Assembly: GCA_002104905.1 (NCBI GenBank) | Contig: MCFE01000285.1 | Span: 39,142 to 103,141, forward strand | Direction: 5' to 3' | DNA length: 64,000 nucleotides | DNA from: Basidiobolus meristosporus CBS 931.73 | Taxonomy: Eukaryota; Fungi; Basidiobolomycota | Shown: piece by piece, positions 1 through 64,000 of the stretch | How positions within the stretch are numbered: the stretch's first letter is position 1 | How the letters are laid out: each line of letters opens with the position of its first letter | Position numbers and translations under genes: made by a program | Notes under the pieces: generated by a model | Databases searched by the model: none | Told to the model about the DNA's origin: nothing | The model's input: the letters and a program-made list of their open reading frames with translations, nothing else

Positions 1-2053
1 GTTTCAATGGGTGTTGTCTCATTGCATATTGGGACTTGACCAGGCTTATACATGGTACTGTTGTTAGGGGAGATGGGTTCATAATCCATCAGTGAACCTT
101 CTTTGTCTGAGCTATCACTCTGTGTGCCATGTACAGAAGGCTGAGGTGAGCCTAAAGGCATCACAAACTCACCTGACTCAGTTTGCACAAGGTTACAAAT
201 ATGGCTAGGTAACCATATAGAAGTGTCAACTGGCCAGAAAGATAATGTTGGTACAGTAGTAGCCAATGAATTGTCAAATATGACCTGTGTAAAAAACACT
301 GGCCGTTATCCTTGTAATACTTCCTATGCTGTCTGCATGCTTCATGGCTGAGAGGCTAGCTATAGTAGCCACATGGTTTTTTTTCTCTTCTCTTATGGCA
401 TTGAGTCAAAGTAGTCATGTAGATGGGTCAAACAGTTTGACCTTCAACAACGTAACGCTATTATATCACTTTTTGGTCAATACTCATGTGAATTTAGAAC
501 AGTGTTGTATTTGTGACATTGCACCTACATGAATGTAAGATTCAATGAGGACCCCCCTGAGTAAGCATAATAAATAAAGTTGTGGCACCACATACACATG
601 TATATGCAGCACTATTTTCCCTTTGGTTTGACTCACATCCATGTATATGCAGCCAAAAAATTAAGCAAAGTTGTCTGGTTCCCAGCCAAAACCCACTGCT
701 GACAGCAACAGAAGAACATTTGGACATCAGCTGACTTTGACACTCAGTGAACAAGTGGGCCTACATCCAAAAAAGACCATGTTAACAGTTTGCCCACTGA
801 TGGTAATAAGTCAGACTCCTCAGGGTCTCAGTCAAGTGTGCAATTGAGAACCTCTGCAGAGCCACAAGTTGACTGTTATGCTCAGGCAAATGCAAATGTA
901 GCAAATGTAGTACCCATGGTTGAGGACTAGCAAGTGGCCATCATAACATCACCTCCTCCCATATTAGCAAGTATGTTGCAAGCTCATACCAATGCATTAA
1001 TGAAGCAATTAGGTGCAGTGGATGATAGGATAGATACAATGGCCTAGTGAAATTGGGAAATAGTCCAGAAACAGGATGAGTGGATAATACATGTGGAGCA
1101 ATCAATATCCCATGTAGAGAAAGCAGTATCTTTGCTGCAAAGAAGAAACTCAATTAGATCAATGTTACAGCAAAGAATGGAGCTATTTCCCAATGTAATA
1201 GCAAAGGAACGCCACACAGTCTTTGAAGCACAACAACAGTGCCCAAAGATAAAGCCCACAGAAAAACCCATCACAGTGTGGGAGGGAGACAATGTGGTTT
1301 TTATACCAAAGCCTAAAAATCAAATGACATTGAAGATCCCTGAAGCCATTGAGTGCAATAATGAAGAGTGGGCTAATATTCAAGAGGCAGTTAGATGTTT
1401 GGCACAGCATCACCTTAAGGCCAGCATATCATGGGACCACAAGGAACTCAAGGCCAAGCAGAATGCATTTGACTTGTTCCATGAGCATTATCCTGGATTC
1501 AAACAGGCAAACAAATTTTTGGCCTGCATTGGTGTGCTAAGAAAGTATCTTAAGAATAGCAGACACTATCAAAGGTAGAGAACAAGGGTGTCATGGATAA
1601 AAACCAGCAGCTTCCTCAAGAGCCTGTTACAAGCAGGGCTCAAAGCTCCAGACAAGCATCAAAGAGACGTGAGGTAGCTTGAAGGGTGCCAATTAGGGAC
1701 AAGCAGGCAGACATGAATGCACCAGCACAACATTTATCACGGAGAAGCATAGTAACACTCAAGGTGCACTCACTCAAAGTAGCAGTGAAGGACCTGGCAG
1801 TGATAAAAACCAGCTGCTTTGACAGGAGCCTGTCACAACTACAATTGAAAGCTCAATGCAAGTGGAAACAAAACATCAGGCTGCCAGAAGAGTGTCAGCA
1901 AGGGACAAGCAGGACAAAACAGATGCATCAGAGCAGAATTTATCCAGGAGAAAACGTAGTTCTTTACAAGAAGCACTCTGACAAAGTAGCAGTGAAAGAC
2001 CTGGCAGTGATAAAGGAAAAGGCAAAGGGAAAATGTCTACCCAAGCCTGAGAC
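1..2053. mobile_element. Degenerate DNA-transposon-like repeat, copy A (probably CACTA/EnSpm-like); continues at 8826-8868 after the Ty3 insertion
   Basis: 1-1190 recurs inverted at 8869-10058, and ~155-2053 recurs inverted at ~12570-14478. ORFs are broken by stops. The family assignment rests on the transposase-like segment of copy B. Confidence 0.6.
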
Positions 2054-2574
2054 TGTTATGAATAGACACAAGGCAGGAGGAAAAGCTAGGCTTGGCAGGA
2101 AAGGACTTAGGTGTGGACCATCAAGGCAAGGCAGGATTCAAGGCAAGGCTGTTTATTCAAGACCTGTGTTTATCAGACTGAGGAATACTTAAGGGGGGAT
2201 AGGACTATATATACTTTTTGGCTATATTGATGCTGAGAGATGTTAGCTAATACTAATGGGGTTGTGGGGTAAGGCACAGCAATGGTGCTGGGGATAATGA
2301 CATAGATGACACAGCACTGAGACAGGATGGGGAAATGGATTGGGTCACCTGATCATGTGAATAAGTCATGTGACCTGGTATTTCCATATATGGTACTGGA
2401 CTATGACAAATACAATGGAAAGCTTCCATGGAATATTCCATTGTGTAACAATGGTTTGGAATGGTCAGGAACTTTCTGGAAGGTGGTAGAGGGTTCCAGA
2501 AGGAATCTCTTAGAAATTGAGCTAGGAAGCTGAAACTTGGCATGGGTGTTCATGGTTGTCATGTGATCATGACA
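2054..2574 (-). repeat. 3' LTR of the Ty3 element (521 bp)
   Basis: TGTTATG...CATGACA; direct repeat of 8242-8820. Confidence 0.97.
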
Positions 2575-2859
2575 CTATTCTCCTCTTCCAGGCAAAGCTC
2601 TGTTTCCCTTTGGGGCAGGTTTTGCAGGATATTGTTGGTGGAACTGGGTAACTAGTTCTTGACAATTAGTGAGATGTGTAGCTGGTTCCCATGTTTGGTC
2701 ACTTGGGCCATAACCAATCCAGTCTACTAAGTAGTACAGGTTTGACCGGATATACTTGGAGTCTAGAATCTGTTTAACTTCAAATTCTTGATGTTGGTCA
2801 ACCTGGATAGCTTGGGGCTTTGCTTCTTGCCGGTTTGGCAAGGTGTTCCTACAATACGG
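2575..2859 (-). pseudogene. Integrase C-terminus with chromodomain, detached from pol by an insertion
   Basis: FEVKQILDSKYIRSNLYYLVDWIGYGPSDQTWEP is a chromodomain signature; it rejoins pol in frame when 2860-3662 plus one TSD copy is removed. Confidence 0.9.
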
Positions 2860-3662
2860 TGTGGTGGTGTAGAGGTACTCCTGGGAGAAGCTACACAACT
2901 CAAGGTGTGTGAGGTGTCTGATGGGTGCAATAACCTCTGTGTCTAAACTGCTGGTGTCTTTGTCAATATGTCACTATGGTAAAAGCTCCTGCTTCTCTAG
3001 CTTCCTAGGTGCTCCAAGTGTCTCCAAAGGCCTCTGTGTGTCTTGTGCACTACCCTGAAAAGCTCCTTGATGGCAGGTCTGAGATGTACTGTTGAAGGCA
3101 GGTGCAGTGATCAACTGCTAATCAATAAGGTAGAAGTGTTACTGATAGAAGGGATGATTTATTGATGAGGGATTGCTTTCCCTTAAATACTTTTCCTGAT
3201 TGCCAAGTGATTACTAATGACAAGGTTCTAGAAGATTCTAGGTATCAGTGGAATTCTTGATGACATCACAATGACCTAAAATATGCCAAGAATGTCCTGG
3301 AAGGTTCTAAAGGGCACAGCACATCCAACCAATCAGGAATCAGTAGTCTGAAACCTGTGCAACATAGAAATACCATATATGGTATTGAAATGGTAGGGAT
3401 GGTAACACAGACCTAGGTCATGTGTCACGGGTACTGACGCGGGTACTTGCCTCATATAGATACATCTACTGATCACAAAGCTGAATAACATCTGGGATAA
3501 CTAATGCTAATAACTAATCAGGGTAAACATCATATGGGGATAATACTGATAATATGGGCAAAAGAAGAATGGGATAATACTGATAAGATAAAATATGGAT
3601 AAGTATATCATAATGACTATATGAATAAACTTGTCTGTGGGAGGTATGTTTACCCTACCACA
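2860..3662. mobile_element. Solo-LTR-like insertion (803 bp) inside the Ty3 integrase
   Basis: Begins TGTGGTGG, ends CTACCACA; flanked by 4-bp duplication ACGG (2856-2859, 3663-3666); no coding capacity recognised. Confidence 0.8.
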
Positions 3663-6600
3663 ACGGCTCCAGGAGGGACACATGGAAAGTATCATGGATT
3701 TTCATACTTGCTGGTAACTGTAGCTGATATACTATAGGGCTAAGCTTCTTCTTGATCTTGAAAGGACCAAGTTTCTTGAAATCCAATTTGTCACAAGGGC
3801 GGTTGGTGCTGATGTTTCTTCTGAGCAGCCATACAAAATCTCCTTCATTAAGATCAGGGCTGGGATGCCGTTTTAGATTGGCAAATTTCTTGTAGCTTTC
3901 CTGAGCTAAGGATAGTTCTTCCTTGAGGGTATTCTGGATGTCCTGGATTGCTTGGGCATGTTCAGCCGCATGTGGGCTTATTGGGTTTGTTGGAATCTGG
4001 ATATCAAACTGAGGGTGGAATCCATAGTTTGCATAGAATGGTGTAAAACCGGTTGCACTATGGCTTGAGTTGTTGTAGGCAAACTCAGCAACAGGGAGTA
4101 GATCAACCCAATTGTCTTGCTGGTAATTGATATAGCACTGGAGGTATTGCTCTAGAATCTGGTTGATTCTTTCAGTCTGGCCATCAGACTGTGGGTGGAA
4201 GGCAGTAGAGAGCTTGACTTGAACACCAAGGTATTGCATGAAGTGTTTCCAAAACTTGGACACAAACTGTGGGCCTCTATCTGACACAATATCACTGGGG
4301 ATACCATGAAGGCGGAAAATATTCTTCAGGACTAAAGCAGCAGTTTCTTTTGCATCAGTGTTCTTACAGCAAGGGATAAAGTGAGCCATCTTGGTCAGCC
4401 GGTCAGCCACTACAAGTATAGTGTTGAAGCCACATGACTCAGGGAGGTCAGTAATGAAGTCCATAGATATAGATCTCCATTGGTGTTCTGGGATAGGCAG
4501 GGGTTGAAGAAGTCCATGGGGCTGGTGTCTGGCTGGTTTTGCACGGTTGCAAATATCACAAGTCAGAATGTACTCTTTGATAAGAGTTATCATTCTAGGC
4601 CACCAGAAATCTCTTTTGATAGCATTCAAGGTTTTGGCAGTACCAAAGTGGCCTGCAGCCATTGAATCATGCCAAGACGTAATGATGTCTAGCTGGGTGG
4701 CAAGGTCTGCGACATAAAGCTGCTGCTTGTGGTAGATGAGGTTGTTTACCAAATGCAGGTTCTGGATGTTTGGGAACTTGGGAGGGGGCCCAACTGGGGA
4801 TTCCAGATATTTCTTGATGGTGCTGGAAGTCATATCAGAGGCCTGGGATTCTGATATCCTTACTAGGAATGAAGGGATGACAAGACTTGAGGACTGGGTG
4901 GCAAGAATCTTGAAATGTTTCTTGCTCAGCAGTGGGTGTTCCATTTGCCAACAGGCATCATCTCCCTCTTCCAGGGCATATTCCTTTTTTCTGGACAGGG
5001 CATCAGGCTTTCCTTGCTTTGCACCAGGTCTATAGGTGATAGTAAAGTCAAAGCTGGACAGGAAGAGTGACCATCTGGCTTGTCTCCGGTTTAGTAATTT
5101 GGAAGTTGCAAAGTACTCAAGGTTCTTATGGTCACAGAGGACTTTGATTTTGTGTTTTGCACCGTCCAGGTAGTGTCTCCATTGCTCAAAGGCCACAATG
5201 ATGGCAAGCAACTCCTTATCATAGATATCATAGTTGATCTCTGCAGGGGAAAACTTCCGAGAGTAGAATGCAATGGGGTGTAACACATTGTCCTCATCAT
5301 ACTGGGAGAGTATGGCACCAAGGGCAAAATCAGAAGCATCAGTCTCCACTATGAGTTGCTTCTCAAGGTCAGGGTGGGCAAGCAGGGGGGCCTTCAGGAA
5401 AGGTTTCTTGAGTTGGTTGAATGAGCTGGATTGCTCCTCATTCCAGGCAAAAGGTGTGTTCTTCTGGGTAAGCTTTGTCAGAGGGGTGACTATCTTGGAG
5501 TAGTTGGCTATGAACCTGCAATAGAAGTTGGCAAATCCCAGGAAGGATTGTACTTCCTTGACTGAGCTTGGAGTTTTCCAGGACTGGACTGAGTCAACTT
5601 TCTTTGGGTCCATTCTTGTTCCCTCAGGGCTGATGAGGTAACCAAGAAATTCCACTTCTCTCTGGTCAAATTCACACTTCTCTAACTTGGCATAGAGACT
5701 GGCAGAGTCTAGTTTTCTCAATACTTTCTTGACATGTTCATCATGTTCATCTTGGCTCTTGGAGTATATGAGAATATCATCAAGGTAGATTACCCCAAAC
5801 TGGTCAAGGTATTCACGGAATATGTCATTCATGAGGTGTTGAAACACAGCAGGGGCATTGGTGAGGCCAAATGGCATTACTTTGTACTCAAAGTGACCAT
5901 ATCTTGTGCGAAAGGCAGTTTTCCATTCATCACCAGGCTTGATTCTGACAAGATTGTAAGCTCCTCTCAAGTCTATCTTGGTGAAGACTTGGGCAGCAGA
6001 TAGCTGATCCAACAGTGTGTTGATCAGGGGCAGCGGGTAGCGGTTCTTGACTGTGATCTTATTCAAAGCACGGTAGTCCACACACATTCTGAGGGTGCCA
6101 TCCTTCTTCTTGACAAAGAGGATTGGGGCTCCAGCAGGTGATTTGGAGTGCTGAATAAAACCCTTCTGGAGGTTTTCTTGAATATAACCATGGAGTTCTT
6201 TCAACGCCGGCTGGGAGTGGTTATATATTGGGCCAAATGGAGGGACTTTTCCATCTTCAAGGTCAATAGGGCAGTCATAAGGCCAATGGTCAGGGAGGAG
6301 TTCTGCTTTCTTCTTGTCAAAGACATGGGCAAACTCTTGGTACTTGGCTGGTATAGTTGCTGAGGGGGCTCCTTCAGCTGGCAAGGTATCTTGGGATGTT
6401 GAACTGTTGGCAACCGTCTTTTCACGGTTATCAGGGTCTGGAGATTTCATGGAGTTGACTTGGTGGGATCTGGTGAATGACAGGATCTTGGATTTCCAAT
6501 CAATACTTGGATTGTGGTAGCTCAACCATGAGCTTCCAAGCACAATAGGATAGTGTGGTGAGTTGATGATGTTGAAGGCAATTCTTTCTTGGTGGGCAGT

Positions 6601-6897
6601 ACTGGACAGCTGGAGTAAGCATGTTTCATGGGTAACGGCACCAGAGGAGAGTGATCTTCCATCAATAACTTCTACTTGGACTGGACAGGATTTCAAGGTA
6701 ACAGGAATAGAGTGCTTCTGTACAAAGGCTTGGTCAATGAAACAGGATGAAGCACCGGAATCAATCAGGGCTAGGGCTGGGACAGGACTGGAGTCAGGGA
6801 TCTGGATTTTGACAGGCATTCTCAAGGACTGGATAGATTTTGTGGCAAAGGAAGATTCTTGGATATGCTGGATTTTCATGGGTGGGTCCAATTGCAA
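3655..6897 (-). pseudogene. pol: Ty3/Gypsy pol (protease, RT, RNase H, integrase)
   Basis: ALIDSGAS (PR), YLDDILIY (RT), [10 protein letters not shown] (RH), HH-CC zinc finger, SMDFI...SDRGPQF...QTERINQ (IN). Many Arg->Cys/Trp/His/Gln changes at conserved sites. Confidence 0.95.
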
Positions 6898-6902
6898 GCC
6901 TG

Positions 6903-7865
6903 TCAGTGCAACTGGACATTGGAGTTTCCTGACAGATCTGAATCAGGTTGGTTGCTGGAGGACTGCATCAGCTTGAAGCTGGACTTCTTGTTAGGGCAGG
7001 ACTTGGCAAAGTGACCTGGTTGGCCCCAGTATAGACAGAGGTTGGCTTGTTGACGTCTGGACTGTTCACTCTTTGATAGTTTCTTGTATTTGGCACTATC
7101 AATCTGCATAGGATCTTCTGGAGTGACTTGGGGAGCAGGAGGGGCTGGGACTGCAACAGGAATGTGCCTTTGACGGTTCTTTTGCTTCTTCTGGAATAGT
7201 CTGTTATCACACCGGATTGCTTGGTGCATAGCTTCAACCAATGTATCTGGATCTGGGAGTGTGAGTAGCAGATCACAAACTTCATCATTGAGGCCATCTT
7301 GGAATTGGCTAATCAAGGCTGCTTGACCCCAGGAGCTGAGGTCACTGGAGAGTTGTCAGAATTCTGAGGCATAGACTGATGCTGGTTTGTTCCCTTGCTT
7401 GAGGGTCTTGATCTTGTTGGCAGCAGTTCTGGCTTGGTCAAGGTTACCAAATGTTAGCTCCATTTCAGTGAGAAAAGCTTGGTAGTCTCTGAAGAGGGGA
7501 GAGTTGGTCTCCACTAATGGGGAGAACCACTTGAGAGCTGTACCAGTAAGCAGGTTGGAGATGAAACCAACTTTGGCCTGGTCAGTGGGGTACCGGTTGG
7601 GCTGGAGTGCAAGATTGTTCTTCACCATGTTGATGAAGCCACAGAATTCATTCTGAGAGCCATTGAACTTGGTAGCAGGAGTATACTTGGGTTCTTGGTA
7701 GACTGGGACATGGCTAGTTTGCTGGACACTTTGGTTCTGGAACTGAGCAAGAGTGTTTCTGAGGTCTGCATGGTCTTGCTGCAGTTGGGTAAAGGCAGCC
7801 ATGAGCTGGGCAAAGTTCAGCTCTAGGTTGGACATGGTAGCAGTGGAAGGCGGATGAACTTGCAA
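6903..7865 (-). pseudogene. gag: Ty3 gag with premature stop and mutated zinc knuckle
   Basis: ORFs 7356-7865 and 6903-7316 are in one frame, split by a TGA. Retrotransposon-gag motifs KFNG...FI and LTGTALKWF; knuckle reads CLYWGQPGHFAKSC (second Cys lost). Confidence 0.9.
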
Positions 7866-8228
7866 GGAATACTGGAATATACTAAACTAGGTTGTGGGTT
7901 TGTAAAGCCACTAGTATGTCAAGAATACAACTATTGAGCCACAATCCCCAACTTAAATAAGTTAGCGTCACTTCAGAAGGTACTGGTTTCAATGTCCTTT
8001 GATAGAGTATTGTACTAAAGCTTCCAATACTGTAACAACTGTAAACTCCACCAGCAGGGTAATAAAGTGAATGCAGCTTTGACCAATAGTTTTACAAAGA
8101 TAAAGTATCTTTGCCTTTATAGGACAAGACTAGGGAAAGATGATGCGTGATACTTACGGTGAGTATTCCTTTTACAAGTTTTCTTCAAACTTTGGGCAGA
8201 AGGCAGGGATCCACAGGCAAGTCAGGAG

Positions 8229-8239
8229 AGTCTGATAAA
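8229..8239 (-). promoter_or_regulatory. Primer-binding site complementary to the element's own LTR (self-priming type)
   Basis: Minus-strand TTTATCAGACT, 2 nt after the 5' LTR, is the perfect reverse complement of AGTCTGATAAA at 8425-8415 in the LTR. Confidence 0.8.
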
Positions 8240-8241
8240 AC

Positions 8242-8820
8242 TGTTATGAATAGACACAAGGCAGGAGGAAAAGCTAGGCACGGCAGGAAAGGACTTAGGT
8301 GTGGACCATCAAGGCAAGGCAGGAGGAAAAGCTAGGCACGGCAGGAAAGGACTTAGGTGTGGACCATCAAGGCAAGGCAGGATTCAAGGCAAGGCTGTTT
8401 ATTCAAGACCTGTGTTTATCAGACTGAGGAATACTCAAGGGGGGATAGGACTATATATACTTTTTGGCTATGTTGATGCCGAGAGATGTTAGCTAATACT
8501 AATGGAGTTGTGGGGTAAGGCACAGCAATGGTGCTGGGGATAATGACATAGATGACATGGCACTGAGACAGGATGGGGAAATGGATTGGGTCACCTGATC
8601 ATGTGAATAAGTCATGTGACCTGGTATTTCCATATATGGTACTGGACTATGACAAATACAATGGAAAGCTTCCATGGAATGTTCCATTGTGTAACAATGG
8701 TTTGGAATGGTCAGGAACTTTCTGGAAGGTGGTAGAAGGTTCCAGAAGGAATCTCTTAGAAATTGAGCTAGGAAGCTGAAACTTGGCATGGGTGTTCATG
8801 GTTGTCATGTGATCATGACA
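8242..8820 (-). repeat. 5' LTR of the Ty3 element (579 bp; internal 58-bp tandem duplication; TATA-like TATATATA at 8452-8459)
   Basis: Direct repeat of 2054-2574 plus a duplicated aggcaggaggaaaagctagg...ccatcaaggca unit. Confidence 0.97.
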
Positions 8821-8868
8821 GAGACAGGGAGGCATGCAAAAAAACTGCAGTTCTTGCCAGTTAATACC

Positions 8869-10860
8869 GGGAAATGGCTCATTTCTTGGCTGTGACATTG
8901 AGCTACATGAGTTTCTTCTTTGCAGGAAAGATACTGCTTTCTCTACCTGGGATATTGATTGTTCTGCACTTTTTATCTGCTTATCTGGTTTCTAGACTAT
9001 TTATTGACTTCTTTGGGCCATTGCAGCTATCCTATCAGCCACTGCACCTAATGGGCTCATTAATGCTTTGGTATGAGCTGACAGCATATTTGCTAATACA
9101 GGTGGTGGTAATGTTACGATGGCAATTTGCTATTCTTCAACTGAAGGCACTTCTTTTGCTACATTCTCATTTGCCTCAGCAATATGGTCAGCTAGCAGCT
9201 CTGCAGATATTCCCAATGGTCTACTTGACTGAGAGCCTGAGGAGTCCGCATTATTCCCTTCAGTGGGCACACTGTCCACAGACCTTTTTTTGGTTGTAGC
9301 CCTGCTTGTTGCACTGAATGTCAAAGCAAGATGTTGGCCAACTGTACTTCTGCTGCTGTCAGCAGTGGGGTCTGGTTGGGAACCATGCAACTTTGCTTTA
9401 TTTTTTGGCAGCATATATATGGAAGTGAGTCATACCAAAGGGAAAATGGTGGTACATATATATGTGTATGTGGTGTCACAACTTTATTTATAATGCTTGC
9501 TATGGCAGGTCATCATTGAATCTTACATTCATGTAGGTGCAATGTCTCAAATACAAGACTGTCTTGAATTCAAATGAGTATTGACCAAAAAGTGATATAA
9601 TAGCATTATGTTGTTGAGTGTCAAATTGTTTCCCCATGGACAATACTACTGTGATTCAGCACACTAAGAGCAGAGAAAAAAGACCATGTGGCTATTGTTG
9701 CAAGCCTCTCAGCCGTGAAGCATGCAGACAGCATAGGAAGTACTACAAGGATCATGGCCTGTGCATTGTCACACAAGTCATATATGACCATTCACCAGTC
9801 ACTACTGTGCCAACAATATCTTGCCAGCCACTTGATACCATAAACAGCATCTGGCTGTACTTGTCACCTTGTGCAAACTGATTCAGGAGAGTTTGTGACA
9901 CCTTTTGGCTCACCCCAACCTTCTGAATATGGCTCACAGAGTGATAGCTCTGAAGAAGCAGGCTTACTGATGGATTGTGAGCCTATCTTCCCTAACAGCA
10001 GTACCCTGCAAAAGCCTGGCAAAATGCCATTTTGCAATGAGACAACACCCATGGAAAAAATGCCAATGATACTTTATGGAATCAAGTCAGCCCAGTAATA
10101 CATCTACCAGTGAATGATATGATGTTGTGGCTAGAAAAGTGGCATGTATCCACTAATATCAGTAATGTGGGCTTGGAGGACTTACTACTACTTCTTGCCA
10201 AAATCATTGCAGGATGCAACTTACCAAGTACATGGTATAAATGGAAAACCATCATGGTGCTGGCTATGTATTACCCTGAGACCACCCAATACCAGCATGT
10301 GTAGCAGTTGCATGGCGTTCACATCAGAAAATGCTACCACTGCAAGGTGTCCAACTTGTCAGGAGTCCACCACCATAGGTGGAAAACATTTTCACACTCT
10401 AGATATATTATGGTATTACCTTGTATAAAGAAGCTCAAACAGTCCATCAAATGTTGTGACGCCATAAGTATTGCACTCAGTATCAATCAAGTGCAAACAT
10501 ATCAGATATATTTGATGGCAAACAATACAAACAGCTAAGAAGCAAGGGCCACTTTGACCCTATGAAAGATAATTTGGTCTCATGGGTGGATCCAATCTGG
10601 ATTAGCCATCAGGATCCTGTTTAGAGACCATAATAATACCAGCAGCTTAGAATTAGTGACCCTCTTAACAATCTGATGAAGGGATCACAATGGTGTCTTG
10701 CTAATCTTACAACAAAATAAAGAGATAAAACTTGATAAGATTTTATTGATGCTTTGACAATAATTGTATGGTATTGTTGCGATCTTTTAGTGCTCTACAA
10801 CTATTTTAAGTGGATCCAACCAGCCAGGACATTGAAATGCCATATATGGCAAGAAACTTG
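8869..10860 (+). mobile_element. Repeat copy B with remnant CACTA/EnSpm (Tnp2-like) transposase
   Basis: Inverted copy of 1-1190, continuing into NLPSTWYKWKTIM...HVCSSC...RCPTCQES and SDIFDGKQYKQLRSKGHFDP, resembling the LP-S-Y, HxC-C...CPxC and DIxDGxxYK motifs of CACTA transposases. Multiple stops and frameshifts; no CACTA terminus found. Confidence 0.55.
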
Positions 10861-11127
10861 ATGGCTTTTTGATGGACTCACAGCAAGACTCTGATGGTAT
10901 CACATTGGCAGTATGACAGCCTACAGCTGGTTCTGTACAATGCTACTATACCAATTTACCAAATGGTATTTCCTTTTTCTACCTCCCCTTGTAAAGTTCA
11001 AATATTCCACTGTGGAATCACCCCACTTTATTTGCTCACCCACTACTACCTTGGGTATTCCACCTAAAGTCTGAATAAGAAAAACCATGGCCTCCTGCTT
11101 AATAACCTCTACAAACACACACACCTG

Positions 11128-11588
11128 ACTCCAGCAAAGTAGATGAGTTTGCTGAAAAAGGCAATTTGTCTACCACAGCCTCTGCATCCTCCATTGTTGA
11201 CAGAGTTGAGATTCCACTCACAGACATGGCTACAATGTCAAGAGCTCAAAAGAATATCACAATGCCCTCAGTAGAACTTTGGAACATTAATAGGCACACC
11301 AAGAGGCTGCAGCACTTTGCTAAGAGCAGTGCTCACAAAAATGCACTGTGATATTGCAAGGATTTATTGCAAAGACTGGCAGATGAAGTGCCAGACCTTG
11401 CAGTGATGGCTGAAGACCAGGACATGTGGGAACCAGTGAATGAGCAGTGGCATAAAGCTGTTGGGTTCCTGCCAAAGTCATGGAACCAGAGAGTTACAGC
11501 AGAAATACTTATTGAGTGGTGGATATTAGTGGAGTTACTTGTTGAGTGTGGGGTTGGGCTTAAAGTTAGTGTAGGGTATAGGGACTTG
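11128..11588 (+). repeat. Repeat fragment C, left arm of an inverted repeat with 11975-12427
   Basis: Shared translations VELWNINRHTK...WEPVNEQWHKA...EILIEWWIL on opposite strands. Confidence 0.85.
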
Positions 11589-11974
11589 TACCCTATGAGA
11601 AATTATTGATATGATCCCATCAAAAGGCCGTCACAAAGCTAAGGTCTTGTGACTAAGAGGTATTGATCTTGTCAGGACATTGTGCAGAGACTGTTGAAAA
11701 ATAACTGCACCCCAGATTTCACAAAAAACTTAGCCAAAATATTTCATCACCACAATGAATAAGTGGCTTTTGATTGGTTCCCTGCCAATTTGCTCACTCT
11801 CTGATCCCAGACACTCCATCACCACCTACATTTGTGTCCATTGATAGGCTATTGCCGCTTTTTCACACTCCTTACTACCTGACTCAACTGTTTCTCTTAC
11901 TTTTCATGCATACAAATTGATTAATTTCCATTGAAACTTCAGTTGTACCTCAATTGCCATTTGTATTGACCTAT

Positions 11975-14478
11975 GCAAGTCTCTATACCCTACACTAACA
12001 TTAAGCCCAACCCCACACTCAACAAGTAACTCCATTAAAATCCACCACTCAATAAGTATTTCTGCTGTTTTGCTCTGGTTCCACAACTATGGCAGGAACC
12101 CAATGGCTTTATGCCACTGTTCATTCACTGGTTCCCAAACATCCTGGTCTTCAGCTGGTGCTCCAAGGTCTAGCTCCTCATCTGCCAGTCTTTGCAATGA
12201 ATCCTTGCAATATTCAAGTGGGTTTTCTTGAGCACTACTCTTGAAGAAGTGCTGCAACATCTTGGTGTGCCTATTAATGTTCCAAAACTCCACTGAAGGC
12301 ATAGTGATAGTCTTTCAAGCTTTTGACATTGTAGCCTTGTCTGTCAGTGGGATCTCCACTCTGTCAGCAATGGAGGCTGTGGTAGACAAGTTGCCTTTTT
12401 CAGCAAACTCATCTACCTTGCTGGAGTGTAGCTCAACTGGCTGCGCTTCCAGTCCTTGTGAAAACAGCTGTTTTCTTGTTGGTAATTCTTCTTAGCTATG
12501 ATGGGATTCAGTTTGTTCCTGGCTTGTGGCATTAATTGGCAAGAACTGCAGTTTTCTTTGCATGCCTCCCTGTCCCAGGCTTGGGTAGACATTTTTCCCT
12601 TTAACTTTTCCTTTATCACTGCCAGGGCTTTCACTGCTACTTGGTCTGAGTGCTTCTTGTAAAGTACTAAGTTTTCTCCTGGATAAGTTCAGCTCTGACA
12701 CATCTGTTTTGGTCTGCTTGTCACTTGCTGGCTGTCTTCTGGCAACCTGATGTTTCTTTTCCACTTGTTTTGAGCTCTCAGCCATAGTAGTGATGGGCTC
12801 CTGTATAAGTGGCTGTTTTTTGTCACTGCCAGGTCCTTCACTGCTACTTTGACTGGATACTTCTTGAGTGGTACTATGCTTTTTCCTTGAAAAATTTTTT
12901 GCTGGTGCATCTGTGTCTGCCTGCTTGTCCCTAATTGGCACTCTTCTAGCTACCTGGTGTCTCTTTGATGCTTGTCTGGAGCTTTGGCCCTGCTTGTGAC
13001 AGGCTCTTGAGGAGGCTGCTGGTTTTTAGCCATGGCACCCTTGTTCTTCTGCCTATGATAGTTTCTGCTATTCTTAAGATACCTTCTTGGCATACCAACA
13101 CTGGCCTAAATCATTTTGCCCATTTGAATCCAGGATAGTGCTCATGGAACAAGTCAAGTGTATTTTGCTTGGCCTTGAGTTCCTGATGGTCCCATGTTAT
13201 GTTGGCCTTAAGGTGATGGCATGCTAGACTTCTGATGGCCTCTTGTATATTAGCCCACTCTTCATTATTGAACTCAATGGCTTCATGTATCTTCAATGTC
13301 TTTTGATTTTTGGGCTTTGGTATATACACTTCATTGTCTCCCTCTGACGCTGTGATAGGTTTTTCTGTGGGCTTTATCTTTGGGCACTGTTATTGTGCTT
13401 CAAAGACTGTGCCGTGTTCCTCTGCTGTTACATGTGGAAATGGCTCAGTTCTTTATGTGACATTGAGCTACTTGAGTTCCTTCTTTGCGGCAAGGATACT
13501 GCTTTTCTACCTGGGATAATGATTGATCTACATGTATTATCCACTCATCCTGTTTCTGGACTATTTCCTGTTTTCACTGGGCCATTGCATCTATCCTATC
13601 AGCCACTGCACCTAATTGCTTCATTAATGCTTTGGTATGAGCTGACAACATACTTGCTAATATGGGTGGTGATGATGTTATCATGGCCACTTGCTGATCT
13701 TCAACTGAGGGTACTGCATTTGCTACATTTTCATCTGCCTGAGCATAAAGGTCGGCTTGTGGCTCCGCAGAGGTTCTCAATTGCCCACTTGACTGAGAGC
13801 CTGAGGAGTCCGTATTATTACCTTCAATGGGCACACTGTCCACAGGGCTTTTTTTGGATGTAGCCCCACTTGTTGCACTGAATGTCAAAGCAAGCTGTTG
13901 TCCAACTGTTCTTCTGTTGCTGTCAGTGGAGGGGTTTAGTTGAGAACCAGACAACTTTGCTTTATTTTTTGGCAGCATATATATGGAAGTGAGTCATACC
14001 AAAGGGGAAATTGTGTTACATATATGTGTGTATGTGGTGCCACAACTTAATTTATAATGCTTGCTATGGCAGGTCATCATTGAATCTCACATTCATGTAG
14101 GTGCAATTACTCAAATACAAGACTGTCTTAAGCTCACATGAGTATTGATCAAGAAGTGATATAATAGCATTATATTGTTGAAGGTCAAACTGTTTGCCCC
14201 ATCAACAACACTACTTTGACTCAATGTCATAAGAGAAGAGAAAAAAGACCATGTGGCTATTTTGGCAAGCCTCTCAGCCATGAAGCATTTAGACAGCATA
14301 GGAAGTATTGCAAGGATCATGGCCAGTGTTTTGCCACCCAAGTCATATTTGACCATTCATTGGTCAATACTGTACCAACATTATCTTGCCAACCAGTTGA
14401 TACTTCTATATTGGCACCAGCCTGGCTTTGTCACCTTGCGCTAACTGAGTCAGGTGAGTTTGTGATGCCTTTAGTTCC
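11975..14478 (-). mobile_element. Repeat copy D (inverted relative to A); carries the empty Ty3 target site
   Basis: Its reverse complement reads ccaagcct-gggac-agggaggcatgc (~12560-12585), i.e. copy A without the Ty3. ORF remnants MLPKNKAK... and MPIRDKQAD... match copy A. Confidence 0.85.
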
Positions 14479-14489
14479 CAAAGGAGTAC

Positions 14490-14625
14490 TGCTGACTAGA
14501 GTATTTACTATAAGCCAGATAGAGCAAATCCAGGTCTATTAGCTCCATATGTGAAGGATCTGATTATAGCCACCAATGACCAAGAAACATTGGAAGATAC
14601 TCAATCTTGCCTATAAAAAGAGTTC
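14490..14625 (+). pseudogene. Ty1/Copia RT fragment
   Basis: Translates YYKPDRANPGLLAPYVKDLIIATND...KEF, a paralog of the 15673-16278 RT segment. Confidence 0.7.
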
Positions 14626-14895
14626 TGTTGCATCTCAGAGAAAGGTGTAAAAAAACTCTCAAGTGGTTTAACTGAGCCAATGGGACAATTAAGTGTAGAA
14701 TCTTAGAGTTTTCACAGAGTGGTAGAAAAATTAGCGGAGAGAACTTGGTATAATATTGATGTTGTATATAGCTGGGTTTGGCTATAAAGGCAACAGAGCT
14801 GGTTTACTATGCAGGCTAGGCTTGGTACTCTTGGAAGTGCTATATATGCTAGGCTTAGTTAGAAGCTAGCATGCTATGACTTTCATACTAGAACT

Positions 14896-17800
14896 TGTTG
14901 TAAGAGTCTTGAAGATATTGGAGGTGATCAGGAGAACAAGTAGATTATGTGGTTTTCACTTGATGATTTATTGAATGCAAAAGTAGTATTTATACTTTTA
15001 CATGGTCTTGACATTACAAGCATATAGAATAGGCTAAGGGAGGTCCCAAGAGCATGTGTGCAAAGTTTGGGGCTGCTTGGATAACTTTAAGAATTCTCAT
15101 GTTCTGGGTACCTGGTATTTTAGTGAAAATATTCCAAGTAAACCCCAACAAGGAATCTGGTCAGTATTCTCTAGGATTTGAAGGTAATGATCCAAGTGAC
15201 TGAGTTTGGTGAATACTTATATTATGACTAGCCCTGATTTTGACCTAAGATATTCAAACTTGACTCTGGCTAATGATCCAGTGGATATGTCTGCAATCAT
15301 TTCATCTGAAGGATAGTAAACTAGGCTAACTAAGTTTCTCTCTATAGCTTCACATATGAAATGATGTCTCATATTTATGTGCTTAGTTCTAGCATGAAAA
15401 GTTGGATTTCTACCTAATTGTATACATTGTTAATTATCTTCAAATAAAGTAATAGGCATTTTCTGACATCGGCATATATCTGTAAAAAGCTTTCTTAACC
15501 ACATTGCTTCTTTTGTAGCTTCACAGGCTGTCATGTACTCTGCCTCTGTGATAGAAAGTGCTATGGTTAGTTGTTTTCTTGAATTCCATGAAATTGCTCC
15601 TTCAGGGTAAAGAACAGTGTATCCTGTGGTGGATCTTCTGTCTTACAAATTTTGTCCCCAATTAGCATCAGACTATCCCAAAATACCCTGCTCTGAGCTC
15701 TTATAGGTGTATCTTAAGCAAATATCTGCAGTTTCTTTTAGGTATTTAAAAATCCGTTTAAATGCTGCAATATTCTCAGATCTGTAGTTCCAATTATGTT
15801 GGCTGACAACTCCCACTGAATATGCAATATCTGGGCATGTTCCAAGCATGATATTCATCAGATTGCTGATCATAGATTGATAAGGAAAGTCAAGGCTTTC
15901 AGATGGCACCAAGCTCTCTTGATTTGGTTGAGCTTTGACCAAGTAAAGGTTTGTCTCCATTGGGGTAGCTGCCGGTTTACAGTCTTCCATTTTATACTTC
16001 TTTAGTATATCTTGAATATACTTGCATTGGCTTAGGGTGATAGTCTGGGTACTTCTGTCTATGGAGAACTTAATCCCTAAGTAGTAACTAAGTTCTCCTA
16101 GATTGGACATCTTGAACTCCTTAGATAGGCTGGATTTAGTCTCTTCCAATGTTTCTAGGTTATTAGTGGCTATAATAAGATCATCCACATATAGAGCTAA
16201 CAGAACTGGATTTGTTCTATCTGGCTTATAGTATATACTATAGTCAGCATTACTCCTTTTGAAACTTAAAGATTCCAAATAAGAATCTATCTTGCAATTC
16301 CAGGCTCTTGGTCAATATTTGAGACCATATAGTGACTTTTTAAGCTTGCAGTCCAAATGAGGGCTATGTTGGTCAACAAACCCATCAGGCTGGTCAATAT
16401 ACATGTCCTCATCAAGTTCTCCATTCAAAAATGCAGTTTTTACATCCATTTGATGAATAAAAAACTTATATTTGGCTGCAATAGCCAATTTTAATCTGAT
16501 GGAATTAAACTTGGCTACTGGTGCAAAGGTCTCAGTATAGTCAAGTCCTTTTGTTTGAGAGTGTCCTTTGGGTACAAGTCTTGCTTTGTATCTTTCAATT
16601 GTACTATCAGCCTTGTATCTTGTCTTGAAGACCCATCTGCATCCAATTGATTTTTGGTTGATTGGTAATTTGATTAAGTCCCAAGTTAGATATTCCATCA
16701 GGGCCTGATATTCCTCAGCCATTGCAGATCTCCAAAGCTTTGTCTGAGGGCTATTTGGGGCCTCTTTTACAGTCTGGGGCTCATCAATAAGGACTGAATA
16801 GGCTTAAGCTAAGTTTGTACCCTCATTGATATAGTAATTTGGCTATTTCTTGTCCAATTGGATCTCCAGGCATTTGATACTGGAATGCTCACTTCTGGGA
16901 TATTCCTGGGCACTGATCCTGGCTGAACCATGGTTGTAGAGTCCTCTGGAGTGAAAAAATTTTCATTGTTTTGCTCTGATTCAATCCTGCCAATTGGTAA
17001 ATTTGAGATCAGATTTTGTCATCATCGGATGTCATTTTTTTGGGAAAATTTTTAATTTTCATCAAAAAGCACATCCCTGGACATGATAAGCTTCTTTGCT
17101 TTGGTATTATGGAGTCTGTATGCTTTACTTTCATTGCAGTAGCCCAAGAATATGCATTCTACACTTTTTGGCTCAAATTTTGACTAATTTCTGGGCAGTT
17201 TCTTAGCATATGCTGTACACCCAAATATTCTTAGATGTTCTGCACTTGGTCTGTATCTATACCATACTTCAAATGGAGTAGAATCACAAAGTACTCTGTT
17301 ATAACTCCAATTCTTAAGATATGCAGCAGTGGCAACTGATTCCGCCCAAAAATTGTAGGATAATTTTTGATCATGGATCATAGATCTTGCCATATCAATT
17401 ATTGATCTGTTGGCACATTTTGCTACTCCATTTTGCTGTGGGGAGTATTGTACAGTAGTCTCTTGCTTTATCCCATGAATTTTGCCAAAGTGGATGAAGA
17501 GTTTTGAGGTATATTCTCCACCATTGTCAGAGCATATTTGCTTGATTTTTTCACCAGTTCCTCTCTCCACCATGGCTTTAAACTCCCTGAGCTTAGACAG
17601 AGCTTCTGCCTTTCTCTCCATGAAGTAGACCCATGTGTATCTTGTATAATCATCAATAAAAGTGATTAAATACTTCAACCCGCCTAAGGATAAATTTTGC
17701 ATAGGTTCACACATATTTGAGTGAATTAGATCTAATTTTTTCTTAGTTTTGATTAACCCAGAGCTCTTGAACGGTTGTCTGGCTTGTTTCCCATATACGC

Positions 17801-19535
17801 AGGCTTCACAGTGCTCCAAATTAGCTGGGGGATCAATTTTTACTCCAGATATTAGCTGATCTTTGATCATTTTGGGCAAATAATCAAAATTGATGTGCAC
17901 AAATCTCCTGTGCCAAAGCATTGGTGTTTCTTCATTTAAGTTACTTATATTGGTTTCCAAATATGATGGAATAAAAGTCAACTTGTATAGATTCTGATTT
18001 CTGATACCCAAAGCAATATGGGCACCATTTTGATCAGTGATCTTGCATTCAGAATTGTCAAAGCTGAAACTGAGTCCTTCTGCAGTGACCTTGCTTACAG
18101 ATAGTAGGTTCTTGGCTATTTCTGGTACATGGAGTACTTCTTTAAAGGTCAGTGTATGGCCCCCTTCACTGCTTCTAAGGTTTACTTGGATAGCTCCTTC
18201 TCCCACTGAATCAAGTGCTCTATTGTCACCCATGAAAACCTTCTTAATTGGAATCTCCTTATATGGGGTAAATAGTTCTTTTTGGTGTGTAAAGTGTTGA
18301 GATGCTCCAGAGCCAATGTACCACATCTGAGAATCCTTGTTTGTGGTCATATTTAGTGCAGATATGAATAGTCTATCTTCAGTTGTTGCATTATTTCCAT
18401 ATTCAGGCTTCTTCTGCTGATTATCTCTCTTTTTGAGACACTGGTCTGATGTGTGCCCTTTCCTTTGGCAGTAATTACAAAACAGGCTGCTATTGCCTTT
18501 GTAAGGTCTTGGATACTTCCTTTCTTGGCTATTGTTGCTTATTAAGGCATTTTCTTATTCCTTCTTGTTGGTGCTTGATTTTCTTAATTCTTCATCCAGG
18601 AGCCTTCCATATACATAATTTAAGGTCAAATCTTCAGTTCTGGACTCTAGGGCTGACACAAGGCCCTGAAACTCATCTGTCAGGCTATTCAGGATGGTAA
18701 CTATCACATCCTCATCAGTAGTTGGTATGCCTAAAGATTCCATCTCATGTACCAGCAGGGTAATTCTGTTAATTAGATTTTTCATTTCCTCTCCTGGCTA
18801 CATCTTTGTAGTAAAGAATTTTTGTCTCAGATACATTTTCTTAGCAGCTGAACATGACTGGTAGGTGTCTTCTAATGCCTTCCAAGAATTCTTTGCTGTT
18901 TTTGCTCTTGAGCATTGCATTAGCAATTTGTCTTTAACATTGATGCAAATGCAGTTAAAGGCACTTTGTTCTTTCTTCTGGTATTTTAAGGCTTCCTCTC
19001 CCACATTTTTAGGAGGGCATTCTTCTCCCATGACAATATCCCAAAGGCCTCTTTCTTGTGGCAGCATCTTCATCTTCACCTTTCACACCTGGTAGTTAGA
19101 TCCATCCAACTTTTCAGCGGAGGGAAAAAATCCAGTAATAGCAGTATTCAACATTGCTGAGAGTGTCAGATTGGGGGTCATAACCTGTTGTAAGAGTCTT
19201 GGAGATATTGGAAGTGATTTGGGAGAACAAGTAGATTATGTGGTTTTCACTTAATGATTTATTGAATGTAAAAGTAGTATTTATACTTTTACATGGTCTT
19301 GGCATTACAAACATGTAGAATAGACTAAGGGAGGTCCCAAGAACATGTGTGCAAAGTGTGGGGCTGTTTGGGCAACTTTGAGAATTTTCATGTTCTGGGC
19401 ACCTGGTATTTTGGTGAAAGTATTCCAAGTAAACCCCAACAAGGAATCTGGTCAGTATTCTCTAGGATTTGAAGGTAATGTTCTAAGTGACTAAGTTAGG
19501 TGAATATTTAGGTGGAATTACAAACTTTCACAACA
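14896..19535 (-). mobile_element. Ty1/Copia LTR retrotransposon (degenerate), inserted antisense into another Copia RNase H
   Basis: 5' LTR 19186-19535 (TGTTG...CAACA); 3' LTR 14896-~15217 lacking its inner end and PPT; TSD GAACT at 14891-14895 and 19536-19540; PBS GGTTATGACCCCC (19185-19173); gag, intact CNYCQRKGHTSDQC knuckle, WYIGSGASQH (PR), FIDDYTR/SDNGGEY (IN), QMDVKTAFLNG and LYVDDL (RT), RNase H. Confidence 0.95.
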
Positions 19536-19935
19536 GAACTAAGCACATAGATATCAAATACCATTTTATACATGAAGCTATAGAGAATAGCTTAGTTAAC
19601 TAAGCTTACAGTCCTACATATGAAGCAATTGCAGACATATTTACCAAACCAATTGCTAGAGACAAATTTGAATATTTCAGGTCAAGTTGGATTCACTTAG
19701 AATACTTTCACCAAAATATCTGGTACTCAGAACATGAAAATTCTGAGTTGGCCAAACATCCCCAAACCTTGCTCACATGTTCTTGGGACCTTCCCAACCC
19801 TATCTTACTTATTTGTTTAGCCAAGACCATCTAAAAGTATGTAAACTACTTTACATTTAATGAGTGGTTGAGTGAATACCACATAATTTACTTGCTCACC
19901 AAATCACTTCCAATGTTTCTAGGACTCTTACAACA
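19536..19935 (+). mobile_element. Host Copia remnant: RNase H end plus partial LTR ending CTTACAACA
   Basis: Joining 14880-14895 to 19541+ gives FHTRTKHIDIKYHFIHEA...ADIFTKP; LTR-like sequence of the same family follows. Confidence 0.8.
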
Positions 19936-21205
19936 TATCTAAGGAGTTCAAAATGTCCAACATAGGAGAGCTCAGCTAATATATGGCTATACCATTCTCC
20001 ATATACAGAAGCACCCATATCATCACCCTGGGCCAGTCCACTATATTAAAGATATACTTAGAAAGAACCAAATGAAAGACTGTAAACTGGCAGCTAACCT
20101 GATGGAGACAAACCTTAACTTGGTCCAAACTCAACTAAATCAAGAAAGCTTGATGCTGCCTGAAAGCCCAGACTACTGTTACCAGCCTGTGATTGGCAGT
20201 CTGGTGTATACCATGCATGGAGCATGTCCAGATATCACATATTCAGTGGGAGTTATTGGTCAGCGTAATCAGAATTTTGGCTCTGGCCATATTGCAGCAG
20301 TTAAGCAAATTTTCAGATACTTGAAAGAAACTGCAGATATCTGCTTAAAGTATATCTATAACAACTCACCGCAGGATTTTGTGGGATACTCTGGTGCTGA
20401 TTGGGGACAAAATTTTAAAGATACAAGACCCACCCAAGGAAATACCTTTCTGCACTGTAAAGGAGCAATTTGATGGAACTGAAGTAAGCAACCAACTGTA
20501 GCACTTTCCACTACAGAGGCAGAGTATATGGCAGCCTGTGAGGTTCCAAAAGAAGCAATGTGGCAAAGAATACTGCTTAAACACTTAGGCTTATGTCAAA
20601 AAGCCCCTGCTACATTATATCAAGATAATCAAGGATGTACTCAATTTGATAGAAATCCAACTTTTCATGCTAGCACCAAGTATATAGATATTAGACATCA
20701 TCTCATATGTGAAGCTATAAAGTATAGCTTAGTTAACTTAGTATACTGTCCTATAGATGATATGATTACAGACATATTTACCAAACCATTAGCTAGAGGC
20801 ATATTTGAATATTTTAGATCACAATGAGGACTAGTCACTGACTATTTAGTTGAGTGGGAGTTTAGTAAGATTTGTAGTTACACCTACATATTCACCTAGC
20901 TTAGTCACTTATATCATTGCCTGCAAGTCTTTGAGAACTCTGGCCAAATTACTTGTTAAGCTATACTTTGAATATTTTCACCAAAACATCAGGTATCTGG
21001 AACATGAAAAATTCTCAGAGTTGTCTGTACAGCTGCTGACTTTGCCCACATTTCTGACCTTCCTAAGCATTTTCCACATGTTTGTTTTGCCAAGACCATG
21101 CAAAAGTACAAATACCACTTTTGCACTCAATATATCATGGAATGAAACCAACATAATCTACTAGTTCTCCCAATCACTTCCAATATCACCAAGACCCTTA
21201 CAACA
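19936..21205 (+). mobile_element. 3' half of a further Copia copy: RT-RNase H, PPT, LTR
   Basis: SKEFKMSN, CPDITYSVG, GYSGADWG, EAEYMA, TKYIDIRHH, DIFTKPL; purine tract TGAGTGGGAG near 20850; LTR ~20860-21205 ending CTTACAACA. Confidence 0.85.
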
Positions 21206-21854
21206 GAAAACATATAATATGCATATTGTCCTGATTACTTCCAATACCTCCAAAGCTCTTGCAACACTATGTTGCCAGAAATCTAGATTATCTGGTAACA
21301 TCCCTATGACACTCATAGGACTGGGCATCTTTGATACAGTATATGCCAATAGTTGCCAAGAACCAGACACAGTAATCCATCCATTGAAAATGCCTGCTGA
21401 CTGCTGTAGCTGTGGGTAGAGTAGATGTGTATTACTTATGGTATCCAGATATGGGAGCCTAGACCAAGAGAAGCAACCCAACGGAACACAGGATGCAATT
21501 GATTTGCTCCAGTATCTCATCATAGCAATCAAACCAACAGTTGATGATTCAATTTAATGGCAGTTGTTGGGGAATACTTCGGAAAGGGCTGGAGCGTAGG
21601 GCCCCAGGATTGGAGCTGTTGTGGGAATTCCAAGAATCCAGGAGGTTAAGTCAAATATGGGCATGTAGGATCCCGATCATATACTCGAACCCACCGAATC
21701 TGGGGAGTGGGATCTCAGGTGAGTTTAAATTGATTTATTTTCGGGGAATATGTTCATAGTGTATTGAATTCAAAACCGATCCATCCCTCCACAAAAATTT
21801 CTTCTCTCCGATTGCTCCTCTATGGTTCTTTTTCGTTCGTTGACGGGATGCGAG

Positions 21855-24037
21855 TTAGCCCCTGCCAGAGCATACGGAGCTTGCTTGCGAGTTGGGGAAT
21901 TCCTCTTCCAAACCTTTGCTGGGGCCCGAGCTATGGAAGATTTTGGGTCGATAGGAGGGGTCCTTTTCCATGACACTTCAACGAATCGAATTAGTTTGGC
22001 CGCATCGTATATGGGGTAGTTGCCATCCTTACCTGGAATTCCGAAACTTCTCGATCAGGGCGGCCTTTCCTTGGATGTTTGCGTACGAAATGTGACAGAT
22101 TTTATCGGAATTGAAGCGACCCCTGTTTCAGCGTGTTACTACAAGTGATCTATGGGCCATTCCTCATCACGTGAGCTCTTACCATTTACGACCCACTCGT
22201 TTCTCCACAAAGCTGACGACCGCGCTATGCATAAGAGTTAGGTGGGCTTCTGACACTGCTAAGTCTGAGGTGGCTTACTTGACGTCGATGAAGTTGATGA
22301 ACGCGTATCCAACGTTGCAATGGTTCTTGAAGTCCATGCGGAGGTACACAAAGTCATACTCTCCCTTGTGTGTCTCGTCAATACACTCCAGCAGCATTTT
22401 CTGGGGTGCTTGGTTATTTCATACCCGAGGCGGTGATTCTTGGAGGGACTTACCTGGGTGTACTTGTTAGGGATATTCCGAATCATAAACGTGGTCCTAG
22501 TGTCAAGCCCTAAATAAGGTGGTGTAAGTCGTGGTTTCCCGCAAATCCTTCACAAGACTTCGTGCTACCTTGTGCAACTTTCCAAATGTCAACCTGATTC
22601 CGGCTGGGGACCGCATTATCGCAGGAGCCAGCGTTGGAAGAAAATCTTGGCATTTTTGCCGAGAGCTTGGTGGAATCATCGTCCCAAGTGGTGTAAAGAG
22701 GCTTCCTTGCCATTGCAGATCGAAAGGCTTGACTTGGGCAGGAAGCACCTGAACGATATACGGGCCCTAAGGTAATGTTAGTGGAGGGGTATGACCGATA
22801 GAGTCCTTATGGCATTACCATTGTTCAGCATCGGCATGGTCTCTTCTTTCCATGCAGCACAAGGCGAGTAACCCAAGCCAAAATCGAACCCCGGATCTCT
22901 GAAGAGCACCATTCTATCCATGAAATCTTCATCAGGGCAGAAGTTCACTTGATATTGAGTGTTCTGAGGATCGATTCGATGCAGTTTCTCCTCCGCTGCA
23001 ACTGCATGTCTTATATCGTAGTACTCGATAACTATACTAGCTTTGTAAGGGAGCTGGCTGATCTCCCGGATCTCCCCACATGATTCTAGAATCAACTGCA
23101 TGTTGGAGGTGAACTGGTTAGGAGGGCAAAACGACAGCAGGATTTTCCCATCCAGATCGTTGAACTCCTTGAAGGAGTTATGATGCTTGACTAGCTGCGA
23201 GACGCGGACAAAATTAACCGACGCTTGCTCTCCTTCGATTTGACCAGATCGCAAAAGTCGGACCGCTGCAATGGCATCTCGCAAATCGTAGTAGGCGATG
23301 ATCACACCAAGATCATAGGCGCGCTCGGTAAACACTTGCCACACTTTGCCAGAATTCTAGAACGAAAGGTTTACTACTTGACAAGAGTGGCGTTCTGCTG
23401 CTCTGCAATGATTACCTTCAGAAGCTTCAACTCTTCAATGTCAATATCCTGGGGTAACGGGCTTACGGCAACAAAGTGGGTTGGTGTCAGACTATGGAAA
23501 GAGGATAGCTCTCGCATATCGGCTGCTTCGTTGCTACCCCATGCATTAGACGGTGTCGGATTGCATCTACTCATTGGGCTCTCTAGGACAAACAATATCA
23601 GTTACATACTGGTCCTGGGTCTGAGAAGATTGCTGGTCACCAACCAAAGCCCCACTCAAATGGACTATTTTCAGGATATCTAGGGGTTTTTGATCGGGTC
23701 GCATTTACTAGTGGAGAACCAGCATAAATCTTCGTTCTAGGGATCGGGTCGATGATAGGATTGGGCAAGTAGGAGGAGCCAAACATCGGAGGCAGCTCAG
23801 AGGCGATACGTGTGTTCTATAGCCGCACAGTTAGAGAATCATCAGCATGGGAAAGCCATCAAGACGGATTACCTGGGAGGCATCCTTTATCGGGTCCACC
23901 ACTTTCTTGCCAACATTAGAGATGGTTGATACTAGTCGGAATTTTTCAGAGTCCGTTGTGGCTTTACTCTCGTTGTCTAGGACTACTTCTATGGGGGTAT
24001 TCTGCAGGACTGTCTTTCCTGTAGCAGTCGCAAGCAT
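21855..24037 (-). CDS. mei2: Mei2-like RRM RNA-binding protein (multi-exon)
   Basis: RRM1/2 motifs (YYDLRDA, EYYDIRHA) and the diagnostic RRM3 GLDTRTTFMIRNIPNKYTQ...DFVYLRMDFKNHCNVGYAFINF...SYANIQGKAALIEKFRNS...SYRPKIF. GT-AG introns traced from ATG 24037 to TAA 21855. Confidence 0.9.
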
Positions 24038-25250
24038 TTTTGGTGGTTAGGAATGAAGAAGGAGGGGGTTAAATGCGATTGGTTTACACGAGAGCAAGTT
24101 ACGTGTAGGATCAGACTTGAAAGGAGTCCCTCGCACCCAAGAATAGACAAGTCTAGAAAGAAGGAATAAATGAAAACCTGGAAGCGAGAGATCTTTTATA
24201 ACACTATTCCTGGGAGGGAGCATAAATCAGGTTCTGCTGGGGAGCGCAATGAATGATCTCAGTCATCCTCATCTTTCTGTTGCAAACTGATTTTCAAGCC
24301 CGGTGGTTTATTGGCCGGCTATATGGGAGAAATCCGAAGCAGAGCCAGGATTGGTATCATTTCCATAAGATTGCTTGATTGCTGCTTCACAGGCAGCGCA
24401 GAAATCCGCGGATCAAACTAAATGCCAGCATTCTCGTTTCTCCTTTACCCCCTATTCTCAGCCCCTTTTTTCTTCATTGGATTTCATCCGATAAAGAACA
24501 GGAATGAGGCAACGACTAGCACCCTTCACACCACTGGCGATCCCTGGGATCTTCTCCTCCTTTCTCCTCGACTGCTGCCACCTGCAAACCTCCAGCCTTG
24601 CCAGCCCCACGCTTCCTGTACTCCTGACCTGTGGTTTGATTATGTCCTCCGCGCACTGAGACAGGAATCCAATCGAGGTGACTTGCTCGCGCCAATGGGG
24701 GGCGGGTAAGGGCTGGATCATATGATGAATGCCATATGACAACTTCAACGGTGGTTGCTGATTCATATCCTCTAAGCTTAGATTGTATGCTGTATGGAGC
24801 TGGACCTCGCCATTGGCAACGGAGGTCCCCAGCATCCGATGTGTCTGTTGCATGTCGATCAAGTGAATGGCCGATGTGGCATTTAGTATACAGGATGTTT
24901 CGAGCTCTCATGCGTTGCTGCCTCTTTATTCTTACAATGGGACTTGAAGCCACCAACTATGTTGCCATTTCACACTTGCGCAATCCCATCTGAAATAAAT
25001 GGCCTTATTTCCTTTCTAGTCAATTCCATATTAACCCGCAAATCCTCGGTAATTTATAGCCAGCTGTCTATTTTGCTTATCTTCGTGCTTGACTTTACAA
25101 CCTGGCCTTTTTTTCCTTCACCCGTTGTAACTTGCCATCTGTCTTCCCTCCGAAGCTCCCTTGACTTCTTCAAGACATACGTATTCGCCTCTGGATATAT
25201 AAATATATCACCGTGATTTGTTACCGGCCCTTAAAGCTTGTGCATTTCTG

Positions 25251-28200
25251 ATGTTAGGCAATGGAAAAAACACTATAGACAGTACTTCGATGATAATCCA
25301 ACATAGTTCCCCAATCCAAGATAACTTTGAGGCCCCCCCTTTTGTGAAGGTAGAAGCCCCTCAAGAAAAACCCTCCTCCGTTTCTCCTTCTCGATATGAC
25401 TCTGGCACCGACATGAGTTATTATTTATCTGTCAAATCGGACAATGAGAGCAAGTCTGAGCCCTTGGAGGAAGAGTACGAAAAATGGGATCTGCAGGCTG
25501 TACTTCAATGGCTTGATGACAACGATTTTGGGGAATACAAACAGAACTTTTCAGGTGATTATTTTTCCTGGCCTTGGACTGACTTCTCGGGCAGATTGGA
25601 ATTATTGACTTGCCCTTTTCCTTTTTTTTTTGAAGATAACAATATTCATGGAAGAACGTTCTTTGAGCTAACGCATAAAGCTCTGAAAAACCTCAACATC
25701 CCTACTATCACTGAGCGTGTCAGACTGTTAAATGCTACCAAGAAGATTGGACTACATCGAACCCGTAAAGATCGACGAGATTCTGTAAGTTCAATGGTTT
25801 TATTATGCGTCGATACTCTAACTGACCATCATGGATATCAACAGGTTCAGATTAATACTGAGCCACACGCAGACTCCGACCATGAGACTACACTGCAACT
25901 AGAGCTAACACCTGACTATGATAGCCGGCATGCGAAAAGGCCGCCCACTTCATCAATACCACAGCCACACCAATACCGTAATTCACCTCGAGAGACTACT
26001 CAGCCATATCAAGAGCATTACTATCCCAATATGAACCATGGTTCGTACACCACTTATGAAAATCCCATGAACTCTAGAGATGCTGCATCCGCACATGGGT
26101 ATCGTGATCTTTATGCTACATATCGTGACTATCAAAGCGCCAGTCGAGACTCGTTCGTAGCCGACGGGCATCCAGTGTATCAGGCACCAATTATACGACC
26201 ACGAGGTTCATCCAAAGATTATTTCCAGAATCCAAACATGAGCGGCTTCTCAACAGTATCACCGGTATCTTCGTTGACAGCACAAAACTCAGCAGCTACA
26301 ATTGCCATTACCCCACGGAGTTCCTCAAGAAATATTCGTTTTTTCTCCTCCTCTCCAGGTTCGCCGGTCAGCAATATCGATTCCAGCAGCACACTAAACG
26401 AGTATCCACCAATTCCTCCAAGAGGAGAGTCACTCGGCCACTGGCGGAGCAAAAACTCCCCGGTTAATGCTTCTTTCCCGACCGTAGGTTCATCGGCTGC
26501 GTCTATTACAACTATCACGCCGTCTCCAGTAAAAGAGAGCTCACCCAGCACGACTTATTTCTTGGGCTGGACATCCAAGACCCACAAAAAAACTCAAAGC
26601 TGTCCGGTATAAATTCCGACTTGTGTCAAACTCTATCATGCCCAAATCTAATCACTTTTCCTCTTAACATTCCACACTCCAGGATGATCTCATTCCCCCT
26701 CAGGTACATGCAAATCCCCTTTACTTAAATGTGAATTCCACCGCTGATTTTTGTTGTTTATAGAAAATTCTCCGTGTGAGACAGGAAAATAGCCCAGTAG
26801 TACAAACCATGTGTATACTGGATTTGGAAACACCACAACAGCTCTACGAGTTGATATTCCAACGCCTCAATATTCCTGATAACCACGAGAACTATTCTAT
26901 CTATGCTTGCCGGCAAGGAAGCTCAGGTATATAGTCAAATCTCCGGATGAACATCAATTATCTGGAACTAAACTGGCCGTTTTTAGTGGGAAAGCCGATT
27001 GATGAGCAAGAATTGTTCGAGCTATGTAATGAAGCGGAGGCTGTGGATCCCATCGAGCTGGTTGTTTGTCAAAGCCATCCTGATGCTTCCGACAAAGACT
27101 GTTATCCAAACGATGCTAGATATATATTCCAAGAGATGCCGAGTGCAGTCACAGTTTCACCAATTTCTCAGAAGGACTCTAACTATCTGAATGAAGGCAT
27201 CTTCGAGGACCCTCAGGATATCTCTGATGAGAATGCTACTGTGCCAGACCTCTATAAAGAGGACCGTGAAGACTCGCAGAAAGTACACGCATTCACTGAT
27301 ACTGAGAGCAAAGAGGATTTGTGCCCTTTACCTTCGATCCCACCGTCCCGTAAGAACTCAACCAGGCCCAAACTGCGCCGTAGAGCGTCCAGCTATGAGA
27401 GCCTTCGCCAGGGAACCAAGCAACCAAGCAAATCCAAAGAATCCACCCCTTCACCCACTGCAAACAACAATTCCGATGCTGGACATTCTGACTTATGGTC
27501 GAAACCTCCTTCCCCTGAAAATGCAGCTGCGCAAGAGAATAATGATAGCGACCTTTTGTTTCGGGTGGCCCCAGCCCGCAAGATCTCCCAGCCATCCCAC
27601 AACGGGCAGGTCTTTGGCGAACGTCCTTCCGCTGATCATATCTCTCGGAACCTTGACTTCTACTTCCCCAACCATGATCTAGACCAACCTATCATAGAGG
27701 CGGTTGCAGAGCCAACAGATCTGGAATCGAAGAAAAAAGTCGGACTGATCCACAAGAAGACTATTCGTGGCATTGTCCAGGAAGCACGAAAGAACTCTAT
27801 ACGTAATGGACAGCCTCTCCGTAGAAAAAGCACCAAGCTCTGGGATAGCAAAGTGTCAGAAGTCCCGCGAACCCGCGGCGTGAAAAGAAGAAATGTCCAG
27901 GTGGCTACAGACGAAAACAACCAGCCTATTCTTTTGGATAGCACAAATACACAGCCCTGGGTAACCGGTAATTGAATAAGACCCCATATACAGTGTCTAG
28001 AAGAAGTGACGCTCATCCAATTGGTTCTTATTGAATTTAGCATCCAAGATCCAATGGGTCAAAGGGTCATTGATTGGCAAAGGATCTTTCGGGAAGGTTT
28101 ACCATGCGTTAAACGCTGTCACTGGTGAGATGATTGCCGTCAAGCAAGTCGATGTTCCCAATATGTATCAATCTGTTCGTCAACAGAAAGCAGTGGTTGG

Positions 28201-29577
28201 TAGCACGCCATGGAAACCATTCGCCAGTTTGCCCATTAACAAGTATCGTTTCTTAGGCCACTTTGTATGCAGAGATCGATCTGCTGAAAAACCTGGAGCA
28301 TGAGAATATTGTTCAGTATTTGGGTAAGTTTGCGCCTGCCACGATTGGTCCGATACAGTTGCAGGGTAATTGCTAATGGATATATATATATGAAGGATTC
28401 GAGGTCACGGAAAATACAATCAATATTTTCCTCGAATACGTCCCGGGTGGAACCATAGCCAGCGCCTTGGCCAGGCATGGAGCACTTCCTGTTGACGTGA
28501 TAAAATCGTTTGTAAGACAGACACTGCTTGCTCTGGAGTATCTTCACGAACGCAAGATTTTGCACCGGGTAAATCCTTGAGAATAGAGGCCCTTTCCCTT
28601 GCTATTTGGTTATTGAGCTGGGTTTGCTTTCATAGGACATCAAAGGAGCCAATATATTGGTTGATACCGATGGCGTCTGTAAGATCTCGGACTTTGGAAT
28701 TTCCAAGAAAAATGGTGAAGAATTTCAGGGATTCTGCCCTTGGCCCCGGTATACTGACCCCACCGATTTGTTGAACATCTAGATGACCGTATCGCCTATG
28801 CCAGTGACTCGCGAATGTCCTTGCAGGGATCGGTATTTTGGTATGCAGGAAATCATGGATTGGCCATGTGTCGTATCTGGTTTTAACCCGTTTACACCAT
28901 GGAATAGGATGGCACCTGAAGTGATCAAGAACAACGGATATAGCGCCAAAGTCGACATTTGGTATGTTGTTGCGATGTTTTGTTCTGGACGGGGTCACTA
29001 ATTCTCCTTTGTTCAATGTAGGAGTCTTGGATGTCTGTTGATTGAGATGTGGTCAGGGCACAGACCCTGGCTAGAATTCAATGAAATTGCCACTATGTGG
29101 AAGGTAGGAGATCATGTTCAATCAAAGCTCCCACACACACGTCTGATAACCCCTATTAGCTTGGTACCATGCAAGGACCACCTCATCCCGAGAACCTGAC
29201 CGAGGAGGCGCAAGATTTCCTTGCGAAATGCTTAACCATGTATGTATTTTGTGATGGCACGCGAATCCTTCAAAGCTTCGTACGATTACTGAACGCTTGT
29301 GTTTAACCTGTCGCTTAGTGATCCTGAGGAACGACCCACCGCATCGGAGCTTCTCAGCCATCCGTTCTGTCAGCTGGACGAGAGCTTCAGATTCAGCGAT
29401 TTCTACACCATCGATCCCAACTTCTCCCCCAACTCCAACACCAAAACCAGCTGGACCTCCATCTCCCCGGAGCCCGCTGCCGTGGGGGAGGAAGTACGAG
29501 GTAGAGGGGGATGTGATGCCATCGAACACACACAGAAGCAATCCGATGATCTTGCCATAACTGTAAATCATGAATAA
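25251..29577 (+). CDS. BCK1: MAP kinase kinase kinase, Bck1/Mkh1-type, with N-terminal SAM domain (multi-exon; start uncertain)
   Basis: SAM-like WDLQAVLQWL...IHGRTFFELT...ERVRLL; RPSADHISRNLDFYFPNHDLDQPII resembles the Bck1/Mkh1 pre-kinase motif; WVKGSLIGKGSFGKVY, HRDIKGANIL, DFGISKK, MAPEV, KVDIWSLGC. Confidence 0.85.
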
Positions 29578-29777
29578 GATGACCCGATCACGAATCAACA
29601 TCGTTTGTAGTTTAACCCAGCCTGTCCAAATGTAATCTCTATTTCCCACGACTCACCATAATCGCCATTTTAATCTTAATTTTTTTCAATTCAATTTTCA
29701 CCGTCTCCCCCCTCCCCCCTCCCCCTCCTCCGCACCCTCTACTCACTCAATTCTTCTCAAGGACATTTCTCATCGGG

Positions 29778-30209
29778 ATGGAGCACCCGCTCCCAACCTT
29801 GCAGAACACTGTACCACCCCCCCTACCATACGAGAGGATGATTGAATTCATAAATACACACAATAAGGGAGCCTGGTCTTTTGTTTGTCAGCAGGATACA
29901 GATTGGAAAGGAGTGGATGGATTCTGTGTGGATGGGCCTGATGAACCAGATATAACCGTGGACTGTTGTGACTGCCAATCGGAATGGGAATTCGAGCGAG
30001 CGCTGCAGTCCCTTCATCAACTGGAAATGTGGAAGAGATGGGACAGGGGTAAGGGTAAGGGTAAGGGTAAGGGTAAGGGTAAGGCTAAGGGTAAGGGTAA
30101 GGGTAAAGGCAAAGGCAAAGGCAAAGGTAGACGAACCGATTCCGCAATCAAGACAAATACGTACGCACCGATAAAGCCAAGGTCGCATCCGAATCGTGAT
30201 ACAAGTTAG
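29778..30209 (+). CDS. Hypothetical small protein with (GK)n tail
   Basis: ATG-started 143-codon ORF after a pyrimidine-rich leader; no recognised domain. Confidence 0.3.
   Translation: MEHPLPTLQNTVPPPLPYERMIEFINTHNKGAWSFVCQQDTDWKGVDGFCVDGPDEPDITVDCCDCQSEWEFERALQSLHQLEMWKRWDRGKGKGKGKGKGKAKGKGKGKGKGKGKGRRTDSAIKTNTYAPIKPRSHPNRDTS
30047..30128. repeat. Hexamer microsatellite (GGGTAA/GGCAAA)n
   Basis: Directly visible. Confidence 0.9.
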
Positions 30210-31260
30210 GTAAGTGGCAGGTGAGCCATTGCAGACCTTTTCATTGCCCGAATCGGTCTCCACAAAACCGGGATATCACCTGCCATCTTGATGGTGCCCA
30301 GGCTAGGGGAATTACTGAAACGAGCGATGGGGCCTTCTGGTAGATTCGGTGTGGTGGTGCGGGTTGGGTCAGGGTTAGGGTTAGGGTTGAAGGTCGGAGA
30401 TCTAGCTTTATCGGGGGGATGCATGGCTCCTCCTTAAAGTGGGCCCGTATTAGTAACATTGGAATAACCGTTGAATCGTTCCTCGCAACCCCAATTCCTT
30501 GGATCCGCCTGATGCGGATCCATCAATGAGGATCTAGATTCAAATGTGAGGTAAGGCCCGTGAATTGCTGTGGCTATTCGATTGGAGCGAGCGAGGAAGT
30601 GACCCGATGGAGCCAATGAACGAGTGTGGATTCAATCCACCAGAGCGAACGATCCCCAAACCACCCAGATCGAAGAGGATACTGCTGGTGCTTACGAAGC
30701 CGTGTCCAACCGCACGGCCAAGAACTCACTATCTTACCAAATCCGGCAGGGAGATCGAATCAGCTTGGTAGGGTGATGGATTTGGTAAGGTTGCCGGATT
30801 GTTCGTCGCACAGATATATCATGTCTGGCCGGAGAACGCTGCCTCATCCTCGCCAAAAGCTAGACCAACTCCGCTTTGGAAATCCGGCTCGCCTTTGCTT
30901 CCATATCCTGGGCACCAAGCGTCTACCTAGCCGTAGCCGTAGCCGTAACCGTGACCGTAACCTTAACCATGTCCACTGCAACCTGTCCCTGGAGCCAACC
31001 ACAACCACGACAAATCAATCGCTACCGTTAATCGGCCAATTGGTTGAGACAGCAGCCCCGATAAAATCCCACTGGCCAATCGAACCGGCAACCCACCCCA
31101 AATCTCCGGCCAACCACCAGCCTGGGAGTTGTTGACAAATTGGACCAGTGGGTCTCCAGGGAAATTCTATAAATTCCGAGGCCCCCCTCCGGAGAAGAGG
31201 GAGAACTCCGACGTACCGAGTCCCTTTTCGAGTCCCCTACCACGTCGTACTCTCATCCAC

Positions 31261-32729
31261 ATGGGTCGTAAGAAGATCAAGGTTGTACACACATTCGATC
31301 GCTCCCCCCTCCCCTTCGTGATTTCCCATATTCATCGGTTTGTTTGGTACCCAGATAAAGACCATCGAGAATGATCGTCAGAAGACGGTGACCTTCACCA
31401 GGAGACGAGGTGGCCTCATCAAGAAGGCCCACGAGCTGGCGGTTCTGTGCGACTGCAAGGTCGTCCTTCTTATGTTCGACTCGAAAGACGAATGCCACAT
31501 GGTAGACCAACCTCCCTTTCCTCCCAAAGCTGTCGGCCTCCTAACCCCCAACCTCTCCTTCTAGTACTCCTCGGAGGAGAATCCCGAAGAGCTCATGGGC
31601 AAGTATTACAACAAGGAATTTCACTCAGGCGATTCAAAGGTAGGTCGGGCCCGATCACCTGGCTTCTGACGGCGTACTAACCCGCTCCTCATCGCCAACC
31701 TAGAAACGGAAGTTCTCGAAGCTCGACGACGAGTAAGTGTGATCGGAATCTTCCCTCAGCAACCCATCCCCTCGCCAACGGCTAACCTGTCTTCCACTCA
31801 GCCCCTTCACACCAGTCATCGTTCACGAGGACCAGGGTGCCACGTCCCCCGTGGTCAACGAGTACAAGATCATGACCGATGGGGACGGCTCCGAGAACAT
31901 CCAGGTCAAGCAGGTGAAAGGAACCTCGAGTTGCGTGTCCGCGGCGAGCCCCGGTAGTCAGCAATGCATCACCTTCGAACCGATCACGACCACGGTGGAC
32001 GACTATTTGGAGTCGATTCCTTCGAGCGGGCCTCTTAGTGAATCATCGACGTCTGCACCTGCACCCGTACCCGTACCCGTACCCACGCTCACGCCTGCAC
32101 CTATACCTGCACCGACATCAACATCGACACCTATACCCCCACCGGTACCCACATCCGCATCCACACTCACAGAGAATGTAGGATTGCCCTTTATGCCGCA
32201 AGAAGCGCAACTGCAGCCCGCCATCTCGGTACATACGCCGTTTCTTGGCTCGGCCAACACCGTGGAAGCCGCCCTCAACCCCGGCTCGGACACACCCTTT
32301 TGCTTCCCCGCGGGTGGATCGTACCCAGGCGTATGCAAAGGGGAACTGATGGAGGGGGTGGGGATGGGGATGGGAGTTGGGGCGGGGGTGAGACTGGATC
32401 TATGTGGAAGCGCCACCACCTCACCAGGCTCCGAATCCCCACCCGAGATGTATCCGCTCTACTCGAACCATGACCCGAGGGGGATTCCAGACCAGACGAT
32501 CCACTGTTTGGGTAAGTATCCGACGGACAGCCAGTTCCCAGTCACCCAGGACTCATCGTACATACGTGACCTAGAGAGGATTCAGCTACCAGGCGATCCC
32601 CTTTCGTACGCCAGCCAGCTGAACTACTTCCCTAACTTCGATCCGGGGAACCTGTGGGCCTGGCCGTCCGAGGAGAAACCCGAGCCGTTGAACCAGATGA
32701 TCTCGCGGTTGGCCTTCAAAGGAGCCTGA
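31261..32729 (+). CDS. MEF2: MEF2-type MADS-box transcription factor (Rlm1/Smp1-like), 5 exons
   Basis: Spliced N-terminus MGRKKIK|IKTIENDRQKTVTFTRRRGGLIKKAHELAVLCDCKVVLLMFD...|YSSEENPEELMGKY; Pro/Thr-rich C-terminal exon in frame. Confidence 0.9.
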
Positions 32730-33048
32730 TCTTCCTCCCCTAAGAACGTTTGTTACTTGTACGAACACACACCCACACACACACATTTTGTATATTCCGT
32801 TTACTGTCTTCCCTTGCTTTCCCTACCCTTCCCATCTCCGACATGCCCTCCTCTCACCACCACGCCCCTCTTGCTCGTCTGTTAAATTTGGCCCCCTCTC
32901 CCCCTCACACATACCCGTAGCATAGATCACCTCGCCATTCGCACCCGCCCACCTGTACCTTCAACTACGAAGTGTCAATAAAATTTTGAGCCCAGACCAG
33001 CGACGATGCCTACATATCTAGAGAGGATTTATTGAAGTGACCGGGTGG

Positions 33049-34900
33049 CTAACCGCGCAGCCCGGCCCTGTACCACTCGGGGGCTTCGAGCTGACCATCC
33101 TCCCGGGAGGAGTTGTAGTCGTAGTGCACGTAGAGCTCCTCCTCCGGGTCGATGTCCCTCAGGGTGCGGATGCACTTGATCTCCCCGAACCTAGGGTGGA
33201 AGTAGTGGTCGTAGTGACAGTTGTTCTCGAATCGGTGGTTGCACTTGTGTCCCAGGGTGGCCGTGTAGTGTCGGGTGTCCGAATAGGGCTTGGGCACGTC
33301 GATCACCGTGTCCGAATCCAGCGAGATCGTGTTGTCGTTCTGCGACCAATCCCTGGCGTCGACCTAGAAGGTGGTGGGTTAATCGGAGATACGGGTGTGG
33401 GTGTGGGTGTGGATGTGGATGCCAAAAGGTCGAGGAGGGTCAACGATTACCTCTTCGTGGGTGATGCGGATTCCGTTGTAAAACGAGGCCACCTCCTGAT
33501 AAGGTAGCATCGGTAAGTCACTACATCCAGACGAATCGCTAGGTCATTGCTCTTACCCCTTTGCGTAGACCTCGCTTGGCGAACAAGCCTTCTCCCGAGC
33601 CGGGGATCAGCGACGGCTTCACGTACACCCGGGATGTCTCGTAAGGATCAGGCAATAGGGGATCTTGAGAGATCCTGGAACGGGTAGATTTATCATGGGA
33701 GTAGGTCACCTCGGAATCTATCGGGGAATATACGGTATCGGATTAGCGGGTGGATTGGGATGGGATGCAGTGAATGGATTTCCTGGAGTTCAGGGACGGC
33801 CGAACGTCACCCGTACCTTGTATCAGTTCCCCGTTCTTTGGAAGATAGTAGTGCGCGGTGACCATTTCTCCCGCCTGGTGGAACTCGTTAATGGGGTTTC
33901 CGGGGGAGGAGGCTTTCGCCGACCTGGCAGACTTCTTACCTCCCAAGTGCCTTTCAGGCAGCTGCCGTCTGGGAATTCGTAGGTGCAGGAGCTACCGGAT
34001 ACCTCACCCTCCTCATCCAAAGGCCCACAAAGACTGCCACCGTCCTAAGGGGAAACCAGGTTTGAGTTGAGCCGTGGTGCGGTGTGGTGTGGTGTGGTGT
34101 GGTGTGGTGTGGTGTGGTGTGGCGTGTTGAAAAAGAATGGAGTGGGCGGCCTCGAAAGTGCATATATGTATACCCTTGGAACCTACCTCGAAGTAAAACT
34201 TTCCAACTCCACAACGGACATTATCCTTGTAGACTCCCTCAAAGGTCAACTCGCCCTCCTCATCGTACTCCTTCGCCGGTCCGTTCAAGTCCCCGTGCTC
34301 GTAGGTGCCCTCTGGGGGGGGAGAGAGGAAAGGTTGGCTTCAGTAGGACCGGACGAGCGCGATGCGCTTAAAGACTTACCTAGATAACTGCCATCGGCAA
34401 AGATATACTTGCCGGGCCCGTTAAGCTCGTCCTCGAGGTACTCCCCGGATAAGGAACTGCCGTCTTCAAAATAGAGGCTGGCCAGCAGGAGGGAAAGAAG
34501 GAAGAGTCAGTGGGAGAGGCTCTCGCAGAGGAAGGTCCGTTCAACCCGGGTGCAAGCTCACTTACCAGCCGTATCCGTGTCTTCACCAGAAGAATGCAGT
34601 AAAAACGGTTAGCCGTCTGTTAGAGCGAGAGAGAAAAACCCCCCGGTTGGGAAGCGTCGTGTCGGCTCAGGCCAGGCTAGGTACTAATTACCCACCTTCG
34701 CTCCAGATCTGTCCGAACGAAAAAAAAACCTACTTTTCACCGTGTTGGAACCCCCCTTCGAATCTCACGTTGGAGGCCTCATAGGTCAGCACCCCTTTGC
34801 CGTGATAAAGACCCTCCTCGTCGTACTCCCCCTCGTAGGAAGGAACCTCCACCACGTCCATGGAGTCCTCATAGTCGCTGAACTCTTCCGCGCTCGACAT
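33049..34900 (-). CDS. SETD7: SETD7 (SET7/9, KMT7)-like lysine methyltransferase: MORN repeats plus SET domain (multi-exon)
   Basis: LNGPAKEYDEEGELTFEGVYKDNVRCG, LLPDPYETSRVYV, GEGLFAK, FYNGIRITHEE, NTISLDSDTVIDVPKPY, LGHKCNH, HPRFGEIKCIRTLR, EAPEWY: colinear with human SETD7 as recalled. Confidence 0.93.
34076..34122. repeat. (GTGTG)n pentamer microsatellite in a SETD7 intron
   Basis: Directly visible. Confidence 0.9.
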
Positions 34901-35209
34901 GATGCTGTGACTAGTTGGGAAAACACCGAAAAGAGCACTCTCGGATTCCCAACGGACCTTAGTGGACTCAAAGTCCGATCCCAGTCGAACCAATCCCCCA
35001 CCCCTACCGAGCGAAATCTCAAGGGCGATTTTTTGCATTCACGGGTGGATCAGTCGGTCAAGCAACCGACGCCGACCAGTGGTGAGGATATTTTTTTAAA
35101 GGAAATTTATTTGCGTGTTAGGTCAACAACGTATAGAGAAAGGTTGGGTTTCCAAGAGGTTGATGTCTACGAAACTCAAGGCTATTTTGGGTCCAGGTGA
35201 TGGATAGAC

Positions 35210-35538
35210 TTAGTTAGCCTTTCTGCGGAAAGAACAACCTTCGGTCAAACGGGCACGACCACCGGTAGGCTGGCAGAGGACAGTAGCGCAGGAACCGCAC
35301 AACACAACAGTTTGGGCGTGGGAGAAGACGGTGGTGATGTTGAAACAACCAGGGCACTTAACATCCATGAAGTAGGAGTTGGGGGATTGCACCAAGCGCT
35401 TAAGCTTGTGAGTGTTCTTCTCGTGCTCAAGAGAGGGGTTAAGGAGATCGACAGCCAACTAGACAGTGGGGATGGAAAGGTCAGTCATCCATCTGGTACA
35501 AAGGATCCATCCTTCTACAGCTGATCACTTACCACCAT
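35210..35538 (-). CDS. RPS27: 40S ribosomal protein S27 (eS27), 2 exons
   Basis: MV|LAVDLLNP...[21 protein letters not shown]...[27 protein letters not shown]; intron 35459-35532. Confidence 0.98.
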
Positions 35539-35818
35539 GTTTTACGATTGTACACCTGGATGGACCGCTAGACAAGCGAAAAAGAGAGAATCCATGGCGT
35601 TTGGAAATTCAATTTATACCACACTCGCGACCCTTTTGCGGCAAGGGTCCTTCTGATTGGATAGATCAAAATCATAATTTTGGATTTCGCTCGCTGGCTG
35701 GTTTATTTGTGTGGACGGCAATGATGGGTGGTGAATTGGGAAATAGGAAATGGGAATTGGGAATTGGGAATTGGCAGTTGCAATGGTGGATGAGTTGGAG
35801 ATTGGATGGTCATGCTGT

Positions 35819-38124
35819 TTACGAGCTCATGGTATATTCGATATCTTCTACTTCCTTGGGCGCGGTGACCGACAAGATTATCGGGTCCTCTTTGCCAACA
35901 AGGACGTTGTCTTCGATTCGGATTCCGATTCCTTGGTACTCCTTGGGGAACTTGTCGTCATAAGGCACATAGAGTCCAGGCTCTACAGGTCAACCAACAC
36001 TGAGTTAAATCTGGCCAAACCCGCGGGAATATTGCAGTGGCTTCTTACCAATTGTGACCACCATGCCGGACTTGAGCTTACGGCTACGTGTCATGTCGAA
36101 TGTGTCGTGGAGGTCGAGACCGAGATAATGACCAACATGGTGAGGATACAGAATTCTGTCCACATCCTAGAGCCACGTTGTCAGTCGACTGCAAAAATAC
36201 ATCCTGAGCCATGCGCACACCTACCCATTTGTCCAGTTTGAAGCCGAGCTTGCCTAACTCGTCCTTCATTAGCCCCACCGATTCGTCGTGAACTCGATTC
36301 AACGAGTTGTTGTTGTCCTCCGTGCACATCTACATTGAAGGTACAACCAGTCAGTGGCCGCCGCTACATCGTCAGGAAAGTCCTCTGACCTTGATGCACT
36401 GCTTTTGCACGCTCAGCACAGCTTTGTAGAGATCCTTCTGCTGCTTGGAGAATTTGCCGTTGACGGGCCAGGTGCGAGTGATATCACTGGCATACCCGTT
36501 GTATTCCTTTGGGGTCGCACGAGTTACTAACAACAAACCTACTTGAGCCTTGGTGAATACACAACTTACCCCTCCGGCATCCACGAGAAGTAGATCCCCC
36601 TCCCTGTTGATCGCAAAGATTAGCCGGGATCAGTGAATATATACCATGGAAGCAGTACCTCAACAATTGGTTGTTGTTGACATAGTGCATGGTTAAAGCG
36701 TTTTTGCCTCCAGCTACCACTGGCACGTAAGCCAGCATCTGGGAGCCTCTCTTGCGGCATTCATATTCAAACAAAGCAGAGATGGTCTGCTCGGATACGC
36801 CTGGCTTGGTTGCCTTCATTATCTGATGGGCGGGTTAGGTGCAAGCTGACAACTAGCCCAATCGGACCCTAGCTCACCTCGATGAAGCCCTTTCCACTGA
36901 TCTCGCCAGACTCCCTCATCAATCTAGCCTCTGCTTTGCTTTTGAACAGTCGGTGCTCTTGGATAATCGGAGCCAGTGGTCTGATTTTGGACGATTCGTT
37001 CTCTAAACCGGGAGATAAGAGGTCACCACGATGCTTCGCCCATGGAGTGAAGTTTGCAAATACCCTTGGACGTCAGCGACTTCACCGCGTGCTCATAGGA
37101 GTAGAGGGACATTGGCTCGGGGAAGTCTACATAGATCGGGCCCTCCGAATCGAAGAGCCTACGGATATGATGGCCAAACTTTGTAAACTCGTGCGCCTAA
37201 ATTCCCATTGAAGATCAGAATATAGCGCGTGCGTTTTGATACCATTCGATCCAACCTCATCCGCCCCAAAATAGTCGACCGCTGCCTCCAATCCAGCACG
37301 TGCCCCTTCCCACAATTCGATCTCTGGTTTCTTGGGCTGAACAAACATCGACATGGTGTATCCACGCTCAGTGGCGTCGTCCTTCTCTTAAGTAACCTGG
37401 ATTAAGCATCCGGTGGATTCCCGAGGCTTGGCGAAGTGCGCACTTACCTAACACCGTGACGGCGTCCGGTTGATTGTAACCTATAGAGAGTTGGGGGTTA
37501 CTTCGTATGCACGGGGCCAAGAAATTCGCACCATCAGTTGGATCCAAGACAAACCGGTAAGATACAGAAAATCGGTGTTTTGATGAAACGGGTAACTACA
37601 GTAATTCCGAAGAGACGCGTTAGTGGGCTCGCTTCATAAGTCGAGTTTCGTGTGGCTTGACACCTACAATATTTTGTGAGACATGTAACGTAGCCTGTGT
37701 CCGAATAAGATCACTTTGCTCTTCTCCGGCAAAGAGGTGATGAGCTTGGTTCTGCGTAGTTCGTATTCGACCTTGGAGATTCCGGGGGTAACTAAAGGTG
37801 GGGGTCGGTTGTGAATCGAGAACCTGAAGTGATTCTTTCCAAAACAGATACCAACTTTCGTCCTCCTTCATCAAATACGGGTGCGTTTCCGGACTAGGCT
37901 GGCCAAGAGAACGCAAGCCTCGTGTTGCCCCGAGGTTCAAGGCTAGGGAATGTTCAGTAAACAGGCACAGTGATCAGGTGTTGGGGATGCAATGCTGGCA
38001 CACTCACCTGGCTTTCTTAACAAGGGCTTGGTGATAATGCGCAAGGAATTCTACATGGTTGTCGAAAAGCACTCAGTCGTGTTGCTTACTCGGTCAAGGT
38101 GTCGTTGTAGTGCGCCCTTACCAT
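35819..38124 (-). CDS. ICP55: Mitochondrial Xaa-Pro aminopeptidase / intermediate cleaving peptidase 55 (multi-exon)
   Basis: Basic presequence; [71 protein letters not shown]. Confidence 0.92.
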
Positions 38125-38956
38125 AGTTCAAAGAAGCGGTCCTGGGATATCCACCAATATGTCGAAAGGGGTTTGATGCTTTGCAAACTGCTTTACAAAA
38201 TGCCAATTTGACTCGTTAAATGAAATGACAAAATTTGATGCAATCCTTGTATGATAGATCACTGACTAATTGATACCCGTCCTCAGTCCTAGTCCTAGCC
38301 CTAGCCCTAGCCCTTACTTCCTCTGATCACTTGTGCTGATCTGAACCCTTGGGCCACAACTCCGATGCGAGCCACACCACTAATAAAGCATAGATTCAAA
38401 GCCAAAAATCGAAAATGACGATGAATTAGGAAAAAAAAGGATCTTTTCCCTTTAATATTGACATGGCTGATTTCGCATTCACTCGCCTCCATTGGTGAGT
38501 TTCCACAGAATTGGCATATGATTTGTTCATCATAGGTGGGAAATATATATCGAATGGGGAATTATCAGCCAATCGAAGGGATCACAATTTGCTCTCCCAA
38601 TATAGCGTATGCCATAAGAATCCACTCGTGGCTTTCCGCCCTTCGTTTTTTCTTAAACGACTTTAACACCTCCTCTAGTCTTGGAGTTCCTCCTTGTCGG
38701 GAACTAACTAGTGAAGTAATCCTACTTTTTGCCACAGCGAACTGACCTGTCGCTTCTTCCGTTAGGCCTGCACTTAACTGAGAAGCCACTCCCCACTTGC
38801 CTTCAACCGCATCACACTTACCCCTTATCCAATAACGAAACTGTCGCCCCGTTGCGTATCGTTTTTGGTGCTTGCCTCGTCCGCTTTTAAACTTAAATCA
38901 TAGTCGAAAAACTGCCCCCTATATCTTTAACCGTGTCTGATCAAGCTAATTCTGAA

Positions 38957-39568
38957 ATGTTGTTTCCAAGAACTTGTTTTACCGCTAATACTGTGCGTCC
39001 ATTGATTGCTCGCACGACCTGCCAGAGCGTTGCTCGGCCGCCGACAACCACTCCTGTGCGTCACCTACGTACCGCCACGAACGGTAACGCTGGTATAGGC
39101 ACTTCGGTGCTGGCGCCAGCACTCAACCGAATTCGTGGCGGCGTGCTACCTCAGTCGACTGGAGGTGCTTCCATGCTGAGCAATGATTCCCGTTCGCACC
39201 TACACACCGCCACCGCGGATGCGTTCTATCCATCAAACACGCAGGTATTTGGGGAATTCTTTCGCGCCAATAGTACTTCGCCCTACCTCGGAGGTACCAG
39301 CCCACCCGTGCCATCATATGCATCCTCGACGTCATACGCTGAGTCTGAGCTTGCTTGGGATGACTTCACATTGTACGACGACGACTCACCCGCTGGCGAG
39401 TTTAGCTGGGATGTCACAGGTGCTACACCCGCGTTGTTCGCTCCGCTGGGAGAGGTGTTTGCCTCGGCACTCTCAAACACCAACGAACGAAAGGCCGAGG
39501 ACTCCGAGATGGAGCAGGAGAACGATTTCATTTCCACGGAACATCCACACTCCTACGAAAGACAGTAG
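38957..39568 (+). CDS. Hypothetical protein with mitochondrial-presequence-like N-terminus
   Basis: Single open frame of ~203 codons; the first ~70 aa are R/T/A-rich with no acidic residues; acidic C-terminus. Confidence 0.55.
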   Translation: MLFPRTCFTANTVRPLIARTTCQSVARPPTTTPVRHLRTATNGNAGIGTSVLAPALNRIRGGVLPQSTGGASMLSNDSRSHLHTATADAFYPSNTQVFGEFFRANSTSPYLGGTSPPVPSYASSTSYAESELAWDDFTLYDDDSPAGEFSWDVTGATPALFAPLGEVFASALSNTNERKAEDSEMEQENDFISTEHPHSYERQ

Positions 39569-40405
39569 ACCTATCCTGGTGACCCCCGCTTTTCTACCCT
39601 GAGTCGGACTACCACCTTGGAACAAAGTGGTGTGGTGTGTAGTCCAAGTAAATGTTGCTTTCCATTCGAGTTGGGAAGTCGATGGCAACGGTTAATGATT
39701 TTTGTTTTGTGATCTATGATTTATGGAGAATCCCTCACCCACCGGTCCATGCCTATCTTTGAACTGGATCTTCGTTGAGAAATTCGAGTGGAAACCATCC
39801 GTTTTGCATCTTCTCTGCAGCATGGGACCATTTCTGTGGTATTCATCATGTTAAGCTAGACTAGTGGTTCTTGATCATCTCTTTCCTTTGTGCGCGCGCT
39901 TCAGCTATTTATTATTCACCTATTGGATATTTTCCTCCCTTTCCCTTTCCCTTTCCCTTACCTTTACTCTTACCCTTACCATTACCCTTACCTTCGCTTA
40001 ACTTTCCTCTTACATTTTCCTTATCGTCAGTAGTACGAAACGAACCGGCGATTTATTAACGCAATAAACTTCTATGTCTTCCTGGTTTGCTCATTGTACA
40101 ATCGAACCAGGTAGCCCGCTTGGATACTGATCGGCACCGAAATGCTGTTGCGACGTTGGTGCTGTGGGTTCCCATTCATTTTCAAACACAGATCCTACTG
40201 TGTTTCCTGTAGAACATTGGGCTTGTCGGATCAGACACCACTACGTCAGCCATCCCAACCTGATCCTTTGACTACATCTGCCATTGGCGATATTTCAGGC
40301 GATGTTAATGTTGGGTTACTACGGTGAAACCGACCAGGGTGATTTCAATCCACACCCTCTTTATAAACGCCACCGGCCCGCTCCACATCCACATCCTCTG
40401 TAGCA

Positions 40406-41484
40406 ATGTCCACTTTCGAGCTCGCTTACCTCGAAATGCCCGGCCGCGCTGAAGCCGCCAAGCTGCTCTTGATCTCTGCGGGGGTAAGGAAATCGCAGAT
40501 GTGGCCCAAATCGAAATGCAACCCCGCTGATGCTTTAGTGCCCAGATCCCATACGACAACACGGATATCAAGGTAGGGTTCCACAACTTCCCGAGACAGC
40601 GTCATGGCCGTTTCTGAGATCGGTTCAGTGGGGTCAGATTCCGGAGATCGCGCCCTTTGGCCAGGTTCCATATATGGTTGAGGAGAAGGAGGATGGCACG
40701 GTAATGTCTGTTGGTTGATGCGCAGCCTTCGTTGCGAGTCCTAGCTGGATTTTGTGGAAACAGAGATTCGTCTTGGGTGAATCTCACGCCATTGAACGCT
40801 ATCTTGCTAGAAAATATGGTTGGTGCAGGAGCAGCTGCTTGGTTGCAACCGGCCGTCTGATCGTTCTGTTTCCGCGTGTAGGTTACCTCGGAAAGAATCT
40901 CGAAGAGACCGCATACTTGGAAAGCATCTGCGATAATGGAGGTGGGTTGAATTTTGCTCATTTCCGTGATGTGGTAAGCATTGATCAGTTCTGCAGGTGC
41001 TATGGCCGACAAGTTCTTTGGTACGTTCATGCTGGAGGGAGAAGCTAAGGTAGTTGTTTGTTTCCCTTTACAGCTCAGAGCCTCGATCCCACCATGTCGT
41101 CGATATAGGAAAAATCGACCGAGAACTTCCTTCAGGTGGTAGTCCCCAAATACATCAAGTATCACGAAGAAATCCTCACCAAGAACGGAACCAATGGATA
41201 TTATCTACGGGATGAGGTTGGAACCGCCTCTAGCGGCATTGGGCATTCCCACTTCTAACCACCTCGTACTCTAGTTCACTTTGGCGGAGTTTTTGAACGC
41301 CCAGATGATCAGATTGATCAACTTCAATTCCGGAAAGGAAGTGTTCTCCGAATCCAAGTGTCCTGCTATTTGGAAGCTGTTCCAGAATGTTATGGGTCAT
41401 CCTCACTTCGCAAACTACTTCAAGGAGAGTGATGCCAAACTCGAGGAGCATCGTAGCATCTTGATCAATGCTAGATCCAAATAA
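40406..41484 (+). CDS. Glutathione S-transferase (multi-exon)
   Basis: ELAYLEMPGRAEAAKLLL, APFGQVPYM, LGESHAIERYLARKYG; helical C-terminal domain. Confidence 0.9.
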
Positions 41485-41857
41485 ACATGACTGCGGCATT
41501 GGGGTGCATGCATTGGCGCATTAACATCTCATTTGTACAAATTTTATCAATCAGCAAACGAGCCATATATTGATGTCTGCGATCAATTGGTGAAGAAATT
41601 ATCAAACTGACTACATTCGCAGCATTGGTGTTGATTTACTTTCTCGATGTGTGGCTGTGATTCGATGCTCAAGGCCAAACTCAACTATACTTCACAAAAG
41701 GGTGACTCTCGTCTGGTTTATTTTATGTTGCGTATTGCAGTGATCTTCAATAGGTTCACTCTTTCCGATTTTGTATGCCATTAGCTTTGTTATGTCACAA
41801 TGAGTGATGCAGCTGTCTACCACATTCGGTGTGGCTTCTGATGAGGGTTGCGGATAC

Positions 41858-43205
41858 CTACTGGCTCTGGTCTAGTTCCACAATCACCTTGCCTCTGCAA
41901 CGACCGCTCAACTGCCTCTCAAAGGCCTCCAACGACTGGTCAAACGAGAATACCGAGTCCACCACCGGTTTGAGTGCACCTGAAATGGCCATATGTGTCG
42001 GTGAAATTGCTCGCCATCAAGCCTGCTTACTCGTCTTACCTTCCGCTATCAATTTTCTTACTTCTTCGAGTTGAGCTTCATCAGTGGAACCAGAGAACAT
42101 GATGTAATTCGGGTGGCCAATGAAACTCCATGCTTTCCTTGATACTAGACGAGCACCATTTCTCAACAACCAGGTGTATCCACCGATTTTGTGTTCATCA
42201 CCGACAATAGTGATGAAGGATCCAGAAGGTTTGAGGATTCTGGTGGCTTCTTCGTACGCCTAGTCAAGTATTAACCCAGTTATCTACAGGATCCCTGCCC
42301 TGAGTTACTACTTACCTCAACACCACCGACACAGTCGAACACTAGGTCGACCAAATCATCTTTCAGTACATCGGCCACATCTGCTATGGTGTAATCGATG
42401 ACCTGATCGGCTCCGAGCGATCTGACCAGTTCCTCATTTCTACCGGAGCATGTACAAATCACGTAGGCTCCAAAATGCTTCGCCAATTGGATCGAGACGG
42501 TTCCTGTGGAGATAGATCTATTAGCGGAGACAGAATGGTGCAGCATACAACCCATGGGCACCCACCAACCCCACCACTTCCGCCCAGGATCAGCACTCGC
42601 ATGGATTGCTTGATTGCCCCTCTTTGGACAAGTCCTTGCCACGCTGTGACCGATACCAGTGGCAGTCCAGCGAGTTCGGTATCAGTAAGATTCTCCGGAG
42701 CCTTGACCAGACAAGTCTCGTCGGATGTGCAGTACTCCGCAAGTCCCCCATCCTTGACAAAAGCGATAAGGCATTCAAGATATGATACTAGGCTTAGGTA
42801 TTTAGTAATCTTACCATCATCATTTGCAGATAGCCAAAGACTTTGTCGCCAATCTTGAACTTGGATGCATGGCTTCCAACACTGACCACTGTTCCCACGA
42901 CATCCACGCCGGGAGTATGAGGTCTCTTGATGAGTTTATTAACTATGTTGTCCTCCATGGCCTGATTCAGGGCAATGGAAAGCCCGAAGTTAGTATCACC
43001 TACACAAAGAATGCTGCCGTGAGCACAATACCTTGGAGTCTACTGGGTTTAAGCTAGTGGCATGGACTTTCAATAGCACCTCTTTTGACTTGGGTGGCAA
43101 GACCGGTACGTTGGTTTCGAGCTTTAGTACCTGTGTTGGGGTCCCACACCCGGACCAACGCCAGGCACGCATTTCCGTAGGTATCTTATCAGGGCTCGAA
43201 GGCAT
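41858..43205 (-). CDS. MDR-family NAD(P)H:quinone oxidoreductase / RTN4IP1-like, copy 1
   Basis: VLLKVHATSLNPVD, PGVDVVGTV, LPLVSVTAWQGL, VLILGGSGGVGT, LVRSLGADQVIDY, GRCRGKVIV. Confidence 0.9.
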
Positions 43206-44605
43206 GAGGACTGTTGAATGAGTATGTTTGCTCACCACTGAAGGAGTGATTAGTTAACAAACATAAGGTCAATTAAACTCCATTTATATATGAGGCTGGC
43301 CAATGAGATGAATCATCACTTTGGAACGTGCTTTAAGGAAGGAGTGATAATCCGTGATGATTATTGGCTGGGAGAAGATCACCCCCGGGATTCAGTTATC
43401 GCACGAAATATTAACATTAAATTCGACCTGGTAACGATATATTAGATGGTGGCTGAGGAACCTCTGAGGAAGCTTGTACGAATAGGGTTAATCAACTTGG
43501 TTAAATTTGGACTGATTCCTAACTAGAGGGAAGTAGATGATTGTTACCTCAGTATACTGTACAGAGATTGCCAAGAGCTAACAGGTGTGTTTATTAGTCA
43601 CTCTCAGGTGGATGTTGGGACGTTACATTATATGATGATGAATGCGACGTACTGCTCTCTTTCGCAGCCTTCATCAATAGTAGATTGTAGAGTTCTGGAA
43701 GTGATTGGGTAACAAACTTGGGAAAAACAACCCTTACATGGGCTGTGATGTGGGCTAAGTTGGAGGCCTTTTAGAATATATCATTGTTTCCATTGACGTT
43801 TGGTATTGATTCAAAGATATAGACTAGGTATGGGATCAGAGTATGTGAATCATTGGTATTGCCTCTAATTTACTCAATTTTATTTTCTAGTGAGCACTTA
43901 ACAGCAAGTGGACATACAAATTGTGTGGGCTTGCTGAGAGCACATCCAAATATGAGTTCCTTCGTTATGGAGTAAATCAATATATTACTTGCTGGCCTGT
44001 TGATGTACGATGACTATTCAAGCAGTTGTAGTGCGTTTATGTAATACATATTTATATACCTAATCAAGTCCTCAAAAACTTGAAATACTTGATCTGTAAC
44101 GGCGTATGATGTGGCCCTGCTCTACTGATTTTTGATCTGCATTAATCACCGAAAATCCCCGAGTATTGGCGTTCAGTACTCAATTTGAAACATACCCCAA
44201 TATTACATTCCAAAAATACCGAAGTATTGACTTGGATTGTGATTTCAATGAGCAATATCACTTGCCACCAGAGGGAACCATTGCTAAGCTATGCATCAGT
44301 TTTGGCGGTCTGCGAAGGTGCCATATATTGACGATCAGGATCAATTGGTGAGGTTAAGACCAAACTGACTTCATTCGCAGCACTAACCTTCGCGAATTAT
44401 AACTGCAATAAGGCGATTGGGGTTAAGCCTAACTATATTTCCCGTAGAGATGACCCTCGTCTGGTTTATTTTATGTTGCGTATTGCAGTGATCTTCAATA
44501 GGTTCACTCTTTCCAATTTTGTATGCCATTAGCTTTGTTATGTCACAATGAGTGATGCAGCTTTCTACCACATTCGGTGTGGCTTCTGATGAGGGTTGCG
44601 GATAC

Positions 44606-45953
44606 CTACTGGCTTTGGTCTAGTTCCACAATCACCTTGCCTCTGCAACGACCGCTCAACTGCCTCTCAAAGGCCTCCAGCGACTGGTCAAACGAGAATA
44701 CCGAGTCCACCACCGGTTTGAGTGCACCTGAAATGGCCATATGTGTCGGTGAAATTGCTCGCCATCAAGCCTACTTACTCGTCTTACCTTCCGCTATCAA
44801 TTTTCTTACTTCTTCGAGTTGGGCTTCATCAGGGAACCCAGTAAACATGATGTAATTCGGGTGGCCAATGAAACTCCATGCTTTCCTTGATACTGAGCGG
44901 GTGCTATTTCTCAGCAACCAGGTGTATCCACCGATTTTGTGTTCATCGCCGACAATAGTGATGAAGGATCCAGAAGGCTTGAGGATTCTGGTGGCGCTTT
45001 TGTACACCTAGTCGATCTTTAGTCTAGTGACCTGCAGGACCCTGTTCTGAGCTACTACTTACCTCAACACCACCGACACAGTCGAACACTAGGTCGACCA
45101 AATCATCTTTCAGTACATCGGCCACATCTGCTATGGTGTAATCGATGACCTGATCGGCTCCGAGCGATCTGACCAGTTCCTCATTTTTACCGGAGCATGT
45201 ACAAATCACGTAGGCTCCAAAATGCTTCGCCAATTGGATCGAGACGGTTCCTGTGGAGATAGATCTATTAGCGGAGACAGAATGGTGCAGCATACAACTC
45301 ATGGGCACCCACCAACCCCACCACTTCCGCCCAGGATCAGCACTCGCATGGATTGCTTGATTGCCCCTCTTTGGACAAGTCCTTGCCACGCTGTGACCGA
45401 TACCAGTGGCAGTCCAGCGAGTTCGGTATCAGTAAGATTCTCTGGAGCCTTGACCAGGCAAGTCTCGTCGGATGTGCAGTACTCCGCAAGTCCCCCATTC
45501 TTGATAAATAAGGATGAGTCCTTCGATGCATAATACTGAATTTGGATAACTTAAAAGCGAACCATCCTCAATTGTAGATAGCCAAAGACTTTGTCGCCAA
45601 TCTTGAACTTGGATGCATGGCTTCCAACACTGACCACTGTTCCCACGACATCCACGCCGGGAGTATGAGGTCTCTTGATGAGTTTATTAACTATGTTGTC
45701 CTCCATGGCCTGATTCAGGGCAATGGACAGCCCGAAGTTAGTATCACCTACGCAAAGAATGCTGCCGTGAGCACAATACCTTGGAGTCTACTGGGTTTAA
45801 GCTAGTGGCATGGACTTTCAATAGCACCTCTTTTGACTTGGGTGGCAAGACCGGTACGTTGGTTTCGAGCTTTAGTACCTGTGTCGGGATCCCACACTTG
45901 GACCAGCGCCAGGCACGCATTTCCGTAGGTATCTTATCAGGGCTCGAAGGCAT
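44606..45953 (-). CDS. MDR-family NAD(P)H:quinone oxidoreductase / RTN4IP1-like, copy 2
   Basis: Tandem duplicate of copy 1 (offset 2748 bp) with the same exon structure. Confidence 0.9.
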
Positions 45954-46708
45954 GAGGACTGTTGAATGAGTATGTTTGCTCACCACTGAAGGAGTGATTA
46001 GTTAACAAACATAAGGTCAATTAAACTCCATTTATATATGAGGCTGGCCAATGAGATGAATCATCACTTAGGAACGTGCCTTATGCATGAATGGTAGTCG
46101 ATGATTGTCATTGGCTTAAGGGTGACCATCCTAGGATGTAGCGACCTCATCGAATACATATTAATATTGATTAAATCAGACTTTTTCTCAGCGACAGGCT
46201 ACTAACGAAATATTAGGTGATGGCTGAAGAAGTGCTGAAGCTGTATGACTGAGGATGGTCAAAACTGTCAATAAACGTACTCGTACGAGTGTAAATTTAT
46301 AATATCCAAACAAATCCCACACTAGCCATGAATGCTTGCGTCCAGCGTTTTGGAGTTTAACGTATTTTATAACTCCATCATCAAGACCTAATTCGGATTT
46401 GAGCGTGATTGAAGTAGCACAGTGCATATGTCGGCGACAGGATAAAGATTGATTCTGGAAGACCTATGGTGTGTAATACTCTCCAAATTGGAAAGATCAT
46501 TGGATCGTCAATGTAAGGCAAAGGTTGGGCTAGAAGGATTACCAGATCATAGGGTTCGCTACCAGTTGTCGGTACGATGGTGGAGATCTTGATTGTACTC
46601 ACAATACTATCCAGAAAACATTCAAGATTAAACGAACTGCTTTTGCTTTTATTTTACATCCTATTTATACTAATTTTACAACCCAGCGAACACCATTGGC
46701 GTTTCCAA

Positions 46709-48328
46709 TCAACATTCGATGGTATCAAATTTCCGGAAGATCCAGTAGAAGATGACAGTCATGACTCCCATCAGTCCGGTTTGGATTCCGAACACATACA
46801 CAAAGTTGGGGTCGTTGCTCCACACTGCAAGGATCAGGCCAATCAGACTGCCACCACAGTTGGTGAACAGGAAAAGAGAGGTCACCACCGACTTGAGCTC
46901 GGGGGCGGCTTGTCGGAAGGCGAACTCCAGGCCGGTGACTGAGGCGAAGATCTCGGAGATGGAGATTCCAATGAACGGGATCACTTGCCACCAGATGGAG
47001 ATGTCGTTGACTGGTTGCTCACCCTCGGGCAGGCCACTCAAATCGGTGAAGTTGTAGTAGGGGCCGGTCTTGTAGACCTGTGCTTGGAGAACGGTGACAT
47101 AGACAAAGGCAAGTGTGGCAATTGTGAACCCGATGGTGATGCGTGTGATGGGACCAAGACGGCAGCCCATTCTTCTCAGCAATGGGAAGACAGCCGTGTC
47201 AAAGATAGGGATGGCAATTACCAGGACAAGGCTGTTGACCAGGTTCAGCTGCTCGGGCCCACTGATGAACGATGGTCTTTGCATCGTCAGTCCCATGTTG
47301 ATGAAGTTGTCGGACATGTTGTAGTACAGAGCCCAGTAGAAGGGATAGAACAGGAACACCAAGCAAGCGCGCAGGGTTTTCTTGAGATCCTCGATGAACT
47401 GATCGTCCCACTCAAAGCCATCCACCTTGGCGTAGTCCAGCCAGTGCTCGATGGGCCCATTGGTCTTGGCATTGTCCAACGGGGCCTTGCGATGGGACAG
47501 GGCATACTTGATGCAGGAGTATGTCTTCGAGAGGACAGTGCCGGATGGAGGCTTGACATAGTACAGCTTTTTGGCGGACACGAAGATCACGAGGCCAATC
47601 ACGAACATTATCGCTGGCAGCGAGTAGGCTAGAGGATAGGATCCGTAGTCGTTGGCAACGATGGGACAGATGAACTGGCCCAGCAAGGCGCCGCAGTTGA
47701 TGGCCCAGTAGAAGAAGCGGAAGATGCGCTCAACGGTGAGCTGTGAGTCGGTGTAGACACCAGGGGTCTTGGTCGGGAAGATCCCTTCCTTGATCTGCTC
47801 AGCGGCAAAGGAGGAAACATTGGACTTGATGCCGCCGGTGCCGAAGGAGATGAAGACATACAGGGCAATCACGAAGCCGATCACACCGAAGCTTCCATCC
47901 AGAGAGGCTGGGAGGGAGCTGACTGCCAGGAACACCAAGCCCACCATGTAGAAGAGGGAGAATATGACGATGGTCTTGAACTTTCCGATGTAGCGGTCGG
48001 CAACGACGGCACCAAGAATAGTGGTGCAATAGGCCAGAAACTGGAAGCCTCTGTTCACGGCGGTGGCAGTGCTCTTGTTGAAGCCAAGAACCTTGAGCAT
48101 GTAGGGTTGGAACAGAAGCGAGGCACCGTAGAAGGCAAAGCGCTCGCACAGCTCGGTGATGATGATGAACCAGGCCGCGAGGGGGACCTTTCCAGCAACG
48201 CGTAGCTTGATGTCATCGGAGTTGGGAGGATCATCTTGTGCAGCATCGATGTGCTCCACTTGGGTAGACTTTTCGAAGGGTTTTTCTTCGCTCATAGTTG
48301 TTGTAGGGAATTTCTGAGGAAACAGCAT
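46709..48328 (-). CDS. PTR2: POT/PTR proton-dependent oligopeptide transporter, copy 1 (539 aa, intronless)
   Basis: ELCERFAFYG (ExxERFxYY), GAVVADRYIG, GTGGIKSNVSSFAAEQ, FYWAINCGAL; about 12 hydrophobic segments. Confidence 0.96.
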   Translation of the reverse strand: MLFPQKFPTTTMSEEKPFEKSTQVEHIDAAQDDPPNSDDIKLRVAGKVPLAAWFIIITELCERFAFYGASLLFQPYMLKVLGFNKSTATAVNRGFQFLAYCTTILGAVVADRYIGKFKTIVIFSLFYMVGLVFLAVSSLPASLDGSFGVIGFVIALYVFISFGTGGIKSNVSSFAAEQIKEGIFPTKTPGVYTDSQLTVERIFRFFYWAINCGALLGQFICPIVANDYGSYPLAYSLPAIMFVIGLVIFVSAKKLYYVKPPSGTVLSKTYSCIKYALSHRKAPLDNAKTNGPIEHWLDYAKVDGFEWDDQFIEDLKKTLRACLVFLFYPFYWALYYNMSDNFINMGLTMQRPSFISGPEQLNLVNSLVLVIAIPIFDTAVFPLLRRMGCRLGPITRITIGFTIATLAFVYVTVLQAQVYKTGPYYNFTDLSGLPEGEQPVNDISIWWQVIPFIGISISEIFASVTGLEFAFRQAAPELKSVVTSLFLFTNCGGSLIGLILAVWSNDPNFVYVFGIQTGLMGVMTVIFYWIFRKFDTIEC

Positions 48329-49985
48329 GGAGGATGAGGTAGCTTTTATTAGTTGTCAGCCGAGCTTAATTCAACCAAGTGACAGATTTGAGAATATTGA
48401 CAGATAGGAATGTAGCCAATTCAGGCAGCAGAATCACGGGATTATTTGCAACGAAATCCGGTCAATTATACTTGATTCATCCATAAAGTAGGATTGATAA
48501 GCCTTTATAGCTAACCTGACGAGTTGTATCAAATCAAGATTGGGAGAGATGCCAGACATGATTACCAAATATGTACTCAGGGTTTTTCTGATCCATTGTG
48601 ATAGATTACAGCCCAACACTACAAATTGACATTTCGTGATTTCCTATTCGGTCCAATGCTGACAACTCCAGATATTGGGTACGTCCTTTATCATTAAGCA
48701 GCCCTTCCAGATGGTTGTGGATATCATTATTACAGATTGAGTAGCATATTTAGTATGCGCTACCAATAAAGTTGCTCAATTAATAGTATAAAAGGCCAAC
48801 CCTGACCACCACATATCTCATTAAGTTGTAGATCATCTTTATTTGATGCTTCCTTGTCAGCAAGAAATCATTCCCATACATAACTGAAGTACACTTTTTT
48901 TGTCCATCTCAATAGTATATATCATATTTCTGAGCGTTTGTGCACTGCAAGTTGAGTTATATAGTGTGCAAGGTAATCAAAAAGTAGAGCGTTTTTGTAG
49001 TCAAGCAGAATGTTAAATGTATATCATAAGGGATTCTATTGTACGAGATATAGTTCAATACTACATAGTATCGATTATCACCCATAGATGAGATGGTACA
49101 CAAGTATTGATGATAAGATAAACAGTTCTGAAGTGATGGTACATTATCTTGGCTGACCCATCAGGGATTTCTTCCACTTTGCTACGAAGAATGGATAACT
49201 AGTGAAATTGCTATATGTAATGGTAGCCAAATCTGATCGAAAACACCTCTATTGAATACAATAGTTGAGTAGCTTCAAAATAATCTATTGCTGATATCAT
49301 GCTATTTTATATGCACAAGTGCTGCTGCCAATGTGCCAAGATTTCACCGTCAATATTGCGCAAACATAGAGTCATGAAATAGCATGAATGGAAGTAAAAA
49401 CTTGAAGTATCCACAGGTTCTGCAGCTCGTGTATCTAGTTTATAGATCAATATCCGCATTTTTATACGACTCTAATTGCAAGGACTACTTTATCCTAGAG
49501 ACGTTGCGTATACAGACATCGTGACATTTTATTTTGGCATTGCATATGATCAGCATTTTCCTATTTACCACTAGTAATCATGAATCCAAATATGGACGGC
49601 GAATCTGCTTTTAGTTTCTCAACAAGCTTCGTTTACTCAATTTTGATCCTCAAAAAATCAAAAAGTTGGAAAATTTGGCATTCAGTATTTATTTTGCAAC
49701 ATCCTAAAGCAATAGGTACACATGATTGCTCCAAGTATTTCGAAGGGCAATATTGGCACGAAGTGCGATTGATGGCTACTTGCTACAGAAATTTAGTGAG
49801 TAAATACTCCAACGAATACGATTCTTGACAGTTTACTAGCACAATGGCGAAATTTTTAATGACAACATTAACATTTTCAAACTATCATAGAAATCACTCA
49901 AGATTAAACGAACTGCTTTTGCTTTTATTTTACATCCTATGTATACTAATTTTACAATCAGGTAGATACCTTCTGGCACCTCCTA

Positions 49986-51605
49986 TCAACACTCAATGGC
50001 ATCAAACTTCCGGAAGATCCAGTAGAAGATGACAGTCATGACTCCCATCAGTCCGGTTTGGATGCCGAACACATACACAAAGTTGGGGTCGTTGCTCCAC
50101 ACTGCAAGGATCAGGCCAATCAGACTGCCACCACAGTTGGTGAACAGGAAAAGAGAGGTCACCACCGACTTGAGCTCGGGGGCGGCTTGTCGGAAGGCGA
50201 ACTCCAGACCGGTGACTGAGGCGAAGATCTCGGAGATGGAGATTCCAATGAACGGGATCACTTGCCACCAGATGGAGATGTCGTTGACTGGTTGCTCACC
50301 CTCGGGCAGGCCACTCAAATCGGTGAAGTTGTAGTAGGGGCCGGTCTTGTAGACCTGTGCTTGGAGAACGGTGACATAGACAAAGGCAAGTGTGGCAATT
50401 GTGAACCCGATGGTGATGCGTGTGATGGGGCCAAGACGGCAGCCCATTCTTCTCAGCAATGGGAAGACAGCCGTGTCAAAGATAGGGATGGCAATTACCA
50501 GGACAAGGCTGTTGACCAGGTTCAGCTGCTCGGGCCCACTGATGAACGATGGTCTTTGCATCGTCAGTCCCATGTTGATGAAGTTGTCGGACATGTTGTA
50601 GTACAGAGCCCAGTAGAAGGGATAGAACAGGAACACCAAGCAAGCGCGCAGGGTTTTCTTGAGATCCTCGATGAACTGATCGTCCCACTCAAAGCCATCC
50701 ACCTTGGCGTAGTCCAACCAGTGCTCAATGGGCCCATTGGTCTTGGCATTGTCCAACGGGGCCTTGCGATGGGACAGAGCATACTTGATGCAGGAGTATG
50801 TCTTCGAGAGGACAGTGCCGGATGGAGGCTTGACATAGTACAGCTTTTTGGCGGACACGAAGATCACGAGGCCAATCACGAACATGATCGCTGGCAGCGA
50901 GTAGGCCAAGGGATAGGATCCGTAGTCGTTGGCAACGATGGGACAGATGAACTGGCCCAGCAAGGCGCCACAGTTGATGGCCCAGTAGAAGAAGCGGAAG
51001 ATGCGCTCAACGGTGAGCTGTGAGTCGGTGTAGACACCAGGGGTCTTGGTCGGGAAGATCCCTTCCTTGATCTGCTCAGCGGCAAAGGAGGAAACATTGG
51101 ACTTGATGCCGCCGGTACCAAAGGAGATGAAGACATACAGGGCAATCACGAAGCCGATCACACCGAAGCTTCCATCCAGAGAGGCTGGGAGGGAACTGAC
51201 TGCCAGGAACACCAATCCCACCATGTAGAAGAGGGAGAATATGACGATGGTCTTGAACTTTCCGATGTAGCGGTCAGCAACGACGGCACCAAGAATAGTG
51301 GTGCAATAGGCCAGAAACTGGAAGCCTCTGTTCACGGCGGTGGCAGTGCTCTTGTTGAAGCCAAGAACCTTGAGCATGTAGGGTTGGAACAGAAGGGAGG
51401 CACCGTAGAAGGCAAAGCGCTCGCACAGCTCGGTGATGATGATGAACCAGGCCGCGAGGGGGACCTTTCCAGCAACGCGTAGCTTGATGTCATCGGAGTT
51501 GGGAGGATCATCTTGTGCAGCATCGATGTGCTCCACTTGGGTAGACTTTTCGAAGGGTTTTTCTTCGCTCATAGTTGTTGTGGGGAATTTCTGAGGAAAC
51601 AGCAT
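49986..51605 (-). CDS. PTR2: POT/PTR transporter, copy 2
   Basis: Differs from copy 1 by 1 aa. Confidence 0.96.
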   Translation of the reverse strand: MLFPQKFPTTTMSEEKPFEKSTQVEHIDAAQDDPPNSDDIKLRVAGKVPLAAWFIIITELCERFAFYGASLLFQPYMLKVLGFNKSTATAVNRGFQFLAYCTTILGAVVADRYIGKFKTIVIFSLFYMVGLVFLAVSSLPASLDGSFGVIGFVIALYVFISFGTGGIKSNVSSFAAEQIKEGIFPTKTPGVYTDSQLTVERIFRFFYWAINCGALLGQFICPIVANDYGSYPLAYSLPAIMFVIGLVIFVSAKKLYYVKPPSGTVLSKTYSCIKYALSHRKAPLDNAKTNGPIEHWLDYAKVDGFEWDDQFIEDLKKTLRACLVFLFYPFYWALYYNMSDNFINMGLTMQRPSFISGPEQLNLVNSLVLVIAIPIFDTAVFPLLRRMGCRLGPITRITIGFTIATLAFVYVTVLQAQVYKTGPYYNFTDLSGLPEGEQPVNDISIWWQVIPFIGISISEIFASVTGLEFAFRQAAPELKSVVTSLFLFTNCGGSLIGLILAVWSNDPNFVYVFGIQTGLMGVMTVIFYWIFRKFDAIEC

Positions 51606-52422
51606 GGAGGATGAGGTAGCTTTTATTAGTTGTCAGCCAAGCTTAATTCAACCAAGTGACAGATTTGAGAATATTGACAGATAGGGATATAGCCAATTTA
51701 GGTAGTTGACCCACTGTTTTATTTCAAGCACAATCCAGTCAATTATACTTAAATAGGTAGCTCTTTCAGAAGGGTAGTTAACCTGAATTAATTTTTAGTC
51801 ATCTGTTTACTTATCAAGATTTGCCAATCATTTAACCTTTTATGTACTGAGTATTTGCCTAGAGTAATTATCGGTTTGAGATCTTGGCCATATTCCAATA
51901 CTGACCCCTAACCCCATCCAAATACAGATAACAACCAATCATGCCCTCTAGGCAACGACATTGGAAAGCTTTGATAGTTGTTTTGTAAGCACACGGGGCA
52001 AGGTCAAATTAGCAGCAATATTACCCAGTAGCTTGGCTATGGAGCTTATTGTAAATGATTGGTAGTACTTCAAATCCAGTGATTTCCTTTCTAGTTTTAT
52101 AACTAAAGGCTAATTGACTGTTACTCTAAAGATATAAAAGTCACTCTCTCACTACATATGTAGCTTAACCATATTGTACATCTCTCCAAGCTTGGTCGAA
52201 TGGATGACTGCATTATCAATAAATCAGTGAATGTAATGCCCACTTCCATATGCTCGGAATTAATTGCTTATCATGTGGAGGGAGATTCTCTTCTGGAATA
52301 GCAGACAGCATTATTACTCTGTTGGGTTGGTTACTTTCCCTGCATTGTCGTATCACCTCGAGCCCTTTATATTTGGTGGCCTTCGTTCTTCAGGCAGTAG
52401 GTACGGCACTATTGGTGCAACT

Positions 52423-53599
52423 ATGGCGAAGCTAATCACCTTTTTCATTGCAGTTGCTATCGTTCACTCAACCGTTGGTGCCGTTCTTCCTCGTGGAAAC
52501 GAAGTTTATATACTTCCGATTCGTCGTTCATTTGCCCCTGCGTCCAGTATATCGCGTAGAGGTGTGTATATTAGAACAGTAGGAAGCATCCCGGCTCAAA
52601 GCAATGTGGTTCATGTAATTACTTTTTTCATTCCACTATATCGTCGATTCTGAATAGTAATGAAGCATACCTATATATACACAGTATACCGCCTCCATTG
52701 GGATCGGAACTCCACCTACTTCCTATGATCTTCTGATCGATACCAATTCTGCCAATACATGGGTAGGAGCACAGAAGGCCTACGTTCATACCAGCACCTC
52801 CACTCAGACTGCAGATTCGGTTTCCGTCACTTATGGAAGTGGTTCATTCTCGGGAACCGAGTTCAGCGATACGGTGACGATTTCGCCTGGATTGGTGGTT
52901 CAATCTCAATCAATTGGGGTAGCTTCCTCATCTCAAGGGTTTACCGACTGCAACGGGATACTTGGTTTAGGTCCAGTTGATCTAACCCTTGGCACGTTAT
53001 CTCCCAGCACTGGCTCCACAGTCCCTACCGTTGTGGACAACCTGTTTTCACAAGGTACAATCCCTAGCAATGTTTTTAGCCTCTCATTTGAGCCATCTAC
53101 TTCGCTGACTTCCACGAATGGTGAGATTACGTTTGGTGGCACGGATTCAACCAAATACACTGGCAGCATTGCTTATGCTCCTATCACTGCAACATCTCCG
53201 GCAAGGGATTTTTGGGGTGTTGACGGGTCCTTCCGATATGGTGCTTCTGAGCCTACATTGTCAACTACTGCCGGATCCGTTGATTCGGGCACAGCATTAC
53301 TCTTACTGCCAACAGATGCATTCCAAAAATACTTGAAAGCAACAGGAGCGGTGATTGATAAAGCTACTGGGTTGCCCAAGCTTACTTCAGCCCAATTCGC
53401 CAAACTGAAGTCGCTTTTCATTACCATTGGAGGCACTACACTAGAGCTCACTGCAAATGCCTGCATATTTCCTCGGGCATTAAACACTCAAATCGGTGGA
53501 GAGGCTGGGGGTATCTATCTTGCATTTGGTGATTTAGGTTCGAACTCAGGTGCCGGTTTAGATTTCGTTTTGGGGCTGACGTTCCTGGAGAGGAAATAA
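52423..53599 (+). pseudogene. Secreted A1 aspartic protease, copy 1, C-terminally truncated
   Basis: Signal peptide; intron 52615-52684; LLIDTNSANTW and VDSGTALL; ends FLERK* where copy 2 continues for 25 aa. Confidence 0.85.
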
Positions 53600-54304
53600 T
53601 AATGAAGCTCAGTTTTGATATGGTAACGAGAAGAGTATTTAAGGGTATTTCGTTCTCCCTGGCATAGAGAAGCACACAATCATACCCTTCGACACCCATG
53701 CATACATATTGTTGTGAGTTTGAAGTAGCACAGCATATTTAGTTGAACAGCAACATTCTCGTAATGAGATCTGGGTGGAATAGAAGTTGAACATCAAAAA
53801 ATAGTTGTAGTGAAGGTCAGTAGGCTATTCGGTATATGCAACGGTAGCCTAAACTTCACATCATTTCTCAAATGCTCAGCAAGATTGGTAAATACCGTTA
53901 GAATTATAACTCAGTTATAGTGAATAATATTCAAGTAATACAAAGTTATGATACAAGTGCTACATATTTGCGGAACTGACCGCTTTCCTACGCTCATATG
54001 CTGCGAATATGTTAACACAAATCTTATAAAACTTGAGTTGACAGTCAGTGTTACACTTGGCAATAAAAAGCGAAGAGTATGAGCATTGACACGTATTATT
54101 CGTCTGTACATCACCGATAGTTAGATAAAGATTCAAAAATTTACGAGCTGCGACTGCTTGCTACAGAGCTCCAAAGCTTTTGAAATTATGAGTTAGTCCA
54201 ATATACCACGCTTATTGGTTTACAAATTATATGCATCCGCATTTATTTTTACATCCTATTTATACTAATTTTACAATCAGGTAGATACCTTCTGGCACCT
54301 CCTA

Positions 54305-55924
54305 TCAACACTCAATGGTATCAAACTTCCGGAAGATCCAGTAGAAGATGACAGTCATGACTCCCATCAGTCCGGTTTGGATGCCGAACACATACACAAA
54401 GTTGGGGTCGTTGCTCCACACTGCAAGGATCAGGCCAATCAGACTGCCACCACAGTTGGTGAACAGGAAAAGAGAAGTCACCACCGACTTGAGCTCGGGG
54501 GCGGCTTGTCGGAAGGCGAACTCCAGGCCGGTGACTGAGGCGAAGATCTCGGAGATGGAGATTCCAATGAACGGGATCACTTGCCACCAGATGGAGATGT
54601 CGTTGACTGGTTGTTCACCCTCGGGCAGGCCACTCAAATCGGTGAAGTTGTAGTAGGGGCCGGTCTTGTAGACCTGTGCTTGGAGAACGGTGACATAGAC
54701 AAAGGCAAGCGTGGCAATTGTGAACCCGATGGTGATGCGTGTGATGGGACCAAGACGGCAGCCCATTCTTCTCAGCAATGGGAAGATGGCCGTGTCAAAG
54801 ATAGGGATGGCAATTACCAGGACAAGGCTGTTGACCAGGTTCAGCTGCTCGGGCCCACTGATGAACGATGGTCTTTGCATCGTCAGTCCCATGTTGATGA
54901 AGTTGTCGGACATGTTGTAGTACAGAGCCCAGTAGAAGGGATAGAACAGGAAGACCAAGCAAGCGCGCAGGGTTTTCTTGAGATCCTCGATGAACTGATC
55001 GTCCCACTCAAAGCCATCCACCTTGGCGTAGTCCAGCCAGTGCTCAATGGGCCCATTGGTCTTGGCATTGTCCAACGGGGCCTTGCGATGGGACAGAGCA
55101 TACTTGATGCAGGAGTATGTCTTCGAGAGGACAGTGCCGGATGGAGGCTTGACATAGTACAGCTTTTTGGCGGACACGAAGATCACGAGGCCAATCACGA
55201 ACATGATCGCTGGCAGCGAGTAGGCCAGGGGATAGGATCCGTAGTCGTTGGCAACGATGGGACAGATGAACTGGCCCAGCAAGGCGCCGCAGTTGATGGC
55301 CCAGTAGAAGAAGCGGAAGATGCGCTCAACGGTGAGCTGTGAGTCGGTGTAGACGCCAGGGGTCTTGGTCGGGAAGATTCCTTCCTTGATCTGCTCAGCG
55401 GCAAAGGAGGAAACATTGGACTTGATGCCGCCGGTGCCGAAGGAGATGAAGACATACAGGGCAATCACGAAGCCGATCACACCGAAGCTTCCGTCCAGAG
55501 AGGCTGGGAGGGAGCTGACTGCCAGGAACACCAATCCCACCATGTAGAAGAGGGAGAATATGACGATGGTCTTGAACTTTCCGATGTAGCGGTCAGCAAC
55601 GACGGCACCAAGAATAGTGGTGCAATAGGCCAGAAACTGGAAGCCTCTGTTCACGGCGGTGGCAGTGCTCTTGTTGAAGCCAAGAACCTTGAGCATGTAG
55701 GGCTGGAACAGAAGGGAGGCACCGTAGAAGGCAAAGCGCTCGCACAGCTCGGTGATGATGATGAACCAGGCCGCGAGGGGGACCTTTCCAGCAACGCGTA
55801 GCTTGATGTCATCGGAGTTGGGAGGATCATCTTGTGCAGCATCGATGTGCTCCACTTGGGTAGACTTTTCGAAGGGCTTTTCTTCGCTCATAGTTGTTGT
55901 GGGGAATTTCTGAGGAAACAGCAT
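54305..55924 (-). CDS. PTR2: POT/PTR transporter, copy 3
   Basis: Differs from copy 1 by 1 aa. Confidence 0.96.
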   Translation of the reverse strand: MLFPQKFPTTTMSEEKPFEKSTQVEHIDAAQDDPPNSDDIKLRVAGKVPLAAWFIIITELCERFAFYGASLLFQPYMLKVLGFNKSTATAVNRGFQFLAYCTTILGAVVADRYIGKFKTIVIFSLFYMVGLVFLAVSSLPASLDGSFGVIGFVIALYVFISFGTGGIKSNVSSFAAEQIKEGIFPTKTPGVYTDSQLTVERIFRFFYWAINCGALLGQFICPIVANDYGSYPLAYSLPAIMFVIGLVIFVSAKKLYYVKPPSGTVLSKTYSCIKYALSHRKAPLDNAKTNGPIEHWLDYAKVDGFEWDDQFIEDLKKTLRACLVFLFYPFYWALYYNMSDNFINMGLTMQRPSFISGPEQLNLVNSLVLVIAIPIFDTAIFPLLRRMGCRLGPITRITIGFTIATLAFVYVTVLQAQVYKTGPYYNFTDLSGLPEGEQPVNDISIWWQVIPFIGISISEIFASVTGLEFAFRQAAPELKSVVTSLFLFTNCGGSLIGLILAVWSNDPNFVYVFGIQTGLMGVMTVIFYWIFRKFDTIEC

Positions 55925-56990
55925 GGAGGATGAGGCAGCTTTTATTAGTTGTCAGCCAAGCTTAATTCAACCAAGTGACAGATTGAGAATATTGACAGAT
56001 AGGAATGTAGCCAATTCAGGCAGCAGAATCACGGGATTATTTGCAACGAAATCCGGTCAATTATACTTGATTCATCCATAAAGTAGGATTGATAAGCCTT
56101 TATAGTTAACCTGACGAGTTGTATCAAATCAAGATTGGAGAGAGATGCCAGACATGATTACCAAATATGTACTCAGGGTTTTTCTTATCCATTGTGATAG
56201 ATTACAGCCCAACACTACAAATTGACATTTCGTGATTTCCTATTCGGTCCAATGCTGACACCTCCAGATATTGGGTACGTCCTTTATCATTAAGCAGCTC
56301 TTCCAGATGGTTGTGGATATCATTATTACAGATTGAGTAGCATATTAATATGCGCTACCAATAAAGTTGCTCAATTAATAGTATAAAAGGCCAACCCTGA
56401 CCACCACATATCTCATTAAGCTGTAGATCATCTTTATTTGATGCTTCCCTATCAGCAAGAAATCATTTCCATACATAACTGAAGTACACTTTTTTTGTCC
56501 GTCTCAATAGTATATATCATATTTCTGTGCGTTTGTGCACTGTAAGTTGAATTATATAGTGTGCAAGGTAATCAAAAAGTAGAGCGTTTTTGTAGTCAAG
56601 CAGAATGCTAAACATACATCATAAAGGAGTCTATTGCGCGAGGTATAGTTCAATACTACATAGTATCGATTATCAGCCATAGATGAGATGGTACACAAGT
56701 ATTGCTCAACATGGTAAACAACTCTGAAGTGATGGTACATTATCTTGGCTGGCCCATCAGGGATTTCTTCTGCTTTGCTACAAAGAATGGATAACTAGTG
56801 AAATTGCTATATGTAATGATAGCCAAATCTGATCGAAAACACCTCTATTGGATACAATAGTTGAGTAGCTTCAAAATAATCTATTGCTGATATCATGCTA
56901 TTTTATATGCACAAGTGCTGCTTGTCAATGTGCCAAGATTTCACCGTCAATATTGCGCAAACATAGAGTCATGAAGTAAGCATGAATGGA

Positions 56991-57165
56991 AGGATCATCT
57001 TGTGCAGCATCGATGTGCTCCATTTGGTTAGACTTTTCGAAGGGTTTTTCTTCGCTCATAGTTGTTGTGGGGAATTTCTAAGGGAACAACATGGAGGATG
57101 AGGCAGCTTTTGTTTGTTCTCAGCCAAACTTAATTCAACCAAGTGACAGATTTGGCAAGATTGAC
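56991..57165 (-). pseudogene. 5' remnant of a fifth POT gene
   Basis: Matches the first ~34 codons and proximal upstream sequence of the POT genes; codon 5 is TAG (57078-57080). Confidence 0.9.
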
Positions 57166-57828
57166 ATATATAAATATAGCCACTTACGGAAAGAAGATTT
57201 TTTAGCTGCACGATTGACCATTAAACTTGATTGGGAAGTACATCGAGATATACACCAAAATACGTGATTGCGATCAGCTGGTATTGTGGATAACTCTCTG
57301 CTATATGGAATGACAACAGGAGTGTTGATAGCCATTACCAAAGACAGACCATTGAAAATAGCCAGATATGGGTGGCCGTTGTGATAGTTGACTATTCTCC
57401 AGAGGCGAGCCTGATGATAGCAGGAAGTAATATTCGTCCTTATATATTCTATTTAGCATATAGTATTTACGTGTTAGTGCACCAGAAGGGTTTGCTTTGC
57501 TCGTAAAGTTGAGTTTTATTGATTATCAGATGGTTCAATAGTAGAGTGTCAATATGAAGTTACCAATGTGCAGGAAATGGGAAAGTATGGCTCACTACAC
57601 GACTGCTAATGCTCCAGAAGTTAAACAAACTATATATTTCAATGCATAATTCAACTCGAAATGAAAAGTCACACAGTCAATAGATCGCTTTGCTCAATAC
57701 CAATATCGTTGGACAACTAGAGTTGTTCAACACTGAAATTGCGGAACGGTTTGATATGGTGATAAGATTAGAAATCTGCAATTAATTCTAATAAATCCGA
57801 AACTTTGCTGTTGTCCTTTACTCACAAC

Positions 57829-58293
57829 ATGCTGAGGGTCGAGAGAACAGACAGTAACGGTAAAGGCTTCAAACAATTGATAGCTGCCTTAGACGAGTAT
57901 CTAGCCATCGCTGATGGACATTTAAGTGAGGAGGAGCGAAATGCCTATGTGGAGCTAAATACTATCGAATACATAGACACAGTAGTTATGGCATACGATG
58001 ATGAGGAGCCCGTTGGCTGCGTCTGTTTCCGACCATATGATGCTCAAAAGGCCGAACTAAAAAGAATGTTTGTCGCCCCTGAAAAGAGGAAGTTGGGCGT
58101 TGCTTCGGCCGTAATCGCTGAATCGGAAAACTGGATCAAAGAATTAAACTTCAAGGAGATTATACTGGAAACTGGCCAGAACATGCAAGCAGCAATCAAC
58201 TTTTACACAAAGCAGGGATATGAACCTACTGACAGATATGGGGTATATGTTAATGCTCCGAACAGTGTTTGTATGAAGAAAGAGATTAAATAA
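57829..58293 (+). CDS. GNAT-family N-acetyltransferase, intronless, bacterial type (154 aa)
   Basis: PVGCVCFR, AELKRMFVAPEKRKLGVAS (motif A), ILETGQNMQAAINFYTKQGY (motif B), YG.Y...NSVCMKK C-terminus. Confidence 0.9.
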   Translation: MLRVERTDSNGKGFKQLIAALDEYLAIADGHLSEEERNAYVELNTIEYIDTVVMAYDDEEPVGCVCFRPYDAQKAELKRMFVAPEKRKLGVASAVIAESENWIKELNFKEIILETGQNMQAAINFYTKQGYEPTDRYGVYVNAPNSVCMKKEIK

Positions 58294-58889
58294 AGGTTGT
58301 GATATACTGATCTACAAATATAAGCCCTTAAGCCCTGTTATCATGGTAGACGTATTTATTTCGCGTGTAAAAAACCTTTCGTAAGAAAGGAATCGTTGAA
58401 TGTTTATGGGAATTAAGCAAGAACGATAGCATCTTTATGGTAAGTAAATAGGTGACCAATATCATGGAAATTATACCGAATTTTCGAGGTTCCTTATTAC
58501 TGCTTATTTCTTGAGATTGCCATATTGAAGTTGTGGTCCTGGAATCAATTAATTCCTATATTTTAGTTTTCTCTCTAGTAGACCAAAACCATCCTTGGTT
58601 TTACAAAGCTCAGAGAATTTAACAAATAAACCACCCAATCGTGTTGAGCAACGCAGTGGAAAGTAGCTATTTATTAGAGGTATATGTTGAAATCTAATAT
58701 ACATATATAATATATTTGCACTCAACTCTGCTACATACTGCTGAAATATTCAAAGCACATCCCTGAAATTCTGAATGCCAGCGATATTACCAAGTAAATA
58801 CTCACGAATAATTGAAACGCTATTGCTTTTATTTTACATCCTATGTATACTAATGTTACAATCAGGTGAACACCTTCTGGCACTTCCTA

Positions 58890-60509
58890 TCAACACTCGA
58901 TGGCATCAAACTTCCGGAAGATCCAGTAGAAGATGACAGTCATGACTCCCATCAGTCCGGTTTGGATGCCGAACACGTACACAAAGTTGGGGTCGTTGCT
59001 CCACACTGCAAGGATCAGGCCAATCAGACTACCGCCACAGTTGGTGAACAGGAAAAGAGAGGTCACCACCGACTTGAGCTCGGGGGCGGCTTGTCGGAAG
59101 GCAAACTCCAGACCGGTGACTGAGGCGAAGATCTCGGAGATGGAGATTCCAATGAACGGGATCACTTGCCACCAGATGGAGATGTCGTTGACTGGTTGCT
59201 CACCCTCGGGCAGGCCACTCAAATCGGTGAAGTTGTAGTAGGGACCGGTCTTGTAGACCTGTGCTTGGAGAACGGTGACATAGACAAAGGCAAGTGTGGC
59301 AATTGTGAACCCGATGGTGATGCGTGTGATGGGACCAAGACGGCAGCCCATTCTTCTCAGCAATGGGAAGATGGCCGTGTCAAAGATAGGGATGGCAACT
59401 ACCAGGACAAGGCTGTTGACCAGGTTCAGCTGCTCGGGCCCACTGATGAACGATGGTCTTTGCATCGTCAGTCCCATGTTGATGAAGTTGTCGGACATGT
59501 TGTAGTACAGAGCCCAGTAGAAGGGATAGAACAGGAAGACCAAGCAAGCGCGCAGGGTTTTCTTGAGATCCTCGATGAACTGATCGTCCCACTCAAAGCC
59601 ATCCACCTTGGCGTAGTCCAACCAGTGCTCGATAGGCCCATTGGTCTTGGCATTGTCCAACGGGGTCTTGCGATGGGACAGAGCATACTTGATGCAGGAG
59701 TAGGTCTTCGAGAGGACAGTGCCGGATGGAGGCTTGACATAGTACAGCTTTTTGGCGGACACGAAGATCACGAGGCCAATCACGAACATGATCGCTGGCA
59801 GTGAGTAGGCCAGGGGATAGGATCCGTAGTCGTTGGCAACGATGGGACAGATGAACTGGCCCAACAAGGCGCCACAGTTGATGGCCCAGTAGAAGAAGCG
59901 GAAGATGCGCTCAACGGTGAGCTGCGAGTCGGTGTAGACACCAGGGGTCTTGGTCGGGAAGATTCCTTCCTTGATCTGCTCAGCGGCAAAGGAGGAAACA
60001 TTGGACTTGATGCCGCCGGTGCCGAAGGAGATGAAGACATACAGGGCAATCACGAAGCCGATCACACCGAAGCTTCCATCCAGAGAGGCTGGGAGGGAGC
60101 TGACTGCCAGGAACACCAAGCCCACCATGTAGAAGAGGGAGAATATGACGATGGTCTTGAACTTTCCGATGTAGCGGTCAGCAACGACGGCACCAAGAAT
60201 AGTGGTGCAATAGGCCAGAAACTGGAAGCCTCTGTTCACGGCGGTGGCAGTGCTCTTGTTGAAGCCAAGAACCTTGAGCATGTAGGGCTGGAACAGAAGC
60301 GAGGCACCGTAGAAGGCAAAGCGCTCGCACAGCTCGGTGATGATGATGAACCAGGCCGCGAGGGGGACCTTTCCAGCAACGCGTAGCTTGATGTCATCGG
60401 AGTTGGGAGGATTATCTTGTGCAGCATCGATGTGCTCCACTTGGGTAGACTTTTCGAAGGGTTTTTCTTCGCTCATAGTTGTTGTGGGGAATTTCTGAGG
60501 AAACAGCAT
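58890..60509 (-). CDS. PTR2: POT/PTR transporter, copy 4
   Basis: Differs from copy 1 by about 5 aa. Confidence 0.96.
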   Translation of the reverse strand: MLFPQKFPTTTMSEEKPFEKSTQVEHIDAAQDNPPNSDDIKLRVAGKVPLAAWFIIITELCERFAFYGASLLFQPYMLKVLGFNKSTATAVNRGFQFLAYCTTILGAVVADRYIGKFKTIVIFSLFYMVGLVFLAVSSLPASLDGSFGVIGFVIALYVFISFGTGGIKSNVSSFAAEQIKEGIFPTKTPGVYTDSQLTVERIFRFFYWAINCGALLGQFICPIVANDYGSYPLAYSLPAIMFVIGLVIFVSAKKLYYVKPPSGTVLSKTYSCIKYALSHRKTPLDNAKTNGPIEHWLDYAKVDGFEWDDQFIEDLKKTLRACLVFLFYPFYWALYYNMSDNFINMGLTMQRPSFISGPEQLNLVNSLVLVVAIPIFDTAIFPLLRRMGCRLGPITRITIGFTIATLAFVYVTVLQAQVYKTGPYYNFTDLSGLPEGEQPVNDISIWWQVIPFIGISISEIFASVTGLEFAFRQAAPELKSVVTSLFLFTNCGGSLIGLILAVWSNDPNFVYVFGIQTGLMGVMTVIFYWIFRKFDAIEC

Positions 60510-61325
60510 GGAGGATGAGGCAGCTTTTATTAGTTCTCAGCCAAGCTTAATTCAACCAAGTGACAGATTTGAGAATATTGACAGATAGGGATATAGCCAA
60601 TTTAGGTAGTTGACCCACTGATTTATTTCAAGCAAAATCCAATCAATTATACTTAAATAGGTAGCTCTTTCAGAAGATAGTTAACCTGAATCAATTTTTA
60701 GTCATCTGTTTACTTATCAAGATTTGCCAATCATTTAACCTTTTATGTACTGAGCATTTGCCTAGAGTAATTATCGGTTTGAGATCTTGGCCATATTCCA
60801 ATCCTGACCCCTAACCCCATCCAAATACAGATAACAACCAATCATGCCCTCTAGGCAACGACATCGGAAAGCTTTGATAGTTGTTTTGTAAGCACACGGG
60901 GCAAGGCCAAATTAGCAGCAATATTACCCAGCAGCTTGGCCATGGAGCTTATTGTAAGTAATTGGTGGTACTTCAAATCCAGTGATTTCTATTCTAATTT
61001 TATAACTAAAGGCTAATTGACTGCTACTCTAAAGATATAAAAGTCACTCTCTCACTACATATGTAGCTTAACCATATTGTACATCTCTCCAAGCTTGGTC
61101 GGAAGGATAAGTGCATTATTATATATATTATTAATGTAACATCCACTCCCATATGCTCGGAATTAATTGCTTATTATGTGGAGGGAAATTCTCTTCTGGA
61201 ATAGCACGCGGCATTATTACTTTGTTGGGCTGGCTGCTTCCCCTGCATTTTCGTATCACTCCGAGCCCTTTATATTTGGCGGCCTTCGTTCTTCAGGCGG
61301 TAAGTACGGCACTATTGGAGCAACT

Positions 61326-62633
61326 ATGGCTAGATTAATCACCCTTTTCATTGCAGTTGCTATTGTTCACCCAACCTTTGGTGCCGTTCTTCCTCGTGGA
61401 AACGAAGTTTATACACTTCCGATTCGTCGTTCATTTGCCCATGCGTCCAGTATATCGCGTAGAAGTGTGTATGCTAGAGCAGTAGGAAGCATCCCAGCTC
61501 AAAGTAATGTGGTCCATGTAACTACTTTTTTCATTCCACTATATCGTCGATTCTGAATAGTAATGAAGCATACCTATATATACACAGTATACCGCCTCCA
61601 TTGGGATCGGAACTCCACCTACTTCCTATGATCTTCTGATCGATACCAATTCTGCCAATACATGGGTAGGAGCACAGAAGGCCTACGTTCATACCAGCAC
61701 CTCCACCCAGACTGCAGATTCGGTTTCCGTCACTTATGGAAGTGGTTCATTCTCGGGAACCGAGTTCAGCGATACGGTGACGATTTCGCCTGGATTGGTG
61801 GTTCAATCTCAATCAATTGGGGTAGCTTCCTCATCTCAAGGGTTTACCGACTGCGACGGGATACTTGGTTTAGGTCCAGTTGATCTAACCCTTGGCACGT
61901 TATCTCCCAGCACTGGCTCCACAGTCCCTACCGTTGTGGACAACCTGTTTTCACAAGGTACAATCCCTAGCAATGTTTTTAGCCTCTCATTTGAGCCATC
62001 TACTTCGCTGACTTCCACGAATGGTGAGATTACGTTTGGTGGCACGGATTCGACCAAATACACTGGCAGCATTGCTTATGCTCCTATCACTGCAACATCT
62101 CCGGCAAGGGATTTTTGGGGTGTTGACGGGTCCTTCCGATATGGTGTTTCTGAGTCTATCTTGTCAACTACCGCCGGATCCGTTGATTCAGGCACAACAT
62201 TACTCTTACTGCCAACAGATGCATTCCAAAAATACTTGAAAGCAACAGGGGCGGTGATTGATAAAGCTACTGGGTTGCCCAAGCTTACTTCAGCCCAATT
62301 CGCCAAGCTGAAGTCGCTTTTCATTACCATTGGAGGCACTACACTAGAGCTCACTGCAAATGCCTGCATATTTCCTCGGGCATTAAACACTCAAATCGGT
62401 GGAGAGGCTGGGGGTATCTATCTTGCATTTGGTGATTTAGGTTCGAACTCAGGTGCAGGCTTAGATTTCATTTTGGGGCTGACGTTCCTGGAGAGGTTCT
62501 ATAGTGTATACGACGCAGATAACAAGAGAGTTGGTAAGTTGATAGCTTACGGAGGCCCTCGTTTTCTTTGTGCTAATATTCGTTATGCTTAGGTTTCGCC
62601 ACTACTCGTTTCACACATGCGAACACGAATTGA
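61326..62633 (+). CDS. Secreted A1 aspartic protease (polyporopepsin-like), copy 2, full length (392 aa, 3 exons)
   Basis: Exons 61326-61517, 61588-62533, 62593-62633; signal peptide and propeptide; DTN and DSG motifs; flap VTYGSGS; DGILGLG; FLERFYSVYD...RVGFA. Confidence 0.92.
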
Positions 62634-62959
62634 TTCCATACCATTGATTGCGTATCTCTTATACCAAGATTATACTTTTGCATGCATACGTGAAGTATAC
62701 CTAATAAATGAATAAGTAGACTTTTGCGTGACAATTAATCCCAATGCACCAGTGTTGAAATTTTTTGAAAAGGAGGGTTTCGGAATGCAGTGCATCACCT
62801 GTGGCCACCCTGTGAATTGTAATGTTACTATCTAATACAAGCTAACTATTTCTGAAGGATCGTTATACCAACACTCTGATATAGGAATCATGTATAGCAA
62901 TAGTAATAATAATGAAGCTCAGTTTTGATATGGTAAAGAGAAGAGTATTTGAGGGTATC

Positions 62960-64000
62960 GAATCAAGATTGAGGGAGATGTCAGACATGATTGCCAAATA
63001 TGTTCTCAGGGTTTTTCTTACCCATTGTGATAGATTACAGCCCAACACTACAAATTGTCATTTTGTGATTTCCTATTCGGTCCAATGCTGACAGCTCCAG
63101 ATATTGGGTTCGTCCTTTATCGTCAAGCAGCTCTCAGATAGTTTTGGATATCATTATTACAAATTGAGTAGCATATTTAGTATGCACTACCAACCAAGTT
63201 ATTCAATTAATAGTAAAGAAGGCTAACCCTAAACACCACATATCTCATTAAGTTGTAGATCATCTTTATTTGATGCTTCCTTGTCAGCAAGAAATCATTC
63301 CCATACATAACTGAAGTACACTTCTTGCGTTAATCCCAATAATACAGATCATATTTCTGAGAGTTTGTGCGCTGCAAGTTGAGTTGAAAGTGTGCAAGGG
63401 AATCAAAAAGTAGATTGTGCTTATAGTCAAGCAGAATGTTAAATGTATATCATAAGGGATTCTATTGTACGAGATATAGTTCAATACTACATAGTATCGA
63501 TTATCAGCCATAGATGAGATGGTACACAAGTATTGATCATAAGATAAACAGTTCTGAAGTGATGGTACATTATCTTGGCTGAACCCATCAGGGATTTCTT
63601 CTGCTTTGCTACAAAGAATGGATAAGTAGTGAAATTGCTACATGTAATGATAGCCAAATCTGATCGAAAACACCTCTATTGAATACAATAGTTGAGTAGC
63701 TTCAAAATAATCTATTGCCGATATCATGCTATTTTATATGCACAAGTGCTGCTGCCAATGTGCCAAGATTTCACCGTCAATATTGCGCAAACATAGAGTC
63801 ATGAAATAGCATGAATGGAAGTAAAAACTTGAAGTATCCACAGGTTCTGCAGCTCGTGTATCTAGTTTATAGATCAATATCCGCATTTTTATACGACTCT
63901 AATTGCAAGGACTACTTTATCCTAGAGACGTTGCGTATACAGACATCGTGACATTTTATTTGGCATTGCATATGATCAGCATTTTCCTATTTACCACTAG
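62960..64000. repeat. Third copy of the ~1 kb non-coding spacer of the POT array (others at ~48530-49574 and ~56110-56990)
   Basis: Long colinear matches, e.g. gattacagcccaacactacaaattg and gtgccaagatttcaccgtcaatattgcgcaaacatagagtc. Confidence 0.9.

Follow-up and report, generated by a model that had tools for sequence, protein, structure and literature searches.

The DNA analyzed was a 64-kb window of contig MCFE01000285.1 of Basidiobolus meristosporus CBS 931.73, which stops at the contig end. It contained four intact 539-codon genes for POT/PTR2-type transporters, two genes for polyporopepsin-like A1 proteases and a GNAT gene, together with one POT 5' remnant and three copies of a repeat termed spacer A (Table 1). 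Matches to Pfam PTR2, PF00026 and Acetyltransf_1 bore out the identities that the original prediction had given to the POT, protease and GNAT genes. An ADH gene pair adjoins the array.

Table 1. Positions of the array features in the window, with their state and the supporting evidence.
Feature	Position	Strand	State and evidence
POT1	46709..48328	-	Intact; without protease partner, spacer A upstream; PTR2 E=1.8e-78
Spacer A copy 1	48474..49985	.	Full length; AT-rich, non-coding; repeat map
POT2	49986..51605	-	Intact; head-to-head with protease 1; ORF and Pfam PTR2
Divergent intergenic region copy 1	51606..52422	.	817 bp; between POT2 and protease 1
Protease 1	52423..53599	+	Exons 52423-52614, 52685-53599; polyporopepsin-like A1 (PF00026); truncated
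POT3	54305..55924	-	Intact; without protease partner; ORF and Pfam PTR2
Spacer A copy 2	56069..56992	.	Partial, 925 bp; repeat map
POT 5' remnant	56987..57182	-	~106 bp coding and ~90 bp upstream; ~90% identity to the starts of intact POTs
Small GNAT acetyltransferase	57805..58293	+	Acetyltransf_1 E=2.7e-17
POT4	58890..60509	-	Intact; head-to-head with protease 2; ELCERFAFYG, FYWAINCG; RNA-like contig spans 58922-60478
Divergent intergenic region copy 2	60510..61325	.	816 bp; between POT4 and protease 2; no coverage in RNA-like run X3
Protease 2	61326..62633	+	Exons 61326-61517, 61588-62533, 62593-62633; intact, 392 aa; polyporopepsin-like A1
Spacer A copy 3	62955..64000	.	Cut by contig end; self-BLAST; overlapping contig L005 runs on into a fifth POT

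Self-BLAST revealed duplicated blocks of 94-98% identity. The 3.7-kb block carrying POT2 and protease 1 (49891-53593) matched that carrying POT4 and protease 2 (58796-62496) with 96.6% identity, and the head-to-head gaps measured 817 and 816 bp, in accord with the earlier reading of a block duplication around a gap of ~820 bp. The unit of POT1 and spacer A (46645-49394) matched that of POT3 and spacer A (54239-56992) with 97.0% identity, and two spacer A stretches (48526-49574 and 62955-64000) matched each other with 94.2% identity. This repeat architecture far exceeds chance. A POT1- or POT3-type unit corresponded to a POT4-type unit minus ~2.26 kb, a stretch that spans the protease and the greater part of the intergenic region. 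Spacer A was considered as a hidden gene, an RNA or a transposon and was rejected as any of these: Rfam, tRNA and tandem-repeat searches and a Pfam search of its ORFs gave no signal, the RNA-like run described below gave no coverage, and no further copy was found elsewhere within the window.

Copy-specific junctions of the array recurred in short-read contigs from DNA runs of the same strain, and the array is therefore not an invention of the assembly. The predicted layout within the window was real; its extent was understated, as the window ends with the contig inside spacer A, and contig L005, 99.6% identical to the end of the window over a 6.85-kb overlap, adds a fifth POT. Near-copies of the module, again with POT and protease head-to-head, were present on three further contigs of the assembly, and the GNAT gene lay beside the array on every module-bearing contig. 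Contig 337 carried four POT genes, a GNAT gene, one 392-aa protease and one protease copy with a 144-bp deletion that removes its first active-site (DTN) motif. Its right flank was common to the window array (about 93% identity), whereas the left flanks differed (Sec1 versus ADH).

The assembly might also overstate the array: in a genome that is large and possibly polyploid, the four contigs could be alleles, homeologues or redundant haplotigs derived from a single locus. The near-identity of L005 to the window end, frameshifts in L001 that are typical of a poorly polished contig, the contig break inside a repeat, and the very large genomes reported for Basidiobolus (PMC3281927) are consistent with such inflation. 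However, the four window POTs differ at about 3% of sites and have distinct junctions in short-read contigs, and the left-flank genes of contig 337 are different. Furthermore, the DNA depth ratios roughly fit the assembled copy ratios: summed contig depth for POT was about 3-8 times that for GNAT and about 1-2.4 times that for the protease, although depth is not copy number. Inflation of this kind is very improbable in our view. Redundant or allelic assembly may account for the small contigs L001 and L005, and the true copy number is uncertain.

All four POTs of the window matched Pfam PTR2 (PF00854) with E values of about 1e-78 over profile positions 1-378 of 392. A match to the oligopeptide:H+ symporter model TIGR00926 (E=5.8e-94) fell short of the curated cut-off, owing to the model's length of 671 positions. 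ELCERFAFYG at residue 59 is a TM1 proton-coupling motif of the ExxERFxYY type, and FYWAINCG at residue 206 is the FYxxINxG motif of TM5. A crude hydropathy scan gave only eight peaks above threshold; the MFS topology typical of the family has 12 helices. In the full-length PTR2 match, both motifs and the size of ~530 aa, the proteins resembled the fungal PTR2 di/tripeptide:H+ symporters (POT/SLC15, TC 2.A.17), including Ptr2 of S. cerevisiae and C. albicans and Hebeloma PTR2A, and peptide transport is predicted from this likeness. Unlike these systems, B. meristosporus has at least nine nearly identical copies, arranged in tandem and as segmental duplicates. The closest relatives beyond the genus were PTR2 proteins of Zoopagomycota and Mortierellomycota (53-61% identity). 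An older paralogue (P0003, 80% identity) had no protease neighbour.

Every POT ORF compared was intact (11 of 11, from the window, L004, L005 and L001). The 11 copies showed a mean dS of 0.054 and a mean dN of 0.0024, a ratio of about 0.045 that indicates strong purifying selection; dN/dS between POT1 and the other copies ranged from 0.013 to 0.056. Two of the four window POTs, POT1 and POT3, were equally constrained although they have no protease partner and only a small part of the shared intergenic region.

The coordinates of the protease 2 gene model matched the public model, and intron 2 was supported by a spliced contig. The N-terminus (MARLITLFIAVAIVHPTFG/AV) is signal-peptide-like as judged by its residues, and secretion is predicted. 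Exon 2 was 67% identical to the Irpex lacteus polyporopepsin chain of known structure (P0132) and 99% identical to P0121, a 392-aa protease encoded on contig 337 and L005, which matched PF00026 with E=1.1e-48 over profile positions 2-314 of 315. Both catalytic Asp residues were present, within DTNS as the first motif and DSGT as the second, and protease 2 kept the flap tyrosine (TYGSGSFSG) and the C-terminal strand that closes the inter-lobe sheet (...FYSVYDADNKRVGFATT). Compared with mature polyporopepsin (MEROPS A01), a protein of equal length and 67% identity, the Basidiobolus protease is alike in the flap, the second catalytic motif and the C-terminal ...RVGFATT, but differs in its first motif (DTNS versus DTGS), in a shorter propeptide and in that one window copy is truncated. 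Horizontal transfer from Agaricomycetes, prompted by the 67-69% identity of the top matches, was rejected on a quick tree, in which the Basidiobolus proteases shared a supported clade of six rows with metagenome sequences, a Mortierellomycota protein and one sequence labelled Athelia.

Two proteases had been predicted, and both A1 genes were indeed present; in protease 1, however, a 408-bp deletion has removed the C-terminus. DNA and protein alignments showed that this copy ends at ...FLERK followed by a stop, with the last 25 residues of the fold missing; the Pfam match runs only to profile position 270 of 315, and the C-terminal strand is absent. The deletion junction was seen independently in DNA run X2. 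Exon 1 of this copy carried 10 nonsynonymous changes in 64 codons (dN/dS about 0.5). The intact protease copies differed mainly at synonymous sites, in small counts.

The DTNS motif, with Asn in place of Gly, was found in all Basidiobolus copies, including both copies of B. ranarum at ~69% identity, whereas DTGS was found in 115 of the 120 nearest homologues and in 86 of about 130 family representatives. A1 peptidases almost always have Gly at this place of the first motif, and substitution of this Gly is held to be the cause of inactivity in some pregnancy-associated glycoproteins. About 25 of 150 family representatives have lost it, many of them with a degenerate second motif as well, so that non-catalytic offshoots seem common in the family. 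Protease activity is thus not assured with DTN instead of DTG, and the product could be catalytically impaired or re-purposed, either as a secreted peptide-binding protein of pepsin fold or as an enzyme of altered specificity, with a link to the transporter other than bulk digestion. Nevertheless, species that have diverged by ~31% in sequence still share both Asp residues, DSGT, the flap Tyr of TYGSGS and the Ser that follows the first motif, a pattern that fits retained catalysis, and among the other residues Asn accommodates Gly-like backbone angles best. We therefore regard impairment or re-purposing as improbable. The GNAT protein gave only generic NCBIfam and PDB matches, all below curated cut-offs, and this comparison yielded no specific match for a resistance enzyme tied to peptide uptake.

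A search for RNA runs listed none, and transcription was assessed in one run that is labelled 'DNA?', behaves as RNA and carries no label for its condition. POT, protease (spliced) and GNAT were all transcribed in it. Contig depths were about 264 for POT, 12-17 for the protease and about 755 for GNAT, a difference of about 15-20 fold between POT and protease in this single run, measured as Logan contig depth, which is a poor measure of expression; joint induction of the two genes on protein is conceivable. Of the intergenic region, only the ~145 bp adjoining the POT start were common to all four POT copies. Because POT1 and POT3 are without most of this region, it appears to be dispensable for POT expression. 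Its counts of GATA and CCAAT motifs were unremarkable.

The original prediction had staked itself beforehand on the pairing of POT and protease being kept in relatives. It was absent at both protease copies of B. ranarum: upstream of L006 lay the end of a CAP-domain gene and no POT, and the 4.4 kb upstream of L014 were without POT. Nor was the pairing found in four more distant, early-diverging fungi (Neoconidiobolus, Conidiobolus, Piptocephalis and Haplosporangium). No close POT orthologue was found in the fragmented B. ranarum assembly with the full-length POT or its N-terminal half as query, and loss in B. ranarum, not gain in B. meristosporus, is possible. A run from another isolate under the same species label contained almost nothing at >=95% identity and was therefore unusable for synteny. 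Among the relatives examined, these comparisons indicate that the linkage is not conserved, and all pairs of B. meristosporus are copies of one event.

The arrangement had been proposed to be a digest-and-import cassette. In the form considered here, POT and protease would share a bidirectional nitrogen-regulated promoter, and the pair would be the selected and amplified unit for the use of gut, dung or insect protein. The gene identities, the block duplication and a plausible link in one pathway stand. The duplicated block, at 96.6% identity, comprises the head-to-head pair, an intact pair is retained in both arrays, and both genes are transcribed. Furthermore, Paxillus involutus on protein induces polyporopepsin-type proteases together with a PTR2 transporter (PMC4282482), and a literature search found no described fungal cluster of POT and A1 protease genes, so that such a cassette would be new. 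A co-selected, co-amplified unit is nevertheless not favoured, because half of the POTs, without a protease and without most of the promoter region, stay under equally strong purifying selection; because surplus proteases are broken, by 408 bp here and by 144 bp on contig 337; because both visible B. ranarum proteases and the four other fungi are without the pairing; because the non-canonical DTN replaces DTG and casts doubt on activity; and because POT and protease depths differ about 15-20 fold in the RNA-like run. The repeated pairs add no independent support, since all of them descend from a single juxtaposition event. We consider a true cassette unlikely.

We instead favour, as the probable explanation, amplification of transporter dosage with one functional linked protease retained per array, which would be mostly ordinary gene-family expansion. 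In the B. meristosporus lineage, over the most recent ~5% of neutral divergence, a gene for a PTR2-type proton-coupled di/tripeptide importer would have been amplified. Once B. ranarum had branched off, one of the POT copies may have gained a head-to-head neighbour, a gene for a polyporopepsin-like secreted aspartic protease. Further POT-only and POT-plus-protease units could then have arisen as the direct repeats formed by the POT bodies and spacer A underwent unequal crossing-over, and a larger segment would have been duplicated to one or more other loci. Selection on transporter dosage, which we infer from the intactness of the POT copies, would keep every copy intact and constrained, while one working protease per array seems to be enough and surplus copies would decay. 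By analogy, both products may plausibly act in one nitrogen-scavenging pathway that would run from an extracellular acid protease through trimming to peptide import; secretion, substrates and any co-regulation are predicted features of it. The linkage itself could still be favoured, because both arrays have retained a single intact protease head-to-head with a POT, and the differences between these copies are mostly synonymous, if few in number.

In its bolder form, the locus would be a recently assembled nutrient-acquisition cluster, in which a DTN-type polyporopepsin homologue and a PTR2 importer respond to nitrogen from one bidirectional promoter and the POT-only copies raise uptake capacity. 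This is a doubtful proposal. If it is true, no fungus would previously have been described with protease and peptide-importer genes in one physical cluster, and the cluster, being absent from B. ranarum, would have been caught at birth. The logic would be like that of SAP2 with OPT/PTR2 in Candida albicans and of protein degradation by Paxillus involutus, in which a secreted aspartic protease and peptide importers serve growth on protein. Those systems are co-regulated but not physically clustered, whereas the Basidiobolus genes are physically linked, any co-regulation of them is a prediction, and the linkage is not conserved. Lineage-specific tandem expansions of nutrient transporters are alike in their direct repeats, purifying selection on intact copies and decaying carried-along neighbours; the Basidiobolus array differs in that its passenger is the gene for a functionally related secreted enzyme, and a cooperative reading is therefore possible.

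On present evidence, the locus clearly illustrates how a transporter can be amplified in dosage while its passenger gene decays, and it teaches that repeated adjacency within an amplified array is one event, not many. The genus-wide DTN in place of the catalytic DTG is a small, testable enzymological curiosity. If the protease and the transporter were co-induced, the array would show, as is rarely possible, how a nutrient-scavenging cluster takes shape in an early-diverging fungus, and would offer a handle on protein feeding by a fungus of the vertebrate gut and dung.

The original prediction had placed repeated importer and protease genes in the right part of the window, and this gene and repeat map was correct: the ORFs, Pfam matches and block identities obtained by self-BLAST agreed with it. 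The four POT proteins had annotated counterparts in Basidiobolus meristosporus CBS 931.73 and contained ELCERFAFYG and FYWAINCG, which are typical of proton-coupled peptide transporters. The head-to-head POT/protease pairs, which had been described as facing each other across an approximately 820-bp region duplicated as a block, proved to be separated by 817 and 816 bp, and the block of POT2 and protease 1 (49891-53593) was 96.6% identical to that of POT4 and protease 2 (58796-62496). POT1 with spacer A, an AT-rich non-coding repeat, was 97.0% identical to POT3 with spacer A, and the spacer A copies at 48526-49574 and 62955-64000 were 94.2% identical. Window base 64000 is the end of the 103,141-bp contig, and the assembly break thus falls within spacer A. 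Tandem duplication is common around the array: two zinc-type alcohol dehydrogenase genes (41551-43369 and 44310-46117; ~91.7% identical) lie in tandem directly to its left.

Features of the importer/protease array (window position = MCFE01000285.1 position minus 39,141)
Feature	Position	Strand	Description
POT1	46709-48328	-	539-codon ORF, Pfam PTR2, E ~1e-78
POT2	49986-51605	-	539-codon ORF, Pfam PTR2, E ~1e-78
Protease 1		+	PF00026 aspartic protease; truncated by a 408-bp deletion (equivalent to 62497-62904)
POT3	54305-55924	-	539-codon ORF, Pfam PTR2, E ~1e-78
POT 5' remnant	56987-57182		196 bp; ~90% identity to intact POT starts (self-BLAST)
GNAT	57805-58293		Family match by Pfam
POT4	58890-60509	-	539-codon ORF, Pfam PTR2, E ~1e-78
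Protease 2	61326-61517, 61588-62533, 62593-62633 (exons)	+	PF00026 aspartic protease; 392 aa; exons from alignment of the two copies
DTNS motif sites	61642-61653, 52739-52750

The unit of the POT1 and POT3 type corresponds to a POT4-type unit without a ~2.26-kb part that spans the protease, its 3' flank and the bulk of the intergenic region; this difference is either a deletion or an insertion, and its direction needs an outgroup. Sequence common to all four POT copies extends only ~145 bp upstream of the start codon, with a short TAGYTAACCTGA stretch in addition. MCFE01001194.1 (L005; 13.8 kb, L005:1-13795) overlaps window 57149-64000 at 99.6% identity and runs on through spacer A to a fifth POT, followed by ~5 kb without genes; it may be the continuation of the window array or an allelic copy. 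Part of this gene-free flank (L005:11400-13795) shares dispersed repeats of 78-90% identity with window 14894-21207, presumably transposon remains. A second array of the same assembly, on contig 337, has the order Sec1, POT, GNAT, POT<>protease (392 aa), spacer A, POT<>protease, POT, and its second protease has lost the DTN motif through a 144-bp deletion. Its right flank is ~93% identical to that of L005, whereas the left flanks differ (Sec1 on contig 337, the two alcohol dehydrogenase genes at the window array). MCFE01001047.1 (L001; 18.7 kb) carries a further copy of the module with frameshifts. One of its POT copies, at L001:9968-11581 and readable only with three frame changes, is either a pseudogene or the product of a poorly polished contig. 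Comparison of the window/L005, contig 337 and L001 copies showed at least two arrays, with four or five intact POT genes, one intact and one broken protease, and a GNAT gene in each. GNAT, for which only generic family matches were obtained, accompanies the array on every contig and is degenerate in L001.

All 11 POT ORFs compared were intact, with a mean dS of 0.054 and a mean dN of 0.0024 (ratio 0.045). The spacer A copies were 5-6% divergent, close to the POT dS, and the copies therefore appear to have arisen in a single burst, after which each POT was kept under purifying selection. In X1 and X2, two DNA runs of the same strain, the summed POT depth was several-fold above that of GNAT and the protease and roughly fitted the assembled ratios, although summed depth does not equal copy number. 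An assembly artefact that inflates the copy number is unlikely within the window but possible on the small contigs.

The exons of protease 2 coincided with the public gene model, and a spliced contig of run X3 skipped exactly the 59 nt of intron 2, with GT..AG ends. Protease 1 terminates in ...FLERK* and is missing the last 25 residues (FYSVYDADNKRVGFATTRFTHANTN); its Pfam alignment extends no further than profile position 270 of 315. Its deletion is real, because the junction was found in X2. Within the 64 codons of exon 1, protease 1 shows 10 nonsynonymous changes (dN/dS ~0.5); the intact protease copies differ at few sites, mostly synonymous, the counts being small. The nearest proteins outside Basidiobolus were Agaricomycetes polyporopepsins (67-69% identity), including the solved Irpex lacteus enzyme (67%). 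Transfer from Agaricomycetes was considered and rejected, because in a quick tree the Basidiobolus sequences grouped with one from Mortierellomycota and not inside the Agaricomycetes.

Every Basidiobolus copy in two species, including two of B. ranarum (L006 and L014), has DTNS in place of the near-invariant catalytic DTGS, whereas 115 of the 120 nearest homologues have DTGS. In the wider family the Gly of the first motif is replaced in ~25 of 150 representatives, often together with a degenerate second motif; the Basidiobolus proteases keep both Asp residues, the flap Tyr and the DSGT motif. A literature search found no paper combining DTN, DTG and aspartic. The motif raises the possibility of impaired catalysis or of a new role for the protein, which we consider unlikely; activity is possible and cannot be assumed.

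The pairing was not found in the relatives compared. In B. ranarum, the 822 bp upstream of the L006 protease end in the C-terminus of a same-strand CAP-domain gene (PF00188, E=1e-8); no POT was present within 2.8 kb downstream of this protease or in the 4.4 kb upstream of the L014 protease, and a protein database search found no close B. ranarum POT. No protease neighboured the POT loci of Neoconidiobolus thromboides, Conidiobolus coronatus and Piptocephalis, and no POT the Haplosporangium protease locus. An 80%-identical B. meristosporus POT paralogue sits among arrestin genes. Because the pairing is absent at these loci, it appears from the gene neighbourhoods to be confined to the amplified B. 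meristosporus family and to have arisen after the two species separated, with all pairs descending from a single juxtaposition. At the Conidiobolus coronatus locus (L008:2475-9599), two POT genes lie head-to-head, ~3.9 kb apart, an independent local duplication in a different lineage. Literature searches on aspartic proteases and peptide transporters of Basidiobolus, on divergent transcription of PTR2 and aspartic protease genes, and on polyporopepsin with peptide transporters turned up no description of a POT-protease cluster.

Among the runs listed, none was labelled as RNA. Run X3, labelled 'DNA?', almost certainly derives from RNA of this strain, because it covered exons only and included a spliced contig (window 57750-63700); the intergenic region and spacer A had no coverage. 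GNAT, POT and protease were all transcribed in this sample, since X3 contigs covered each. Contig depths differed widely, being ~755 for GNAT (the highest), ~264 for POT and 12-17 for the spliced protease exons; contig depth, however, reflects expression poorly, and the growth condition is unlabelled. The POT contig stopped exactly at the start codon of the public model (60478), with adapter sequence beyond. A co-selected bidirectional digest-and-import cassette, as originally proposed, is doubtful: surplus proteases are broken whereas POTs are intact, the pairing is missing from relatives, and X3, the sole expression data set, gives no support.

A link between importer and protease at the pathway level is plausible by analogy with Paxillus involutus, in which protein induces polyporopepsins together with a PTR2 transporter (PMC4282482). 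The best reading, which we hold with moderate confidence, is that the peptide importer was amplified for dosage; the linked protease would have been carried along, with one working copy kept per array and surplus copies decaying.
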